From: Lepidodermella squamata
Lineage: Eukaryota > Animalia > Gastrotricha
Reading direction: 5' to 3'
Assembly (NCBI GenBank): GCA_047495785.1
Contig: JBLDXI010000074.1
Location: forward strand, 434,001 to 498,000
Length of the DNA: 64,000 bases
Under the pieces are notes generated by a model. It did not search any database. It worked only from the letters and a program-made list of their open reading frames with translations, and was not told the DNA's origin. The position numbers and the translations under genes were made by a program. This document shows positions 1-64,000 of the stretch, one piece after another (within the stretch, counting starts at the first letter, position 1; each line of letters starts with the position of its first letter).

Positions 1-3000
1 AGAAGTAACGCCGATCTTAGTAAGATCTTACTAGGTCCTTACTGGGTAGCAGCACCGGGTTTAGGTCCCATTCTATCCTACTCGTCCCCCTCTATTCATC
101 TAACTATATCACTAGGTGCAAGTTTTTGGAAGTCTGTAAGGTCCACGGGTAGTTTTACTTTTACTAATAATGTCGCACTTCACCAAAAATAAATAAGAAA
201 AATGAAACACATATATGATGTAACATTCATATAGTAAACGCGCTGGGAAGAGAGTAAAAAAGCAGAGACTGAGGAAAAACGAGTATGAGTGACGAGTTTT
301 CCCGGCGGTATAGAGTGTACAGATGGGTTTGCTCGAATTCGATCGACATCTGCTGCTAAGTCGTAGAGGAATTTTTCGCGGCTATATCGCATTTATCACT
401 ATATAAATCCTTCGCTCATTTTGGCTCACTGAGCCACTGTTGCGCCACTAAGCCGCGCACATAGTGACTCGTGCGCGCAAACAACCTCCGCGGATTAGTC
501 AAACACCATGTTATCAGCAGATGTATAGGAACACGAATTTCCCCCATTACTATCACAACTGCTTCAGCTTGCGAGAAATATATATTAATATAATTAAAAA
601 TTAACGGAATAGCCTTAACCGCCATCATAACGCAAAAACTGTGTAGCACCTTAAAAGGGTGATTTTTTGGCGCCCGGGTGCTCCCTAACCGCCCGGTTGA
701 TTCTCGATTTTTTTATGTCGTTGGATAGCTGATGACCTGACTTAGATGGCAGGCCTAAACCGCCAGTAGTAAAACCTATTGCTTTCGTAAAAAGTCAGTC
801 GCTGTAATGCTACAACGTGGGTGCTGATACACCGCGGCGACCCAAAAGGGTGATCCTTTGGCGTTTGGCTGCTCTCTTAAGACTGGCGCGAGTAATGCGC
901 TAGGAAGTTATGCGCACTCACACTACCTGTTAAAAATGGTCTTTTGTTTGTTTTGCTATTGTTGACACAAATTTAAGCCGATAGCTCACTATGGCTCACT
1001 TTGGCTCATTGATTTAGCACCTTGTATACGCCTCGCTCATATACCTAATAAAGGTGAAGTTGAAACAGGTGAAAAATTTCGAGGAATAAATTGTTGCGGA
1101 CCTACTTGATAACGTCGACTTTCGGCTGGTTATTCAGAGTGGCAGACAAACAGTTTCATGAGACGACTCGAAAATAGGCATGTCGAAAGGGCCCTTGAAA
1201 TTCAAGTAGAGACACAATACTAGATCAGATTTGATTAATTAAATTCGCACCTTGAACAGTAATGCAACACGTGGAGCGTAGAGGTAACTTCCACAGAAGA
1301 TCAGCCTGGCATCGCACGGCGACCAACTTTCTGAAATTCAAACAATATACATTAATTTTGACATTATCGTCGACATTGCCGAGCGAATTGTCTTCGAAAT
1401 CAGCGTCATAGTCGAATTCGTCAGTAGCCTCTTCAAATTCGTCATCAACAGCGTTATACGCATTATCGGCAGGTTTAAATCGCTTAGCCGAACCGTAGTA
1501 GTAGACCGAATTATTTTCCTTGTCGTTACTCATACAGCAGTATAATCCAGTCAAACGCGCAGATGTGAAGAAATTATCAATTCAAAGCGATTCCGGAAGC
1601 AAGATGAGTCAAATAACCGATGAACGATGATAATACGCAATCTATATACGGGAATGAAATATATACAATACAGACTTATAATATAGTAGCGGCAGCATTG
1701 TTCGAAATTGATCTAATGTAACAAGCAATCAAGTGAAAAATTCAACTGTAAACCCAAGAAACGGGCGTGAGAGCTGGAAAATATAAAATAACACAACCGC
1801 ATTTTAGTTGTTGGCATGAAATCACGCGGAGATTTCTTGCTGGAACAGCGCCAGCATCAAAGCTCAAAAGATCCATGTACATAATCTATAGGATGAGCTA
1901 GCCAAAATCGCGCGGTGCGCGTAAAAAACACAAAAAAAGCGAGGTGTGGAACAAAAACGCGCCAAGTGTCAAGGTTTTATGAAAAATAATTTTAATTGAA
2001 AAAATTTAATAATATAAATTTGTGGATAAAACTAAATATTTTTTATAACTGATTATGCCGCAGTTTTCTGCATCCTTGACAAACAAGTTTGTCAAGTTTG
2101 TTGCACGAGTTTGATGAGCAAAGATCATCATTTTGTAAAGCAAAGCCGAGTGTTTTGATAATACAGATCGATTTGTCTCAAATTTTCGATCAGTAAACCC
2201 AGCTACTAAGATCTTAGTTATTTCTGCTTCCCGTCTTACTAAGAAGCTAACAAAGACACTTAGTAAGATCTTAGTAATTTAAGTAAGATTTTTCTTCTTG
2301 GGTAAGGTGTGCTACAAAATGTGAAAACTGTGCTACAATTTGGATTTAATTTGTGCTACACTTTGCGCCGCTGTGCTACAAATGGTCAAATTTGTGCTGC
2401 GTATAAATTCTTATCGCAGATAATCGCAGACATAGCAGGCTTCATTCTCTACAAAATATACCTACGCGGCTCAACTCGCGCCAGGTTGAATTTCATTGCG
2501 AAAAGCCGCGCCGAAATTCACGAGAAATGGCTATTTCGTAAATGAGCTAAAGGAGCTAGATAATCGATATTTTGCTGATTCTGGTACAAATGACACATTT
2601 TACGGTATATTTGGGATTTGTATCTCGTTGCGGTAGTCTTGCGGTAGTTAAGAGGTACTTTGTCGGAAAAACTTCCGAAATATTCGTAATATGGTGAAAT
2701 CGCGTATTTTATTACGACCTCAGCTCATCATTACACCCAAGATCCCGCGTTATCCAAAAATTCGCGTCCTTCAAATAGGGAAAAAGTACCACATAATTAT
2801 GTGCAAATAGGGGCACCCTTATAAAAATCAAGGTGTGATGTAAGAATTGCCAAAATTTTCACAGCCATTGTAAATCGTCGCACCCTTACGTCCGGAATAT
2901 TTCAAATATTTATTATTTTTCTCTGATTTTCAAGACCTGAGAAACATGGATTTGTCGAAAATAAGAGCTTTTACGGTATCAGTTGCTGGCAATATTAGAG

Positions 3001-3029
3001 GATAATATAGAGTTACACATATTGTTGAA

Positions 3030-3416
3030 ATTGAAGCAGTTGTCGACGGTTCTAAACGCGGCTTGGCGTGAGCTTTCTTTTGAGCCCAAGCTTGACCTTC
3101 AACGATTTTTTAATGAAGTTTAACAATTTTTTTAAGTTTTTCGGTGGGACGCTATTACTTTTGGTTTGGACATCTTAACCCTTAGCCACACATGTGATTC
3201 ACGCGCAAGATCCGCGGCCTGTGCTCTGGTTTAGATTCATGCTTGTTTGTTTGTGTCTGTTTTGCTTACAACCAAAAAGTAATGGCGTTTCCTACCGAAA
3301 AACTTCAAAAAATTGTTAAAATTCATTAAAAAATCGATGAAGGTCAAGCTTGGGCTCAAAAGAAAGCTCACGCCTCACGCCAAGCCGCGTTCAGAACCGT
3401 CGACAACTGCTTCAAT
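3030..3416. repeat. Foldback/MITE-like inverted repeat
   Basis: About 3030-3166 (ttgaagcagttgtcgacggttc...ttacttttggtt) is the imperfect reverse complement of about 3270-3416, with a ~100-bp spacer. No TSD identified. Confidence 0.8.
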
Positions 3417-3732
3417 ATCGCTTTTATTCTTGTTGATATCCAATTTTATTTGTAAGGTCAGAAACTATAAAGCGCACTTTGAACAATTTAAAAAAATCCT
3501 AAAATCACGAAAAAAAACCATCGTGTTCGTCGTGAAATTCTCCTCCAGGTTCCAACCACAAACTTGGGAGAACCAGCTCTAATCAACGAAATCGATTGAA
3601 GAAAAATCAACTTCTTTGTTTACTTTCCCACCGAAATTTTGAGCGTTTTTCATGATTCAGCTGAACATCTGCGACCCATGGTGTTCCGCTCTTTTCTCGT
3701 GAGTAGGCAGTCTATCCTAAATTATGTCTATG

Positions 3733-4067
3733 ATAGCATCCGTTGTGCGTCACGTGGTTATGCCGGCAGTGGTCAGAACGCGGCATCGGGCCTTCCGGGA
3801 CGCAAACATATGCGCATCCTTGATGAACACCTCCAACGGACCACACGACTTCACAACACCGGTAATATTTTTCAGATTCGAAAAATCACACTCGACGTAA
3901 CTGTGGCAATTATCATGCAGTGGGACGGCGCGAAACCCGGCTTTAACCACCTTGCTGTAGTGGCAGACATCGGTCGGGGTGACGCGTTCCAACTGCCGGG
4001 CCAGGCCGGTTTTAACATGGTTACGGCGGAAGGGCGTGGTCGGCGGGACGTAAGGCTTCTGCGTCAT
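3733..4067 (-). pseudogene. Left half of a duplicated exon 2 of the VWA-CBM14-LamG gene B (chitin-binding domain part), frameshifted
   Basis: Near-identical to 55447-55779 (MTQKPYVPPTTPF...CHSYVECDF...CGPLEVF). A 2-bp insertion near 3808 (acatatgcg vs acgtgcg) shifts the frame. Confidence 0.92.
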
Positions 4068-5380
4068 TCGACGTTTTGCGTGCTATCTATGTTAATTCTA
4101 ATTCTATATCAAACAAAATTGATGAGCTCTTGGATAAAATTCGTTCTCTCGATGCTGATTCTCTTAACATAATCAAACTAATCATGATAACTGAGACTTG
4201 GTTGAGAAATGAAGATGTTCTTAATTCTCTTAAGAATTCTGGATTCATTCCTTATCGGTGTGATAGAAACGTGCTGGGTAATGCTATTAGAGGATCAGGC
4301 GGTGCCTTGATTGCTGTCCATGAATCTGTTCCTTCTAAGGAACTAGCTTCTTTTCAAGATGACCTGATCGAAGTCGTTATCTGTCAAATCTATCCTTCTT
4401 CAAATCGATCTCTGGACATCGCCTGTGTTTATCGCTCACCTTACGCTAGCGATGACGCCTCGTCCAGATTGTTCTCGTTTCTTTCTGATCATATTGATTC
4501 CGACACTCTAATCGTTGGTGACTTTAACCTTCCAGGTTACGACTGGACCTTCAAATCTTTTCCTTCTTCTAAGCTTTTTCGCGAGTTCTCTGATTTCTTC
4601 GGTGAGAATTGTCTAACACAATTTGTGGATAAGCCTACTCACACCGATGGTAATATCTTGGACCTCATCATGTCCAATAACAACCGGCTGGTCGATAATA
4701 TTGATATTTACGCGCCGTTATCCCACTGAGGTCATTTTCCGATATCGTTCGATATTAGAATTGAATCGTCTACCAAGTCTAACAATTTAGCCAATTTAAA
4801 TGGCGTTTTCAATTTATCGAAAACAGATTTCTCTAGTTTCAACAGCTTTGTTAGCTCCGTTGACTGGGACAAAGCTTTTCTTGGCTGCGACGTTGATCTA
4901 ATGTACGCCAGGTTCTTGTGTGTGAGTCTTAGTGGTATAATTCAGTTCTGCCCTAGGCGACCCTCTAATATCGTGAACTGCAAAAACCGTAGTGTCATTT
5001 TCAATAACAAAACAGTTCGGCACTTGGCTAATGTGAAAAACCGCAAGTTCCGTCAGTATTGCGATAACACTATTACTAAAGAAGCCTATCTTGAGGCTGA
5101 GAAAAATTATGCTAATTCGGTCAAGGCTTCCAGGCTAGAGTTTGAGAAAAACTTCGCAGCCGAAAACAACCCGTCGAATTTGTTCAAGTATACTAATTCT
5201 AGAATCAAGGCTCTTATTAATCGCCTACCGCTACTCGTTCACAATTGAGTTGACGTTACTGATGATGCATCGAAAGCGGAAATATTTCGTGAGACTTTCG
5301 AAAAAATTTTTCGTACTCCTACTCATGCGAATACGAAGGATTATAAAATTGTAAACGACTGTAGGGCGCAACTCGATGTA
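4068..5380 (+). mobile_element. 5'-truncated CR1/L2-group LINE fragment: APE endonuclease plus linker, degenerate
   Basis: ORF 4076-4729 has the motifs YVNSNS, ITETWL, RCDR..GGALIAV, VYRSP, GDFN and ILDL. It continues past stops into 4901-5248 (linker). No RT follows. Confidence 0.85.
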
Positions 5381-5633
5381 TTTTATTAAACGATTAAAAT
5401 GACAAAATAACAGATTATTATTAGTATCATTACAGCACGCGATCTTCGCATCGCGTGTTAGCTACATTGGCGCCTGGGCGCCGTAAAACCTGTGTGTCAA
5501 TTATTCTCCCGTAACAATAGAAGAAAACAGCTATTTAAGCTGACTGTTTCACCAGTCAAAAAATAAGGACAAAAATTCTACGAAAACTCCTGTAACTATC
5601 GAAAACTCTGGTATTCCCTTTAAAATTTGAGAA

Positions 5634-6185
5634 AAACTTTTTTCATCAGACATATGTCTTCTTTTATCAGACGTATGTCTTATTTCATCCGACAACCTGA
5701 AATGTGACTTGAAATAACCGACATGGAATTTGCCTAAATTCAAACTTTGCCGAGCATCTCTGCCCAATAGCCAAGCCCAGGAACCAAAAAACTCAGTTCT
5801 TTATATTCGATCCGTGGCTCCAATCGATTCCAAAACCAGAAATATCTTGAGGAACCCATGAGTTGGCGGAATCGGGACTTCAAAATGACGTCCTTTGACG
5901 TAAAAAAAGGTTCAATGCTGTTCGAAATCCTGACTTTAAAAGGATTTTATCAACTCATCAATATTCCTAAACCAAATAATCCTTTGCCGAATCAATATCG
6001 ACTCCGGAATCACTAGATATCCACGGCAACCAAGTTATCCTTGAAGTTCCCTCATTTTCTAAAAATTCAGTGAAACTTGGTTCCGAGTGAGAACTGTTGT
6101 CGGATAATTAAAGTCACATTTTAGGATGTCGGATGAAATAAGACATTTGTCTGATAGAAGAAGACTTATGTCTGATGAAAAAAGT
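5634..6185. repeat. Inverted-repeat element (MITE-like), right end cut by the RTE insertion
   Basis: About 5634-5710 (tcatcagacatatgtcttc...aatgtgactt) is inverted at about 6111-6185. Confidence 0.6.
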
Positions 6186-6271
6186 CACACCCTAAAATTT
6201 GCACTATAAATATAACTACTTTAAATAAGAAAATAGAAGAAGCTAATCATGAATTTTGTGTATATGATGTA

Positions 6272-7475
6272 CACAGTAAAAAATAACTCAGTCATCACCA
6301 ATTACACAAATCGGTGATTACTATCTATCGGCGTTAAATCCCGGCAAAACTGAGTTCGCAACCGACTTTTTGCCAAATTCCGCTATAACCGAGTAAAATA
6401 AGTCGGTTTTAAACTCGACATATGAAGAAAACCCGGCATAACCGAGTTTTTTACTCGGTTGAGCACCATTTTGAAGCCTTTCAAGGGTTTTAAGGTTATT
6501 TCAGGTTACTTGAGTGTATTTAGCCTTGCATAGAAAATCGATAATCGGCTATTGATTATCGATTATCGATCGATCAAATTATCGATTTCTTGAATTCAAA
6601 TGATTTCATTATTTTTCGAAACAGCTAAAACCGGCGAGCCCACGCCTAGCCCTACGGTTTTAGGCTTTCCACGCTCTTTGTTGTCTCTTGCACATGATCA
6701 AAGCAATATAATTATGAGACCTATTAGAAAACGGATTCCACCAGAAGATTCCCCATGAAAAACTGCAGTAGAAAACATTTTCAAAATAAAAAAATAAAAA
6801 AATAAAAATAAAAATAAAGCATAAACAAAAATGATCAATATTTGGATCTAGACACCCTCTGTGGGTACCATGGGTGGGATGGACCTCCTTCCAACTGCTC
6901 TGCGAGCAAATCGCCCTACCTATTTCCCTCACACTTGAGTCAAAAATGAATTAAAAAAACCGGCTTGAAACTTATATACCCCTATTAACCCTTACGTTAT
7001 AAGCGTGACCAGCTGGTCTAATGGTAGCGCGTCCACCTCTTTGGCAAGGCGACCCCGGTTCGACTCCAACCGACGACACAACTCAACATCGAGCGATTTG
7101 TCTTCGATTCTTTCAAACAATATTAGGAGTCGATCTACAATGGTTACCGGCACCTGGGACCTAAGTGGGGTTACAAATTCACATTAATTATTGCATTTTT
7201 AAGATGGAGCCTGTTTTGAATCCCTCGGTTATAACCTTGCAGGAAATCGGTAAAAATGAACTTAAAAGTCGGTTTTCACCTATTTATGGGCTGGTTTTCA
7301 CCGATTTTGTCAAATCGGTTGTTAAAAACTCGGTTGTAACTAACTCGGTTGTCACCGAAAAAGTCGGTAAACACCTGGTGCACGCTCAGTTTTGCCGGGA
7401 ATCAATTAACATGTAAATTGGTGATCACCGAGTAGCCATTTTAGCTCGGTAATCACTGAGTTATTTTTTACTGTG
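6272..7475. mobile_element. Non-autonomous DNA transposon with CAC...GTG termini and TA duplication (CMC/EnSpm-like)
   Basis: TIR cacagtaaaaaataactcagt / actgagttattttttactgtg, flanked by TA at 6270-71 and 7476-77. Subterminal accgag/ctcggt repeats are present. Excision restores the RTE frame. Confidence 0.85.
7005..7080 (+). other. tRNA-derived (SINE-head-like) Pol III promoter segment
   Basis: A box TGGTCTAATGG and B box GGTTCGACTCC at tRNA-like spacing. No proper acceptor or anticodon stems. Confidence 0.6.
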
Positions 7476-7787
7476 TAGTGGCTATACAAGAGCACTGCAT
7501 AAAAGGCCAAGGCCGCATAAATCTAAGGCATGGCACACTGTACTACAGCGGCGTAAATGATGGTAGGGCCCAATCAGGAACAGGCCTCTATGTGCGTCGT
7601 TGTAAACACATACAAGTTATTGAGGTCAAAAATATCAATGAACGTATTATATCGGCTAGGCTTAAAGTAAATCGCGATATGTTTAACATCATTTCTGTCT
7701 ACGCACCAGCCAATAACTGCACTAAAACTCTAGATGCCTTTCTCCATGTATTACAACAAGAATTTTCTCGTGTCAATTCGAAAAAAG

Positions 7788-8266
7788 CAGAGACTTTGAT
7801 TTGATTTGATTTGATTGTGATTTGATTTGATTTAGGCCATTTTTTGATGATTTGATTTATTGATGATTTGATTTAGAAAATTTCAGAATGATTTGATTTG
7901 ATTTAAATTTAGCCCACTTGATTTACTGCTGATTTATAAAAATCAGAACTCTCGGATTTCCCCCTTTTACTAAACACGAGAACTTTTGCCTTGAAAACTG
8001 CTGTTTTGCAAAGCCTGGAGCTATTCATGCCCTTTCACTCCCATTCTGCCAAAACCAAGCTTGAAATTTGAAAGAATCCCCAGAAATTTACCATGATACT
8101 CATGTTTCCCTATGCGAAAGATTTGATTTGATTTGATTTAAACGGGCCTGATGATTTGATTTGATTCATTTACTATCGATTTTTTGGGGATTTGATTTGA
8201 AATGATTGATTTACAAAGACCTGTGATTTACTGAATAAATCAAATCAAATCAAATCAAAGTCACTG
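7788..8266. mobile_element. hAT-type MITE with (GATTT)n subterminal repeats
   Basis: TIR cagagactttgatttgattt / aaatcaaatcaaagtcactg. 8-bp TSD GAAAAAAG at 7780-7787 and 8267-8274. Confidence 0.9.
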
Positions 8267-8288
8267 GAAAAAAGGCACCACCCTTATA

Positions 8289-11003
8289 ATGGGCGACTTG
8301 AACGGGCGCGTCTTAAGTGAAAAAAAATCTAAATTAGTAGGCCCTTATGGTGATAGCATAGGAAATGATAAAGGAAATTTATGGGTCGAATTTGCAAATA
8401 GCAATAATTTGTGCTTTGTCAACACGTTCTTCCCCAACATAGGCTATACCTGGCAAAGGGGCAGTGGAAAAACGCAACGTAGGTCATTTCTTGACTATAT
8501 TTTGGTCGATAAAAAAGAAAGGGACAAATTTCTAAATTGTGATATACAGGAAACGCCAATCCTTGAATCAGATCATAGGCTTGTTAGAGGTGTTATTAAT
8601 TGCCCTAATTTTGTACGAGAAAAGGTTGAAATTACAAAATCTGTTAAACATCATTTGCTTAGAAAAGAGGAATACAGTACTAAATTTAATGAGAATTTAG
8701 CAAACAAAATTGTAAAAAATGTCGAAAACCCTGTTTCAATTGAAGAGACATGGGTTAATGCTAAATCTAACCTTCTGGATGCCGCCAGAACCTCCTGCGG
8801 TGAACGGAAAAAGGGCACAGTAAGCGAAAAACCGCCCTGGTGGACACCATTGGCCAACCAAATCATTCAAAAAGGGAAAGAAAATTTTAGAAATTACACA
8901 AAGGGCCGAATAGACCGAGAACATTTCACTATGGCTAGGAATGAGAAAAATCATGCCCTTGAACGTCTGAAAATTATTAAGGATCAAACTGAATTCTCGG
9001 AATTGGACAAATTACTTGAAAACCCTACGGATTATGATAATATCAAAAAATTCTGGCTGGAAATCAAAAAGCTGAAAGGAGAGAGCAGAGAGAAAAGCGA
9101 ACCCCACCCTCTAGAAAAGGAAGACGGTTCTCTTACCAGCGGAATAGATGAAATCTTGGAGGTAATGAAATCTTATTTTATGGATCTTTTACAAGGGCTT
9201 GAAAACGAACCCAATAACCCAGATAGCGACCTTTTCTTAGGTGAAAATCCAAGTTTAACTGAAATATCTCTCACCGAAATTAAAAACGCTATCGACCACA
9301 TGAAAAACGGTAAAGCCCCGGGGATAGATGAAATTAGACCTGAAATGATTAAGGCCTTAAGCGAGGCCAATATTGAATGGCTCAAGGAAATTTTGAATCG
9401 AGCTTGGACTGATAAGAGGGTCCCTGAAGAATGGTCAACGGCGATAATTACCCCAATTTATAAAAACAAAGGTGAGAAATCAAAATGTCAAAATTACAGA
9501 GGCATAAGCCTCTTAAGTGTTGTAGGAAAACTGTATGCCATTATCCTTGAACGAAAATTAAGAGCATTGATTGGCTCAAAAATATCTAAATTACAATTCG
9601 GTTTTCAGCCACTTAAGGGCACCAGAGACTGTATTTATGTCCTGCGACAAATCATCGAAAAAATTATGTTGTTTAAGAAAGAACTTCATTTAGTTTTCAT
9701 AGACCTCGAAAAAGCCTATGATCTGGTCGACAGAGAAAAAGTATGGGCTGCCCTCCAAAACATGGGCGTAGATCCCAGTTTGATTGAAGCTATTCAAAGT
9801 CTATATAAAATTAATAAAGTCGCTGTTAGAGTAGATTCAGAGCTCTCAGAGTTTTTCTATGTAACTAGGGGGCTGAGACAAGGTTGCCCACTGTCCCCTT
9901 TGCTATTCATAGCGACTTTCAACAAAATTTGCGAAAAAATAGCAGCTGAAAAAATAGGCTTTCCTATTGGCGAGACCGCAAACAGTGAGACCGGTATGAG
10001 CGAGACTGATTTTCTTAATTTACTAGCGTTTGCTGACGACGGAACACTTTTAGGCATGAGCCACGACGAAATTTCACGACTACTTAATATTTTCGATTTG
10101 GCTTGCACCGAATTGGGTTTGAAAATAAACGTGGCAAAAACTCAATATGTAATTATTTCTAAGGACGAGTCGGCTGCACAAAATTACGAATTGGAACTAA
10201 ACGGGAAAAAACTTGAAAAAGTGACAAAATTCAAATATTTAGGCAGTATTATTACTAGTGACGGCAAAATCGACGAGGAACTGAACTATAGGATTTCTAA
10301 AGCGGGCAGTGTTTTCGGAGCCATGAATAAATTCATGTGCAACAAAAATCAGGTTTCCATAGCAACAAAACTTAAGGTATTGACATGTGTTATAATACCT
10401 ACCATCATTTACGCGTGCGAATCATGGAACATATCGGTAGCCCAAGAAAATAGATTAAATACTATAGAATATCGTTGGCTCCGATCAATAGTAGGTGTCC
10501 ACTTAATGGACTACATTCCTAACATAGACATAAGGCTGGCTCTATGCGGAGGTCTCATTGAAGTGAGCCGCATAGTTGAAAAACAACGGTTAAGGTACTT
10601 CGGACACATTGTTAGATCACGTGACTACGACGAGGAAGGACTAATTAACAAAATTTATATTTGGACGCCTCCGTTGGGATGGTTTGCACCTAGAGGACGA
10701 CCCCGAACTAGATGGATCCACGGAGTGCATAGAAGTTTGATTAAAGTAGGACTGACTAAGGAATTACGCCGGAAAAAGAAAACTAGCACTAAGAATGAGG
10801 CCAAGGATAAGAAGGGCAAAACGCCAAAGAAAAAATGTAAGGAAAAAACCGGCGAAAAGGAGTTTGAAATCAAAATTATACCCGATTTTCAACTAGCTGA
10901 ATTGATGTCTTTTGAAAAAGATGAATGGCGCATGATTGTTAACTCGATTGAAAACTATGAATTTTTCGGAAAAAGCAAGATCTTCAACTGTGGGGGTGGG
11001 TAA
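8289..11003 (+). CDS. RTE retrotransposon ORF (C-terminal APE part plus reverse transcriptase)
   Basis: Motifs GDLNG, LDY, SDHR, KAPGID, NYRGISLL, QFGF, FIDLEKAYD, GLRQGCPLSPLLF, LAFADD, FKYLGS, RLRYFGH and RGRPRTRW. Confidence 0.95.
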   Translation: MGDLNGRVLSEKKSKLVGPYGDSIGNDKGNLWVEFANSNNLCFVNTFFPNIGYTWQRGSGKTQRRSFLDYILVDKKERDKFLNCDIQETPILESDHRLVRGVINCPNFVREKVEITKSVKHHLLRKEEYSTKFNENLANKIVKNVENPVSIEETWVNAKSNLLDAARTSCGERKKGTVSEKPPWWTPLANQIIQKGKENFRNYTKGRIDREHFTMARNEKNHALERLKIIKDQTEFSELDKLLENPTDYDNIKKFWLEIKKLKGESREKSEPHPLEKEDGSLTSGIDEILEVMKSYFMDLLQGLENEPNNPDSDLFLGENPSLTEISLTEIKNAIDHMKNGKAPGIDEIRPEMIKALSEANIEWLKEILNRAWTDKRVPEEWSTAIITPIYKNKGEKSKCQNYRGISLLSVVGKLYAIILERKLRALIGSKISKLQFGFQPLKGTRDCIYVLRQIIEKIMLFKKELHLVFIDLEKAYDLVDREKVWAALQNMGVDPSLIEAIQSLYKINKVAVRVDSELSEFFYVTRGLRQGCPLSPLLFIATFNKICEKIAAEKIGFPIGETANSETGMSETDFLNLLAFADDGTLLGMSHDEISRLLNIFDLACTELGLKINVAKTQYVIISKDESAAQNYELELNGKKLEKVTKFKYLGSIITSDGKIDEELNYRISKAGSVFGAMNKFMCNKNQVSIATKLKVLTCVIIPTIIYACESWNISVAQENRLNTIEYRWLRSIVGVHLMDYIPNIDIRLALCGGLIEVSRIVEKQRLRYFGHIVRSRDYDEEGLINKIYIWTPPLGWFAPRGRPRTRWIHGVHRSLIKVGLTKELRRKKKTSTKNEAKDKKGKTPKKKCKEKTGEKEFEIKIIPDFQLAELMSFEKDEWRMIVNSIENYEFFGKSKIFNCGGG

Positions 11004-13438
11004 GAATTTCTCTTTGCCTGCCTTCGCCCTCTTGAAAACCGGAAACGGTAAATGACGCTCAGTCTAGAAGAGGTTTAAATAAAACTATTATTATATTATT
11101 ATATGTTTCACCATCGTATAATATTGGGTGCGTTTCTTTATTATGTAACCACTGGGTTCTTTATCCAACAAGTCAACTCTAGTATTCCACTCTACGCTTT
11201 ATTATCAGCAATTATTATAACTTGACTCTAGCAATGCTACTACCTGAACTACTAGCGGTGTAACAAAGGTAAACCAGAGCTAACAAGACCACTTTGATCC
11301 TATCGATCCGTGGTATTTATACAGCATGAATTGTATCTATTTGACCATACAAGGAAAGTCTATGGATCAGCAACATCGATTATCGTTTCATCCATATAAG
11401 GAAATCCACACTTGATCGCACTGAGTGTTAAGGTAACAATAACAAGTGAGAAACCAATTATCTAGCGCGCTGAATCATCCAGTTATCATCATCAATAATA
11501 ATATCATTAACAATCATTCAGCCGCTACAATTACCAGCCATTTTTTATTTTAAAATTAAAATCAAACACTGACATTTCTTTATTATTTTATATTTTAAAA
11601 TAAAAATAAAAATCATTTCTTTATATTACGATTTTTTTCATTTTATTTTATAAAATAAAACGTCATTTCTTTATCACATTTTTTTCATGATTTTGGAAAA
11701 GAAAATGTAAATGAAACGACACGTGCTGTTTATAAACTACGCACCGATAAAGAAATGAAAAAAATGTTTTGAGGGTAGTTTGAACGTATGAACGTGATTG
11801 CCCTGGGCCCATAGGAGCATGAGATCGCCCCGGGGAACGCCGATCTCGAATTCGTCCCATCGACACATTATAGGTTGTATGAAATTTCAGTAGAACGTAG
11901 TTCAACGACGTTACCTCAGCGGTGACGGTTGAGCAGGCGACACTTCAGCAACTGCCACTTCCGCAAAAGATTTGTAATTATATACTTGGGCAGTAAATGT
12001 TTTCCACATTCGTCAAATTAAAGGCTCTAATATTTGCCCCAACTGAGCTGATCCAAGCGACAACTTAGCCAGACGTTCGAGCCAACGTCAACTCAGCTAA
12101 ATTCATTTTTTATTATTTTTATTATTATTGAACTATATTGGACCTTCAAAAAGCTATAGAGGTGGAGCTGGGCATGCTTGTTCATAGCCAAGGTTCACCA
12201 CTAATTAATATTTAATTTATAATTAGCTCAGTTGTCGCCAGCGCGAATGTAGTTTCACACTATTTTGTCTCAGTTGGCTTGGGCGCAAATGTCCATGGGG
12301 CAAATGTCGCAGAGCGAAATTAAGTTTGATGCTAATTTTCACTTCATTGCATAATTATAGTATAATTATCTGCTGAATTGGCATCTGCTGAAATTTCGCT
12401 AGTTTCATGTTATTTTCGAAACAACGCTCCACACGGAGCAGATGCCCTTAGCTTTTATGACCTCAGCTGAAATGACGTGGGCTCTATAGTTGTGTTGCGG
12501 AATAACACAGCTGCTATAGTGACAGTTGCTGGAGTGTCACTGCTCAAACATTGCCCGAAAGAACAAAGTTCTGCTGAACTCTTTTACTAGCGCATTGAGC
12601 TTTTTTCCACAGAAAAGCCTCAGAATTCAAGCGTAAAATAAGACCAAAGCAGCTCACCCCCCTGTTTTTCCTTGAGCTGAACTCATGCTTGTCACTTTCA
12701 TATCTCTGCTTAAAATTGTGATTCAACCTGCTCACCACTAATTATATGCTGCCTTCAAATTAGGTTGTTTTATGTTACTGACTTAACAATAAACGAGATC
12801 TTGTAACCAAGCCGTTATTCTTATTCCGTGTGACACGCCTCACAACGACAGTCTTCAAAATATTGTTTTCAACGTCGATCTTGTTACTAGTCAATTGCGT
12901 TCGCTAAAAAACAGTTTCGGCTACGGTCCGGATCTTCTTTCATCATTTCTTCTGAAAAATATTGCTTCGAGTTGCGCGTATCCCTTAACATTCATCTATA
13001 ATGGTGTGTCCACAAACTAACTTCGGAGAGGGTGTCTTCGGAGACCGAACTTGAAACTTCGGAACACTCAAGCGAAACTTCGGTGGCGTTATCAGTGGCA
13101 TTTTCCGCACGCGCACACAGCGTGACGACCGAAGTTTCTATTGTTATACGTCCGAAGTTTTGCGGCTGCCCGCGCGCATCAAGTGCGCGAGAGGGGTTCA
13201 TAATTTTACGGCCACCTACCCAATTTTTTTCTTCACTTTCACTCTGATCGTTTTAATTTATAATAAACGAGGTTAAACGCATCACCAGCAGCACGAGCGT
13301 GTAAATTTTATTAAATTTGACCTCACTTGACCAATTGTAAAAATGTAAAAAAAAACGAAGAGACAGGCGAATTAATTACGGGAAGAGTAAATTATCATGC
13401 GAAATGACGAATTGAAAGCTGAGTACACAACGAAACGA

Positions 13439-14110
13439 TTAATATTTATTGTTAATCATTTTGTGCTGCCACTCCACGACACCCGCCTGCGACTGGAACC
13501 AGAGCGTGAGGTTCGACCGTAGCTTCTGGCCGTGGTCGTAGCTCTTCTTATCCGCACTGCGCACCTGCTCGGGAACAAAACTAGACAGGGCGCCATCATT
13601 TTCTACTTCCGCCCATGTGTCCCAGGCTTCCCGTTCGCTGATTTTGTAGGTGGACACCTCCGCCATGGCGAAATTGTGAAGGGCCGTAATTGCAAGTACC
13701 GCATCCTCGGCCATCTCAGGAGAGAGATCCATAACCTTGCGCAGCAATCGGAACCGAGACGACGCGATACCGAAAGCATTTTCGACAACACGGCGGCCGC
13801 GAGACAACCGGTAGTTGAATGTCATTTTATTCGCGGGCAGATTGCCGGAGCTTTGACCAGGGTATGGCGTTAAAATATTCCACTCCAGGCCAAATGCAGC
13901 GTCGGCGACGAGATAGTGATTGGCCTTGAGATGACCGGGCGGAAGTGACGTAGTTTCAGTCGGTGTCGTACGGTTGCAAAAATCAAGCAAACCGCTGTTT
14001 TTGAAGATGCCGCCGTCGCTGAAGCGCCCGTGTGCGCCTACATCAACGAGAACGAAGCGGTAGGTACTTCGCATCGACGATGGCCATCAACACAATCGAG
14101 AAAGTACCCT
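13439..14110 (-). mobile_element. PIF/Harbinger transposase C-terminal fragment (DDE_Tnp_4-like), truncated and frameshifted
   Basis: YRFVLVDVGAHGRFSDGGIF, YLVADAAF, TPYPG and FNYRLSRGRRVVENAFG. The upstream SIVLMAIVDAKY is shifted by a 4-bp duplication (ggtaggta, 14059-14066). Confidence 0.9.
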
Positions 14111-14324
14111 AGTTTAAAAAAATATTGTTTTTATTTCATTTTATTTGAAAAATTGTACTTATACGGAAAAATTTTGAATTTTGAAAATTTTGAAACATTT
14201 TTTGTACATTTTTTTTTATTTACGTAACTGAAGTTGGCGGACCAATTAATGTTATTAATCAGCGGTCCAATGTTAACGTGGTCCAATCCTATTTGCCAAC
14301 ACATATTTTGCTCAGTATTAACTG

Positions 14325-14761
14325 GCAAATTTTTTAAAATGTTTGGCAGGTCTGCGCGCGTTTGTCTTCTATGGACCGCTGGGGCTGGATCGCTAACTTC
14401 TGTAAAACCGCCTCTCACAGAAGTTAGCGGTCCATTTGCCAGCGGTCCAATTTGCCACCGGCTAAAAAAATTTGCCATCTCAGTTTTGCCGGGTTGACCC
14501 TTTAATCGGCTTATCTGAACTTGTAATTTTGATCGGACTCTGATTAGATCCGTGCAACAAATAAAGCTTTGAATAGTGGCATCTAGCAAAAGTCAAGTGA
14601 ACCGATCATGGCAAATTTTTTTAGCCGGTGGCAAATTGGACCGCTGGCAAATGGACCGCTAACTTCTGTGAGAGGCGGTTTTACAGAAGTTAGCGGTCCA
14701 GCCCCAGCGGTCCATAGAAGACACACGCGCGCAGACCTGCCAAACATTTTAAAAAATTTGC
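14325..14761. repeat. Foldback element: ~155-bp near-perfect inverted repeat, right side truncated by a LINE
   Basis: About 14325-14479 is the reverse complement of about 14608-14761. This explains the mirror-image ORFs in the track. Confidence 0.9.
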
Positions 14762-17700
14762 GAAGAAAAGCAGGAACGGCGATGGCGAAGAAGGCGAACC
14801 GACCGAGTTCAGGACGGCTCAGTCGAAACAGGCCAAGAAAGAAGAAAAAAGATAAAGCAAGAAGAAGCGGCGGCTCAAAAGGTTGTCGCACTCCGAACTC
14901 GAAACCGAACCCGAAACCGAACCCGAAACCAGCACCGAAAAACAAGCGAATGGCCGAATTCCCTGTCATCATCAACGGGGTGTCTGGCATCACTGGCGAT
15001 CGTGCGATTATTGAGGAGTTCCGACGCGTCTGTGGCACCGAGTTCGCTTTCTACGGCAGACCGCATGTCAAGCAGAACGGCGGCTTGTTCTTGAAGATAA
15101 CGTCGGCAGCTGGACAAGTGAAGGTCCTCGACTGTGGCAACTGGCCGGTGGACGCATTTGGTGGCAAGGCTTGGTCTCATCAGCCAGGCGACTACGCCAA
15201 CAACGACCTGAGCGACAACCGGTCAGGGTATTCGGTTTAAACTCAAACCAGTTCCTACCAGTTTACACCGGTGCCGGTATAAACCGGTTTTTTTCAAGTT
15301 CAATAAAAACCGCGGTTTTAAGTAAACCGACAAATCCGACGGTTAGATGGTAATACATCACCAGGAATATGTCTTCCTAGTTGGAAGTGTTGGCAAAAAA
15401 TTGAGCTACAAGATTAGGAGTTGCATTAGTAATGATAATCAGCTTTGATTCTTAGCTTGAAGGTTCATTTGCCAAGTAAGATTCGGCAAAATTCGAACAA
15501 AAATCAATCACTCACTGTATAATCGATAATCGATATTCGATAACCGATACTTCCAGTGTAAAAACAGATGCGCTCAGCGTGTTCAGCGCCTCGGATTACC
15601 CCTAGTACTCAAATTTCTCTACATAATTCGCAAAACTAACGAAAATATCGCAAAATCAAAATTCAGTTCCGGTTTTTTAATTGTTGATAGGAATATTGTA
15701 AAAAAAAAAAATTTTCAAAGGAATCGGCAAAACCACGTCTTTTGATGGCAAAATCCCCCTTAGAGTTTGCTTAAAGTTTGCACGGGGAACTCATTCCCGT
15801 TTCCAGAATTTTCATAGCTATCACAGATCTGGAGATAATTAACTCTTTTTTTAATTTTTATTGCTTTATTGCATTTAATCTAATTTTCATGAAAATAGTC
15901 GTGTAACACATCTAACTATGCAGTTTTTTGCGTAGATTAACGTGGTGCACTCGAAAATTCAATGGAAGCTAAGGTATTTGAGTTGTTCGACTCTCCTTTT
16001 GTCAAATCCTTCAATTATTGAAATTCATTAAAAAACGGTGTTTATTACCGGTATAAATCGGTTTAAACTGGTAGGCGGTTTTTTTAGAATAAAAACCGGT
16101 CGGTATAATACCCTGCAACCGGTTCGACCTTTGCTCTGGAAAGCGAAGACGTACGGCCTTCCCGACTGGGCCGAGCTGAACGAAGTCGAAGCCGACCTTA
16201 AATGTGACGGAATTTCCAAACTGATTAGAATCCAATCTAAAATTATTGGCCGTAATGGCCCAGTTATCATTGATTTCAATAGTGAAGACGCCCGGAAGAA
16301 AGCGTTCGATCATAGAGAACGTAGTGATCACTCCGTTCTCTATGCGTTCGATACTGGCCTTGTCTGGTGCTCGATGCTGCCGAAGGTCGTCCCGTACGTC
16401 GAGAAGCTGCAGCCCAGGCAGTGTTACCGGTGCCAGGGTTTCGGCCACGTCGAGCTCGCATGTCCTGAGAAACAGCCGAAGTGCGCCAACTGCAGTGGTC
16501 CTCACGACCGGCGAGTTCTAGGCGCCTGCCCGATCGAAGCGGAGAAGAAGAAGCGCGAGGCGGAGCGGCAACGCCACCTTGAGCAGATGACCGACGAGAT
16601 CGTGGTCCCGGAGCCTCTGCACCTGGTTTGCGCCAACTGCGGCAAGGACCACTCTGCGAGCTACGGCGGCTGCGAAGAGAAGAGGAAATGGAGTCAAGTT
16701 GTTGCCGGCAAGGCTGATCGCAAGCCCGAGCAAAAGCCCGAGCAGAAGTCGACCCCGCCGGCCGAGCAGGCGAAGAAGACGGCAGAGAGTACTGGAAGCG
16801 ACGATGGTGTCATCCGCAAGGAGGACATCCTGGACATCCTGAAGACGATGGCGACGGCTATGATGGCGGCATTCACGGCGGCGAACAATGTCGGCAAAGG
16901 CAAGTCACCTGCTGATGCCGTTGTTGCTGTCATCGCGGATAGTCTCGCCGCGCTGGTCAAGCCCGATACGGTTCGCTCATGGTTCGCCAAGGCACCGAGT
17001 CAACCGCCCAGTTCTGGCAACACCCGTCGAACTGGTCGCCGCTGAGTATGGCCAAGTGGACCGACGGGCAAGCTGGTATGGAGAGATGGCTGTCTGTCGT
17101 AGGATGGAACTGCAACCGGTTCAACGCACGTCACCCAGCAGATTATGCTCATTTAGTAGACGAGATTAGGCCACATGTGATTTGCTTATCTGAAACTTGG
17201 TTATTGAATAGTGATTTCGATAATTACTATTTGCTCGGCTACACTGCCTACCCTTCCGCGAGAAAAAAGGACAAAATGGGTGGCGGTGTAGCCGTTCTTC
17301 TTCGCTCAGACCTAGAATTGATATCTATTACCGAATATGTGTACGCTGAGGACGACCCGAAGTCAGCGACGGAGTGGTTGGCGGTTACGTTTCGACTGCC
17401 CGGTAGCAACGAAGAGCTGACCGTGGCGGCGTTCTACCGTGCGCCCGATGTCGAGCTGGACGCGGGGGCTCTCAGGGCCGTTCTGAAGCGCGGCCGCTGC
17501 ATGGTCTACGGCGACTTCAACGCTACGATCGGCTGGCTCGGCTACGACGGCTACGACCGGCCTGGCAGACTGATCGACGAGATTGTGGTGGATGGCGATG
17601 GCGTTTGTCTGAACAAGGCGAACGACCCGACGTTCTGTTCGCACTTGGGCAACGGCTCGACGAACGACCTATGGCTGGTGTCGCCGGACGTGGCGGCGCG

Positions 17701-18225
17701 GTGCGAGCAGGTGGAGGTGTCGGAGACGTTCGGCAGCAACCACGCGGCGATCTGCACCCGGTTCCAGTTGGGCCCGGCTAGTGGCAACGGCGACAACGCG
17801 ACGCAGCAAATGCGGCGCAACTACGCTGAAGCGGACTGGCCGAAGTTTGTGGCTGAAATCGACCGGCGGCTCGAAGAGGTCGTACCGCCGGACCCGATGA
17901 CGGCGACCGAGAAGCAACTCGACGACTACGACGCGACGGTGGTCAATGCGATGACCGACGCGGCGGACGCGGCGATCCCGCTCGTACCGGCGAAGAAGAT
18001 CCGAGGGTGGCGCTTGACACCGAAAATCAAGGCGGCGATACGAAGTCGACACCGCTATCAGCGGCTGTGGCGGTCGACTAAATCGTTCTACTACAAGCGG
18101 TTGTGGCAGTCGAAATGTTGTGAAGTCAAGCGGCTGGTCAAGGATGCCAAGGCGAAAGCTCTGGCGGCCAAGATCAAGGCGATCGAGCGGCACCGTCACA
18201 TCAACATGCGGTCATTCTGGCGGCA
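14762..18225 (+). mobile_element. Jockey/I-group LINE: ORF1 (three CCHC-type knuckles) and ORF2 endonuclease plus linker; truncated
   Basis: ORF1 has CYRCQGFGHVELAC, CANCSGPH and CANCGKDHSASYGGC and stops at 17045. ORF2 starts at ATG 17048 with WNCN, LSETWL, GGGVA, YRAP, GDFNA and SNH. ORF1 is interrupted by a hAT MITE and a 1-nt frameshift. Confidence 0.85.
15224..16115. mobile_element. hAT-type MITE inserted in LINE ORF1
   Basis: TIR cagggtatt / aataccctg with aaccggt subterminal repeats. 8-bp TSD CAACCGGT at 15216-15223 and 16116-16123. Confidence 0.9.
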
Positions 18226-19680
18226 GTCATCAACACCGACGTGGTCAAGCAACACTTAGCTCAAGCGAAAAAAGCATCTGGCTGCCCAGACCTGCCAATG
18301 CGCTACTGGAATGAGGCCGCCGAGGAAATTGCCCCGGCATTGACAATCATCTTTGACTTCAGCCTCAAGACGGGAGCCATACCAGCTGAGTGGCTGCAAT
18401 CGACCGTAACACCAATCTTCAAATCCGGCGACCCCACCGACCCGGCCAACTATCGACCCATCAGCGTCAAGCCCATCCCTCTGAAAATCTTAGGGAAGAT
18501 CGTAATAAGCTCGATCACTGGGCACGTTGAAGCCGTCATTGGCGATACTCTTCAATTCGGGTTCAGAAAGGAATGCGATGCTGACTGCGCCGTGCTCAGG
18601 CTGGTCGACGACCTTCTCAATGCGTGCAACAAAGGCCTCAAAGCAGCGGTCGCCTTCCTGGACGTGCGAAAGGCGTTCGACAGTATGGACCCGGAAATAT
18701 TACTCGCCAAACTTGAGTTTTACGGTTTTAAAAAATCTTTTACAAGATGGCTGCGTTTTTATTTTGCTAATAGAAGCCAGCGAATCGGAAGCTCAAGTTA
18801 CCAGCCTGTGGCCTTTGGTGTGCCCCAAGGCAGCGCCATTGGACCAGTCCTCTTCCTGTTATACGTGGCCGACCTACCTCCAGCCATCGAGGGCGCCACC
18901 CTCTACCAATTCGCTGATGATGTTGCCCTTGTGGTCACCGCCGAAAATCGCGAGGCACTAGAGGCAACTATGCAAAGCAAGCTTAACACCATCGACCGGT
19001 GGATGAAAGCAAATCGCCTGGCTCTGGCAGCCAACAAAAGCCAACAAAAGAGACAAGGCCTGGGGCAACACCACTAAAGGCAATCTCGACCGCCTACAAC
19101 GGCTTCAAAACCGGGCTTGCCGTGTCATCTGCGGCGTCCGTCTGCGAGACAAAAAGCGGAGTGCTGACCTGCGAAGCGATTTGAAATTGGACGATTTAGC
19201 TGCACGCAGGCGAAAACGCTACTCGAACTTCGCCTGGATGCTCCTTAACAAAGGGCACAGGGTTGCGGGCAACTTCGGCATGCGCTCGGTGCGCTCGGGC
19301 GCCCGGCACGCAGCTCCTTCATTACCAGAAAACGCATTCAGCCTGGCCAGTCAACTCACCGTTGCTTACCGCGCGACTGCCCTCATCCGCGAGGAGTGTG
19401 GTCTTCTGGACGCTCGCAAACTGTTTAACTCTTTTGTACGTGGCGCTCTATAACCCATATTATACATGTGATGTCTCTGTCCTTTATGTTTTAGACCTGT
19501 GTCATATTTTCTTATTTCAAATCGATAGTGGGGGGGTCTTAGAAAAAGGGGAAGGTTTGCGCAGGCTGAAAAGTCTGTTATGGGCGTGGCGCCTTGGCTT
19601 CTCTCACACCGGTGAGAGAGGACTAGTAAACTCGCGGCTTTTTCTAGTCTCTCGCTCTTCAGTTTGTATATGGAAATCGT
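18226..19680 (+). mobile_element. CR1/L2-group RT fragment with internal deletion, C-terminus and 3' UTR
   Basis: NYRPIS, QFGFRK, FLDVRKAFD, GVPQGSAIGPVLF and QFADD. After a deletion near 19050 it reads WGNTTKGNLDRLQRLQNRACRVI, stops at 19453, and has a 3' hairpin at about 19613-19658. Confidence 0.85.
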
Positions 19681-19847
19681 CCCATTAACCTTTACTTATG
19701 TCCTCTATCTGTCCTACATGTGTTTTTTACCTAAATCTCTATGTCTACTAAATATACTATATATTACTAAATTCTACGCCAACTTTGCGAAATCTCCGCA
19801 ACAGGAGCTAGTTTTTCTACTATTCTTTCTTCCTCTTAAACTAACTA

Positions 19848-20040
19848 CAGTAAAAGTTGTGTAAACCGGAGTCGTCTAAACCGGAATTTCTCTAAACCGG
19901 ACGGATTTCAGTGGCTCTTGCAGAAAGTGTGGACTTTACATTATAAATTTGTCGTCTAAACCGGACTCTGTAAACCGGACTTCTCCTAATTCGGAGCGAT
20001 TTTAGACGTGGGAAGGTTAAAAAGTCCGGTTTAGACCATA
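19848..20040 (+). mobile_element. Left end of a Tc1/mariner (pogo/Tigger-like) non-autonomous element
   Basis: TA|CAGTAAAA terminus followed by repeated taaaccgga motifs. No right end found. Confidence 0.55.
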
Positions 20041-20357
20041 TTTTCCTTGTTTTTCGTCCTTTTCAAAGCGGTTGGAACCCAGATTTTCCGAGACGTTAAC
20101 TTTGGTGTTGTTTATGAATGACAGCCAACGCTTGGATGATCCACTGCGCCACCTCCGCTTATGAAATATAATGACGATTAACTCCTGCTTATATACCTTT
20201 TTGTGAATAATACGATATCCCTTGTTACAAGATCTAATTGATCAGTGAATACCAAAGTCAAGGTATTGGGTTGGGATTTTTAGGAGTTTCAGGAACTTCC
20301 GCGAATTCCAAATGAAAAAATGCCGGCTCAATTGTAGGCCGAACCTAGCCGAAACAT

Positions 20358-21391
20358 TTAGTTCGACATAGTTCGGCCAGGATTTAAAATTATTGACGTT
20401 GTAAAATGAATATAAAAAATGCGGAAAAAATGCTGCTTGAGGTATTTTCTGAACTCATCGGGTGGTGCAGTGTCCTTGAGCTCGTCGTTGACCTTCTGAC
20501 CTATGGTGGAGAAAAAATTACAGAACTCGTCGTCAGAGCAAGCCTTATCTTTCGAGTCGGATTTCGATTTGCTGAATGACGGTAGTAGGGCTTTTATCGA
20601 TCGCCAGAACTGCGAGGGGCCCTTCTTCGCTTCGTTCTGTAGCCATGCTGCCTTAGCTGCTCGTTTCGCTCGCTGTACTTGTCGCCGGGCCTCGACAAAT
20701 CGTGCGTAGAGAGCGTTTGCGGCTGCACGGTCGGTGCTTTTGCAGGCCTTGTTGTACTCCTTCTTCAGCTTCTTCCGAATAGAAATGAGCTTGATGATGT
20801 TCGAGTTCAGCCATTTCACGGTGGTGTTATCGCGTGATTTCACAGTCTTCTTGGGCGAGTGTCGGTCAATCGCGGCCTTGAAGATTGCACGGAAGGTCTT
20901 CCAGAGATCGTCTACAGTTCGGCATCCTGCGTCGTAGAACACATTCTGCCAACGTATCGATCCCAGCTCGTTGTGGAAGCCCTCTTTGTCCAACTTTCCT
21001 CGAATTTCGATTACTCGATATAGCGGCGCTTTGGGTTTCGAGCACTTCTGGAAGACCTTGGGCTTCGCTGATGCACTACACTTGCCACTGTCTGAAAGAG
21101 ATAGAGAGGCAGAACAACGCGGACATAGGTACTCAAACGATTCACCTGTCTTGACAAGCTCCTCGTATGGCGCTGGTAGGCCTGTGGCGCAGGGGTTCGG
21201 TCCTCCCGCGCAAGTCCACCCGTTGCATCGGTCGCAGCTTACGGAGGGGTCGTCTTGCCCTATCATTATCGCACAGACGGTGCAGAGGTAGCTCACCAGC
21301 TTTGCACCCTTTACCATCTTCAATCGCTTGCGATCAAGTCGTGAGCGTCGAAGAAGTCGAAGAAGTTTGCTACAATCGCAAGTGCGATAAT
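20358..21391 (-). mobile_element. 5' part of a CR1/L2-like LINE: PHD-like finger joined in frame to the post-endonuclease linker
   Basis: CTVC..CDRCNGWTC..C..YLCPRC, followed by FHNELGSIRW..VDDLWKTF..IDRHSP..KWLNSNI..FWRSIK..FCNFFSTIG. The copia element is inserted in its 5' region. Confidence 0.75.
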
Positions 21392-21620
21392 TGTTGAGGT
21401 TTGGAGAAAGCCATCAGTAAGTTCAAGTAACAAATCTAGAATTGGGAAGAAAAATATCGGTTAGCAAAATCTCCAACTGATTTTATTAGGTACCAAAAGA
21501 TGCGAAGAGGGGTAAAACTCACGGCATGAGGAAGGCGTGCCTCGAGCACCGGCTGGACCGCGAGTCGACTCGATCATTCGACCTTCACATGAAATCATAC
21601 CGATATATTTATATTCAACA
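21392..21620 (-). repeat. 3' LTR of copia element
   Basis: Direct repeat of 26953-27181 with TG...CA ends. Confidence 0.97.
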
Positions 21621-21689
21621 CTCCCACTTGATGGAATGTGAAGTGACATCACCTAATAAAACAAGAACACGGGTTATTCAGGATTTCTT

Positions 21690-24600
21690 TCAAGACATGC
21701 CTAGAGCCTTTCGATTTTCATCATGCTTGACATGAACCAGAGCTTTCGTGAAGATATCAGCCAGTTGCTTGGTAGTTTCAATCCACTGCAGGTCTAGCAA
21801 CCTTTCTTCAATAAGTTCCTTGAGATAGTTCAGTCGGATACGGAAGTGCTTAGTTCGTTTAGTTAGGGCACCAGACTTGCCGAGCAAAACCGCAGCTTGG
21901 TTATCACAATAGAGGGTGAATCGAGACTGACGATAGCCAAGTTCGTTGATCAGCCTGAGTAACCAAATTCCCTCTTGTGCGCAAGCGTAGGCGGCGGTGA
22001 ACTCAGCTTCCATGGTGGAGCCCGAAATGATAGTTTGCCGGTGGCTAGACCACGAAACGGCGCCATTTGAGAGCAAGTAGACAAGGCCAGTCATAGACCT
22101 CGAAGTCTTGTTGTCTCCGGCCCAATCAGCGTCTGAGAATGCGATTAAGTCGCAGCCATCGCGCCGATACTCGATACCGACGTTTCTGGTGCCTTTCAAG
22201 TAACACAACACGCGACGTGCGCATGTCATGTGATGAGTTCGGGGGTCAGAAGTGTACCTTGCCAAGACTGAGACCGACCAGGCGATATCTGGACGAGTCG
22301 AACAGGCGGCAAACATTAACGAGCCAACTATGCTTTGGTACAACTCCTGATCAGCAGGTCCGGCGGGATCTTCGTCGTTGTCGAGCCTGATGTCGCGGGG
22401 GATAGGTGTGGCGACAGCGAATCGATCTTCCATACCATACCTTTTGAGCATTCGGTCGATGTAAGGACCCTGATGAATCCGGATGTGCCCAGGGCTACAT
22501 TCAACGGAAATTCCGATACACAATTTTATCACTCCCAAATCCTTCATCTTGAATAAAGTTTTGATCGCGTCCTTCAGTTGCTTGACAACGTGAGCAGGAG
22601 CTGCAACGACTAGATCGTCGACATAGATGCCAACAATGCCAGCGTCTTTGATGAATAAACAAGGGTCCGAGCCCAGTTGCTGAAAACCGAGCGATTTGAG
22701 GCTCTTTGAAAGCAGGCGATTCCAACACGAACCGCTTTGGCGAAGTCCGTAGACCGCGCGGTGCAAGCGCCACACTAGCCCGGCCTTTGCATCCGGATGA
22801 CCAGGCGGGGGTCGTAGGTAGACTTCTTCACTTAGACGGCCGTGTAGATATGCCGAGGGAGCATCCATTTGATGAACTTCGAAATTGTTAGCAGCAGCAA
22901 TCGCGAGAATAACGCGAAGCGATGCGATGCGCATTACCGGGGCGTAGCTTTCTTCGAAATCGCGGCCGATCTTCTGGGTGTGACCTTGAGCCACTAATCG
23001 ACACTTGAAACGGCTAGGAATCCCATTTTCGTCAATCTTGATTTTGAACACGTATCGTGAACCGTAAATTCGTTTCCCAGGAGGAGCTTTCATAGCGGTA
23101 TAGACATTGCTTTCTACGAACAGAGCCAGCTCCTCTTCGATGGCACGGAGCCATTGAGGCCATTCTGGCGAGTCGGTAGCTTCTTGGTACGTGAGCGGCT
23201 CAACCATCGATTCCACTCCCACTGAGCCGCGAGCTCGAACTGCGACGGCTGCCGATTGGTACTTAGCGCCAGATCGGGTTCTGGAATTTGAAGCGGGGAG
23301 TTGACCGAGGGTGAGTACTGTTTCGGGTATTGCAAGTCTTTGGAGTTCACGATTTACGTTCGAATTTCTTGACTGATCGAGACTAGTCGGGTTTTTCTCG
23401 TTGCTGGTGCTTGATTGGGGAGGCGGTGCTGGTGCGTTGGCGTTTGCATTTGGCGATGAATTTGCAGCATTTAGCTGATCAATAACTGGATCGATTTCTA
23501 ACCAATCGTTACTTGCAATTGGCTGTTGAGAGATTGCTTGCTGAATGATAGCTGGGCTCACTTGATGAGTCGGCTGAATTTGATTTGAGGTCTGAGCTTG
23601 ACTCGCTCCCACTGGATGGGTGTTTTGAACTTGATTCATCTCCACTTGATGGGGATTTTGAGCTGGACTCGCTCCCACTGGGTGGGAGTTTTCGGCCATC
23701 GCTTGACGAGGCAACTGTCTCGGAGGTGGAGGTGGTGGCGGAGGATGCCGCGTATCCCTGTTTGGGTCAGCTGGGACTAGACTGGGTAGATTTTTCTGGA
23801 AAAAATCGTTATCTTCGTAACCGAATTTTACGGGCATTTTCCTTACCCTGCTCTCCCTTTCCGAGAGGAGAGGAACCGCTGCTATCCCTGTACTAACTCG
23901 ATTAGTCTCGGGGTCGGACTCGATCCGAAATTCCTTCTCATGAAATTGTACCGCAATTCGGCATAGGATTTTCTTGGTAACTGGGTCGAGGAGGCGGTAA
24001 CCCTTCTGGGTGTCGGAGTACCCAACAAAGCGGCAAGCTTTGGATTTCGCGTCGAACTTTTTCCGATCTTGATCGTTAACGAACGCGTAGGCTACACATC
24101 CGAAAGGCTTGAGGTTGGCAACATTCGGTTTTCTGCCTGTCCATAATTCGAAGGGTGTTTTGTCTGAGTCGATCGCTGAAGATGGTAGTCGGTTTCGAAT
24201 GTAAGCAGCGCAAGAAATGGCTTCGGCCCATAAGAAACGCGGAGATTCAGATTCCAAGAGCATCGTTCTTGCCATCTCCGTAATGGTTCGTACCATCCTT
24301 TCTGCGCTACCATTTTGTTCTGGCGTGTGGGGACAACTTGTTTCATGCTTGGTGCCTCGAGCTTTAAGGTGGTCGATGAAAGCCGTTGATAAATTTTCTC
24401 CGGCATTGTCCGATCGTAAGCGCTTGATCTTCTTGTTTTGAAACGTGGTGACTTCATTCTCGAAATGTTTGTAGCAGTCAAACACGTCCGACTTCTTCTC
24501 CATACAGTATACCCAGGTATAATGCGTGAAGTCATCAACGAGGATGAGGTACCAGTGGGCTCCTCCTAGAGATTGTACTTCGACTGGTCCGGCTACATCC

Positions 24601-25532
24601 ATATGGACTAGATCCAACTCGCATTTCGATCGTTGATAATTTACACTAGAATGTGTTGCTCGATGAGCCTTGCCTAGAGCGCAGGGTTCACAATCCTCGA
24701 GAATGTGGCGACCGCTGACCTTAAGACCATCAACCAGGTTGTGTCGAAGGATTTGTTTCAATGCTGGCGATCCGGCATGTCCGAATCTTCGATGCCATTG
24801 AGTGTAAGTGGGTGCGAGTAGTGCGTGATGTGATTTCTGTCGCAAAAAATAAAGTCCGTCAAGTTTGTCAGCAATTAACACTTCTTTATTTGAGAAATTC
24901 AAATCTCGAATTTGAGCATGAGTTTTTGTAAAAATAGCTACGTTATCTTTTTCAGTGACTGCTGGTACGCTAAATAAATTTGAGGCCAGGCCTGGTACGT
25001 ACATGACGTCTTCGAGTTGTACCCAGAATGCAGACGAATCCGATGCTGCTGCTTGAATTTGCACCGCGCCGGACCAGTTGACTGGAATACGGCGCCCGTC
25101 CCCCAGGTAGACGTTGGTTTGCTCGACAAGCCTGGTCGGGTTCCTGAAGAGACGAGGATTGTTGCACATGTGCGAGCTGGCGCCGGAGTCTAGAACCCAC
25201 TTATTTGATTGTGCCTTGCTAGCAAGTAAAGAATAAAATTTTCTGGGTGTCATGCCTGAGTACGCATTCAAAATACCTTGAGTAGAACTATTATTTTTCC
25301 GTGCGGTGGCCGGGAACTCGGGTCGAACCTGGAGTTGACCGAAGGTGGCATTAACCGCACTTTCGGAATCGGTATCCGACATAGAGTCGTTAGAAGGGTT
25401 AAAGCTGACGTAAGCACCTTGAGTGGCTAGGTTGTCGCCTAGAGCGGACCTGGAGTCATTGAATTTATGTTTCAGTCTTGAACGTGAGAAGCGATTATAA
25501 ATTTGTTTACCTTGACGGGAACTACTCGGCAG
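21690..25532 (-). CDS. pol: Copia Pol (protease, integrase, RT, RNase H); the frame is open from the gag UGA
   Basis: WVLDSGAS, HRRFGH..CEPC, DVAGP/RSDNAGE/EQNGSAER, FKCRLVAQG, YVDD, SDADW and ADIFTK. The 50 codons between the gag stop and ATG 25382 are in frame and stop-free. Confidence 0.95.
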   Translation of the reverse strand: MPSSSRQGKQIYNRFSRSRLKHKFNDSRSALGDNLATQGAYVSFNPSNDSMSDTDSESAVNATFGQLQVRPEFPATARKNNSSTQGILNAYSGMTPRKFYSLLASKAQSNKWVLDSGASSHMCNNPRLFRNPTRLVEQTNVYLGDGRRIPVNWSGAVQIQAAASDSSAFWVQLEDVMYVPGLASNLFSVPAVTEKDNVAIFTKTHAQIRDLNFSNKEVLIADKLDGLYFLRQKSHHALLAPTYTQWHRRFGHAGSPALKQILRHNLVDGLKVSGRHILEDCEPCALGKAHRATHSSVNYQRSKCELDLVHMDVAGPVEVQSLGGAHWYLILVDDFTHYTWVYCMEKKSDVFDCYKHFENEVTTFQNKKIKRLRSDNAGENLSTAFIDHLKARGTKHETSCPHTPEQNGSAERMVRTITEMARTMLLESESPRFLWAEAISCAAYIRNRLPSSAIDSDKTPFELWTGRKPNVANLKPFGCVAYAFVNDQDRKKFDAKSKACRFVGYSDTQKGYRLLDPVTKKILCRIAVQFHEKEFRIESDPETNRVSTGIAAVPLLSERESRVRKMPVKFGYEDNDFFQKNLPSLVPADPNRDTRHPPPPPPPPRQLPRQAMAENSHPVGASPAQNPHQVEMNQVQNTHPVGASQAQTSNQIQPTHQVSPAIIQQAISQQPIASNDWLEIDPVIDQLNAANSSPNANANAPAPPPQSSTSNEKNPTSLDQSRNSNVNRELQRLAIPETVLTLGQLPASNSRTRSGAKYQSAAVAVRARGSVGVESMVEPLTYQEATDSPEWPQWLRAIEEELALFVESNVYTAMKAPPGKRIYGSRYVFKIKIDENGIPSRFKCRLVAQGHTQKIGRDFEESYAPVMRIASLRVILAIAAANNFEVHQMDAPSAYLHGRLSEEVYLRPPPGHPDAKAGLVWRLHRAVYGLRQSGSCWNRLLSKSLKSLGFQQLGSDPCLFIKDAGIVGIYVDDLVVAAPAHVVKQLKDAIKTLFKMKDLGVIKLCIGISVECSPGHIRIHQGPYIDRMLKRYGMEDRFAVATPIPRDIRLDNDEDPAGPADQELYQSIVGSLMFAACSTRPDIAWSVSVLARYTSDPRTHHMTCARRVLCYLKGTRNVGIEYRRDGCDLIAFSDADWAGDNKTSRSMTGLVYLLSNGAVSWSSHRQTIISGSTMEAEFTAAYACAQEGIWLLRLINELGYRQSRFTLYCDNQAAVLLGKSGALTKRTKHFRIRLNYLKELIEERLLDLQWIETTKQLADIFTKALVHVKHDENRKALGMS

Positions 25533-26948
25533 TCATAGAGACTTTTCGACTTCGCCATCTTCCATCTCCTCGCCTTCTTCGTCATCGACGGACGAGTCTG
25601 AGTAGCGATCCTCTTGAAGGAGCTCGCGTTCTCGCTGCTCGGGGATATCATTGTACCTGGAGCCGCCTTGAGCGCCGCCTTGAGTGGAAACGCGAGCGGT
25701 ACGTGCCTGGAGCACGCGTTCTTCGCCTTGACCGCCGGCGACGGGAGTGGGACAGTCGCGCTGACGATGCCCATACTGACCACAATCGTAGCATTTCGAC
25801 CGGCTGTCCGCCTTGGCCTTGTTGCATTGCGAAGCGGTGTGGTTTTGATGCCGAGGGAGGGGGCATGGCGGATCGTTTCGGGCGCCGCCTTGAGCGGGCG
25901 CAGGCCGATATTCTTGACGACCAGGTTGTTTCGGCTGTTGGCGGGCAGGTTGCTGACGCGGGTAGCCTCGAGCTCTTCCGATTCCAGCGGCGGGGCGACG
26001 GTCGCGTCGATCGGGGTTTTGAGCGATCATCAGGGCTGCGGCCTCGTGCCGGGCTTGACCCGGAGGGGCGGGCGCGGGGCGAGCAGCGTTGAGCCGGTCG
26101 TCCTCGGCTAGCAGCGCCTGCTGGATTTCGGCGACCGATGGCGGCGGAATTCGATTTTCGAGCATCGTTCTCATGTTCCCGAGGCTCGGTGGCAGCGAGT
26201 GGAACAAAGCGGCCCTCTTCATCCGTTCCTCGATCGATACTCCTGCGTTTTCCAGCGCCTGGAGCAACTGGGCGAAGTCTCGAAAATGGGCGGAGAGGGT
26301 GGCTCCTGGAGCCATAGCAAAACTGTGAAACCGAGCCAGGAGCCTCGACTCGGTGGCAGCCGAGGTCCTCTCGAAGTGCGCCTTGAGCGCTGACCAAATC
26401 GCCCGGGGGTCGTCACCAGCCGCCCTGGTGATGTAGTAGTAGGCAGGCCCTACTAGTCGAACCAGGATTGATGCAGCAAGTCGGCGTTTGTCCGCCAACT
26501 CTTGGTCGTGGGTTCGCCTGGAGCGAATAGCGGCGTCGATTGCAATGCCCAGGGCATCGCGAGCAGCGCTAGACGCAGCTCGGGCGGTCGCCAGTTCAGC
26601 CGTAGCAGCAGTAGCGGCAGCGGGGTGCGCGGGGTCATCGGGATGAGCGATGATAGCGGCGTTGGCTTCGCGAAGGGCGATCTCGATTCTGCCCTGTCGT
26701 TCGGCACATTCGGCGGCGGTAGCTCGAGCAGCTTCGACGGCCAAGTCCTCGAGACTCGGGACGCCGGGAGCGGGCGGGGCTGGATGCACGCCTGGAGCGG
26801 CTGGCACGCCTGGAGCGGCCCCTGCGGGTAGTGGCTCGACCACTTCCCACAGATTCATGCCCTGAAGGATGTAGTACGTTGCGTAGGACCAATCCTGATA
26901 GTTCGTCCCGTTCAACCGCTCTGCCGAGGTTAGAGCATCTGGGCCCAT
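25533..26948 (-). CDS. gag: Copia Gag
   Basis: ERLNGTNYQDW, IWSALKAHFE, LFHSLPPS and the zinc knuckle CYDCGQYGHRQRDC. The likely ATG is at 26948, inside the PBS. Confidence 0.92.
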   Translation of the reverse strand: MGPDALTSAERLNGTNYQDWSYATYYILQGMNLWEVVEPLPAGAAPGVPAAPGVHPAPPAPGVPSLEDLAVEAARATAAECAERQGRIEIALREANAAIIAHPDDPAHPAAATAATAELATARAASSAARDALGIAIDAAIRSRRTHDQELADKRRLAASILVRLVGPAYYYITRAAGDDPRAIWSALKAHFERTSAATESRLLARFHSFAMAPGATLSAHFRDFAQLLQALENAGVSIEERMKRAALFHSLPPSLGNMRTMLENRIPPPSVAEIQQALLAEDDRLNAARPAPAPPGQARHEAAALMIAQNPDRRDRRPAAGIGRARGYPRQQPARQQPKQPGRQEYRPAPAQGGARNDPPCPLPRHQNHTASQCNKAKADSRSKCYDCGQYGHRQRDCPTPVAGGQGEERVLQARTARVSTQGGAQGGSRYNDIPEQRERELLQEDRYSDSSVDDEEGEEMEDGEVEKSL

Positions 26949-26952
26949 AACC
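26938..26952 (-). promoter_or_regulatory. Primer-binding site GGTTATGGGCCCAGA (internal fragment of initiator tRNA-Met)
   Basis: Directly abuts the 5' LTR and matches the PBS type of Drosophila copia. Confidence 0.88.
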
Positions 26953-27181
26953 TGTTGAGGTTTGGAGAAAGCCATCAGTAAGTTCAAGTAACAAATCTAG
27001 AATTGGGAAGAAAAATATCGGTTAGCAAAATCTCCAACTGATTTTATTAGGTACCAAAAGATGCGAAGAGGGGTAAAACTCACGGCATGAGGAAGGCGTG
27101 CCTCGAGCACCGGCTGGACCGCGAGTCGACTCGATCATTCGACCTTCACATGAAATCATACCGATATATTTATATTCAACA
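26953..27181 (-). repeat. 5' LTR of copia element
   Basis: Direct repeat of 21392-21620. Confidence 0.97.
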
Positions 27182-27195
27182 ATAATTGCAAGCCA

Positions 27196-27251
27196 AATAT
27201 AAATAAAAATAAATAAATAATAAATAAAATAATAATAAAAAATAAATAAAA
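27196..27251 (+). repeat. (TAAA)n/A-rich tract, probable 3' tail of the outermost LINE
   Basis: The A-rich simple repeat ends exactly where the duplicated host exon resumes. Confidence 0.6.
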
Positions 27252-27804
27252 ATAGCCAGGTAATTCGGCTTCAAATCCTTAATCCGGTGATTCGCGTGGT
27301 GGTCAGGGTTCGGCTGGGAAACAACGGGAGGTGCGTAGTTTTCCATGATTTCGGGAATTTGCTGAACTCGACGCCGGATTCGATCGGGTAGAAGAGGTCG
27401 CGGCGGCTGGCGAGGTTTCGCGCGATTTCGTGCGAGTAGCCGTGGCCCAGGCCGAATGTCAGCAGGTTGATGTTGGCGCTTTTCAGCCGGTCGGCTTTGA
27501 CTAGGGCTCGCGGCGGGTTTTTCGGGTCTTTGCTCATGAACACCAGGACGTAGGTCGGGCTGGCAGATCGGCGACCACGGGTCGGAGTCAAAACCTAATG
27601 AAATAAAGCGAGATAACATTAATTTACTGTTTATATTGAATTTCACATTAAATTTTAAATTTTAAATTTACGACTTCAACTTTTCGAAATTAATCATAAT
27701 ATCATCACTAAACTAATCAAAAAATAACAAAAATTATCGCGATAACCACCAAAGTTTCCGCCTTCAGCATTTGGGAAGTTTATTTCCAAAGTCGATTTTA
27801 AGAC

Positions 27805-29031
27805 TAAGACAGGGTTGCCCGTTGTCTCCTTTGCTATTCATAGCGACCTTCAACAAAATTTGCGAAAAAATATCTGCTGAAAAATTAGGCTTTCCTATTA
27901 GCGAGACCGCAAACAGCGAGACCGCTATGAGCGAGACTGATTTCCTAAATTTACTAGCGTTTGCTGACGACGGAACACTTTTAGGCATGAACCACGACGA
28001 AATTTCACGACTACTTCACATTTTCGATTTGGCTTGCACCGAATTGGGTCTGAAAATTAACGCGGCAAAAACTCAATATATGATTATTTCTAGAGACGAG
28101 TCAGCCACTCAAAATTACGAATTGGAATTGAACGGGAAAAAACTTGAAAAAGTGACCAAATTTAAATATTTAGGGAGCATTATTACCAGTGACGGCAAAA
28201 TCGATGAGGAACTAAACTACAGAATTTCTAAGGCAGGCAGTGTTTTCGGCGCCATGAATAAATTCATGTGCAACAAAAGTCAGGTTTCCATAGCTACAAA
28301 ACTTAAGGTACTGACATGTGTTATAATACCTACCATCATTTACGCCTGCGAATCGTGGAACATATCGATAACCCAAGAAAATAGACTAAACACTATAGAA
28401 TATCGATGGCTTCGATCTATAGTAGGTGTCCACCTAATGGACTATATTCCAAATATAGACATTCGACTTGCGTTATGCGGAGGTCTCATTGAAGTGAGCC
28501 GCATTGTTGAAAAACAAAGGTTAAGGTATCTAGGGCACATAATTAGGTCACGTGACTATGACGTAGAAGGACTAATACACAAAATATATATTTGGACGCC
28601 TCCGCTTGGGTGGTTTGCACCCAGAGGTAGACCTCGAACCAGATGGATCAACGGAGTGCATAGAAGCCTAATTAAAGTAGGTCTTACTAAGGAAATTCGC
28701 CGGAAAAAGAAAACCAATAAGAACAATAAGGTCAAGGATAAGAAAAATAAAGCCACTAAGAAACGAGAAAATAGAAAAAATCCCGGCGAAAAGGATTTTG
28801 AGATCAAAATTATTCCCGATGTCCAACTAGCGGAATCGGTTTCTTTTGAAAAAGATGAATGGCGCATGGTTGTTAACTCGATTGAAAATTACGAATTCTA
28901 TACAAAAAGCAGAATCCTCGACTGTGGGGGTGGGTGAGGATCATTCTTCGCCTGCCTTCGCCCTCTTCAAAACCGGAAACGGTACACGACGCTCAGTCCC
29001 GAAGAGGATAAATAAAAACATTATTATTATT
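27805..29031 (+). mobile_element. 5'-truncated RTE copy, same family as 6190-11103
   Basis: Reads LRQGCPLSPLLF...DCGGG with the same 3' UTR and (TAT)n tail. 10-bp TSD ATTTTAAGAC at 27795-27804 and 29032-29041. Confidence 0.95.
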
Positions 29032-29268
29032 ATTTTAAGACGAAAAATTTGTTCGTTGAAAAGCGATTTTCGCCGTGAAAAAGACCACCAGCCGTTCAAG
29101 CCGTGTTGCCCGAGGATCGGCATCGCTTTTAATGTAAATTATCAAAGAGTTCGACCCGAAAAATGACCAATCTTAGTCTCTCGTTTTACGAGCACCATTC
29201 TAAACGAATGAATGGGGTGATTTCATCGGCGCACGAATGTAGTTGGCACGGTCACCACTATTTTCGTC

Positions 29269-29961
29269 GCACATTTTCCGGCCCGCCGGTGTTTCCTCTG
29301 CGCGCGCGCTCCTATTGGTTGGGGCGTATTGCGCAACAATTCAAGATAATTATAGCCTACCCCGTGCGCCCGTGCGCTGAGTCTAAGACAAGCATGTCGA
29401 AGAAAAATTAAAAGCCCATCCATAAAAATCCTTGAAGATCATCCTTCTGGTGATAATCGGGCTGTATTGTTGATAATCGACAACAAAATTGACTGCATCG
29501 TGGCGGTCTACACGTCCTTATTTGATGACTTACCATTTCGTATGGAAAATCGCCGGCTATGAGCAATTAAGACGTTGATTTAAGAAAGAGGATGCGATGG
29601 CTTTTTCGAAGAACATGCTTATTTATGAAAAATTATTGACGTTTAAACCGCTAGAAATTGCTATTTCGGGCGGACTATTTTAGGCTATTTTAAGGTGATG
29701 TTCCGGGACAAATTATGTTCAAATTTAAAATCAACCGGAAATACCCTTGAAAAAGCGACAAAAAACCGAAAATTTTGCCTTTCATTCCACGGATATCAAC
29801 CCCTAGTGCGGCGTTATTCTGAATTTTGGAATTGTACGCGCGAGGGAAGGCTGCGATCATTTATTGCGCAATAAATGCGAGGGAGGCGTATTTATGCGTA
29901 AAACGAGCCAACCAATAGGAGCGCGCGCGCGGAGGAAACACCGGCGGGCCGGAAAATGTGC
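29269..29961. mobile_element. Non-autonomous TIR element with 6-bp TSD (superfamily unassigned)
   Basis: ~55-bp TIR gcacattttccggcccgccggtgtttcctc... TSD TTCGTC at 29263-68 and 29962-67. The empty site is visible at about 56571. Confidence 0.9.
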
Positions 29962-32715
29962 TTCGTCAGGAAAGAATTTCAGAGCGAATCCCTCGTTGGG
30001 AACAACAGTCATCTGCACATGGGCATCTCAGTACGCGAAAGTCGGGTTGCAGAAAGTTTGCTGTGATTCTCGCGAATTTTTCTCATGTCATTCGAACAGC
30101 ATCAGGGTTGAATCAGGGTTGCGGTTCATTGAAAGCTGCGATCACTTCGAGCTGCTCAAGCAGATTCATTACTCCTTCAATGCGAGAAAGCGGCTAGAAA
30201 ATGCCAAGTTTCGCGTTCGTCAGCACGGCGTCTCCAGCAGGTAGCCCACGGTTTAAGGGTCAAGTCGGCTCGAAAACATCAACAATAAAAGATTCGCCAA
30301 ATTTGTTCTTTAATTTTCAAATTTTCGATGTTGCAATTTTAGCAGCCCGGGCTGCTATAGGATCAAATACGGTATAGACAAAAAAACATGCTTTACGAAT
30401 AAAATTAGAAAAATCAAGGCGTCGGCGCAGCTCTGAAAAGGGCGTTATTTTTTTATATGGGAGTACTAAGCACACTCATTATGCTTATATTACGTCTATT
30501 ATTTTGAGTTAGCTGTGATAAAGTTTCGATTTTTTTCGAGGAATATGTAGCTCCAGGTCTGCTCTAATAGAAGCACGAAAAAAATTATGGTACAGCCGTG
30601 GTTAAATTTAAGATAATTTTACTTTAATGACATTGGAAAATCCTATTTTGCCTCGTTTTGCTGTTAATTTCAGATTGAATCCCTTTTATATCCATGTCAA
30701 ATTGCTATGGTGACTCATTCGGCCTGAATATGCGATGGTTTTAGACGAATCTGCCTGATTGCTTAAAAATACCTGATTTTGCCACGAAATGCCGCTATTA
30801 ATTTCGTCTAAATGCCAAAATTCGGCAGATTTATCCTTAAACACACTGCGCATTTTATTATGCACTTATAATACTAAACGAGTACTCCGCGCATAATATA
30901 GGCCCATGTGCGGTGCTCATAATAATAAAGAAGTACGCATGGTTAGGACTAGGGTGATTTGGAAGCTTTTATTGCAATACATAGCACGGTGACACCTATT
31001 TTTTTGTGACTTTTCTTAGGGACCGGATGGTCTACTTTTCCAAGAAGAAAAAATATGCTGGTGCAACCATGGTTTTTTTTAAAGATATTCTAGCCTCTAA
31101 GAAAGTTTTGAATAAGTGAACTCAAAAATTATGGTTCTTAAGGCCCCTATGTTAAAATCGGCCAGGATGTATAAACAGAATTTATTTGTTTTTCCCTGAG
31201 ATCTAGTCGTGAAACATGAATTCAGGTGAGAAAAGCACTGTGTTACCATTGATTTTCACCGCAAGTTTATGGCTAGAGTCCTATGGGAAAATCGTTACTT
31301 GACCTTTTGTCGGGTTTCCTTATAAACGAATGCATTAACACGATGTATCATCATCATTATCAAATATTAGATATTAACTCTATGCAAGTGGATTTGCAAC
31401 TCATCTTATGTTGTTTCAGAAGTTTGAGTTTTTTCCTGCACATTTTCATAGCATAAATGCCGTTACACAGCATGATTGAAAGAATTGGCGGTAAAAATCC
31501 ATGGTGACATAACGTTTTCATTTGCGTAAATTACTCTCCTCGGCACATTTTAAGATTAAAACTCAAAAAATTATGGAAAAGTCCAGCTAGATTTCAAGAA
31601 AAACGACCGTAATGACAATCTCAAACGAGTTTTCCTGTGTTTCACAACACTAAGGGAAGTACTGTGGCAGACAACCCGCGGTGACGTCATTTTTGCTGTC
31701 ACCAAAATGTCCTTCTCGACCTGCTAAAATATTTAAACCGAAGAGCATTAATGACGGCCATCTTTAGAATTCGAAAAGAATGGCGCAATCCCAGGCAGCC
31801 ATGCATTTTCCATGCAGGCCCACACGTTATACCATTATTATACGCGCGCGTAGTACACAGACTATATTAAGGACGCATGCAGCAGAATCCTCATATTGTA
31901 TGAATAATAATAATAATACATTGTGCATTTTTATTCACAATTTAGGGATCTCGACGTCAAATATTACTCTTTTATGTAGTTTTCCTGTCATTTCCTGATG
32001 TAGGACAGGAGTTAATGACTGTATCTGTTTACTAATTCAGGGAGTCTTTAACACTTTAACTGCCAAAAATAGACTGCGAGGTCCGATATTTGGGTCTAAT
32101 TCCTGGGTCTGTCAAAAAGTCATTTTTTTCGGGTCAACGATGCGTCGAGGGGCAAAATGCCTGACGGCAAAGTGTAGGCCATGACCTGGCGGTTCTTTTG
32201 ACACCGATTTCGGGGCCACAAGGTCTCAGCAGGTCATTGAAAATGACAGTGAAATAACGTCGAAATTTTGGATTAGAGCCAAAAATCAGACCCAAGAATT
32301 GGACCTAATTATTAGACCCAGATTATGGCGCAACAATCGAAATTTCACTGTTTTTCAAGTTTGATTTCTGTGCGTTCCTTGATGTCTTTGGCTCCAAATT
32401 TGGTGTCAAAAGAACCGCCAGGTCATGGATTCGATGATTTCTTACGCCGGATAGCAACCTTCGTAATTCCGGTCTTTGGCTGCGCTTCGGGCCAGCATAA
32501 CCAGCATTCAGGCCGATATCCATCGTGCTATCCCCCTGAATATTGTATGTTATCCGGATTTGATGATTTTTGACGCCGGATAACAACCATATCCGGGTGT
32601 CATCGGTGGACAGCGATGGATATTCGTCCTTCAGGCCACTATTCCGGCCTTCGGCTGCGCCTCGGGCCTACATAGCGAGCCTTCAGGCCAATATCCATCG
32701 TGCTATATCCACTCG

Positions 32716-33336
32716 GATATTGTACAATGGGTGCGTGCGAATGACACTCTATAAACGGTAAAACTGCTACTAAAACAGACACAAAATCTGCTATTATTTC
32801 GCGCGAAGTGCTACTAAATCTGTCTAAGTGCGCATAAAACGTTAAGTGTGTTGATAAAGCAGGTAATATGACACTAAATGTGGAGAAGTGCCACTATTTT
32901 GACAAAACCGCTAGTACTTTGGGAATGTGATGGTAAATTGGAAAAATTGCTATATAAATGAGATATCTTAATCGTGGTGATTGGCATGGAAATGACTGCC
33001 GCATACACGAATGCCTTGACTTTTCTGTTCTCGAATCTAAGAAGGCTAGTTTTGACCAATCATTGCAAGTTTTAGCCGATAGCCCCCATCCATTTCGAAA
33101 AAAACTTTCGTTTTGAAAATCGATTATTGGTATCGATATTAGTTCAACAGGCTGAACCATAATTCGTAAAGCCAACTGAAATAATTACAACTTTCATTCA
33201 CCAAGTTTTTCAGCATAATAGCGCATTTCTCAAACTAGAATTAGTAGCAATTTACACGATTTAAGCAGTTTACCTAATTTAGTAGCACTTTTACCCATTT
33301 TAGTAGCGCATTTATTTTCACTCATTGTACAATATC
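32716..33336. mobile_element. Possible MITE with gctactaaa subterminal repeats
   Basis: Inverted termini gatattgtacaatg / cattgtacaatatc and inverted tgctactaaa motifs. No clear TSD. Confidence 0.5.
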
Positions 33337-36300
33337 TTGCGCGCAACTAAACTCCTTTGATTCCCATGTCGAAAATACGGGATGAAAAACAAGGTTTCCC
33401 TACACGTTGAGCATGCTTCCATCACTAAAGCTTCGAAGTTGAGAAAATTCCACAGAGAAGCTGAATTGTGAGTGGCGGCTCGTGTATGTGGTACTCGAGT
33501 AAATCCTAGGCTTCTAGTTTGGCCCGACAACGAGAAAACCGCTGACTTGACAATTGAAATAAAAATCTAAGGTAACGAGATCAGCAAGCTTTCTGTCAAT
33601 GGGCACGTTACTGGAATCCGCATATAGAGCATGTTAAAGCAATAGGGAATGTAAGAAGCCGGAAAATTAGCTAGTCAGAAGTAAGACTTGACCACCCCCC
33701 ATACACCGTAAGATTTTTAAGAAATCCAGATCACTTGAATAGGTCCAAGAGCAATCTGCAGATTCATTGATGTTTAGATATTGATTGCCAATATTGATAA
33801 CGGGCCGTTTTCAATGCTAAGCTATGGCTGGGCCTGGTTAACGTTTCCTGTAACACGGGAATTGTGCATTGGCGAGCTGTCCGTAGCGTTTGCTTCCCGC
33901 TACTGCAGCAAAAGTGACTATGATGTTGAGGCCTTGCTCAACTTTATTTCCAGAATCTGGACGGTTAAACTAATTGCCAAGAACGGAAAAGCGTAGTAAA
34001 TACTCCGCGTACGCCGTGCAAAATCCTAGATAAATTGTAAGCAGTGAGTCTTTGTCTGATTTGCCCGTCATTTCTCATTCCGAAGGTATGCAATCTTTCC
34101 GATTTCGAATATCGGTTTCTCTAATAACTTGTATTCTAATGCCTTCTGTGGAAAATGTCTACGGGTCGCACAGGGGTTCTGGGGTGTCGCAGCACCCCAG
34201 CTTCGAGATGCCAATTACAGGAAAGCCTGAATAATCAAAGGGAGAACCTTCGGTGTCTTTAGCTGGGTACCTGGAAACACCACAGCTCGAACCAGAAACC
34301 ACACCAGAAAGAGGAACCAGCAGTGGAGCCAAGATTTCTAAAAGTCCCCGGTTGCCTACATCTGCATCGTATCTGTAATGCTGTTAGCAAAGCCTAAACC
34401 ATGGCTGCACCATAAAGGCTTTTCATATTATTGAAGTATACTAAATCTCCTATCAACGTTTCAATTTTGATAAAATCACCACAGATTCCCCGTAAAATTG
34501 ATCACTTCGATTTTTGGGGGAGCGGACTTACGCGCAAAACGGGAGCAGACATATTTCAAATTCCATAGCGTGTTTGTGGCGTCGAAATGTTCAGCAATTA
34601 TACCGGATAAGGCTTTGATAATGATGATTATAAGGACACGAGAAAATGGGGACGTACAGCTGCAGGTGCCGCGTTCGCAATCATATCGCCCACCAGAAAA
34701 CAAAGAGCCCTTTTACGCGCTAATTAGAGAGTTGACCAATATTTAGGAGGTTGGATTTTTCTGCCTATTCAGCTCGGGTCAATTTCAGTTTTATTTACCA
34801 TTTTTGTAATTAACAGCATCCTAAATAGTGGCTTTGACGTGTATAACCTCGTTCAATCCTAAATAGCGCACGTTTGAATCATGGGGGACACACGTTCCGT
34901 GTCCTAAATAGAGGGATGTTTTCGTTGCGTACGACGATTTTGCTTGAAAGATACGGATTCACCCTATTTATTTGTTAATTAGATCTACAATAAAGCTGTT
35001 TCCTTATTATTTCGCTAAATAGGGCGCAGAGCACGACTTTTCATCCTCATTTATGACAAGCGGCTTTCATAGCTCTCATAAATAGCATTAGCCTAACCAT
35101 GGGGTAACTCGCTTGACGACCGGTTATTTCTAGGAAAAATCTACGCAAATTACTTTGATGACGTTATCAGCCGTAAATAACATGAAACCGCAAGCCGGAT
35201 TTTAACAGCACCCGCACACCGCTATCTCGCTATCGGTAGACCCTAATTTTAGGGCGCTATTCCGATAGCAAACTCAGCCCCGATAGCGACCTAATAACCA
35301 ATAAAATTTGAACTTGGCGCACACAGGACTGGCCGTCGCGCGATAAGGGCAGAGAGAGGTCAAATGCGTGTATTGCCTTGTTACTGATGCGGACTTGATA
35401 CTATTTAAGCGCTATTTATGGTAAATATGCATTCGAGATCCGTAATAAAAATGAGATCTAGCGAAATTATTGCTGTAACATATCCGTTCCTATCTGAGTT
35501 CCTACTTGATTTTTGCTTTAAATTTACTAGCCCGTGAATTTCATATTTGTGTGAACAAGTTTTCATATTTGTGTTCGAAATGGAAAAATACCCCCTTTGT
35601 ACTCAGCTCCGGACGGAACTAAGGAGCAAAAAGACGAAATTGCAAGACTTCTTACTGGTAGGAAACATTAATTATTTTTATTCATTCTTGGCATATTTAT
35701 GGGATATTTGCTAGAAAATCGTGAGGAGCTTGAACAGCTGCTGCTGTCCTACAATGCGGATGATCTTGAAAAATCGTGTTCTAATCGGCATGGTCTCGCG
35801 GTCATTCTTGCAAAGGCGTTAGCCATAGACAACACTGTAACAGATAGGAAACTAACGATCTTTCCATAGTGAATTTATTCGAGCTGTTATTGCAAAAAGG
35901 GCGGCACGCGACCACTTTTTTGATCACCCAACGCCCTATCCGCCCATTATAATTTTAATTATTTTCAAAAATAAAAAAAGCGACAGGTACCCCTTTAGAA
36001 AAATTTCATTTTCTGCTCATAAATAGTAGAAGTGGCCCTCTATTTAATGATGCCAGGTTCATCTTGTGTACTCTTATGGATAATTTTCTAAAAATCGCCA
36101 AAAAGTGCTATATTTGGTGTTTTTGGGCAGAATTGCCATTCTTCTGCCACGGTTGGCTCTTTCGGAAAATTTTTGAAAAATTTGAAAAAATTAGTTTATC
36201 CATATTGAGAATTTTCTCTATCCGGCGATGTAAAATTTGTCGGTTAATTCATTTATTTTGAATTTCCGATTATTTTCGGCCGTGCATATTGGAATTTGAA

Positions 36301-36813
36301 TTATCTCACAGCGTCACTTTGTTCGGAGATATTCTTGCGAATAATAATTTTTCGGTCCCAGAAAAAATCGGAAAATCAAAATAAATCATTTGTGGGGCAA
36401 ATTTTATATCGTCGGATAGAGAAAAATGTAAACATGGATAAACTGATTTTTTCAAATTTTTTAAAAATTTTCCGAAAGAGCCAGCCGCCGCAAAAGAATG
36501 GCAATTTTGCCGAAAATCACCAATTATAGCCCATTTTGCCGAATTTTAGAATATTATCCATAGGGGAACACTAGGTGTGCCTGGTATCATTAGATAGAGG
36601 GCCACTTCTATTATTTATGAGCAAAAATCCAAAATTTTTGGAAGAGGTACCTGTGGCTTTTTCAATTTTTGAAATTAATTAAAATTATAATGGGCGGATA
36701 GGGCGTTGGGTGATCAAAAAAGTGGTCGCGTGCCGCCCTTTTTGCAATAACAGCTCGAATAAATTCACTATGGAAAGATCGTTAGTTTCCTATCTGTTAC
36801 AGTGTTGTCTATG

Positions 36814-38369
36814 CCCACCACAAAGCCCAGAGCGTACGTTGGTAGTGTTGATTTTCAGCTCAATTACTCATTTTTTGAACAGGCCGGTGGCGTGCTTAAG
36901 GGCTTCAATCTGCCCCTGGATGTAATTAATCAAGATGAAGATCTTGTAAAAAGCCTACGACGATCAAGGCTTCACAAGCAATTTGATAAATTTTGCTCAA
37001 TAATTGCGGTTGGTTTTATTTCATCTCACTTTTCAGGTCAATGTTATTTTCGTGTTTATAGGTGGCCGTTTTTAAACATTGCAAAGGGGCCGTTCCGAAA
37101 AAGGGTGACTACGCACCTGTTTCCGCCGCTGTAAAGGAGCACTATCCCTTCGTAGTCGAAGACGATTATCTGGAAGTATGTGAAATTATTTATTCTGAAT
37201 TTTGCTAGGCTGGGTTGTTTATAGTATTCATTACAATTTTTCACATTTTTCAGGAATTTTTCTATTTTTTTCTATTTATCATTGTACGGAAATTTATTTG
37301 ATTTTTTAATTTTAGGTTTAGAAATTCCACCCGCACACGCTGCGGGATGATGTGAAACGTCAGTCCTCAAAACTGCGGGATATTATCCCGCACTTATCCA
37401 GCACCCGTCCCGCAGTCCATCCCGCAGCATCCCGCAATCAATCCCGCACCAACCCGCTGTATATCCTGTAACGCCACGCAGCATCCCGCAGTCCATCCCG
37501 CAGACCACTTCGCTGCCAAACCCGCAGTTTTACCGGTGAATAACCAAATTTGGTCGCCGAAATGTCGAATTCCCAGCGGCTCCTAATGGCTCATCGAGCA
37601 CCAATTCCGACATTTCCGCACTTGCCACTTTAGCATACATTTTTTATGCGCGAAAAAACGGGTTAAAAAACGCGCGCCAGGTGGACTCGAACCCGGGATC
37701 TGCCGTATTTCAGGCAGCCACAATACCACTACACCACGGTCGCCGCGATATTAAGGCAATGACGAATTCGTATTTGCGCGCTTTTTTTGGGTTAATGGCA
37801 TTCCGAAAATGCCGAATTGGCGCAGCATTCCTTTGTGGCCGTTTTTGCGGAGCTCAATAGCTGCTACAAATACCGGAAAATTTACTTGAAATGATCTTGA
37901 ATTTGGAGAATTCTAATCTAGCGGGAAGAGCCATATTTTTCTGTTTATTTATCTTGTGCATCACCAGTTTTTTATCAAACATTTGACACAAACGATTATG
38001 TAAATTTGCGAAATGATTCACGGTATGACGTTTGGCGGTAAAATCATTTAGTGTTAGATCCATCCCGCAGCATTTCCCGCGCCCATCCCGCAGCTGTCCC
38101 GCAGCTATTCCGATGACTGCGGGCCATATCAGTATGTATCCCGCAGTCGTCCCGCAGCTGTTTCGTACCTATCCCGCAGCTATCCCGCACTCATCCCGCA
38201 GCATCCCGCAGGGGTGCGGGAGGAATTTCTATATTTTTAATTTTCCCAGGAATTTTCTGACATTTTGAATTTTTAAGATTATTTTCACGGAATTTTACAA
38301 TTTGAAAAAGGCTGAATATTTGCTTCTAATATCTCTAGATACGCTAAATCAGATACGCTTTGTGGTGGG
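36814..38369. mobile_element. Nested non-autonomous element(s) with CCC...GGG termini and atcccgca subterminal repeats (CMC/EnSpm-like)
   Basis: TIR cccaccacaaagc / gctttgtggtggg. An inner inverted unit at 37330-38220 has many atcccgca repeats. Confidence 0.7.
37672..37745 (-). other. tRNA-derived segment (pseudo-tRNA or SINE head)
   Basis: TGGTGTAGTGG A box, CTGCC/GGCAG stem with an 8-nt loop, GGTTCGAGTCC B box and an imperfect acceptor stem. Confidence 0.65.
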
Positions 38370-38960
38370 CTAACGCCTTTGCAAGAATGACCGCGAGACC
38401 ATGCCGATTAGAACACGATTTTTCAAGATCATCCGCATTGTAGGACAGCAGCAGCTGTTCAAGCTCCTCACGATTTTCTAGCAAATATCCCATAAATATG
38501 CCAAGAATGAATAAAAATAATTAATGTTTCCTACCAGTAAGAAGTCATGCAATTTCGTCTTTTTGCTCCTTAGTTCTTTTTGCCTATAAAGTAATGATGA
38601 AGTACGTTAAGCCTGTTGAGCACCGAGTTTTTCATCTATTGAACGTACTTTCCTCATGAAATCTAAAAATAGTAAAGTGGTTGTTTTGGCGCGTTGCTAA
38701 CGATATTTCGACCATATCAACAGGCAGAACCCATTCCACAAAATCTCACAAAATCTCATGAGCTAACTCCTCACCGTTACCGAGTGATTGCTGCTCAAAG
38801 TTAAAAGAGAAAAATCAAACACTTCACGACGTTGCCCTACAGTGTGATTCAGAAAGGCCGCCCAAGCCACAATTAGTATTTTTTTCTTCCTGATTTTTCC
38901 CAAAAAAAAATTCCAAGTCCGCGCGTGCCGACTCAAAAGAAATTTTCGCAAAAACTAATA

Positions 38961-40765
38961 CAGGGTGTTTCAGAACTCGCGCACTATTGGAAAAGCATGC
39001 GGCAAATGCGCGCGCATTGTTATGCGCTTATACAATTATACGCGTATACTATTGTACCTATAAATGTACTACACACTACTGTAGTCTGCGTATAAAATAT
39101 GCGTCATACATAAATGTACAGCATACAGAATAGCACTGCCGTAGTTATTTTATGTTATTTTTTGGCGGAAACCTTCGAGCCTCGATAAATTGGAGCCGAG
39201 TTTCATTAAATATCTTTTTTATTTCGAGGATGATGTCATGTTTTTCTGAAACTCTGAAACATGCTGATTGATTGGACTCTGAAGCGAGAGGTTTAGAAAC
39301 AATTTCTCAATTTCCGTGGCTGGATATTTCAGAAACTGATGTTTTCTGAGAAAATTCTGATTTTACTTGATGTTGAATTTGTCGAAAAATCGTTGGTTAA
39401 TTAGTCTCCTGCCTTTGCATCAAAATTTCTTTCACGTTGCATGAATACAAGGCCCCGACTGCACAAGTTGATGAAAAATGACGTAGTTTAAACCACTTGC
39501 AAATGTTCTACATCGAACAAAGACAGATAATCAAGGTTTGCAGTTCATTACGTCGACCTAACCCATCAATTCAATTTCGTGGATAACTATTGGAAATTTA
39601 TACGAAATTACTGCCATGCAATCTATGGCAAAATGATTGACAATAAAGAACAAAAAATCCATGGCTAAAATTTTCACAATCTTCTGGAAACCCAAGAAAT
39701 AGTGAAAAATAGGCGATTTTCAGCCTTCAAAGTCCTGCATCTCCAAAGAACCATGGGTGGCAATTGCATATATTCGCATCGTGAGATAGTTAAGGACCCG
39801 GTCTATGAGGCTGATGGGTCGCGCAAAAAGTCTATCCACGGGGTTCGCAAGGAATCGCATGTCAAATGTCACGAAAATCGTCGTAGTTGGGTCGTTTTCG
39901 GCCGCAAACGGGTCATCTTTGCGACCCTCCCATCCGAGATCCCGTGGATGGATTCTCGATTTCTTGGTATCGTTGGAAAGCCTAAGAGCTGGTCTACCAG
40001 GCTGGTTGGTCGCGCAAAAAGTCTATCCACGGGGTTCGCAAGGAATCGCATGTCAAATGTCACGAAAATCGTCGTAGTTGGGCCGTTTCAGGTTACGTCA
40101 ATGTTTTTGCGTCCATTCTTCAGCAAGTGGTAAACGACATTATCCCGTGGAAGCAACTAAGTTTTTGCTTTTAAATTTTTGCTTACAGACATTTTAAGAA
40201 CTCAATCAGAGTGTTGCAACATCACCTTTTCTCACGACTTTTTTCACTTCTTCTCAATTTTTACGGCTCTTTTCAAGAGTGAATGAACGTTAATTCAAAT
40301 TCATGGTATAAAACAACAGCAACGACGTAAAAATCACATTATCCGGAATAAATTGTATAATATTTGTATTGAAAACTCGAAATGTATTCATAGCCACATT
40401 AAGAATCTGTCCTATTGGAGGTTTTTTCATTGAGAAATCGGCGAATTTCCAGATATTTTGCAAGAGCAAGTCTTATTTCTTAGCGATATCCCCATTACTG
40501 CAGCAGCGTTACGGTATATACGAGTTCGATTTGCGCATTTTATAATGCGCGCATACCGCTTGCACGCCATATGGGACGTATAGCGCCAACTACATAGCAT
40601 ATACGCATTACACGCATTAGCGTTTGCGCTAGCCGCGCCTTATACTGTGCAAGAATATAAACATATGTGCGCGGAATGTATGCGCAGCGCGCGCACGTTT
40701 ACTCTGGATACCAAGGCAACCATTTGCCGCAGGTTATTCTAGTGCGCAAGTTCTGAAACACCCTG
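38961..40765. mobile_element. Tc1/mariner-type non-autonomous element
   Basis: TIR cagggtgtttcagaact / agttctgaaacaccctg with TA on both sides. Internal ~80-bp direct duplication at about 39817-39893 and 40008-40083. Confidence 0.85.
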
Positions 40766-42283
40766 TAGCAGGCAATGATTAAAATAATAAATCTAAAACA
40801 ACGGATAAGACTAGGATTCAATGGCGACTGACAAGAATCGATAGGCTGGATGAAGATCTGAGCGGGTAACAGCTTAGCTTTTGACAGGAGAAGCTTCCGT
40901 GGAAGCTTCGCATTTTGAAAATCCGAAAAACTACCGTGGGAAATTAACGATGAAACGTGGACTTTAATTCTAAAAGACTAAAGCTGTAGTTATTAAAAAT
41001 AAGTGAAAGGCATAAGAACTGAAAAAAGGAATTACTGAAAAAGCGGTGGAAAAACATGAAAATAGCATTAGGACCGAAACTTGAACAGTTACTGCAAGCT
41101 TTTTTGCTATCTGTCGTGATTGGCGTGATTGAGTTGATGCTCATGATCGGCATGATCGGCGTGATCGGCATGAAAAAACGCCAAAATGAACGATAATAAC
41201 ACGCGATCATTCATCACAGAAACTGGAAAAACTGATGAATCCGATCCAATTTTTTCTACGGCCGTGTCGAACACGTGCCTGTTTATGATGCGCTCGGGCG
41301 CCCTTTCTGAATCACACTGTATAAATTTGCATAAAAGCTTCACTTCTGAACCTAACCTCCCTAGGGATTAATGCCATGGTTAATCTGCTAAGTTCTGCTA
41401 AGATCTCCCAAGATTCAAGATCTTTATAAATCTTTGCAAGAACTTGGAAAGACTTTTCAGTGATTACTTAAGCAAGATCTTTGCTGATCTTTGGAAGAAC
41501 TTGGAAGGATCTTTTATGATTGTTTCATAATGATCTTTCCTGATCTTTCCTGATCTTTGACGAAATTGAATAATTTCACTGAGTGTCACTGAGTGTCACA
41601 ATTTCACTGAGTGCTTTCACTTGAAATCAATGCTGCAATGCTATTTTCAGCTAAATTCCAGGCCCCCTTAGATATAAGCATAGGTACTCAATTGCTAAAT
41701 TTTAATTCTCATTAATTCTCTTTAATACCTATCGCTGAACGTGGTCAAAAGAGAAAAAGCGTGAGGGCGACACATCTTGCCGTATGGTACTTGCAAATAA
41801 TATGCATCAACGTGTAAATCGCAAGCATTGGAGTGTTATCACCGATCATAAAAGGTAGTGAAGACAGTGAAAACTCACTGATAATGTATTTTATTCGTTG
41901 AAAGTTCAACTCGTTAATAGGAATAAATAAGGTTGAAGGGCTGCCGAAATCATAAGTGTCTGTTTTCTCAAGAGGTAAGTCTAGCCGTCAGCCTAGTGCA
42001 TTCCAAGTAGAGCTGACGAGCCTGTGCAGATTCGCGTATCTCGAGATACCGGCAAAGACGTTCCTGGGCTCGATCTCGCTTCTTGCCATTCAGAGCTGCG
42101 GATAGACATGCGACGGCTGTCCTGTTTCTTGCCGGGGAAAACTTGACGTTCTGATCCGCTGTAGCCGAAATCAGTAAGTTCAATCGTTGTTTCAAAGTTG
42201 CAAAATCGTTGAGAAGAGGCTGCCGAGATTTCCAATTCAGGGTCCGCAGAGGACGGCCAGCTGGAACTGACTTGACAAGTTCA

Positions 42284-45200
42284 TTAAACCTAAAAATGGA
42301 TAACAGAATTTAAATTAATTTGAACAGGAGCATTGTTAATACTGAAACGAATAACATTGCGTACTTTGTTCGATGAATTCCCATTTGCTTTTTTCGCGTT
42401 TTCCAGCAAATTTTTCGCATTTTCTCTCCTCTTGCTATGCTTATCTATCTCGCGCTCTAGATCTTTAATTTCATTGAATAGGCATGCCATCTCATCAGTC
42501 ACGCGATACTGCATATCGGTTCCGGTCGGAATCGCAGAGAAACATTTTTTGATATTCTGAAAAACATAAAATTCATTATTTACTTGTTGACGGAAATTCA
42601 GGATTTACCTCGAGCCTTCCTTCCAACTGACTGATTACAGTATCGTCGAAAAATGTTATTCTAGTGGCCATAAAAGCATTGATCTCTGCCACCATCATCC
42701 TGCAGTACTTGCAAGCTTCGAAAAAGTGACTCATCGCCTCGAAATCGTCCTTTAACTGCTCGTGGCGGCGTTCCAAAGATTCGCGAATCTCACTCAGCTC
42801 TCGTTCGAATTTTAGCGATAATAACTTGTCCTTAGGAATCGACCGCTCAGATTCTAGTTCCCATTTCCGCAACAGCGCGATTTCAGCATTTTCGTAATTC
42901 AGCAATTCGTTTATTTTTCTCAGGGTTGTCGATACGAAATCGGCATCCTGCGACGAGCTCATTCGGACTTTAGCGGCAATACTGCGAGAATCACTGCAGG
43001 CGTCTACTTTAGCGAGATAGGGTCGAGTTTCGGAGATTATTTTCTTGCATAAACGTGTGGTTTCGTCTAGCTTCGTTTCTTCGCTTGAGAGTTGCTTGAA
43101 TTCAGCTTCACAAGACGCTACGGCAGTTTCAAGCTGTTCGAACCTTTCCTGTAAAAATTCAGAGATTTTTTAAGTACATATTTTTGAAATTATGAAAATT
43201 CATGATCCTAAAACTACTAAAGGTTCTCTTCGTAATCGAACCTTCAAAGTAGTCATCTGCCATTCAAGCAGGTTTTTGTCGTAAATATTGCCCTCGAGAG
43301 CCGCTTTTGAGGCCAATTTCTCGGCAGATTTCAAGCATTTCGCGACTCGAGTATCACGCTCAGCTTTCAGTCGCTTCTGAATGCATCCCAGCGCGCGAAG
43401 GCTGGCCGATGATTGACAGGTTTCCGGTAAATCGGCTATCTCACCAAAAGTCCGGTCAATCCAAGTAAGCAGCTCGCGCCACAAAACATCGTGCTGCTTA
43501 GCCTCCTTCTCGGCTACTTCCAAGCGATGGCTTTAACGATCCACCCATTCACCTTAAAGATTGTCAAAAATAAGAAATTAATTATTAAAATTAATTATCA
43601 AACTAACTGGTTAATTATATTAATGAATTGAAGCTCAATTGTAGAATGCTTTTCATATACCCCTAGGCCAAGTATATGTTAGGGCAATATGTAATTATAT
43701 GTTTACATAATTTTACATATTGGACAGTTGATTTTTACATATTGGACACTTGATATTTTAAGGAGGAGCACATATTGGACAGTTGTCTATTGTTCAGACC
43801 CATGAAACTCATGAAGCCCAAGAAAACTGAGGAAACCAAAATAGCTTTATTATTCAAAATCAATTGAGCCCTTCACAAAGTTGGTGGCCGAGAACCGAGC
43901 AGCATTCAGCCCCAATTTTGACAAATCGAGCAGCAATCGGCCACTATGTCGTGAATATCGAGCAGCATTCAGCCCCAATTCCAACGAAATCGAGCAGCAT
44001 TCCATCCGAATTTCGACAAATCGAGCAGCAATCGGCCACAATCCCAACGTAATCGAGCGGCATTCAGTTCAAATGTTGACAAAATCGAGCAGCAATCGCC
44101 AGCATTTCGGGAAAATTGAGCAGCACTCAGCCCCAATGTCGATAAAACCCAGAACTCCCCCGGGACAATCGCGAAATCCGAGCAGCAGTCGTCCTCAATG
44201 TTGAGAAAATCGCGCGGCATTCGTCCTGGAAATTGCCAAAACGGCGCCGTATTCACCTTGTATTCCATGTCATTCCATCAGACTTCGTACCTGGGTCCAA
44301 CTGGCTCAACAGAACGCTTCCTCGAACGGGATCGAAACCACGATTGAGCTTGAGATCGACAATGATCAGATCGGCGAACTAGTTGCCATGAGCCGAATTC
44401 ACTCACCATCTTGATTTGACGAGCCGACAGTTCAAATAGCTCGAGCAATTGTGCGATTCTTCAACGTAGCAGCGTGCCAGTTTGACGCGAATATCCGGCG
44501 GCAAAAAAGCGAGTGAAAATCAAAACGAAAATCGACAGAATGAGCGTTTGATTAAAAAATGACGAAAAGCTCAGTTTTCGATGAAAAATTAAGTTGGATG
44601 TTTTATTTTCCCATTATAATAACCGTTGCAACACGGGGGTATGGGGCACGAGGGTATTTCAATGGAGCCCTGACAATCGGTAGATACTACTATGCCTCGG
44701 GGTATATGCAAATATTGGACTTAGAGTCGTAAATATGTTAAAAAAACCTCTCAAATAATGTCCTCGCCTTCGGCTCGGCCATTATATGTTCGGTTTTTCA
44801 ACATATTTCCTCATCTATGTCCAATATATACACATATTTACCTATCTCTTTGACGCGACCCTGAAGATCGGCAATTTTGACATCGATACGCTTGACATCA
44901 TTCGCCGTGTTTTGGGGCGCGATCAATTTCAAACTACGACCAGCTCTTAGCAAATGCTTGACATCGTCGCGAAATTCATCGAACAATTTCTTAATCTTCT
45001 CCAAATCATCCTGTTGCCGGCGAACCGTATCGTAGACTACAGGCGCCGATTCGCTTGAGTGATCAACGTAAAAATCGGCTAAAAACGCCATAATTTTCGA
45101 TAAAATGTGCCCATTTATCAAATCCGTGTATTGCTTGTTGAAAACCTGTTGCGAATTGGTATGAAGCTGTTCGTTTTGTCGCAATTTGCGCCCGTAATAG

Positions 45201-45524
45201 GGCGTGTTCCAATAACAACCGGTCAACCGCGACGTGGAGAGGCGATAACGTGACCGAGGCGTCGCAAAACGGTAATGCGTAATTCGTTTTCGAGGCCATG
45301 AACGCGTTCGCAGCCGCTACAGCGTCGCCGACTTCGATTTCGAGCTGTTCCGCATGACCGATTACTGTCAATAGATGGCCATTGATACGGCAGCCGGATG
45401 ACAAGTACTTCAAAACAGCGACCTTATCCCGGCAGGCGTCAATCCATCGCTCGATCGAAATCTCGTCCAGCTCATCATCTGGGCTGTCAGATTTTCGCGA
45501 ATTTTCATTATTATTAACAGCCAT
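42284..45524 (-). pseudogene. Spectrin-repeat-like coiled-coil gene with two lesions; exons about 45524-44842, 43552-43242, 43148-42609, 42556-42365; 3' end uncertain
   Basis: Phase-compatible GT-AG introns and helical repeats with spectrin-like Trp (IERWID, FDKWAH, LLTWIDR). There is a +1 frameshift at the A5 run 45081-85 and an in-frame TAA at 43533-35. Confidence 0.65.
43657..44706. mobile_element. Intronic TIR element containing a degenerate atcgagcagca tandem array
   Basis: Termini atacccctaggc / gcctcggggtat. Repeats of ~29-30 bp at about 43895-44215. Confidence 0.6.
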
Positions 45525-45762
45525 AATTAGTTTATTAGGAATGTGCGAACTGAGCGGGTATGGCTTCTTACTGCATTGCGTGACCACGAGTAATTGCGCT
45601 GACCAAAAAAGTTAGCAGACTCCAGGGTTTTTGAGTCACTATACGCTCAGTATATTATGATGGCACCAGTTTGTATTTTCACCGCAGAAACGTCCTTAGC
45701 TTTTATTTTGATAAAACAACGTATCACAAAAACAAAAATATTGACGTCCTATTTTTCACTGG

Positions 45763-48700
45763 TCATTTTTTACCGATCGGAATTTTTCCGGGTTTTTTCG
45801 GTATTTTTTCTTTGATGCCGAATTTCGCACATAAATCAGGGTCGCGTAACGACGGTATCGGCTGACGTTCGAAGCCGTGCGTGACCAACGGTAGATAATA
45901 GCTGAAATTTCGATCGATGATGCTGCTAGCGTCCACTGATGCTTGATTGTCGCCGAAAGTCCAAATCATAGCCAGACTGGTGCGAACAATGCCGAGAAAA
46001 ATTGCGATTTGGAGCAGAAAGAAAATACCTATAACGGAAAATTTTGCGATTATTTGATAGATAACCACATAATCACACATTTAGCCTATTGTTGGTACTA
46101 AATAACTATTTAAATAACCTGATGGTAATATTTTCGGTATTTTCGGATTTTTTGTGAATTTTTTAGTAGTTTTTGCCACTGAAATAGGCAGTTGACCTCA
46201 GTTGGCATCCCTACCATTTTATTGGCTTCAATGGATTTAAAATGCGAATATGGCTAAAATTTTATAATTTCCTTACCCAACATGATGTGCATTCCGAACA
46301 GAGTTTGAAAATCATGCATGTTCAGCTCGGTTCCATTGGTTAAATTCGGCGCGAACGTGGTCGGAAATGCCGTAGTAGTCCCATTAGTAACCGAATTATT
46401 CCCGAAAATCCCAAACCTAGCCACAATTTGGTTCAAACCCGCATTAGCCAGCCGTTCCTCAGCAATATGAACCTGCTCTACATTTCCCTGCAAGTCGAAG
46501 AAATCGGCCAAAGTCGCGAGCCTGAGCGCTAGAAAGGCGATGTATAAATAAATCGCAAAAACGACAACTTGAACAGCCGTGAACGTAACACCCGGCATTT
46601 GATACGAGTCGTAAATTGTCGTCATCGCGTTGAAAATGTGCGTAATCTCGGCGTTGAGCAACGCAGATTCCACATCGCTATCCAGCATTTTCATGAGACG
46701 AGCTTGCTGAATGAGGCTCGTGCACCATATAAATGGCTTGGCGTAGTAGGCCTGCGTTAGTTGGCTCGATTTACCGAGGCGTTTCGTGAAGTCATGGTTC
46801 ACTGATTCCAGCGCGGCTAGTTCTTCATAGCTCAGCAATTTGTGCTTTTTGACCAGTGATCGGTAGTTCGGGAATCGTTCGGCTACGGGCGATGAGAATC
46901 GCGTGAAAGCCAACGCCATGCCAATGCAGAGATATCTAAAATTTGATAATGCAAATTTGAGAAAATCATAAATGAATAAAACCCTTCAACAATTTGAGAT
47001 TTAATTACCAAAATAATTTAACCTAAATTTCAGAAAATTATTTCCGTTTATTCAATCATAATTCAATTCAAATAATTCAAAATCGAAATTTTTTGTGAAT
47101 CATCTCAAAATATTGGCTGTTGCTCTTGTTTGCACTATCGCCGCAAGCACATGTCTTGTTTTCAAGTTGGTACTATCTGTTCGAGAGAGAATGGGGCGCA
47201 ACAACCCGTTCCGTCATCTCGCATGGGCGAAACTCGATCCGACCTTATCTCGACAACGAACGACTACATTGGCCTTTCTATTTTACGCGAACGAGCTGCA
47301 AAAGGTTCCGACACGAACTGCGTCTGCAATTCCACGGAGTCGGAAAGGCCCTGTTGCAATTTCAATCGGGCAAGTAACAATTGCACAATACACTGGAAAA
47401 AATTAATCCCTGATCAGGGGTCAGCTGTTTAAACCGTTTTACTGATCAGCATGAAAACGGGACAACCCCTGATAATCGCAGACGCCAGCTGATAATCCAT
47501 GCCATTTTCATGCTGATCAGCATCACTTTGCTGATCAGGGGTCAAAAGTGTGCATTCGCTAATTAACCAAGTGTGCATATGCAAATTAGGCTGCATGTTC
47601 AATTCAGACTTGCGTCGGAAGGTCCATATTTTCGAAAAAGCCAATTTTTTCACACGCGAACTCTATTACTTCAGCTGTTTACTTAGCAATAAGTCCTTCT
47701 TTTTCTAACAAGTGACTACCAAGTGCCATCATGAGTTCCTGCCATGTTTAGGTAGTTGCCGTGCCCGGTGGCATAGCATACTACCGAGCCGGCACTACCT
47801 GCATGGCATTAGGTTTGGCGGATTCTGGTCAACCGGCTATTCAAAAAGAATAATATAAAAATAAAACTGAAAAAGGGCTGCCATTTTTCTAAAAATTTTG
47901 AAATTTTACTAAATTTGCTGATCAGCAGCTGATCAGGGCGCTATAAGTGATTATTATCAGCAAATATTGGAACCAAAATGACCCCTCATCAGGCTGAGCT
48001 GATTAGGGTTCACTTCAATATAACCCCTGATCAGGGTGCATATTACCCCCTGATCAGCTATAGTAATGACTAGGAGCTATGACCCCTGATCAGACCCCTT
48101 ATCAGGGGTTAATTTTTTCTAGTGTACAATAACCCGAAGTGGAAAATTCACGGTCAGCGCTACGTCGCTGTGAATAACCCAAACTCGGCCATCGAGCACC
48201 CCTGAAGCACCCGAACAATTCACACACCTTGATCCACTCAAGTGTTTAGGGCCGTGTCCAAGGATGAACGAAAATATGTTCTTTCTGGCCGAAATCGATA
48301 GAAGTCAAAGTGTGGCTAATCGCGTTTTCATTCTTCAAACGCTGTGAAGAAAAGTGAAAAGTGTCCCACATGCAGCAAGCTACCTAAAGCGGAGAGTGGT
48401 TAAATCAATTGTGTCAATAAATGAGGCATCCACGGCCCAGTTTTCTCAGTGGGTTTTACTTGTGCATGTGGACAGCTCAGTCATAAGAGGTCCATCCGTA
48501 TTAGATAAAGCGGTTAAGGCGTGCATCGAGGAGATAGGTCCGTGTTACTTCTGCAAGGCGTGCTTCGGCAGCCGCGAGCCGTGGCCTTATTAATATATGC
48601 GGGTTGGGCATTACATCGATTTTGAACAACAGCGCTGCCTCTTTGCATAACCGGATAACAACTCTAAAACAGCTACATACTACTAAAAGGCCCTCGTCAG

Positions 48701-50942
48701 GGCTGCAAATGGTCTTCCGAGTCACAAGCCGATGCCGATTGTCACAACGCGCAGCTCCACGCGGATTTATTTCGACGCGTTGGCAACAGCCAACAACCGA
48801 ATTTTGCACTTATTTCAACCGCTGGTTCGACATTTTCAACTTCTAAAATGAATTCGATTTTTTCCGCTACGACCACGACGCCAAGTCATTCACTTCTAGT
48901 ACTAGTACCTGCTCTGGCTTTATGACCTCGCATCGTGTTTCGATTACATCTTGCTTGATGATTACAACGCGGATCTCCTAGCTAAATCATGTGTGCTAAA
49001 TCATGTATTAACTGCGGATACAGTCAGCGGTTGCCACGATCTGACGCTAGCTTAGAAGGATGGCATTTCGCAATTCAGGCTTTACGTGGCAATCATCCTC
49101 AGTGTTTTATGTTTTCGTCGAGCGTCTGCGAAATGAAGCGAAATGGGCGAATCAAGCTGAATGACAGGACTGCAATGTCGTGGGCCGAAATGTCATACGA
49201 CGCCCTAAAATCAGTCGAATGGGTAACTGGTTAATTGGTCCCACCCTTGGCCCATTTATCGAAACGTTGCGCAGGGCAACTGCGGACAACTAAAAAATCT
49301 CCATTGGATAAGGTCCAGTTTCTAAGCGTGATTAAGACGGAAGAGCTACGAACTCCTCAGTGCTTGCAAACAATCAAGGATTTCATACCTAAAACTGACG
49401 TTTACGTTGGCGGGAAGTTGTTCGGGCTAAAGATCGGGCCCGATTTCACCATCAAGGACGATGCACGGCTCGAGAAGCTATTCCCATATCGGCATAGCAT
49501 GCAGTTCGCGAATGTTTCCGATCTTTACCAAGCTCCAAAGCCAGTGAGAAACATCAACGTTGCTGCCTTGATTTCGCATGTTACGATTGGAAATCAGGTG
49601 TAGGGCTAATATCGGGAAAAACGTCGCCCCAACTTATGTAAGCAATCGAATTTCGAAATTGACATTGGCGGACAAATTGTCAAAAATTCTTAATAATTCG
49701 CTTCTCGACTTCGTTTTCAAGCTGAAATATGACTTCACTGCATCTGAAACTCTCCGCCTGTTTTGTCATCGACTACATCAGCAATACTGTTAAAAAATTA
49801 CTTCAGCATTTTCTGGGCGGTTTCTCGACATTGTTTTTCAACGAAATTTTCAAAAATGTGCTGTCAACCCACAATCGATGCATGAGGCAAGCTTCTCTCG
49901 GCATTAGCTCCTTGTGAGCCCTTCGGTATAAAATCATTTCAGTATTTGGTGGCTGAGCTGGGCTGATCGTCAAATGATCGCGAATTTACCGCATGAATAC
50001 ATCGTGCCAACGTTTTTGTTCTTCGTTCTGTAAATTCGTCTCTGTCGCAGCGCTTGGAACATTCGTGTGAAAGCAAAACTGTGGTCTATTACTTTGTGCC
50101 AAACTAAAATCTAACACTGAATTCTGTGAATTGTACGATTGTTCTCGTTGATTTACCATGTCCGATGTTCGTTGATTTTTCACATTCTATTTTTCACTAG
50201 AATACGAGAAAAGGCGAGAAAAGGAATCCAATATCTTTTTAGTAATTGGCGCATTGGTGCTTTTCACATCGATGAACTTGGTTTGGAAAGTTGGTAACAC
50301 CCTGCGTTCGTGAACTTCTGTTCGTGTATTCTACCGCTAACTATTATCGATTTCTCAACTATTTTCTGAATTTTCAATCTCATCCGCCTTATGTTTTCGG
50401 AATTTTCAATCAAAACCACAAAATTATGCCATTAGGAGAAAAATGTAATGCAAACCTGTGAATTGCCGTGCGAATGTCTTTCGCCGTTTTGAATTTGCTG
50501 TCGAATTTTCGCCGCTTGCATTCCTCCTCACTCGACGCCGGCGGGTCGTGAATATAGGCCTCGAGCAGAAATGCCATTCTGTCGGGAAACGGCAGTAAGT
50601 TGAACGTTTTCAGGTTCTTGCTAACCACGCTGTTGATGAACAGCGCCACAACAAATTCGATAGCAACAGTTAATTTGTATCGCAAAAACGTCTTAAAAAT
50701 AGAATTTTTAATTAAAAATTAGGTTGGCTGATAAAAATAACCTCGCCCATGTTGTTCATAAATTCGTGACTTTCGCCCGTTAGGCCGAAGTGGTACAAGC
50801 AGGAGAGACCAGTGTAGAGAAGGGCGAAGAGCAAGAAATCGGGAATTATCAATCGATAAAACGATCGACGCCATCGCAGCAAAAATCGAAGGGAAAACCA
50901 ACCTCTTGTTGCTAAACGATAACTACTACGAGGAGGCGCCAT
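45763..50942 (-). CDS. Divergent bestrophin-family channel; exons 50942-50742, 50691-50456, 46935-46277, 46028-45763
   Basis: FLLRWRRSFYRL, PFPDRMA, IRTAIHRYL, VAERFP (RFP motif), KPFIW, QVVVFAIYLY, FFLLQ..FLG and FG....IIDRN. All three introns are GT-AG and phase-consistent. Confidence 0.88.
47391..48124. mobile_element. CACT...AGTG non-autonomous element with ctgatcag repeats, in bestrophin intron 2
   Basis: TIR cactggaaaaaattaatccctgat / atcaggggttaattttttctagtg with TA on both flanks. Confidence 0.75.
48350..49603 (+). mobile_element. Degenerate MULE-like transposase remnant
   Basis: RLPRSDASLEGWHFAI..NHP resembles the MULE RTNN.xEGWH motif. Multiple stops and frameshifts. Confidence 0.45.
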
Positions 50943-51109
50943 TTTTAGAAAAAAAGAAAACAATAAACGAGAAATTTTGAAAATCAAATTCAAGGTGGAT
51001 TTTTTCAATTTTTCAATAATTTATTGCGCACTCACACAATTGATAAATTTTGGAAAAGATTTTAACACATGAAAACGAGGGAATATCTTTCTTCTCAATT
51101 CTTTCGATT

Positions 51110-54100
51110 TTAGGGCTTGGTAGGAATGAGACCCTTCGAGTACAAGTAGCTCCGGTTGCCTTCGTAATAGGCGGCGACTTCCTGCGGCGACATGGCGTGG
51201 TCGCAGAGTAGCACTTCGTCGATGGAACCGGTGAAAGAGCCCAGGTGATGATCGAAGCCGATTGTGTACGGCGTGTTGACCAACGGAAGGCGGCCGTGAG
51301 CTTCTTCATAACCAATCACAGCCTAAAAAGGTCCATGGATGAATTAAAAATAATTTAGAAAAAACCAAATCGATAAACTAATTAAAACAAATTCCAAGTA
51401 GTTAGAAAACTTGTCCCGAAAATTTCAAATATTTTGAAATCGCTTCAAAATTTCCCGAAAATTTGCGCTGAGCTCAAAATCCCCTGTCCGGACCTGCCGA
51501 TTCAGCATCCATGGGTATCAATTTTTTTCACATTTCAAGCGAATTTCAAGGGTCAATTATTAATATTTCAAGCGTATAACTTACTCCATTTAAATAAAGT
51601 TCCACGTTGGCACCGTCGTAAACCAGGCAAATCTGGTTCCACTCTTCAGTTCCATTGGTAGCGCCCGTAATCGTGACCAGCATAGTCGGGTTATTCAGCC
51701 TCATTTTCGCCACAATCTGGTTCTTCGTAACCGTGGCTAGAACCACCGAAAACGCGTTGTCCTTCCCGTTCGACAACAGGCCACCAGATCGCAGGCACTC
51801 GTTGGAACCCGGGCGCTGCTGGCACCGGTAGAAAAGGCACCACGAGGCCTGGTTCTTCTGATCTGAACCAGCCAGGCCGGGCACTTCGAGGTAAGCACCG
51901 CCGCCCAACAGAAGAGACCGACCTTCACCAACTGCAGAATCGTTGGCTTTGTTCAAAATTGGCCGGCCATGCGGGTAGATACTGAATCGATTTGTCGATA
52001 GGTCGGAGATGTCCTCGTTGAAGGGAACATAGAGACGGCATTGACGGCCTTTCACGTACTGGTTAGGCTTGTGTTGCTCGTTGCGAATTCCTTCACCTAA
52101 AATGAATTAAAATCATGCATTAAACTGTTACGCAACTAACTGAAAGGGGCCAGAAAGCCAAGTCTAGTTTTTCAAGTTCAATCCCAAAATTCGACTGAAA
52201 CTGGTCACTGTTCATATCAACGTCAGGTTGTCCAAAAAAAGCGGCCGTCCTACTTAAGCTCAGCGGGCTCTGCACATGCAAAATGTGGAAAAGGCACCGA
52301 GCCCTGATCGCGAGTCGTTGGACAGTGATATTGGTGACACGGGTGGTGAGCGACTCGAGCAACAAGATGATGATTTCGAAGGTTTGGTCGACCCCGCACC
52401 GGAGCTTTTTCGTACTCGAGTGAGCCGTTCACTGGTCCAACAACCACTGAGAACGACTGAGCGACGGCGCCAAAACCACGCCGGGGAAGGCCGCCGCTGA
52501 CCCGAAGCATGTCAGCAGTTCCGCCCACGACCACGGCGACATCAAAACCGCAACGAGGACGAAAATTATTTTCATTTAAATTTCATGAATTCATGATTTA
52601 ATGTTTTGATGAATAAAATTTGGTTCCGCTGAAATAAGGCCCTTATTTGTGGACGAATATAACAACCTTATAAATTAAGCAAAAAAACCTAAAAAAATAC
52701 CTTCAGGCAGATGCTCACAGCGGCACGATTTGAGCGAGAACAGCGAGCCACCAGCACATGGAATCGTGTAGTAGCGAGGAGCATCGGTATCGACGAATTC
52801 GATGACATCGAAGAGGTCAGGCCGGCCGCGGTGAAGGCGAAGCGTGTTGTTGTAGATGTCAACGCATTTCTCATCGGCTTCCAGCGCCGCATTCTCCAGC
52901 TGTTTCGTCACATCGGCGACCGTGCACTTGTCCTCGCATTTCGACGCACCCTCGTGGTGCTGCTCTGTTTCGGCCATGCAACTGCATGAATCAGCCTAAA
53001 ATTGAGGAAAAAATAGGGAATTTAACGTCTCTGCACACACTTTCTCAAAAAAACTGATTGGGATTTCGATACGAGCCTCTATATTCTTCTATGAATAGGA
53101 ATTTCGAATACCAGGTGAAATCAGGCCAATCCAGTAGGACACTGGGTGAGCAAAAAAAGTCGTCGAGCGTGATGGCAAATTTGGAGATCGATTCGAAGGG
53201 CCATTCGAAGTCATTGAAATCTTTCCAGACAATCCTAACATCGTCAAACTTCGACTTAGCGAGACAGAAAGCGACACGTTTAACGTATCCAAAATCGACC
53301 CATGGAAAACTCAACCAGAGCACAGCTAATCAGAGTCCGTCGCTGAGTCCATCTTGCCACACTTTTTAAAGGGCCTTACTTTTACAGCCGACATAAATAA
53401 TTATTGAGGCGGAATTTAATAGAATTTATTTTAAATTTGATAAAATTCTAGTTTGTATTCATAATAAAGTTTTTTCGGTGTAGACATTTTCTTCTCGATG
53501 CCGACCTTGTTTCAAGCGCTTCGAGGCCGGCCAAGTTGGTTGGAGCCAGTGCTCGAGATGCTACTTTTGGTACTGTAGCAAGAAGTGCTTCGCCCAGCAT
53601 ATACATAGCCGCAGCTCAAACGAATTTGTAGCCGCAAAAACTAATCAAGCTTTCTTCTGTGCTGATGTGATCTTATGACTTGTGACAATATTGGTGATCA
53701 TCGACCAAGTTGGCATCAACTTATACTGCTGCGCGTGCCACTTCTATTGCTACCGATTCGCATGGTCTACGCTTTTACGAAAAGGTTGCGCAGCTGAAAG
53801 ACGCCAACATCAGGTGCTGCCTTACTGAGCAGTTGAAGCTAATGGAAAGCGGCTCCGGCAACTTGGCTCCGCTATACAACAAGGGGACCTGTAACCCAAA
53901 GTTGGATACGCTAAAGTCTTGCGCAGCAAAGGTCGACGACATTGGTTGTACGGAGAGTCTTTATTCTCCAGCCTAATGCAAAACAACTGTTCAACTGGTT
54001 TACCGAACCATCGGTAGAAATAGATACAACGCCTATTCTTTCAGTTATTTACACAAATTTTCGCCTGAAAACTGGTTTGAAACATTAAACGCATGCTCGT

Positions 54101-57100
54101 TTTTCGCACCGGGATTCGCACCGGGCGGGGCAACAACACCCGGATGTCGACGGTGCCTCCAGGTGTCCCTGAATCTGGGTCAAAATCTGATGTCCCTTAA
54201 CCAGGACAGAAGACAACGGGGTTAAAAACGTGTCACGAGTGCGGCAGGCCGGCAGGCAGTGTGCGAAGCGGCGAGCAAAGACAACGTGCCACAACTGTTT
54301 CACGCTCGGGCATTACGCCGACGAATGTCAAGCTCCAAGAAAGCCGCCAAAAAAACTTCAGACCACGCCAACAGATGACTATCTCAATTGGCCAGCAGTC
54401 GCTCGGGCCGTGGCTGAGTGGGATGGCCGCGCCATTCATGCAACCGGCGTTCAACCGCGCTATGCGTAAGTATATTTGGCAATTTTTGGCAATCGATCTG
54501 TCCCAATCAAGGAAGAAATGAAATGTTTGAAGAGCGTTGTAGATGCGACTATTATGCATGGCAGCGAAAGTTGGACTGTAACTTCTGAGGATGCGAGGCG
54601 ACTAGATGTTGGCTATATGCGGTATTTGCGGAAAATATGCGGCGTGACACTTAGAGACAGGATTAGCAATGAGGCCGTTAGAAATATGAGTAGCACGGAA
54701 CAATTTACATTCAAAATCGCTAGGCGCCAACTTCGCTGGTATGGACACATCGCTCGCATGGCTGGCGAGCCTGATGCGGTACTGGCAGCCGCCGGATGAT
54801 ACTTGGAGTAGACCTCAAGGGCGACCAAAATTAAGGTGGATCGATTGTATTAAAATACATCCGAACAAAATAGGGATTACAAATTTTGAGGAGGCCGACG
54901 CCCTGGCCCGGGATAGAACTACTTGGCGACAAAAAATGCATAGTTATTTTGGGAAATTTAAAATTAGATTCTAATCATTATAACACGTTTTTTGAGGTGA
55001 GTGATCAGGATAGGTACCTTGCTACCAGTCCTCCTCTGACACTCGGTGCGCTTGGCGTGAATTTGATTATACCGTCACCCCGGGGCCCCGGCGAACTGGC
55101 TACACCGGAAAGATTTTTATTTTATCATGTTTCCTTCGCATTTTCTATAAACTTTGTTCATATTTGTTGAATATTGTTGACTAATAATATGAAGGAAAAG
55201 ATGAAATAAGGATAATGCTATGCTCCTTTTTATAGCAAGTCCCGTTTACAACACCCCTTTTAAAAAGCTATGAGACTATATCCAAGGCCCCATACTCTTT
55301 TATAACAGAAAATACGATAGGACGGGGTGCTCTACAAAAAGAAAAGAGAAAAAATTTACGTCAAATCGAGTTCCAGCCGGGCAGCATTTCGCGTACGAAG
55401 TTCCATACGAGCACAGGAAAAACATGGCGCAATTGCTGCGAATTCCATAGCACCCGTTGTGGGTCACGTGGTTATGCCGGCAGTAGTCAGAACACGGCAT
55501 CGGGCCTTCCGGGACGCAAACGTGCGCATCCTTATTGAACACCTCCAACGGACCACACGACTTCACAACACCGGAAATGTTTTTCAGATTCGAAAAATCA
55601 CACTCGACGTAACTGTGGCAGTTATCGGGCAGCGGGACGGCGCGGAAACCGGCTTTAACCACCTTGCTGTAGTGGCAGACATCGGTGGGGGTGACGCGTT
55701 CCAACTGCCGGGCCAGGCCGGTTTTAACGTGGTTACGGCGGAAGGGCGTGGTCGGCGGCACGTAAGGCTTCTGCGTCATCATAGCCAGGTAATTCGGCTT
55801 CAAATCCTGACTCCGGTGATTCGCGTGGTGGTCAGGGTTCGGCTGGGAAACAACGGGAGGCGCGTAGTTTTCCATGCAGAGCAGCGCGGTGATTTCGGGG
55901 AATTTGTTGAACTCGACGCCGGATTCGATCGGGTAGAAGAGATCGCGGCGGCTGGCGAGGTTTCGCGCGATTTCGTGCGAGTAGCCGTGGCCGAGGCCGA
56001 ATTTCAGCAGGTTGATGTTGGCGCTTTTCAGCCGGTCGGCTTTGACGAGGGCTCGCGGCGGGTTCTTCGGGTCTTTGCTCATGAACACCAGGACGTAGGT
56101 CGGGCTGGCCGAGCGGCGACCACGGGTCGGCGTCAAAACCTGAAATAAGCAGAGATAAAATTAATTTACTGTTTTTTTATTGAATTTCACAATAAATTTC
56201 AAATTTTATATTTACAGCTTCAACTTTTTGAAATTAATCATAATATTATCACCAAAATAAATGAAAAATTTAAGATTATTCTCTCGCTAACCAACAAATT
56301 TTCTGGCTTCAACTGTTGGGATGCTAATTTCCCAAGTCGATTTTTTGAAGAAAAAGCTATCCGTTAAAAAGGGAGTTTCGCCGTGGAAAAGACCACCAGC
56401 TGTTCAAGCCGTGTTGTCCGAGGATCGGCATCGCTTTTAATGTAAATTATCAAAGAGTTCGACTCGAAAAATGACCAATCTTAGTCTCTCGTTTCACGAG
56501 CACCATTCCAAACGAATGAGTGGGGTGGTTTCATCGGCGCACGAATGTAGTTGGCACGGTCACCACTATTTTCGTCAGGAACGAATTTCAGAGCGAAATT
56601 GGGAACAAAAGTCATCTGCACATGGGCATCTCAGTACGCGAAATTCGGGCGGAACTGGTTTTTGCGGTTGGTTGAAAGTCGAGATCACTTCGAGATGCTC
56701 AAGGAAATTCATTAGCCCTTCCAACGGCACGAATGCGAGAAAGCGGCTGGAAAATGCCAGTTCCTCGCGGCGAAGGGTTTGACGCGTTCGCCAGCACGGC
56801 GTCTCCAGCACCAATTATTTCGAAGAGTACCGCAACCTCTATTCCGAGGAAACTTGCAAAGAGCTGCAATCGCTGACCAAGCCATCATCGCGGCAATATG
56901 ATAGACGGCTCGAACAACTTTACTTTAAAATGTGCGATTGAAGGTTTAGTGTCGTACTTTGACAAATTACTCTGCCAGCTCTGGCGTTCGCCCCAAAGCC
57001 TACGCGGCATCGACAGACGTTCCGGGGCAAGCAGCCGCTAAATGATGTAACAAACTATAGCTTTTTTCCTACAGCTACTCTTACGCTGGCAATAAATTGC

Positions 57101-57976
57101 TTCTGACCTCGCCGATAATTGAACGAAGTGACCCAGATAAATGACCCACGTGTTAGCGAGCAATTTTATTGCCCAGCCGCTCTACTACTAATAGTGCTTC
57201 CCATAAGTAACGCAATTAAAGAAAATACACGGAAAAGAGATAACTAAAAAATGAGAGGCAAAGCCATGCCTGCCTGCCTGGCCAGAAAAATCTTAAAAAA
57301 TTCAAATGCCATCATGAGATTAGTAATCAATGGGATTAAAAAACTGCTGGAGAAATTTGGCCCAACCGGGTAAATAGCGGAAATTACTAACCCAGCTACA
57401 AGCAAGGTTTTCCGGGTTTTCTCCGGTGAATTTTTATTTCAAATAAATTTGCCGATTTTCCTACAACAATTTGCAAACTTGAAAAATTGTCTCGCATGGG
57501 ATACGCTGTAATAAAATCTAAATAAAAAGCCGAAAAGTAATGTGAATTACCTGAGACATGATTCCTTCCAGCGTGTCTGACAGGAAAGACTGCGAGCCAA
57601 GCGAGTTAGCACCCGGGATGTAATTGCGGATGAAGCCGCGAACAGAGTCGGACGATTTATGGTCACCCAGCAGCGATCGAATGTGAACCGACGACGCGTA
57701 TTCAATGATGGAAACGCGCATGTCAGCGCACGAATTCAGCGATTCAAAAATGCCGTCAACGATCGGCTTGATCGTGTCAGCGTAGTTGTCTTTGCTTACA
57801 TAGCTACGGTCAATAGCGACGACGATATCGGGAGCACAGCATGATTTAGCGGTGCTTTTCGCATTTTCGACGTTGACGATAGGTTCAGCAGGTTTGGCGT
57901 GTTCCGGTGCTTGGTGGTGCTGGTGATGATCGGCAGTGACCAGCGTTATTAATAAGGCTTGAATGAGAAGTCGCAT
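51110..57976 (-). CDS. Gene B: secreted Pif/BMSP-like protein (signal peptide, His-rich segment, VWA, chitin-binding type-2 domains, LamG/ConA-like); exons 57976-57551, 56139-55360, 52995-52701, 52096-51585, 51322-51110
   Basis: MRLLIQALLITLVTA signal peptide, DIVVAIDRS..VSIIEYAS VWA, DNCHSYVEC and SNCAMFFLC..CCPAGTRFD CBM14-like repeats, and LYVPFNED..WNQICLVYDG..LYLNG..FTGSIDEV LamG. Four phase-consistent GT-AG introns. Confidence 0.88.
53150..53320 (+). mobile_element. Ty3/gypsy integrase C-terminal (GPF/Y module) fragment in intron
   Basis: A frame not in the ORF track reads KFGDRFEGPFEVIEIFPDNPNIVKLRL...FNVSKIDPW. Confidence 0.6.
54230..54400 (+). mobile_element. Gag-like zinc knuckle remnant
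   Basis: CHNCFTLGHYADEC (CX2CX4HX4C). Confidence 0.5.
54450..54960 (+). mobile_element. Degenerate RTE-clade LINE 3' fragment (different family)
   Basis: HGSESWT, YLRKICGV..DRISNE, QLRWYGHIARM, RPQGRPKLRWID and ARDRTTWR, with frameshifts. Confidence 0.85.
57192..57509. mobile_element. Tc1/mariner-like MITE; partial related copy at about 60010-60290
   Basis: Both copies share cccataagtaacgcaa and atgggattaaaaaa...ttccgggttt blocks. The terminus tgggatacgctgta is the inverse of tacagcgtgtccca. Confidence 0.55.
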
Positions 57977-58953
57977 GATTTGGCTTTATTTCAAAGAAAT
58001 CACATCGATCGTTTTTACAACGGCGGCGTTGAAAATTGTCGCCGTCCATTCATGCTTCGAAGTTGAGCGCGTGTTCACATTGGTGGCACGTGGATGGAAA
58101 ATGAACGAACGCGAGCAAATAATAAATTGCGCAACATCAGAGATCACGTGACTTTCTCAGAACTAAGTGACTTCTAGAGTAAACAGTAGACAGAAAATCA
58201 TTGCTCAGCTCAGAATTTCTTGGTTAGACAGAAAATTGAAATAATTAGCGAGATAACAAGAAATGTCGCGTTTTATAGGTCAACGAGCTTTTACCCGCCA
58301 AAGTTAGGCAAACACCATTTCGATTGTCAAAAATCAGGAAATAATTACAAAAAATATTCTTAAAATTTGGAGGAAATTCAGGAGTGACCTTGCCCACCTT
58401 TTCTTCAAATTTCACGAATTTTCCCATCAAAAGCTCATTAGAAACCCAAGTTTTCTCCAAATTTATTCTTCGTTATGGCGAGCGCTGCATAGCTCATTGG
58501 TTCTCACTCTGAGAAACAAGCGGATGTGGGCAAATGGCTGCTCCTCTTTTCCAGGCCCGATGAATATAGATTTCGGATATGGATTCATATAATTTATTCC
58601 TTTTACTATTTCAGTTCCAGTAACAATAAACATAGGACTTTGGTAAATCTGTGATAAATGATCTTGATTATTGGTTTCATTATTTTCCAAAATTCCTTAG
58701 GTCCCAACTCGAGCGGATTTGTCCACGAACAATGGCTTTCCTAGGTCAAAAACGATGAACTCAATGACATCAAGATGCCAAAATTCTACTGCGCACCCTT
58801 TGTTGACCTTGGCAGAGCATTCATACATGCGGAAAAATGTCACCTGTTTAAACTTCAAACGAACGAAATAGCTGTTGTCATAGGCAGCAGCAGGTTCAGT
58901 AATTTAATTTTTCATCAAAAAAGTACTTCAGTTCTTTTGGGAAAAATAATAAA

Positions 58954-59245
58954 ATGATGAATTTCAAAGTTGCTATCATTCTGGCGGCTATTCTCAGCGT
59001 CACGTTCGCGCAGAATGGTGAAACTATAAGACTTCCCTAAATTCAATGCGATAACATTCTCAAATCCAACAGGTCGTCCCACAGGAACCAACGGCGGTGG
59101 TGTCAATGGCGGAGGATCAGCAGGCACTGGAGGCTCAATTTCTCAGACCGGAAACGGAGCTTCAGTCCCCAACGGTGGTTCTAGCGGCACTGCACCTTCA
59201 CAGCCTACGGCTGGAAATGGAGGCACTAGAAATGGCGGTCGTTGA
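58954..59245 (+). CDS. Small secreted Gly/Asn/Ser/Thr-rich peptide (78 aa), two exons 58954-59017 and 59073-59245
   Basis: MMNFKVAIILAAILSVTFA|QNGRPTGTNGGGVNGGGSAGTGGSISQTGNGASVPNGGSSGTAPSQPTAGNGGTRNGGR*. A 55-nt phase-1 GT-AG intron follows the signal-peptide exon. AATAAA at 59367-72. Confidence 0.8.
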
Positions 59246-59413
59246 AGCAATTTCCACTTCAAAAAGAGGAGAGACACATCTAAAAAAATGTTGAGGGGTT
59301 CGAGAAGTTTCTTTGAGCGATCTGCATAATTTTATTTCGTAATTTTCAATAACTTCTCAAAATATAAATAAATAAATATATTTCTCTCATGCAATTCATT
59401 CAAAAGAGTGTTA

Positions 59414-62400
59414 TCAAACAGCAGCTGGTAAGATTCCTTTGTCAATTAGCGCTTGGTTATCACCGTTGAAGTGAGCGTCGATTTCATCCTGCGCCATTGG
59501 ATGCGCAGTCATGATAACATTGTCGATTGAACCAATGAATTGGCCGTAAGTTGGGTCAGCACCGATACGGTAATCACATTGGCCCAGAGCCAATTGGTAC
59601 CCAGTGAGCTGCGCACTATCCGCTTGGCGCTGTAATAAATAAAGGCTATAGAAATATTTCGAAGGATCCGAAAAACTAACCCCATTAACGTAGAGCTTCG
59701 CAGTTCCAGCAGAGTAGATAACGCAAGTCTGGGTCCAATTGCTGTTGCCATCAGAAATAGGTCCAGTTAGGGTAACAGATTCGCCTGAAATCGATCGAAG
59801 AACAGCTACGGTATCGGAACCATTGGTAACCGCGATGATAATAGTAGAGATGGTAGAAGTGCTGTCGAGGTTGTTGGAAATCAAACCACCGCTAGTGCAG
59901 GTAGATGCGTCTCCAGAATCCGAAGCACATCTATAACAAAAGATTCCATGTAACAGGTTAAATGTGGAAAAGGGTAAAAGATGGGAAAAGGGCTTGATGC
60001 CATGGTTATACAGCGTGTCCCATAAGTAACGCAAAGGTTATGGAACGAAAAGGGTTCAGAAAATGATAAACGAAGTCAGTCACATCTCAAGGCCAGTAAT
60101 TAAAAAATTTCAAATACCAGATTTTTTATTAAAAATGCAAAAAAATCACGAGAATAGTAATCGAGTAAGTCACTTGATATGGGATTAAAAAAAATCCGAA
60201 TAAATTTGGTTCAACGGGGTAAAATACCGAAAATTACCGAACCAGTTACCATCGGGTATTTCCGGGTTTACTTCGGTAATTTCTTTATTGAACAAATGAA
60301 CAAATGAACAAATGAAAATGTTTTATTTTACGTCCACCTTCGGCTAAAGTGATGGTAATATATATATAAGCCTTACCCGTGAGGGTTTAGGGGACGGCTG
60401 ACGACGAGAGATCAGCTTCAGGAACAGTCGCGAACAATCTGCTTTTTCCCATGAATTCATAATTTTCTATACTGTTACATAGTAGCTGCCATTATTCCCG
60501 GTCTCTAGCTGTTACTTCCGCCAATTCTAAATCCGCTGGCGGCCTGCCGCGAGGATAATTTCTTTATTTTTCCGGTTAAATCTGGAATTTTCTCTCGGTA
60601 TGTTTAATTTGAAAAAAATTGAATTCCTGGCAAAAAAGTTGCCAAATTAATTCTTTTTCTTCTGGGTCACGCTGTAGGAAGGTAACTAACCTGAAAAAGA
60701 GGCACCAAGATCCTTGATCGCGGAAGTCGTGATTTTTGAGGCCGGGAACATCAATCTGTCCACCACTGAACACCGCAGAATTCGAACTATTCCCAACTTC
60801 ACTACCCTCACCATCGCCAAGCGACACATTCTGGCAAACAAAGGTCGAAAAATGTTGGACAGAATGGTCGTTGAAGTCGGTATCGAACGGCAAATACAAC
60901 AGAGCCTGGTGGCCACTCGCGAAATTCGGCGCAACAACCGGCCCGCCTGACTCGCAACGGCACGAAGATACGTCAAACTGCGTCAACGGAGGGCAGGCCA
61001 ACGAAATCACCCTAGCGCCGAGATAGATCAAATACCGACCCGAGAAGCCGTTGTAGCTACCCAGCGTATTGTTGTATTGGTCAATGCAAACCGTATCATT
61101 CACTCGAATCGTAGCTACGGTCGTCACATTAACGGACTGCTGCGTCGGGGAGACGCAAGTTGCCGAGCAGGCCACCTCGTACCTACAACTGCAGGACGTA
61201 GCGTCGAAGCCAGTTTCAGGCGGGCAGCACTGCTGGTAGCTAGCCCCGTTCGCGCACGTGAAAAACTCGGCGCAGTTCGTCGGCGAGGCGTAGCAATGCG
61301 CCTGATTCGAGTTGTACAGCGTTTGGTTCATGCAAACGTCCGTGCAGGGCGTCGGGCCCTCTGGGATGCATGTCGAGATGTAAGGGTAGAAGAAGGTACC
61401 GGGCGGGCATTGATTGCGAAGACCGACAGCCCGATTGCCGCCGAAGTACATGCATTGGAAGAACGAGTGGCAGTCGTCTGGGTTAGCGTACAGCCCGCTT
61501 TGGTGGCACGTATCGCGGCACTGGAAGCAGAATTCGTTGGCTTGCGTGTCGTTCAGCGGGACGGCACCGCCGACCAAACCAATTTCCGAGACCGTGGTTG
61601 TCGAGGTTGAAGTGGATTCTGTCGAAGTAGACGTGGTGGAGGTCGATTCCGTAGTGGTGGTTGTAGTTTCCGGAGTTGTGGTCTCAGTGGTTGTCGTTGG
61701 GGTTGAAGTCGTAGTGCTTTCTGTGGTGGTCGAGGGGGTTGAAGTTGAAGTGGTCGATTCCGTAGTAGTAGTGGTCTCGGTGCTCGTCGACGTGGTTTCA
61801 GGGGTCGTCGTAGTACTTTCTGTGGAGGTAGTCGTAGTCTCAGTGGTTGTCGTAGGGGTCGAAGTCGTAGTGCTCTCTGTTGTGGTCGAAGGGGTTGAAG
61901 TTGAAGTGGTAGATTCTGTAGAGGTGGTTGTGGTTTCAGGGGTCGTCGTAGTAGATTCTGTCGACGTGGTAGTAGTAGGGGTTGAAGTCGTAGTGGATTC
62001 CGTAGTAGTAGTGCTCTCGGTACTCGTCGAGGTAGTTTCAGGGGTCGTCGTGGTACTTTCTGTTGAGGTGGTCGTAGTCTCCGTGGTCGTCGTAGGGGTC
62101 GAAGTGGAAGTCGATTCCGTAGAGGTAGTTGTGGTCTCTGTAGTCGTAGTCGACTCAGTAGTGGTGGTCGGAGTTGTGGTCTCAGTGGTTGTCGTGCTTT
62201 CTGTCGTGGTCGAAGGCGTTGAAGTTGTAGTCGACTCTGTGGTAGTTGAAGAGGAGGTCGGATATGTAGACGTCAAAAGGCTAGGGCAATTCGGGCAAAT
62301 CTCCATCAGCAGCTCCGGCGTAGGGTCATACCACTCGGTAACATTGGTCGAATTCGTCGCCGGGATGAAGTAAATCGGCTTGCTAGCCAGCGGTTGGACA

Positions 62401-63233
62401 TAGCTCTTGTTGTACCCCTCGCCAAAGCCAATGACCACAACCGGAATGCCATGCGATTTCAGCTCACCAGCTTCTTCCATCGCGTCCTCCTGGCTTGACG
62501 GGGTGCTGCCTGTCATCAGGACAACGAGAACAGGTGCCTTGCGACGGTGGCCCCTCTTCGGAGCCAACACCTGGTACCGAACAGCCTCCAGCGCATCTCC
62601 CGCCTGCGATTCACTGCCGAGATCAGTTGTTGGGTAGTAACTCATCAAAGCCTGTCGCGATAACTCGTTCGAACTCGCGTTTTCGATCAAATACTTCGGG
62701 ATAAACACAAAAGACGCGTATTCAATGACAGCAGTTCGAAGGTTCATGCAAGACGGCAGATGGTCGTTCAAAACGTGGTTCATCGTCGGCCGGCCAATAG
62801 CGTTGTAGGTTGCGTTGTCGAAGTACGACCGATCGATAACGAAAATTATATCGACAGAACAGCAGTAGGTCACAGTTTGCGGGACCACGGCTACGACTGG
62901 CGGTGCCGTAGTGCTGGTCGTCGTTGTTGAGGTTGACGTCGACGATGATGAGGTCAAGTTTTGCGAGCAGAAGCACGAAATCATCCAGTGTGCGATTTCG
63001 TCGCTGTTCGAATTCGCGTCGACCGCTTTGTACCTGTCGGGCGAACTGGCGAGGGATTTGTAGTAGTAAGAGTCGTACATGTTGCCGATGCCGATCATTG
63101 AAATGACACCGCCAGCCATGCGCAGGTTTTCAGCTTCTTGAATGGCGCGATTTTGGAAGTCGGGATTGAAGCAGGAGAACACGTAGACTTGGGTCGGGTT
63201 GTTCAAAGACCGGCTTTGAACATCTCGCAATAC
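59414..63233 (-). CDS. Gene A (5'-partial): BMSP/Pif-like protein with at least two VWA domains, a Thr-rich mucin tract, chitin-binding domains and LamG; exons 63233-60691, 59930-59681, 59629-59414
   Basis: DIIFVIDRS..AVIEYAS VWA, DDCHSFFQC..CPPGTFF and TNCAEFFTC..CCPPETGFD, and LYLPFDTD..WTQTCVIY..LYVNG..FIGSIDNV. It is paralogous to gene B and shares two intron positions. Upstream exons lie beyond the window. Confidence 0.9.
61590..62270 (-). repeat. Coding low-complexity Thr/Ser/Glu/Pro tandem repeat (~225 aa, mucin-like)
   Basis: Repeated TTTESTTT / TPETT / STPS units with synonymous variation. Confidence 0.9.
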
Positions 63234-64000
63234 CTAGAAATGAAAGTATTTGAAAATCACCATATAAACGCTAAAAAATTCGACGCAAGTATTTCCGAAA
63301 AGCCTATTGGATTGATGAGATTCTTTTATCATTTCTCAAAGAGGCAGCAGTTATACATGCGTTCAAGCTATCTTCCGACCAACTGCAGAAATTCCATGAA
63401 GCAATGGCGAACTGGATCCGAACGCTCATTTAAAATAGGGCGCAATCTTCCAAGCTTAGTTTTTCCTTTAAATTGGAGCTGGTATCATTCAAGAAATGCC
63501 AGATGACTAGTTTGCGGTTTATATAAAGAATAAAATGGGGTTCCGATAACGTAGTCATTTTCTCCGCTTAAAATGGTCACTGGTGAAGTGCGTTAAATGA
63601 GCGGTCCTAAAATCGAACTTGGCAAAACCAAACCCTAACCAATCCATAACCCTGACCCGAACCTCACCCAAACCGCCAACTCCAATGCCTAGCCATCGTT
63701 TTGCCGAAAAACACAGTTCTATGAAAAAATTATGTATGAATGGTTGTTTTGTCTCTGAACCGCACAAAAACCCAACAAAATATTTTCTAAATTGTTTCGG
63801 TCGCTAGAAATTTATGGGTCTTCTTTTAGCGGAACCAAATTTGCCTGTTAGCGGAACCTAGTTTTAGAATTTTCAGTGGGCCTGAAACCACTTTTCGAAA
63901 CTTCCTAGGATGTCATGATTGATCAGCATAATTCAATATAAATCATCTTTAAATTCAGCGTAAAATTCTGTATATGACTCATTCTTCGCAACAGAATTCA

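What the first reader, a model, noticed from the sequence alone, without database searches (positions are those of the whole stretch)
45763..63233. Candidate chitin-matrix / biomineralisation gene cluster: two Pif/BMSP-like genes, a secreted Gly-Asn peptide and an atypical bestrophin
Seen: gene A and gene B (both VWA + chitin-binding + LamG) flank a small secreted G/N-rich peptide gene. Gene B is followed 167 bp after its stop by the ATG of a bestrophin. Established: the VWA-CBM14-LamG architecture defines the molluscan shell-matrix Pif/BMSP family, Gly-rich low-complexity secreted proteins are typical matrix components, and bestrophins conduct Cl- and HCO3-. Inference: this may be a co-regulated module supplying both an organic scaffold and anion/pH control for a chitinous or mineralised extracellular structure. 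I do not know of such a physical linkage being described.
Basis: partly seen in the sequence, partly recalled or inferred. Interest (0 to 1): 0.75.

Follow-up and report, generated by a model that had tools for sequence, protein, structure and literature searches.

The report
Chitin-matrix gene array beside odd bestrophin
A small invertebrate has a row of genes for secreted, chitin-binding, mucin-like matrix proteins built like mollusc shell proteins, with a very divergent chloride/bicarbonate channel gene right behind them, but nothing I could test shows that channel and matrix genes work together or that any mineral is involved.

Summary
The sequence features are real. Pfam finds VWA, CBM_14 and Laminin_G_3 in both matrix genes and Bestrophin in the next gene. 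The bestrophin ATG lies 167 bp after gene B's stop. The coordinates need correcting:
- Gene A starts about 8.4 kb beyond the window and has about six VWA units plus Thr/Ser mucin linkers.
- A third, 9-VWA paralogue lies upstream of gene A.
- The Gly/Asn-rich peptide gene is on the opposite strand and has no other copy in the genome.

The matrix proteins share the Pif/BMSP domain order. They lack the cleavage site and the charged mineral-binding tail of Pif80/BMSP100.

The bestrophin is intact (4 exons, 453 codons) and under purifying selection. It keeps a hydrophobic neck but has lost the acidic Ca2+-clasp (DNQAS instead of EDDDD). Only one relative cluster turned up among 1.84 billion representative proteins.

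A functional module is not shown:
- Short same-strand spacers (167-254 bp) are the rule at this locus.
- The genome has at least 23 CBM14-LamG3 loci, and the other bestrophin loci (about ten genes) have no listed CBM14 or LamG3 match within 100 kb.
- The B-bestrophin pair recurs only as a decaying segmental duplicate.
- Synteny and expression could not be tested.

Earlier scan notes had already flagged Pif-like genes elsewhere in this genome.

The parts
60691..63233 (-). Gene A, large exon: C-terminal half of VWA unit 5, complete VWA unit 6, Thr/Ser-rich mucin-like repeat region of about 250 residues, two CBM_14 domains, a third Cys-rich CB-like domain and the start of Laminin_G_3. The gene's 5' exons lie outside the window, up to the ATG at window coordinate 71673.
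   Evidence: Pfam VWA E 9.6e-18 and CBM_14 E 3.6e-9. Splice sites and frame. Upstream exons.
59414..59930 (-). Gene A, last exon: rest of Laminin_G_3 and the stop codon (59414-59416).
   Evidence: Pfam Laminin_G_3 E 3.8e-6. A 760-nt GT-AG intron joins it in frame to the large exon; only length and stop count were checked.
58954..59017 (+). Small peptide gene, exon 1: ATG and a hydrophobic signal-peptide-like segment.
   Evidence: Sequence read directly. Donor GT at 59018.
59073..59245 (+). Small peptide gene, exon 2: Gly/Asn/Ser/Thr-rich part (20 Gly and 6 Asn in 56 residues) and TGA stop at 59243-59245.
   Evidence: 55-nt intron. Only copy in the genome. No expression or conservation evidence.
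57551..57976 (-). Gene B exon 1: ATG at 57976, signal peptide, His-rich stretch, N-terminal half of the single VWA domain.
   Evidence: Pfam VWA E 4.4e-7. Model.
55360..56139 (-). Gene B exon 2: C-terminal half of VWA, His/Pro-rich linker, two CBM_14 domains.
   Evidence: Pfam CBM_14 E 6.8e-9, two stretches. Model.
52701..52995 (-). Gene B exon 3: Cys-rich CB-like third domain. It has no Pfam hit and is placed opposite the third Cys-rich domain of gene A by position and Cys pattern (my reading; tblastn at E <= 1e-5 gave no cross-match).
   Evidence: 95% identical to the duplicate against 81% for the flanking introns.
51585..52096 (-). Gene B exon 4: Laminin_G_3, N-terminal two thirds.
   Evidence: Pfam Laminin_G_3 E 8.9e-7. 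Model.
51110..51322 (-). Gene B exon 5: end of Laminin_G_3 and TAA stop (51110-51112). The five-exon model has 741 codons, is in frame and has one terminal stop.
51020..51025 (-). AATAAA, the likely poly(A) signal of gene B. It lies 84 nt after B's stop and 77 nt before the bestrophin ATG. There is no AG dinucleotide between it and the ATG.
   Evidence: Sequence read directly.
50742..50942 (-). Bestrophin exon 1 (67 codons): canonical N-terminus.
   Evidence: Pfam Bestrophin E 1.4e-8..
50456..50691 (-). Bestrophin exon 2: pore-neck helix (V/F/L at the positions of human I76/F80/F84) and a clade-specific charged insert of about 17 residues.
   Evidence: profile positions 63-126..
46277..46935 (-). 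Bestrophin exon 3: core helices and a long loop with four N-x-S/T sequons, placed where canonical bestrophins have a short loop between the last two membrane helices.
   Evidence: Pfam E 5.7e-11. Splice sites. Joins exon 2 to reproduce the P0001 sequence pattern. dN/dS 0.18 against the duplicate.
45763..46028 (-). Bestrophin exon 4: last membrane helix, degenerate Ca2+-clasp (FGDNQAS instead of FGEDDDD), TGA stop at 45763-45765. The four-exon model has 453 codons and is in frame.
3733..30239 (-). 5' part of the decayed duplicate of gene B (B'). Fragments of the CBM_14 exon lie at 3733-4067 and 27252-27799, and intron fragments at 29032-29268 and 29962-30239. About 23 kb of nested LINE and copia elements (4068-27251) split the exon. 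The rest of the duplicate, with bestrophin exons 3-4, lies before the window start.
54230..55170 (+). Retroelement-like ORF fragments inside intron 2 of gene B. They resemble the C-terminal tail of the LINE ORF at 8289-11003.
   Evidence: ORF list. No Pfam hit. The resemblance is my reading of the translations.

Best explanation
The finding covers the 3' two thirds of a three-gene, same-strand tandem array (C, A, B) made by local duplication. Each gene encodes a secreted protein with one to nine VWA units, Thr/Ser- or His/Pro-rich linkers, two CBM_14 chitin-binding domains, a third Cys-rich CB-like domain and a C-terminal Laminin_G_3 domain.

Inferred mechanism: the CBM_14 pair binds chitin fibrils. 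The VWA units and the LamG domain make protein-protein or glycan contacts. The O-glycosylated mucin linkers hydrate and space the network. The products would then be organic matrix or mucin-type components of a chitinous extracellular structure such as jaws, egg shell, gut lining or cuticle. They are probably not mineral-binding proteins.

The bestrophin behind gene B is a real, selectively constrained member of a very divergent, lineage-restricted bestrophin clade. It keeps a hydrophobic pore neck but has lost the acidic Ca2+-clasp, so I infer an anion channel whose gating does not depend on Ca2+ in the usual way. It also has an enlarged loop with glycosylation sequons.

I read the bestrophin and the small Gly/Asn-rich peptide gene as neighbours in a tightly packed, same-strand gene row. 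I do not read them as shown partners of the matrix genes.
For: Domains: Pfam results.

Paralogy of A, B and C: A versus C is 53-57% identical over the CBM14-LamG region, and A versus B 33-37%.

Gene models: all use GT-AG introns and stay in frame.

Selection: exons are 92-98% identical to the duplicate while most introns are 61-87% identical (one intron stretch 93%). For gene B the pN/pS is 0.06, with 39 synonymous against 8 non-synonymous changes (P 2e-17). For bestrophin exon 3 dN/dS is 0.18 (P 0.003).

No mineral-binding hallmarks: there is no R-x-K/R-R site between the CB and LG parts, no Asp/Glu-rich stretch, and the stop comes directly after LamG.

Spacers: C to A 254 bp, B to bestrophin 167 bp, bestrophin to the next ORF's first ATG about 238 bp.

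Genome context: there are at least 23 loci with CBM_14 followed by Laminin_G_3. About 12 bestrophin genes sit at four places, and only this one is near such a gene. Upstream of gene C come C2H2 zinc-finger genes.

Bestrophin features. A canonical clasp is kept in the paralogue on contig C13. Only P0001 (35% identity) is related among 1.84e9 representatives.
Against: The B-bestrophin spacer leaves only 77 nt between gene B's AATAAA and the bestrophin ATG. The bestrophin promoter must therefore overlap gene B's 3' end, or the two genes are co-transcribed. That would give some co-regulation.

The segmental duplication carried B and the bestrophin together, and both copies stayed under constraint for a time.

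Mammalian bestrophin-2 supports bicarbonate transport and mucin release in goblet cells (PMC3818177, PMC12866826). A mucin-plus-bestrophin pairing is therefore physiologically sensible.

I have no expression, proteome or cross-species data. The structure these proteins belong to, and the animal itself, remain unidentified.
Confidence: 0.6

Rival explanations
1. Secretory module without mineral. The bestrophin is co-expressed, perhaps co-transcribed, with gene B in the cells that secrete the mucin-like chitin-matrix proteins. It supplies Cl-/HCO3- for unpacking and hydrating them, as bestrophin-2 does for mucin in goblet cells.
For: The spacer is 167 bp, with only 77 nt between the AATAAA and the ATG. 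B and the bestrophin were duplicated as one unit and both were then kept under constraint. Gene A is heavily mucin-like. There is a goblet-cell precedent (PMC3818177, PMC12866826).
Against: Equally short spacers separate unrelated neighbours here. The upstream regions share no k-mer (low power). The ten or so other bestrophin genes and the other 20 or more CBM14-LamG3 loci are not paired. The duplicate has since lost bestrophin exons 1-2 and gene B exon 1. There are no RNA data.
Confidence: 0.17
2. One reading: a calcium-carbonate (or other mineral) biomineralisation toolkit, with Pif/BMSP orthologues as scaffold and the bestrophin delivering bicarbonate.
For: The domain order VWA, CBM_14, LamG is that of the Pif/BMSP family (PMC11291548). 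Bestrophins conduct HCO3- (established knowledge).
Against: There is no Pif80/BMSP100-type cleavage site and no Asp/Lys/Arg-rich crystal-binding region. VWA-CB proteins also occur in unmineralised lophotrochozoans such as nemerteans and phoronids (PMC11291548). No paper in the library links bestrophin with shell matrix proteins. Other agents' notes take the animal for a small, rotifer-like form; from my own knowledge such animals have chitinous but not calcified hard parts. The host is not identified.
Confidence: 0.04
3. Operon-like polycistronic row. Genes B, bestrophin and D (and C-A) are transcribed together simply because the genome packs same-strand genes tightly, with no functional relation, as in many nematode operons.
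For: Five genes lie on one strand with spacers of 167-254 bp, except where the opposite-strand peptide gene sits.
Against: There is no AG, and so no trans-splice acceptor, between gene B's poly(A) signal and the bestrophin ATG. Whether this animal trans-splices at all is unknown to me.
Confidence: 0.12

Closest known systems
Pif / BMSP family of molluscan shell matrix proteins (Pif97/Pif80 of Pinctada fucata; BMSP of Mytilus; PMC11291548)
   Same: Signal peptide, one to several N-terminal VWA domains, CBM_14 plus CBM_14-like domains, and a C-terminal laminin-G (Laminin_G_3) domain, in the same order. There are multi-VWA forms, as in four-VWA BMSP, and local gene-family diversification.
   Different: There is no dibasic cleavage site and no charged low-complexity crystal-binding region. 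Long Thr/Ser mucin linkers sit between the VWA units. There are up to 6 and 9 VWA units. The host is an unidentified small invertebrate, not a mollusc. Membership of the VWA clade that defines the family was not tested.
Peritrophin / invertebrate intestinal mucin type proteins (CBM_14 plus mucin domains)
   Same: Secreted proteins that combine peritrophin-A chitin-binding domains with O-glycosylatable Thr/Ser-rich linkers. This fits a non-mineral chitin matrix.
   Different: Peritrophins lack the VWA array and the C-terminal Laminin_G_3 domain.
Animal bestrophins (BEST1-4; Pfam PF01062)
   Same: All four exons match the Pfam profile over nearly its whole length. The N-terminus and the hydrophobic neck positions are conserved (V/F/L for I76/F80/F84; the human numbering is from my own knowledge).
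   Different: The acidic Ca2+-clasp EDDDD is DNQAS. There is a charged insert of about 17 residues after the P-x-P-D motif, shared with P0001. There is a long loop with four glycosylation sequons before the last helix. Scores are very low: 51 bits for the core, against 117-292 bits for the best exon match of the other bestrophin genes in this genome.
Bestrophin-2 in colonic goblet cells (PMC3818177, PMC12866826)
   Same: It is a bestrophin that works alongside secretion of a gel-forming mucin. That gives a physiological rationale for the rival 'secretory module' reading.
   Different: That link is by co-expression, not gene adjacency. BEST2 has an intact Ca2+-clasp.

Membership tests
Pif/BMSP family | Secreted protein with N-terminal VWA domain(s) | tested here: met
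   Pfam VWA in gene A (E 1e-17; upstream units E 4e-11 and 5e-6) and gene B (E 4e-7). Signal peptides were read from the translations.
Pif/BMSP family | CBM_14 and CBM_14-like domains downstream of VWA | tested here: met
   There are two CBM_14 stretches in each gene and a third Cys-rich domain without a Pfam hit (for gene B placed by position and Cys pattern).
Pif/BMSP family | C-terminal laminin-G / Laminin_G_3 domain | tested here: met
   Laminin_G_3 scores 27.5 bits for gene A and 29.6 + 19.3 bits for gene B, against a cut-off of 27.6. The domain is split over exons, so single-exon scores are borderline.
Pif/BMSP family | VWA domain falls inside the Pif/BMSP clade in a VWA phylogeny (the definition used in PMC11291548) | not tested
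   No mollusc Pif/BMSP sequence could be obtained by reference.
Pif/BMSP family | Cleavage into two chains, with a C-terminal Asp/Lys/Arg-rich CaCO3-binding region (Pif80, BMSP100) | tested here: not met
   There is no R-x-K/R-R site between the CB and LG parts. The maximum is 8 Asp+Glu per 30 residues. The stop codon follows LamG directly.
Pif/BMSP family | Presence in a mineralised matrix proteome | not testable with these tools
   There is no proteome, and the host is unidentified.
Bestrophin (PF01062) | Profile match over the channel core | tested here: met
   The exons match profile positions 15-69, 63-126, 129-252 and 272-322 of 324.
Bestrophin (PF01062) | Hydrophobic neck residues in the second helix | tested here: met
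   The alignment with six canonical bestrophins gives V, F and L at the three neck columns.
Ca2+-activated bestrophins (BEST1-type) | Acidic cluster of the Ca2+-clasp (FGEDDDDFE) | tested here: not met
   This protein has FGDNQASVD. The paralogue on contig C13 keeps FGEDDDDFE.
Trans-spliced operon | Trans-splice acceptor (AG after a pyrimidine tract) between the upstream poly(A) signal and the downstream ATG | tested here: not met
   There is no AG in the 77 nt between the AATAAA and the ATG. The RNA itself was not examined.

The most novel reading that the evidence does not exclude
The clasp-less bestrophin, with its enlarged glycosylated loop, is a dedicated partner of the matrix genes. It would be transcribed from gene B's 3' end or together with gene B in the same secretory cells, and would supply Cl-/HCO3- needed to unpack and assemble mucin-type chitin-matrix proteins. 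That would be a physically linked 'scaffold plus anion' unit in a non-mollusc, a linkage I found described in no paper.
Probability: 0.08. Interest if true: 0.7.

Novelty: new member of a known kind. Interest (0 to 1): 0.3.

Why it matters
The locus shows that the VWA, chitin-binding, laminin-G design known from mollusc shell proteins is present and expanded in a small, apparently unmineralised invertebrate: three linked genes with 1, about 6 and 9 VWA units, and at least 23 CBM14-LamG3 loci in the genome. That supports the view that this design is a general chitin-matrix toolkit later recruited for shells.

The neighbouring bestrophin is a natural variant without the Ca2+-clasp. It could be useful for asking how bestrophin gating depends on that site.

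The proposed matrix-plus-channel module would be interesting, but at present it rests on adjacency alone.

Tried and rejected
1. Relatives of the matrix proteins. Word-index searches with gene A residues 547-884 and with gene B exon 2 found nothing. The Atlas look-up was uninformative.

2. Synteny.
- Two metagenome scans, one with the bestrophin and one with the CBM14-LamG profile, found no relative.
- The genome has no relatives in the genome search.

3. Expression. No protein from this locus is in the big collections: there was no self-hit. I therefore have no RNA evidence either way.

4. Shared promoter motifs among the upstream regions of A, B, the peptide gene and the bestrophin. None of 9 nt or more was shared. 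The test has low power.

5. Host identity. A canonical bestrophin of this genome hits two unnamed metagenome proteins at 57-66% identity, then insects and an annelid at 41-44%. Other agents' guess of a rotifer was neither confirmed nor refuted.

6. Neighbour annotation. The gene downstream of the bestrophin and the ORFs in the 3.5-kb bestrophin intron have no meaningful Pfam hit.

7. Pseudogene reading of the bestrophin. I rejected it because the four-exon model is intact and dN/dS is 0.18.

8. Joined proteins. I did not search or fold any joined (spliced) protein. Exons were searched one by one by reference. In scripts exons were joined only to check frame, length and stop count; one of these checks printed the translation of a rejected join of the peptide gene's two exons.
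Full report
**Setting**

The window is G000:C74:434001-498000 of a 121-Mb animal genome in 151 contigs. It is not human. Introns are mostly short (50-55 nt is common) and all models below use GT-AG. Notes by other agents take the animal for a small, rotifer-like invertebrate. My own test could not settle that. A canonical bestrophin of this genome hits two unnamed metagenome proteins at 57-66% identity, then insects and an annelid at 41-44%.

**What is in the sequence**

All the genes run on the minus strand except the small peptide gene.

*Gene B* (57976 to 51110)
- It has five exons and 741 codons, is in frame and has one terminal stop.
- It encodes a signal peptide, a His-rich stretch, one VWA domain split by an intron, a linker, two CBM_14 domains, a third Cys-rich domain and Laminin_G_3.

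*Gene A*
That base is only the first base of an exon behind a canonical acceptor.
- tblastn and Pfam on the flanking DNA show five more VWA-like units upstream.
- Each unit is split at the same place (…T-V-N-x-x | V-L/M-R-D…) by a phase-0 intron.
- The ATG with a signal peptide is at window coordinate 71673, outside the window.
- Thr/Ser-rich runs of about 20-90 residues link most VWA units, and a run of about 250 residues precedes the CBM_14 pair.

*Gene C*
- Directly upstream, 254 bp from gene A's ATG, ends a third paralogue, gene C, at window coordinates about 71.9-98.9 kb.
- It has many VWA units; an earlier scan note counts nine.
- A and C are 53-57% identical over the CBM14-LamG region, and A and B 33-37%.

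*The peptide gene*
- It lies between A and B on the + strand.
- It has two exons (58954-59017 and 59073-59245) and 78 codons.
- It has a signal-peptide-like start and a Gly/Asn/Ser/Thr-rich body.
- It has no other copy in the genome. I have no evidence that it is expressed or conserved, so I treat it as plausible but unverified.

**The bestrophin**

- The ATG at 50942 lies 167 bp after gene B's stop.
- An AATAAA at 51025-51020 leaves 77 nt before that ATG, with no AG in between.
- My model has four exons: 50942-50742, 50691-50456, 46935-46277 and 46028-45763. The introns are 50, 3520 and 248 nt. The model has 453 codons and is in frame.
- The exon 2/3 junction reproduces the pattern of the only clear relative, P0001.
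- The exons match Pfam Bestrophin over nearly the whole profile, but weakly.

Aligned with six canonical bestrophins:
- The N-terminus and the neck helix are kept. V, F and L stand at the columns of human I76, F80 and F84; that numbering is from my own knowledge.
- A charged insert of about 17 residues follows the P-x-P-D motif and is shared with P0001.
- A long loop with four N-x-S/T sequons precedes the last helix.
- The acidic Ca2+-clasp FGEDDDDFE reads FGDNQASVD.
- A paralogue on contig C13 keeps the canonical clasp.

An exhaustive phmmer search of 1.84 billion representatives found one relative cluster, from an ENA metagenome (35% identity, E 2e-17). Otherwise it found one borderline canonical-bestrophin hit (E 3e-4) and one spurious bacterial repeat protein.

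**A duplicate gives a test of selection**

The segment 44834-56810 recurs at window coordinates -12883 to 30239. The copy is damaged:
- It lacks gene B exon 1 and bestrophin exons 1-2.
- About 23 kb of nested LINE and copia elements sit inside its CBM_14 exon.
- It carries frame-breaking indels.

Exons are still 92-98% identical, while most introns are 61-87% identical (one intron stretch 93%). Gene B exons show 39 synonymous against 8 non-synonymous differences (pN/pS 0.06, P 2e-17). Bestrophin exon 3 shows 8 against 5 (dN/dS 0.18, P 0.003). Both genes are therefore real coding genes under purifying selection, and the second copy decayed only recently.

**Is it a functional module?**

Points in favour:
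- The very short spacer forces the bestrophin promoter to overlap gene B's 3' end, or implies read-through.
- B and the bestrophin were duplicated together.
- Mammalian bestrophin-2 supports mucin release in goblet cells (PMC3818177, PMC12866826).

Points against:
- Spacers of 167-254 bp are the rule in this same-strand row: C to A is 254 bp, and the bestrophin to the next ORF's first ATG is about 238 bp.
- Upstream of gene C lie unrelated C2H2 zinc-finger genes.
- The genome holds at least 23 loci with CBM_14 followed by Laminin_G_3.
- It also holds about 12 bestrophin genes at four places, including an array of eight on contig C29. None of the others has a listed CBM_14 or Laminin_G_3 match within 100 kb.
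- With so many family members, some 'interesting' neighbour is expected by chance.
- The four upstream regions share no motif.

**Is it biomineralisation?**

The domain order is that of Pif/BMSP (PMC11291548). The parts that bind mineral in Pif80/BMSP100 are absent: there is no dibasic cleavage site, no charged low-complexity region, and the stop comes directly after LamG. The same paper notes that VWA-CB proteins are also diverse in unmineralised lophotrochozoans. No paper in the library links bestrophin with shell matrix proteins. The mucin linkers fit a hydrated chitin matrix better than a crystal-binding role.

**What could not be done**

- Two word-index searches and two metagenome scans were blank.
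- Synteny in relatives, expression and a phylogeny with mollusc Pif/BMSP therefore remain open.
Exons were searched singly by reference. In scripts exons were joined only to check frame, length and stop count; one such check printed the translation of a rejected join of the peptide gene's exons.

**Verdict**

This is a real, larger-than-described tandem array of Pif/BMSP-architecture chitin-matrix genes, followed by a real and unusually divergent clasp-less bestrophin. The proposed functional linkage is unproven and, on present evidence, more likely coincidental.

Noticed in passing
window 4068-27251: There is a nest of apparently young retroelements with long intact ORFs: LINE endonuclease and RT ORFs at 4076-4729, 8289-11003 and 16979-19077, and a copia-type element with a 1230-codon pol at 21690-25382 and gag at 25533-26987. 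The nest is inserted exactly inside the CBM_14 exon of the duplicated gene B copy.
   Followed up: partly
window 44834-56810 versus window -12883 to 30239 (contig C74 421118-464239): This segmental duplication carries the 3' four fifths of gene B, the bestrophin and the first ORF of the next gene. The bestrophin exon 3 pair has a much lower dS (0.056) than the gene B exons (0.13-0.19), which could mean gene conversion.
   Followed up: partly
G000:C29:2293486-2313240: This is a tandem array of about eight canonical-looking bestrophin genes. Together with C12, C13 and the two C74 copies, the genome holds about 12 bestrophin genes.
   Followed up: no
G000 contigs C103 (129-154 kb) and C16 (77-102 kb): There are two parallel four-gene arrays of CBM_14 plus Laminin_G_3 genes in alternating orientation, with nearly identical Pfam scores. 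They could be duplicated blocks or two haplotypes. C32:4229674 and C120:3083 also give identical scores.
   Followed up: no
window 45063-45587 and 42576-45226, minus strand: The gene following the bestrophin on the same strand has ORFs without any meaningful Pfam match. Its first ORF is 99% identical to its copy in the duplicate.
   Followed up: partly
VWA units of genes A and B (e.g. window about 62.9 kb and 57.8 kb): The metal-site motif of the VWA units reads D-R-S/Y/L/T-x-F/V instead of D-x-S-x-S. The MIDAS site therefore looks incomplete in all units I read.
   Followed up: no
window 46936-50455: The 3.5-kb second intron of the bestrophin is far longer than the other introns here. It holds + strand ORFs (48989-49603) without a Pfam match. 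Parts of it are missing from the duplicate.
   Followed up: partly
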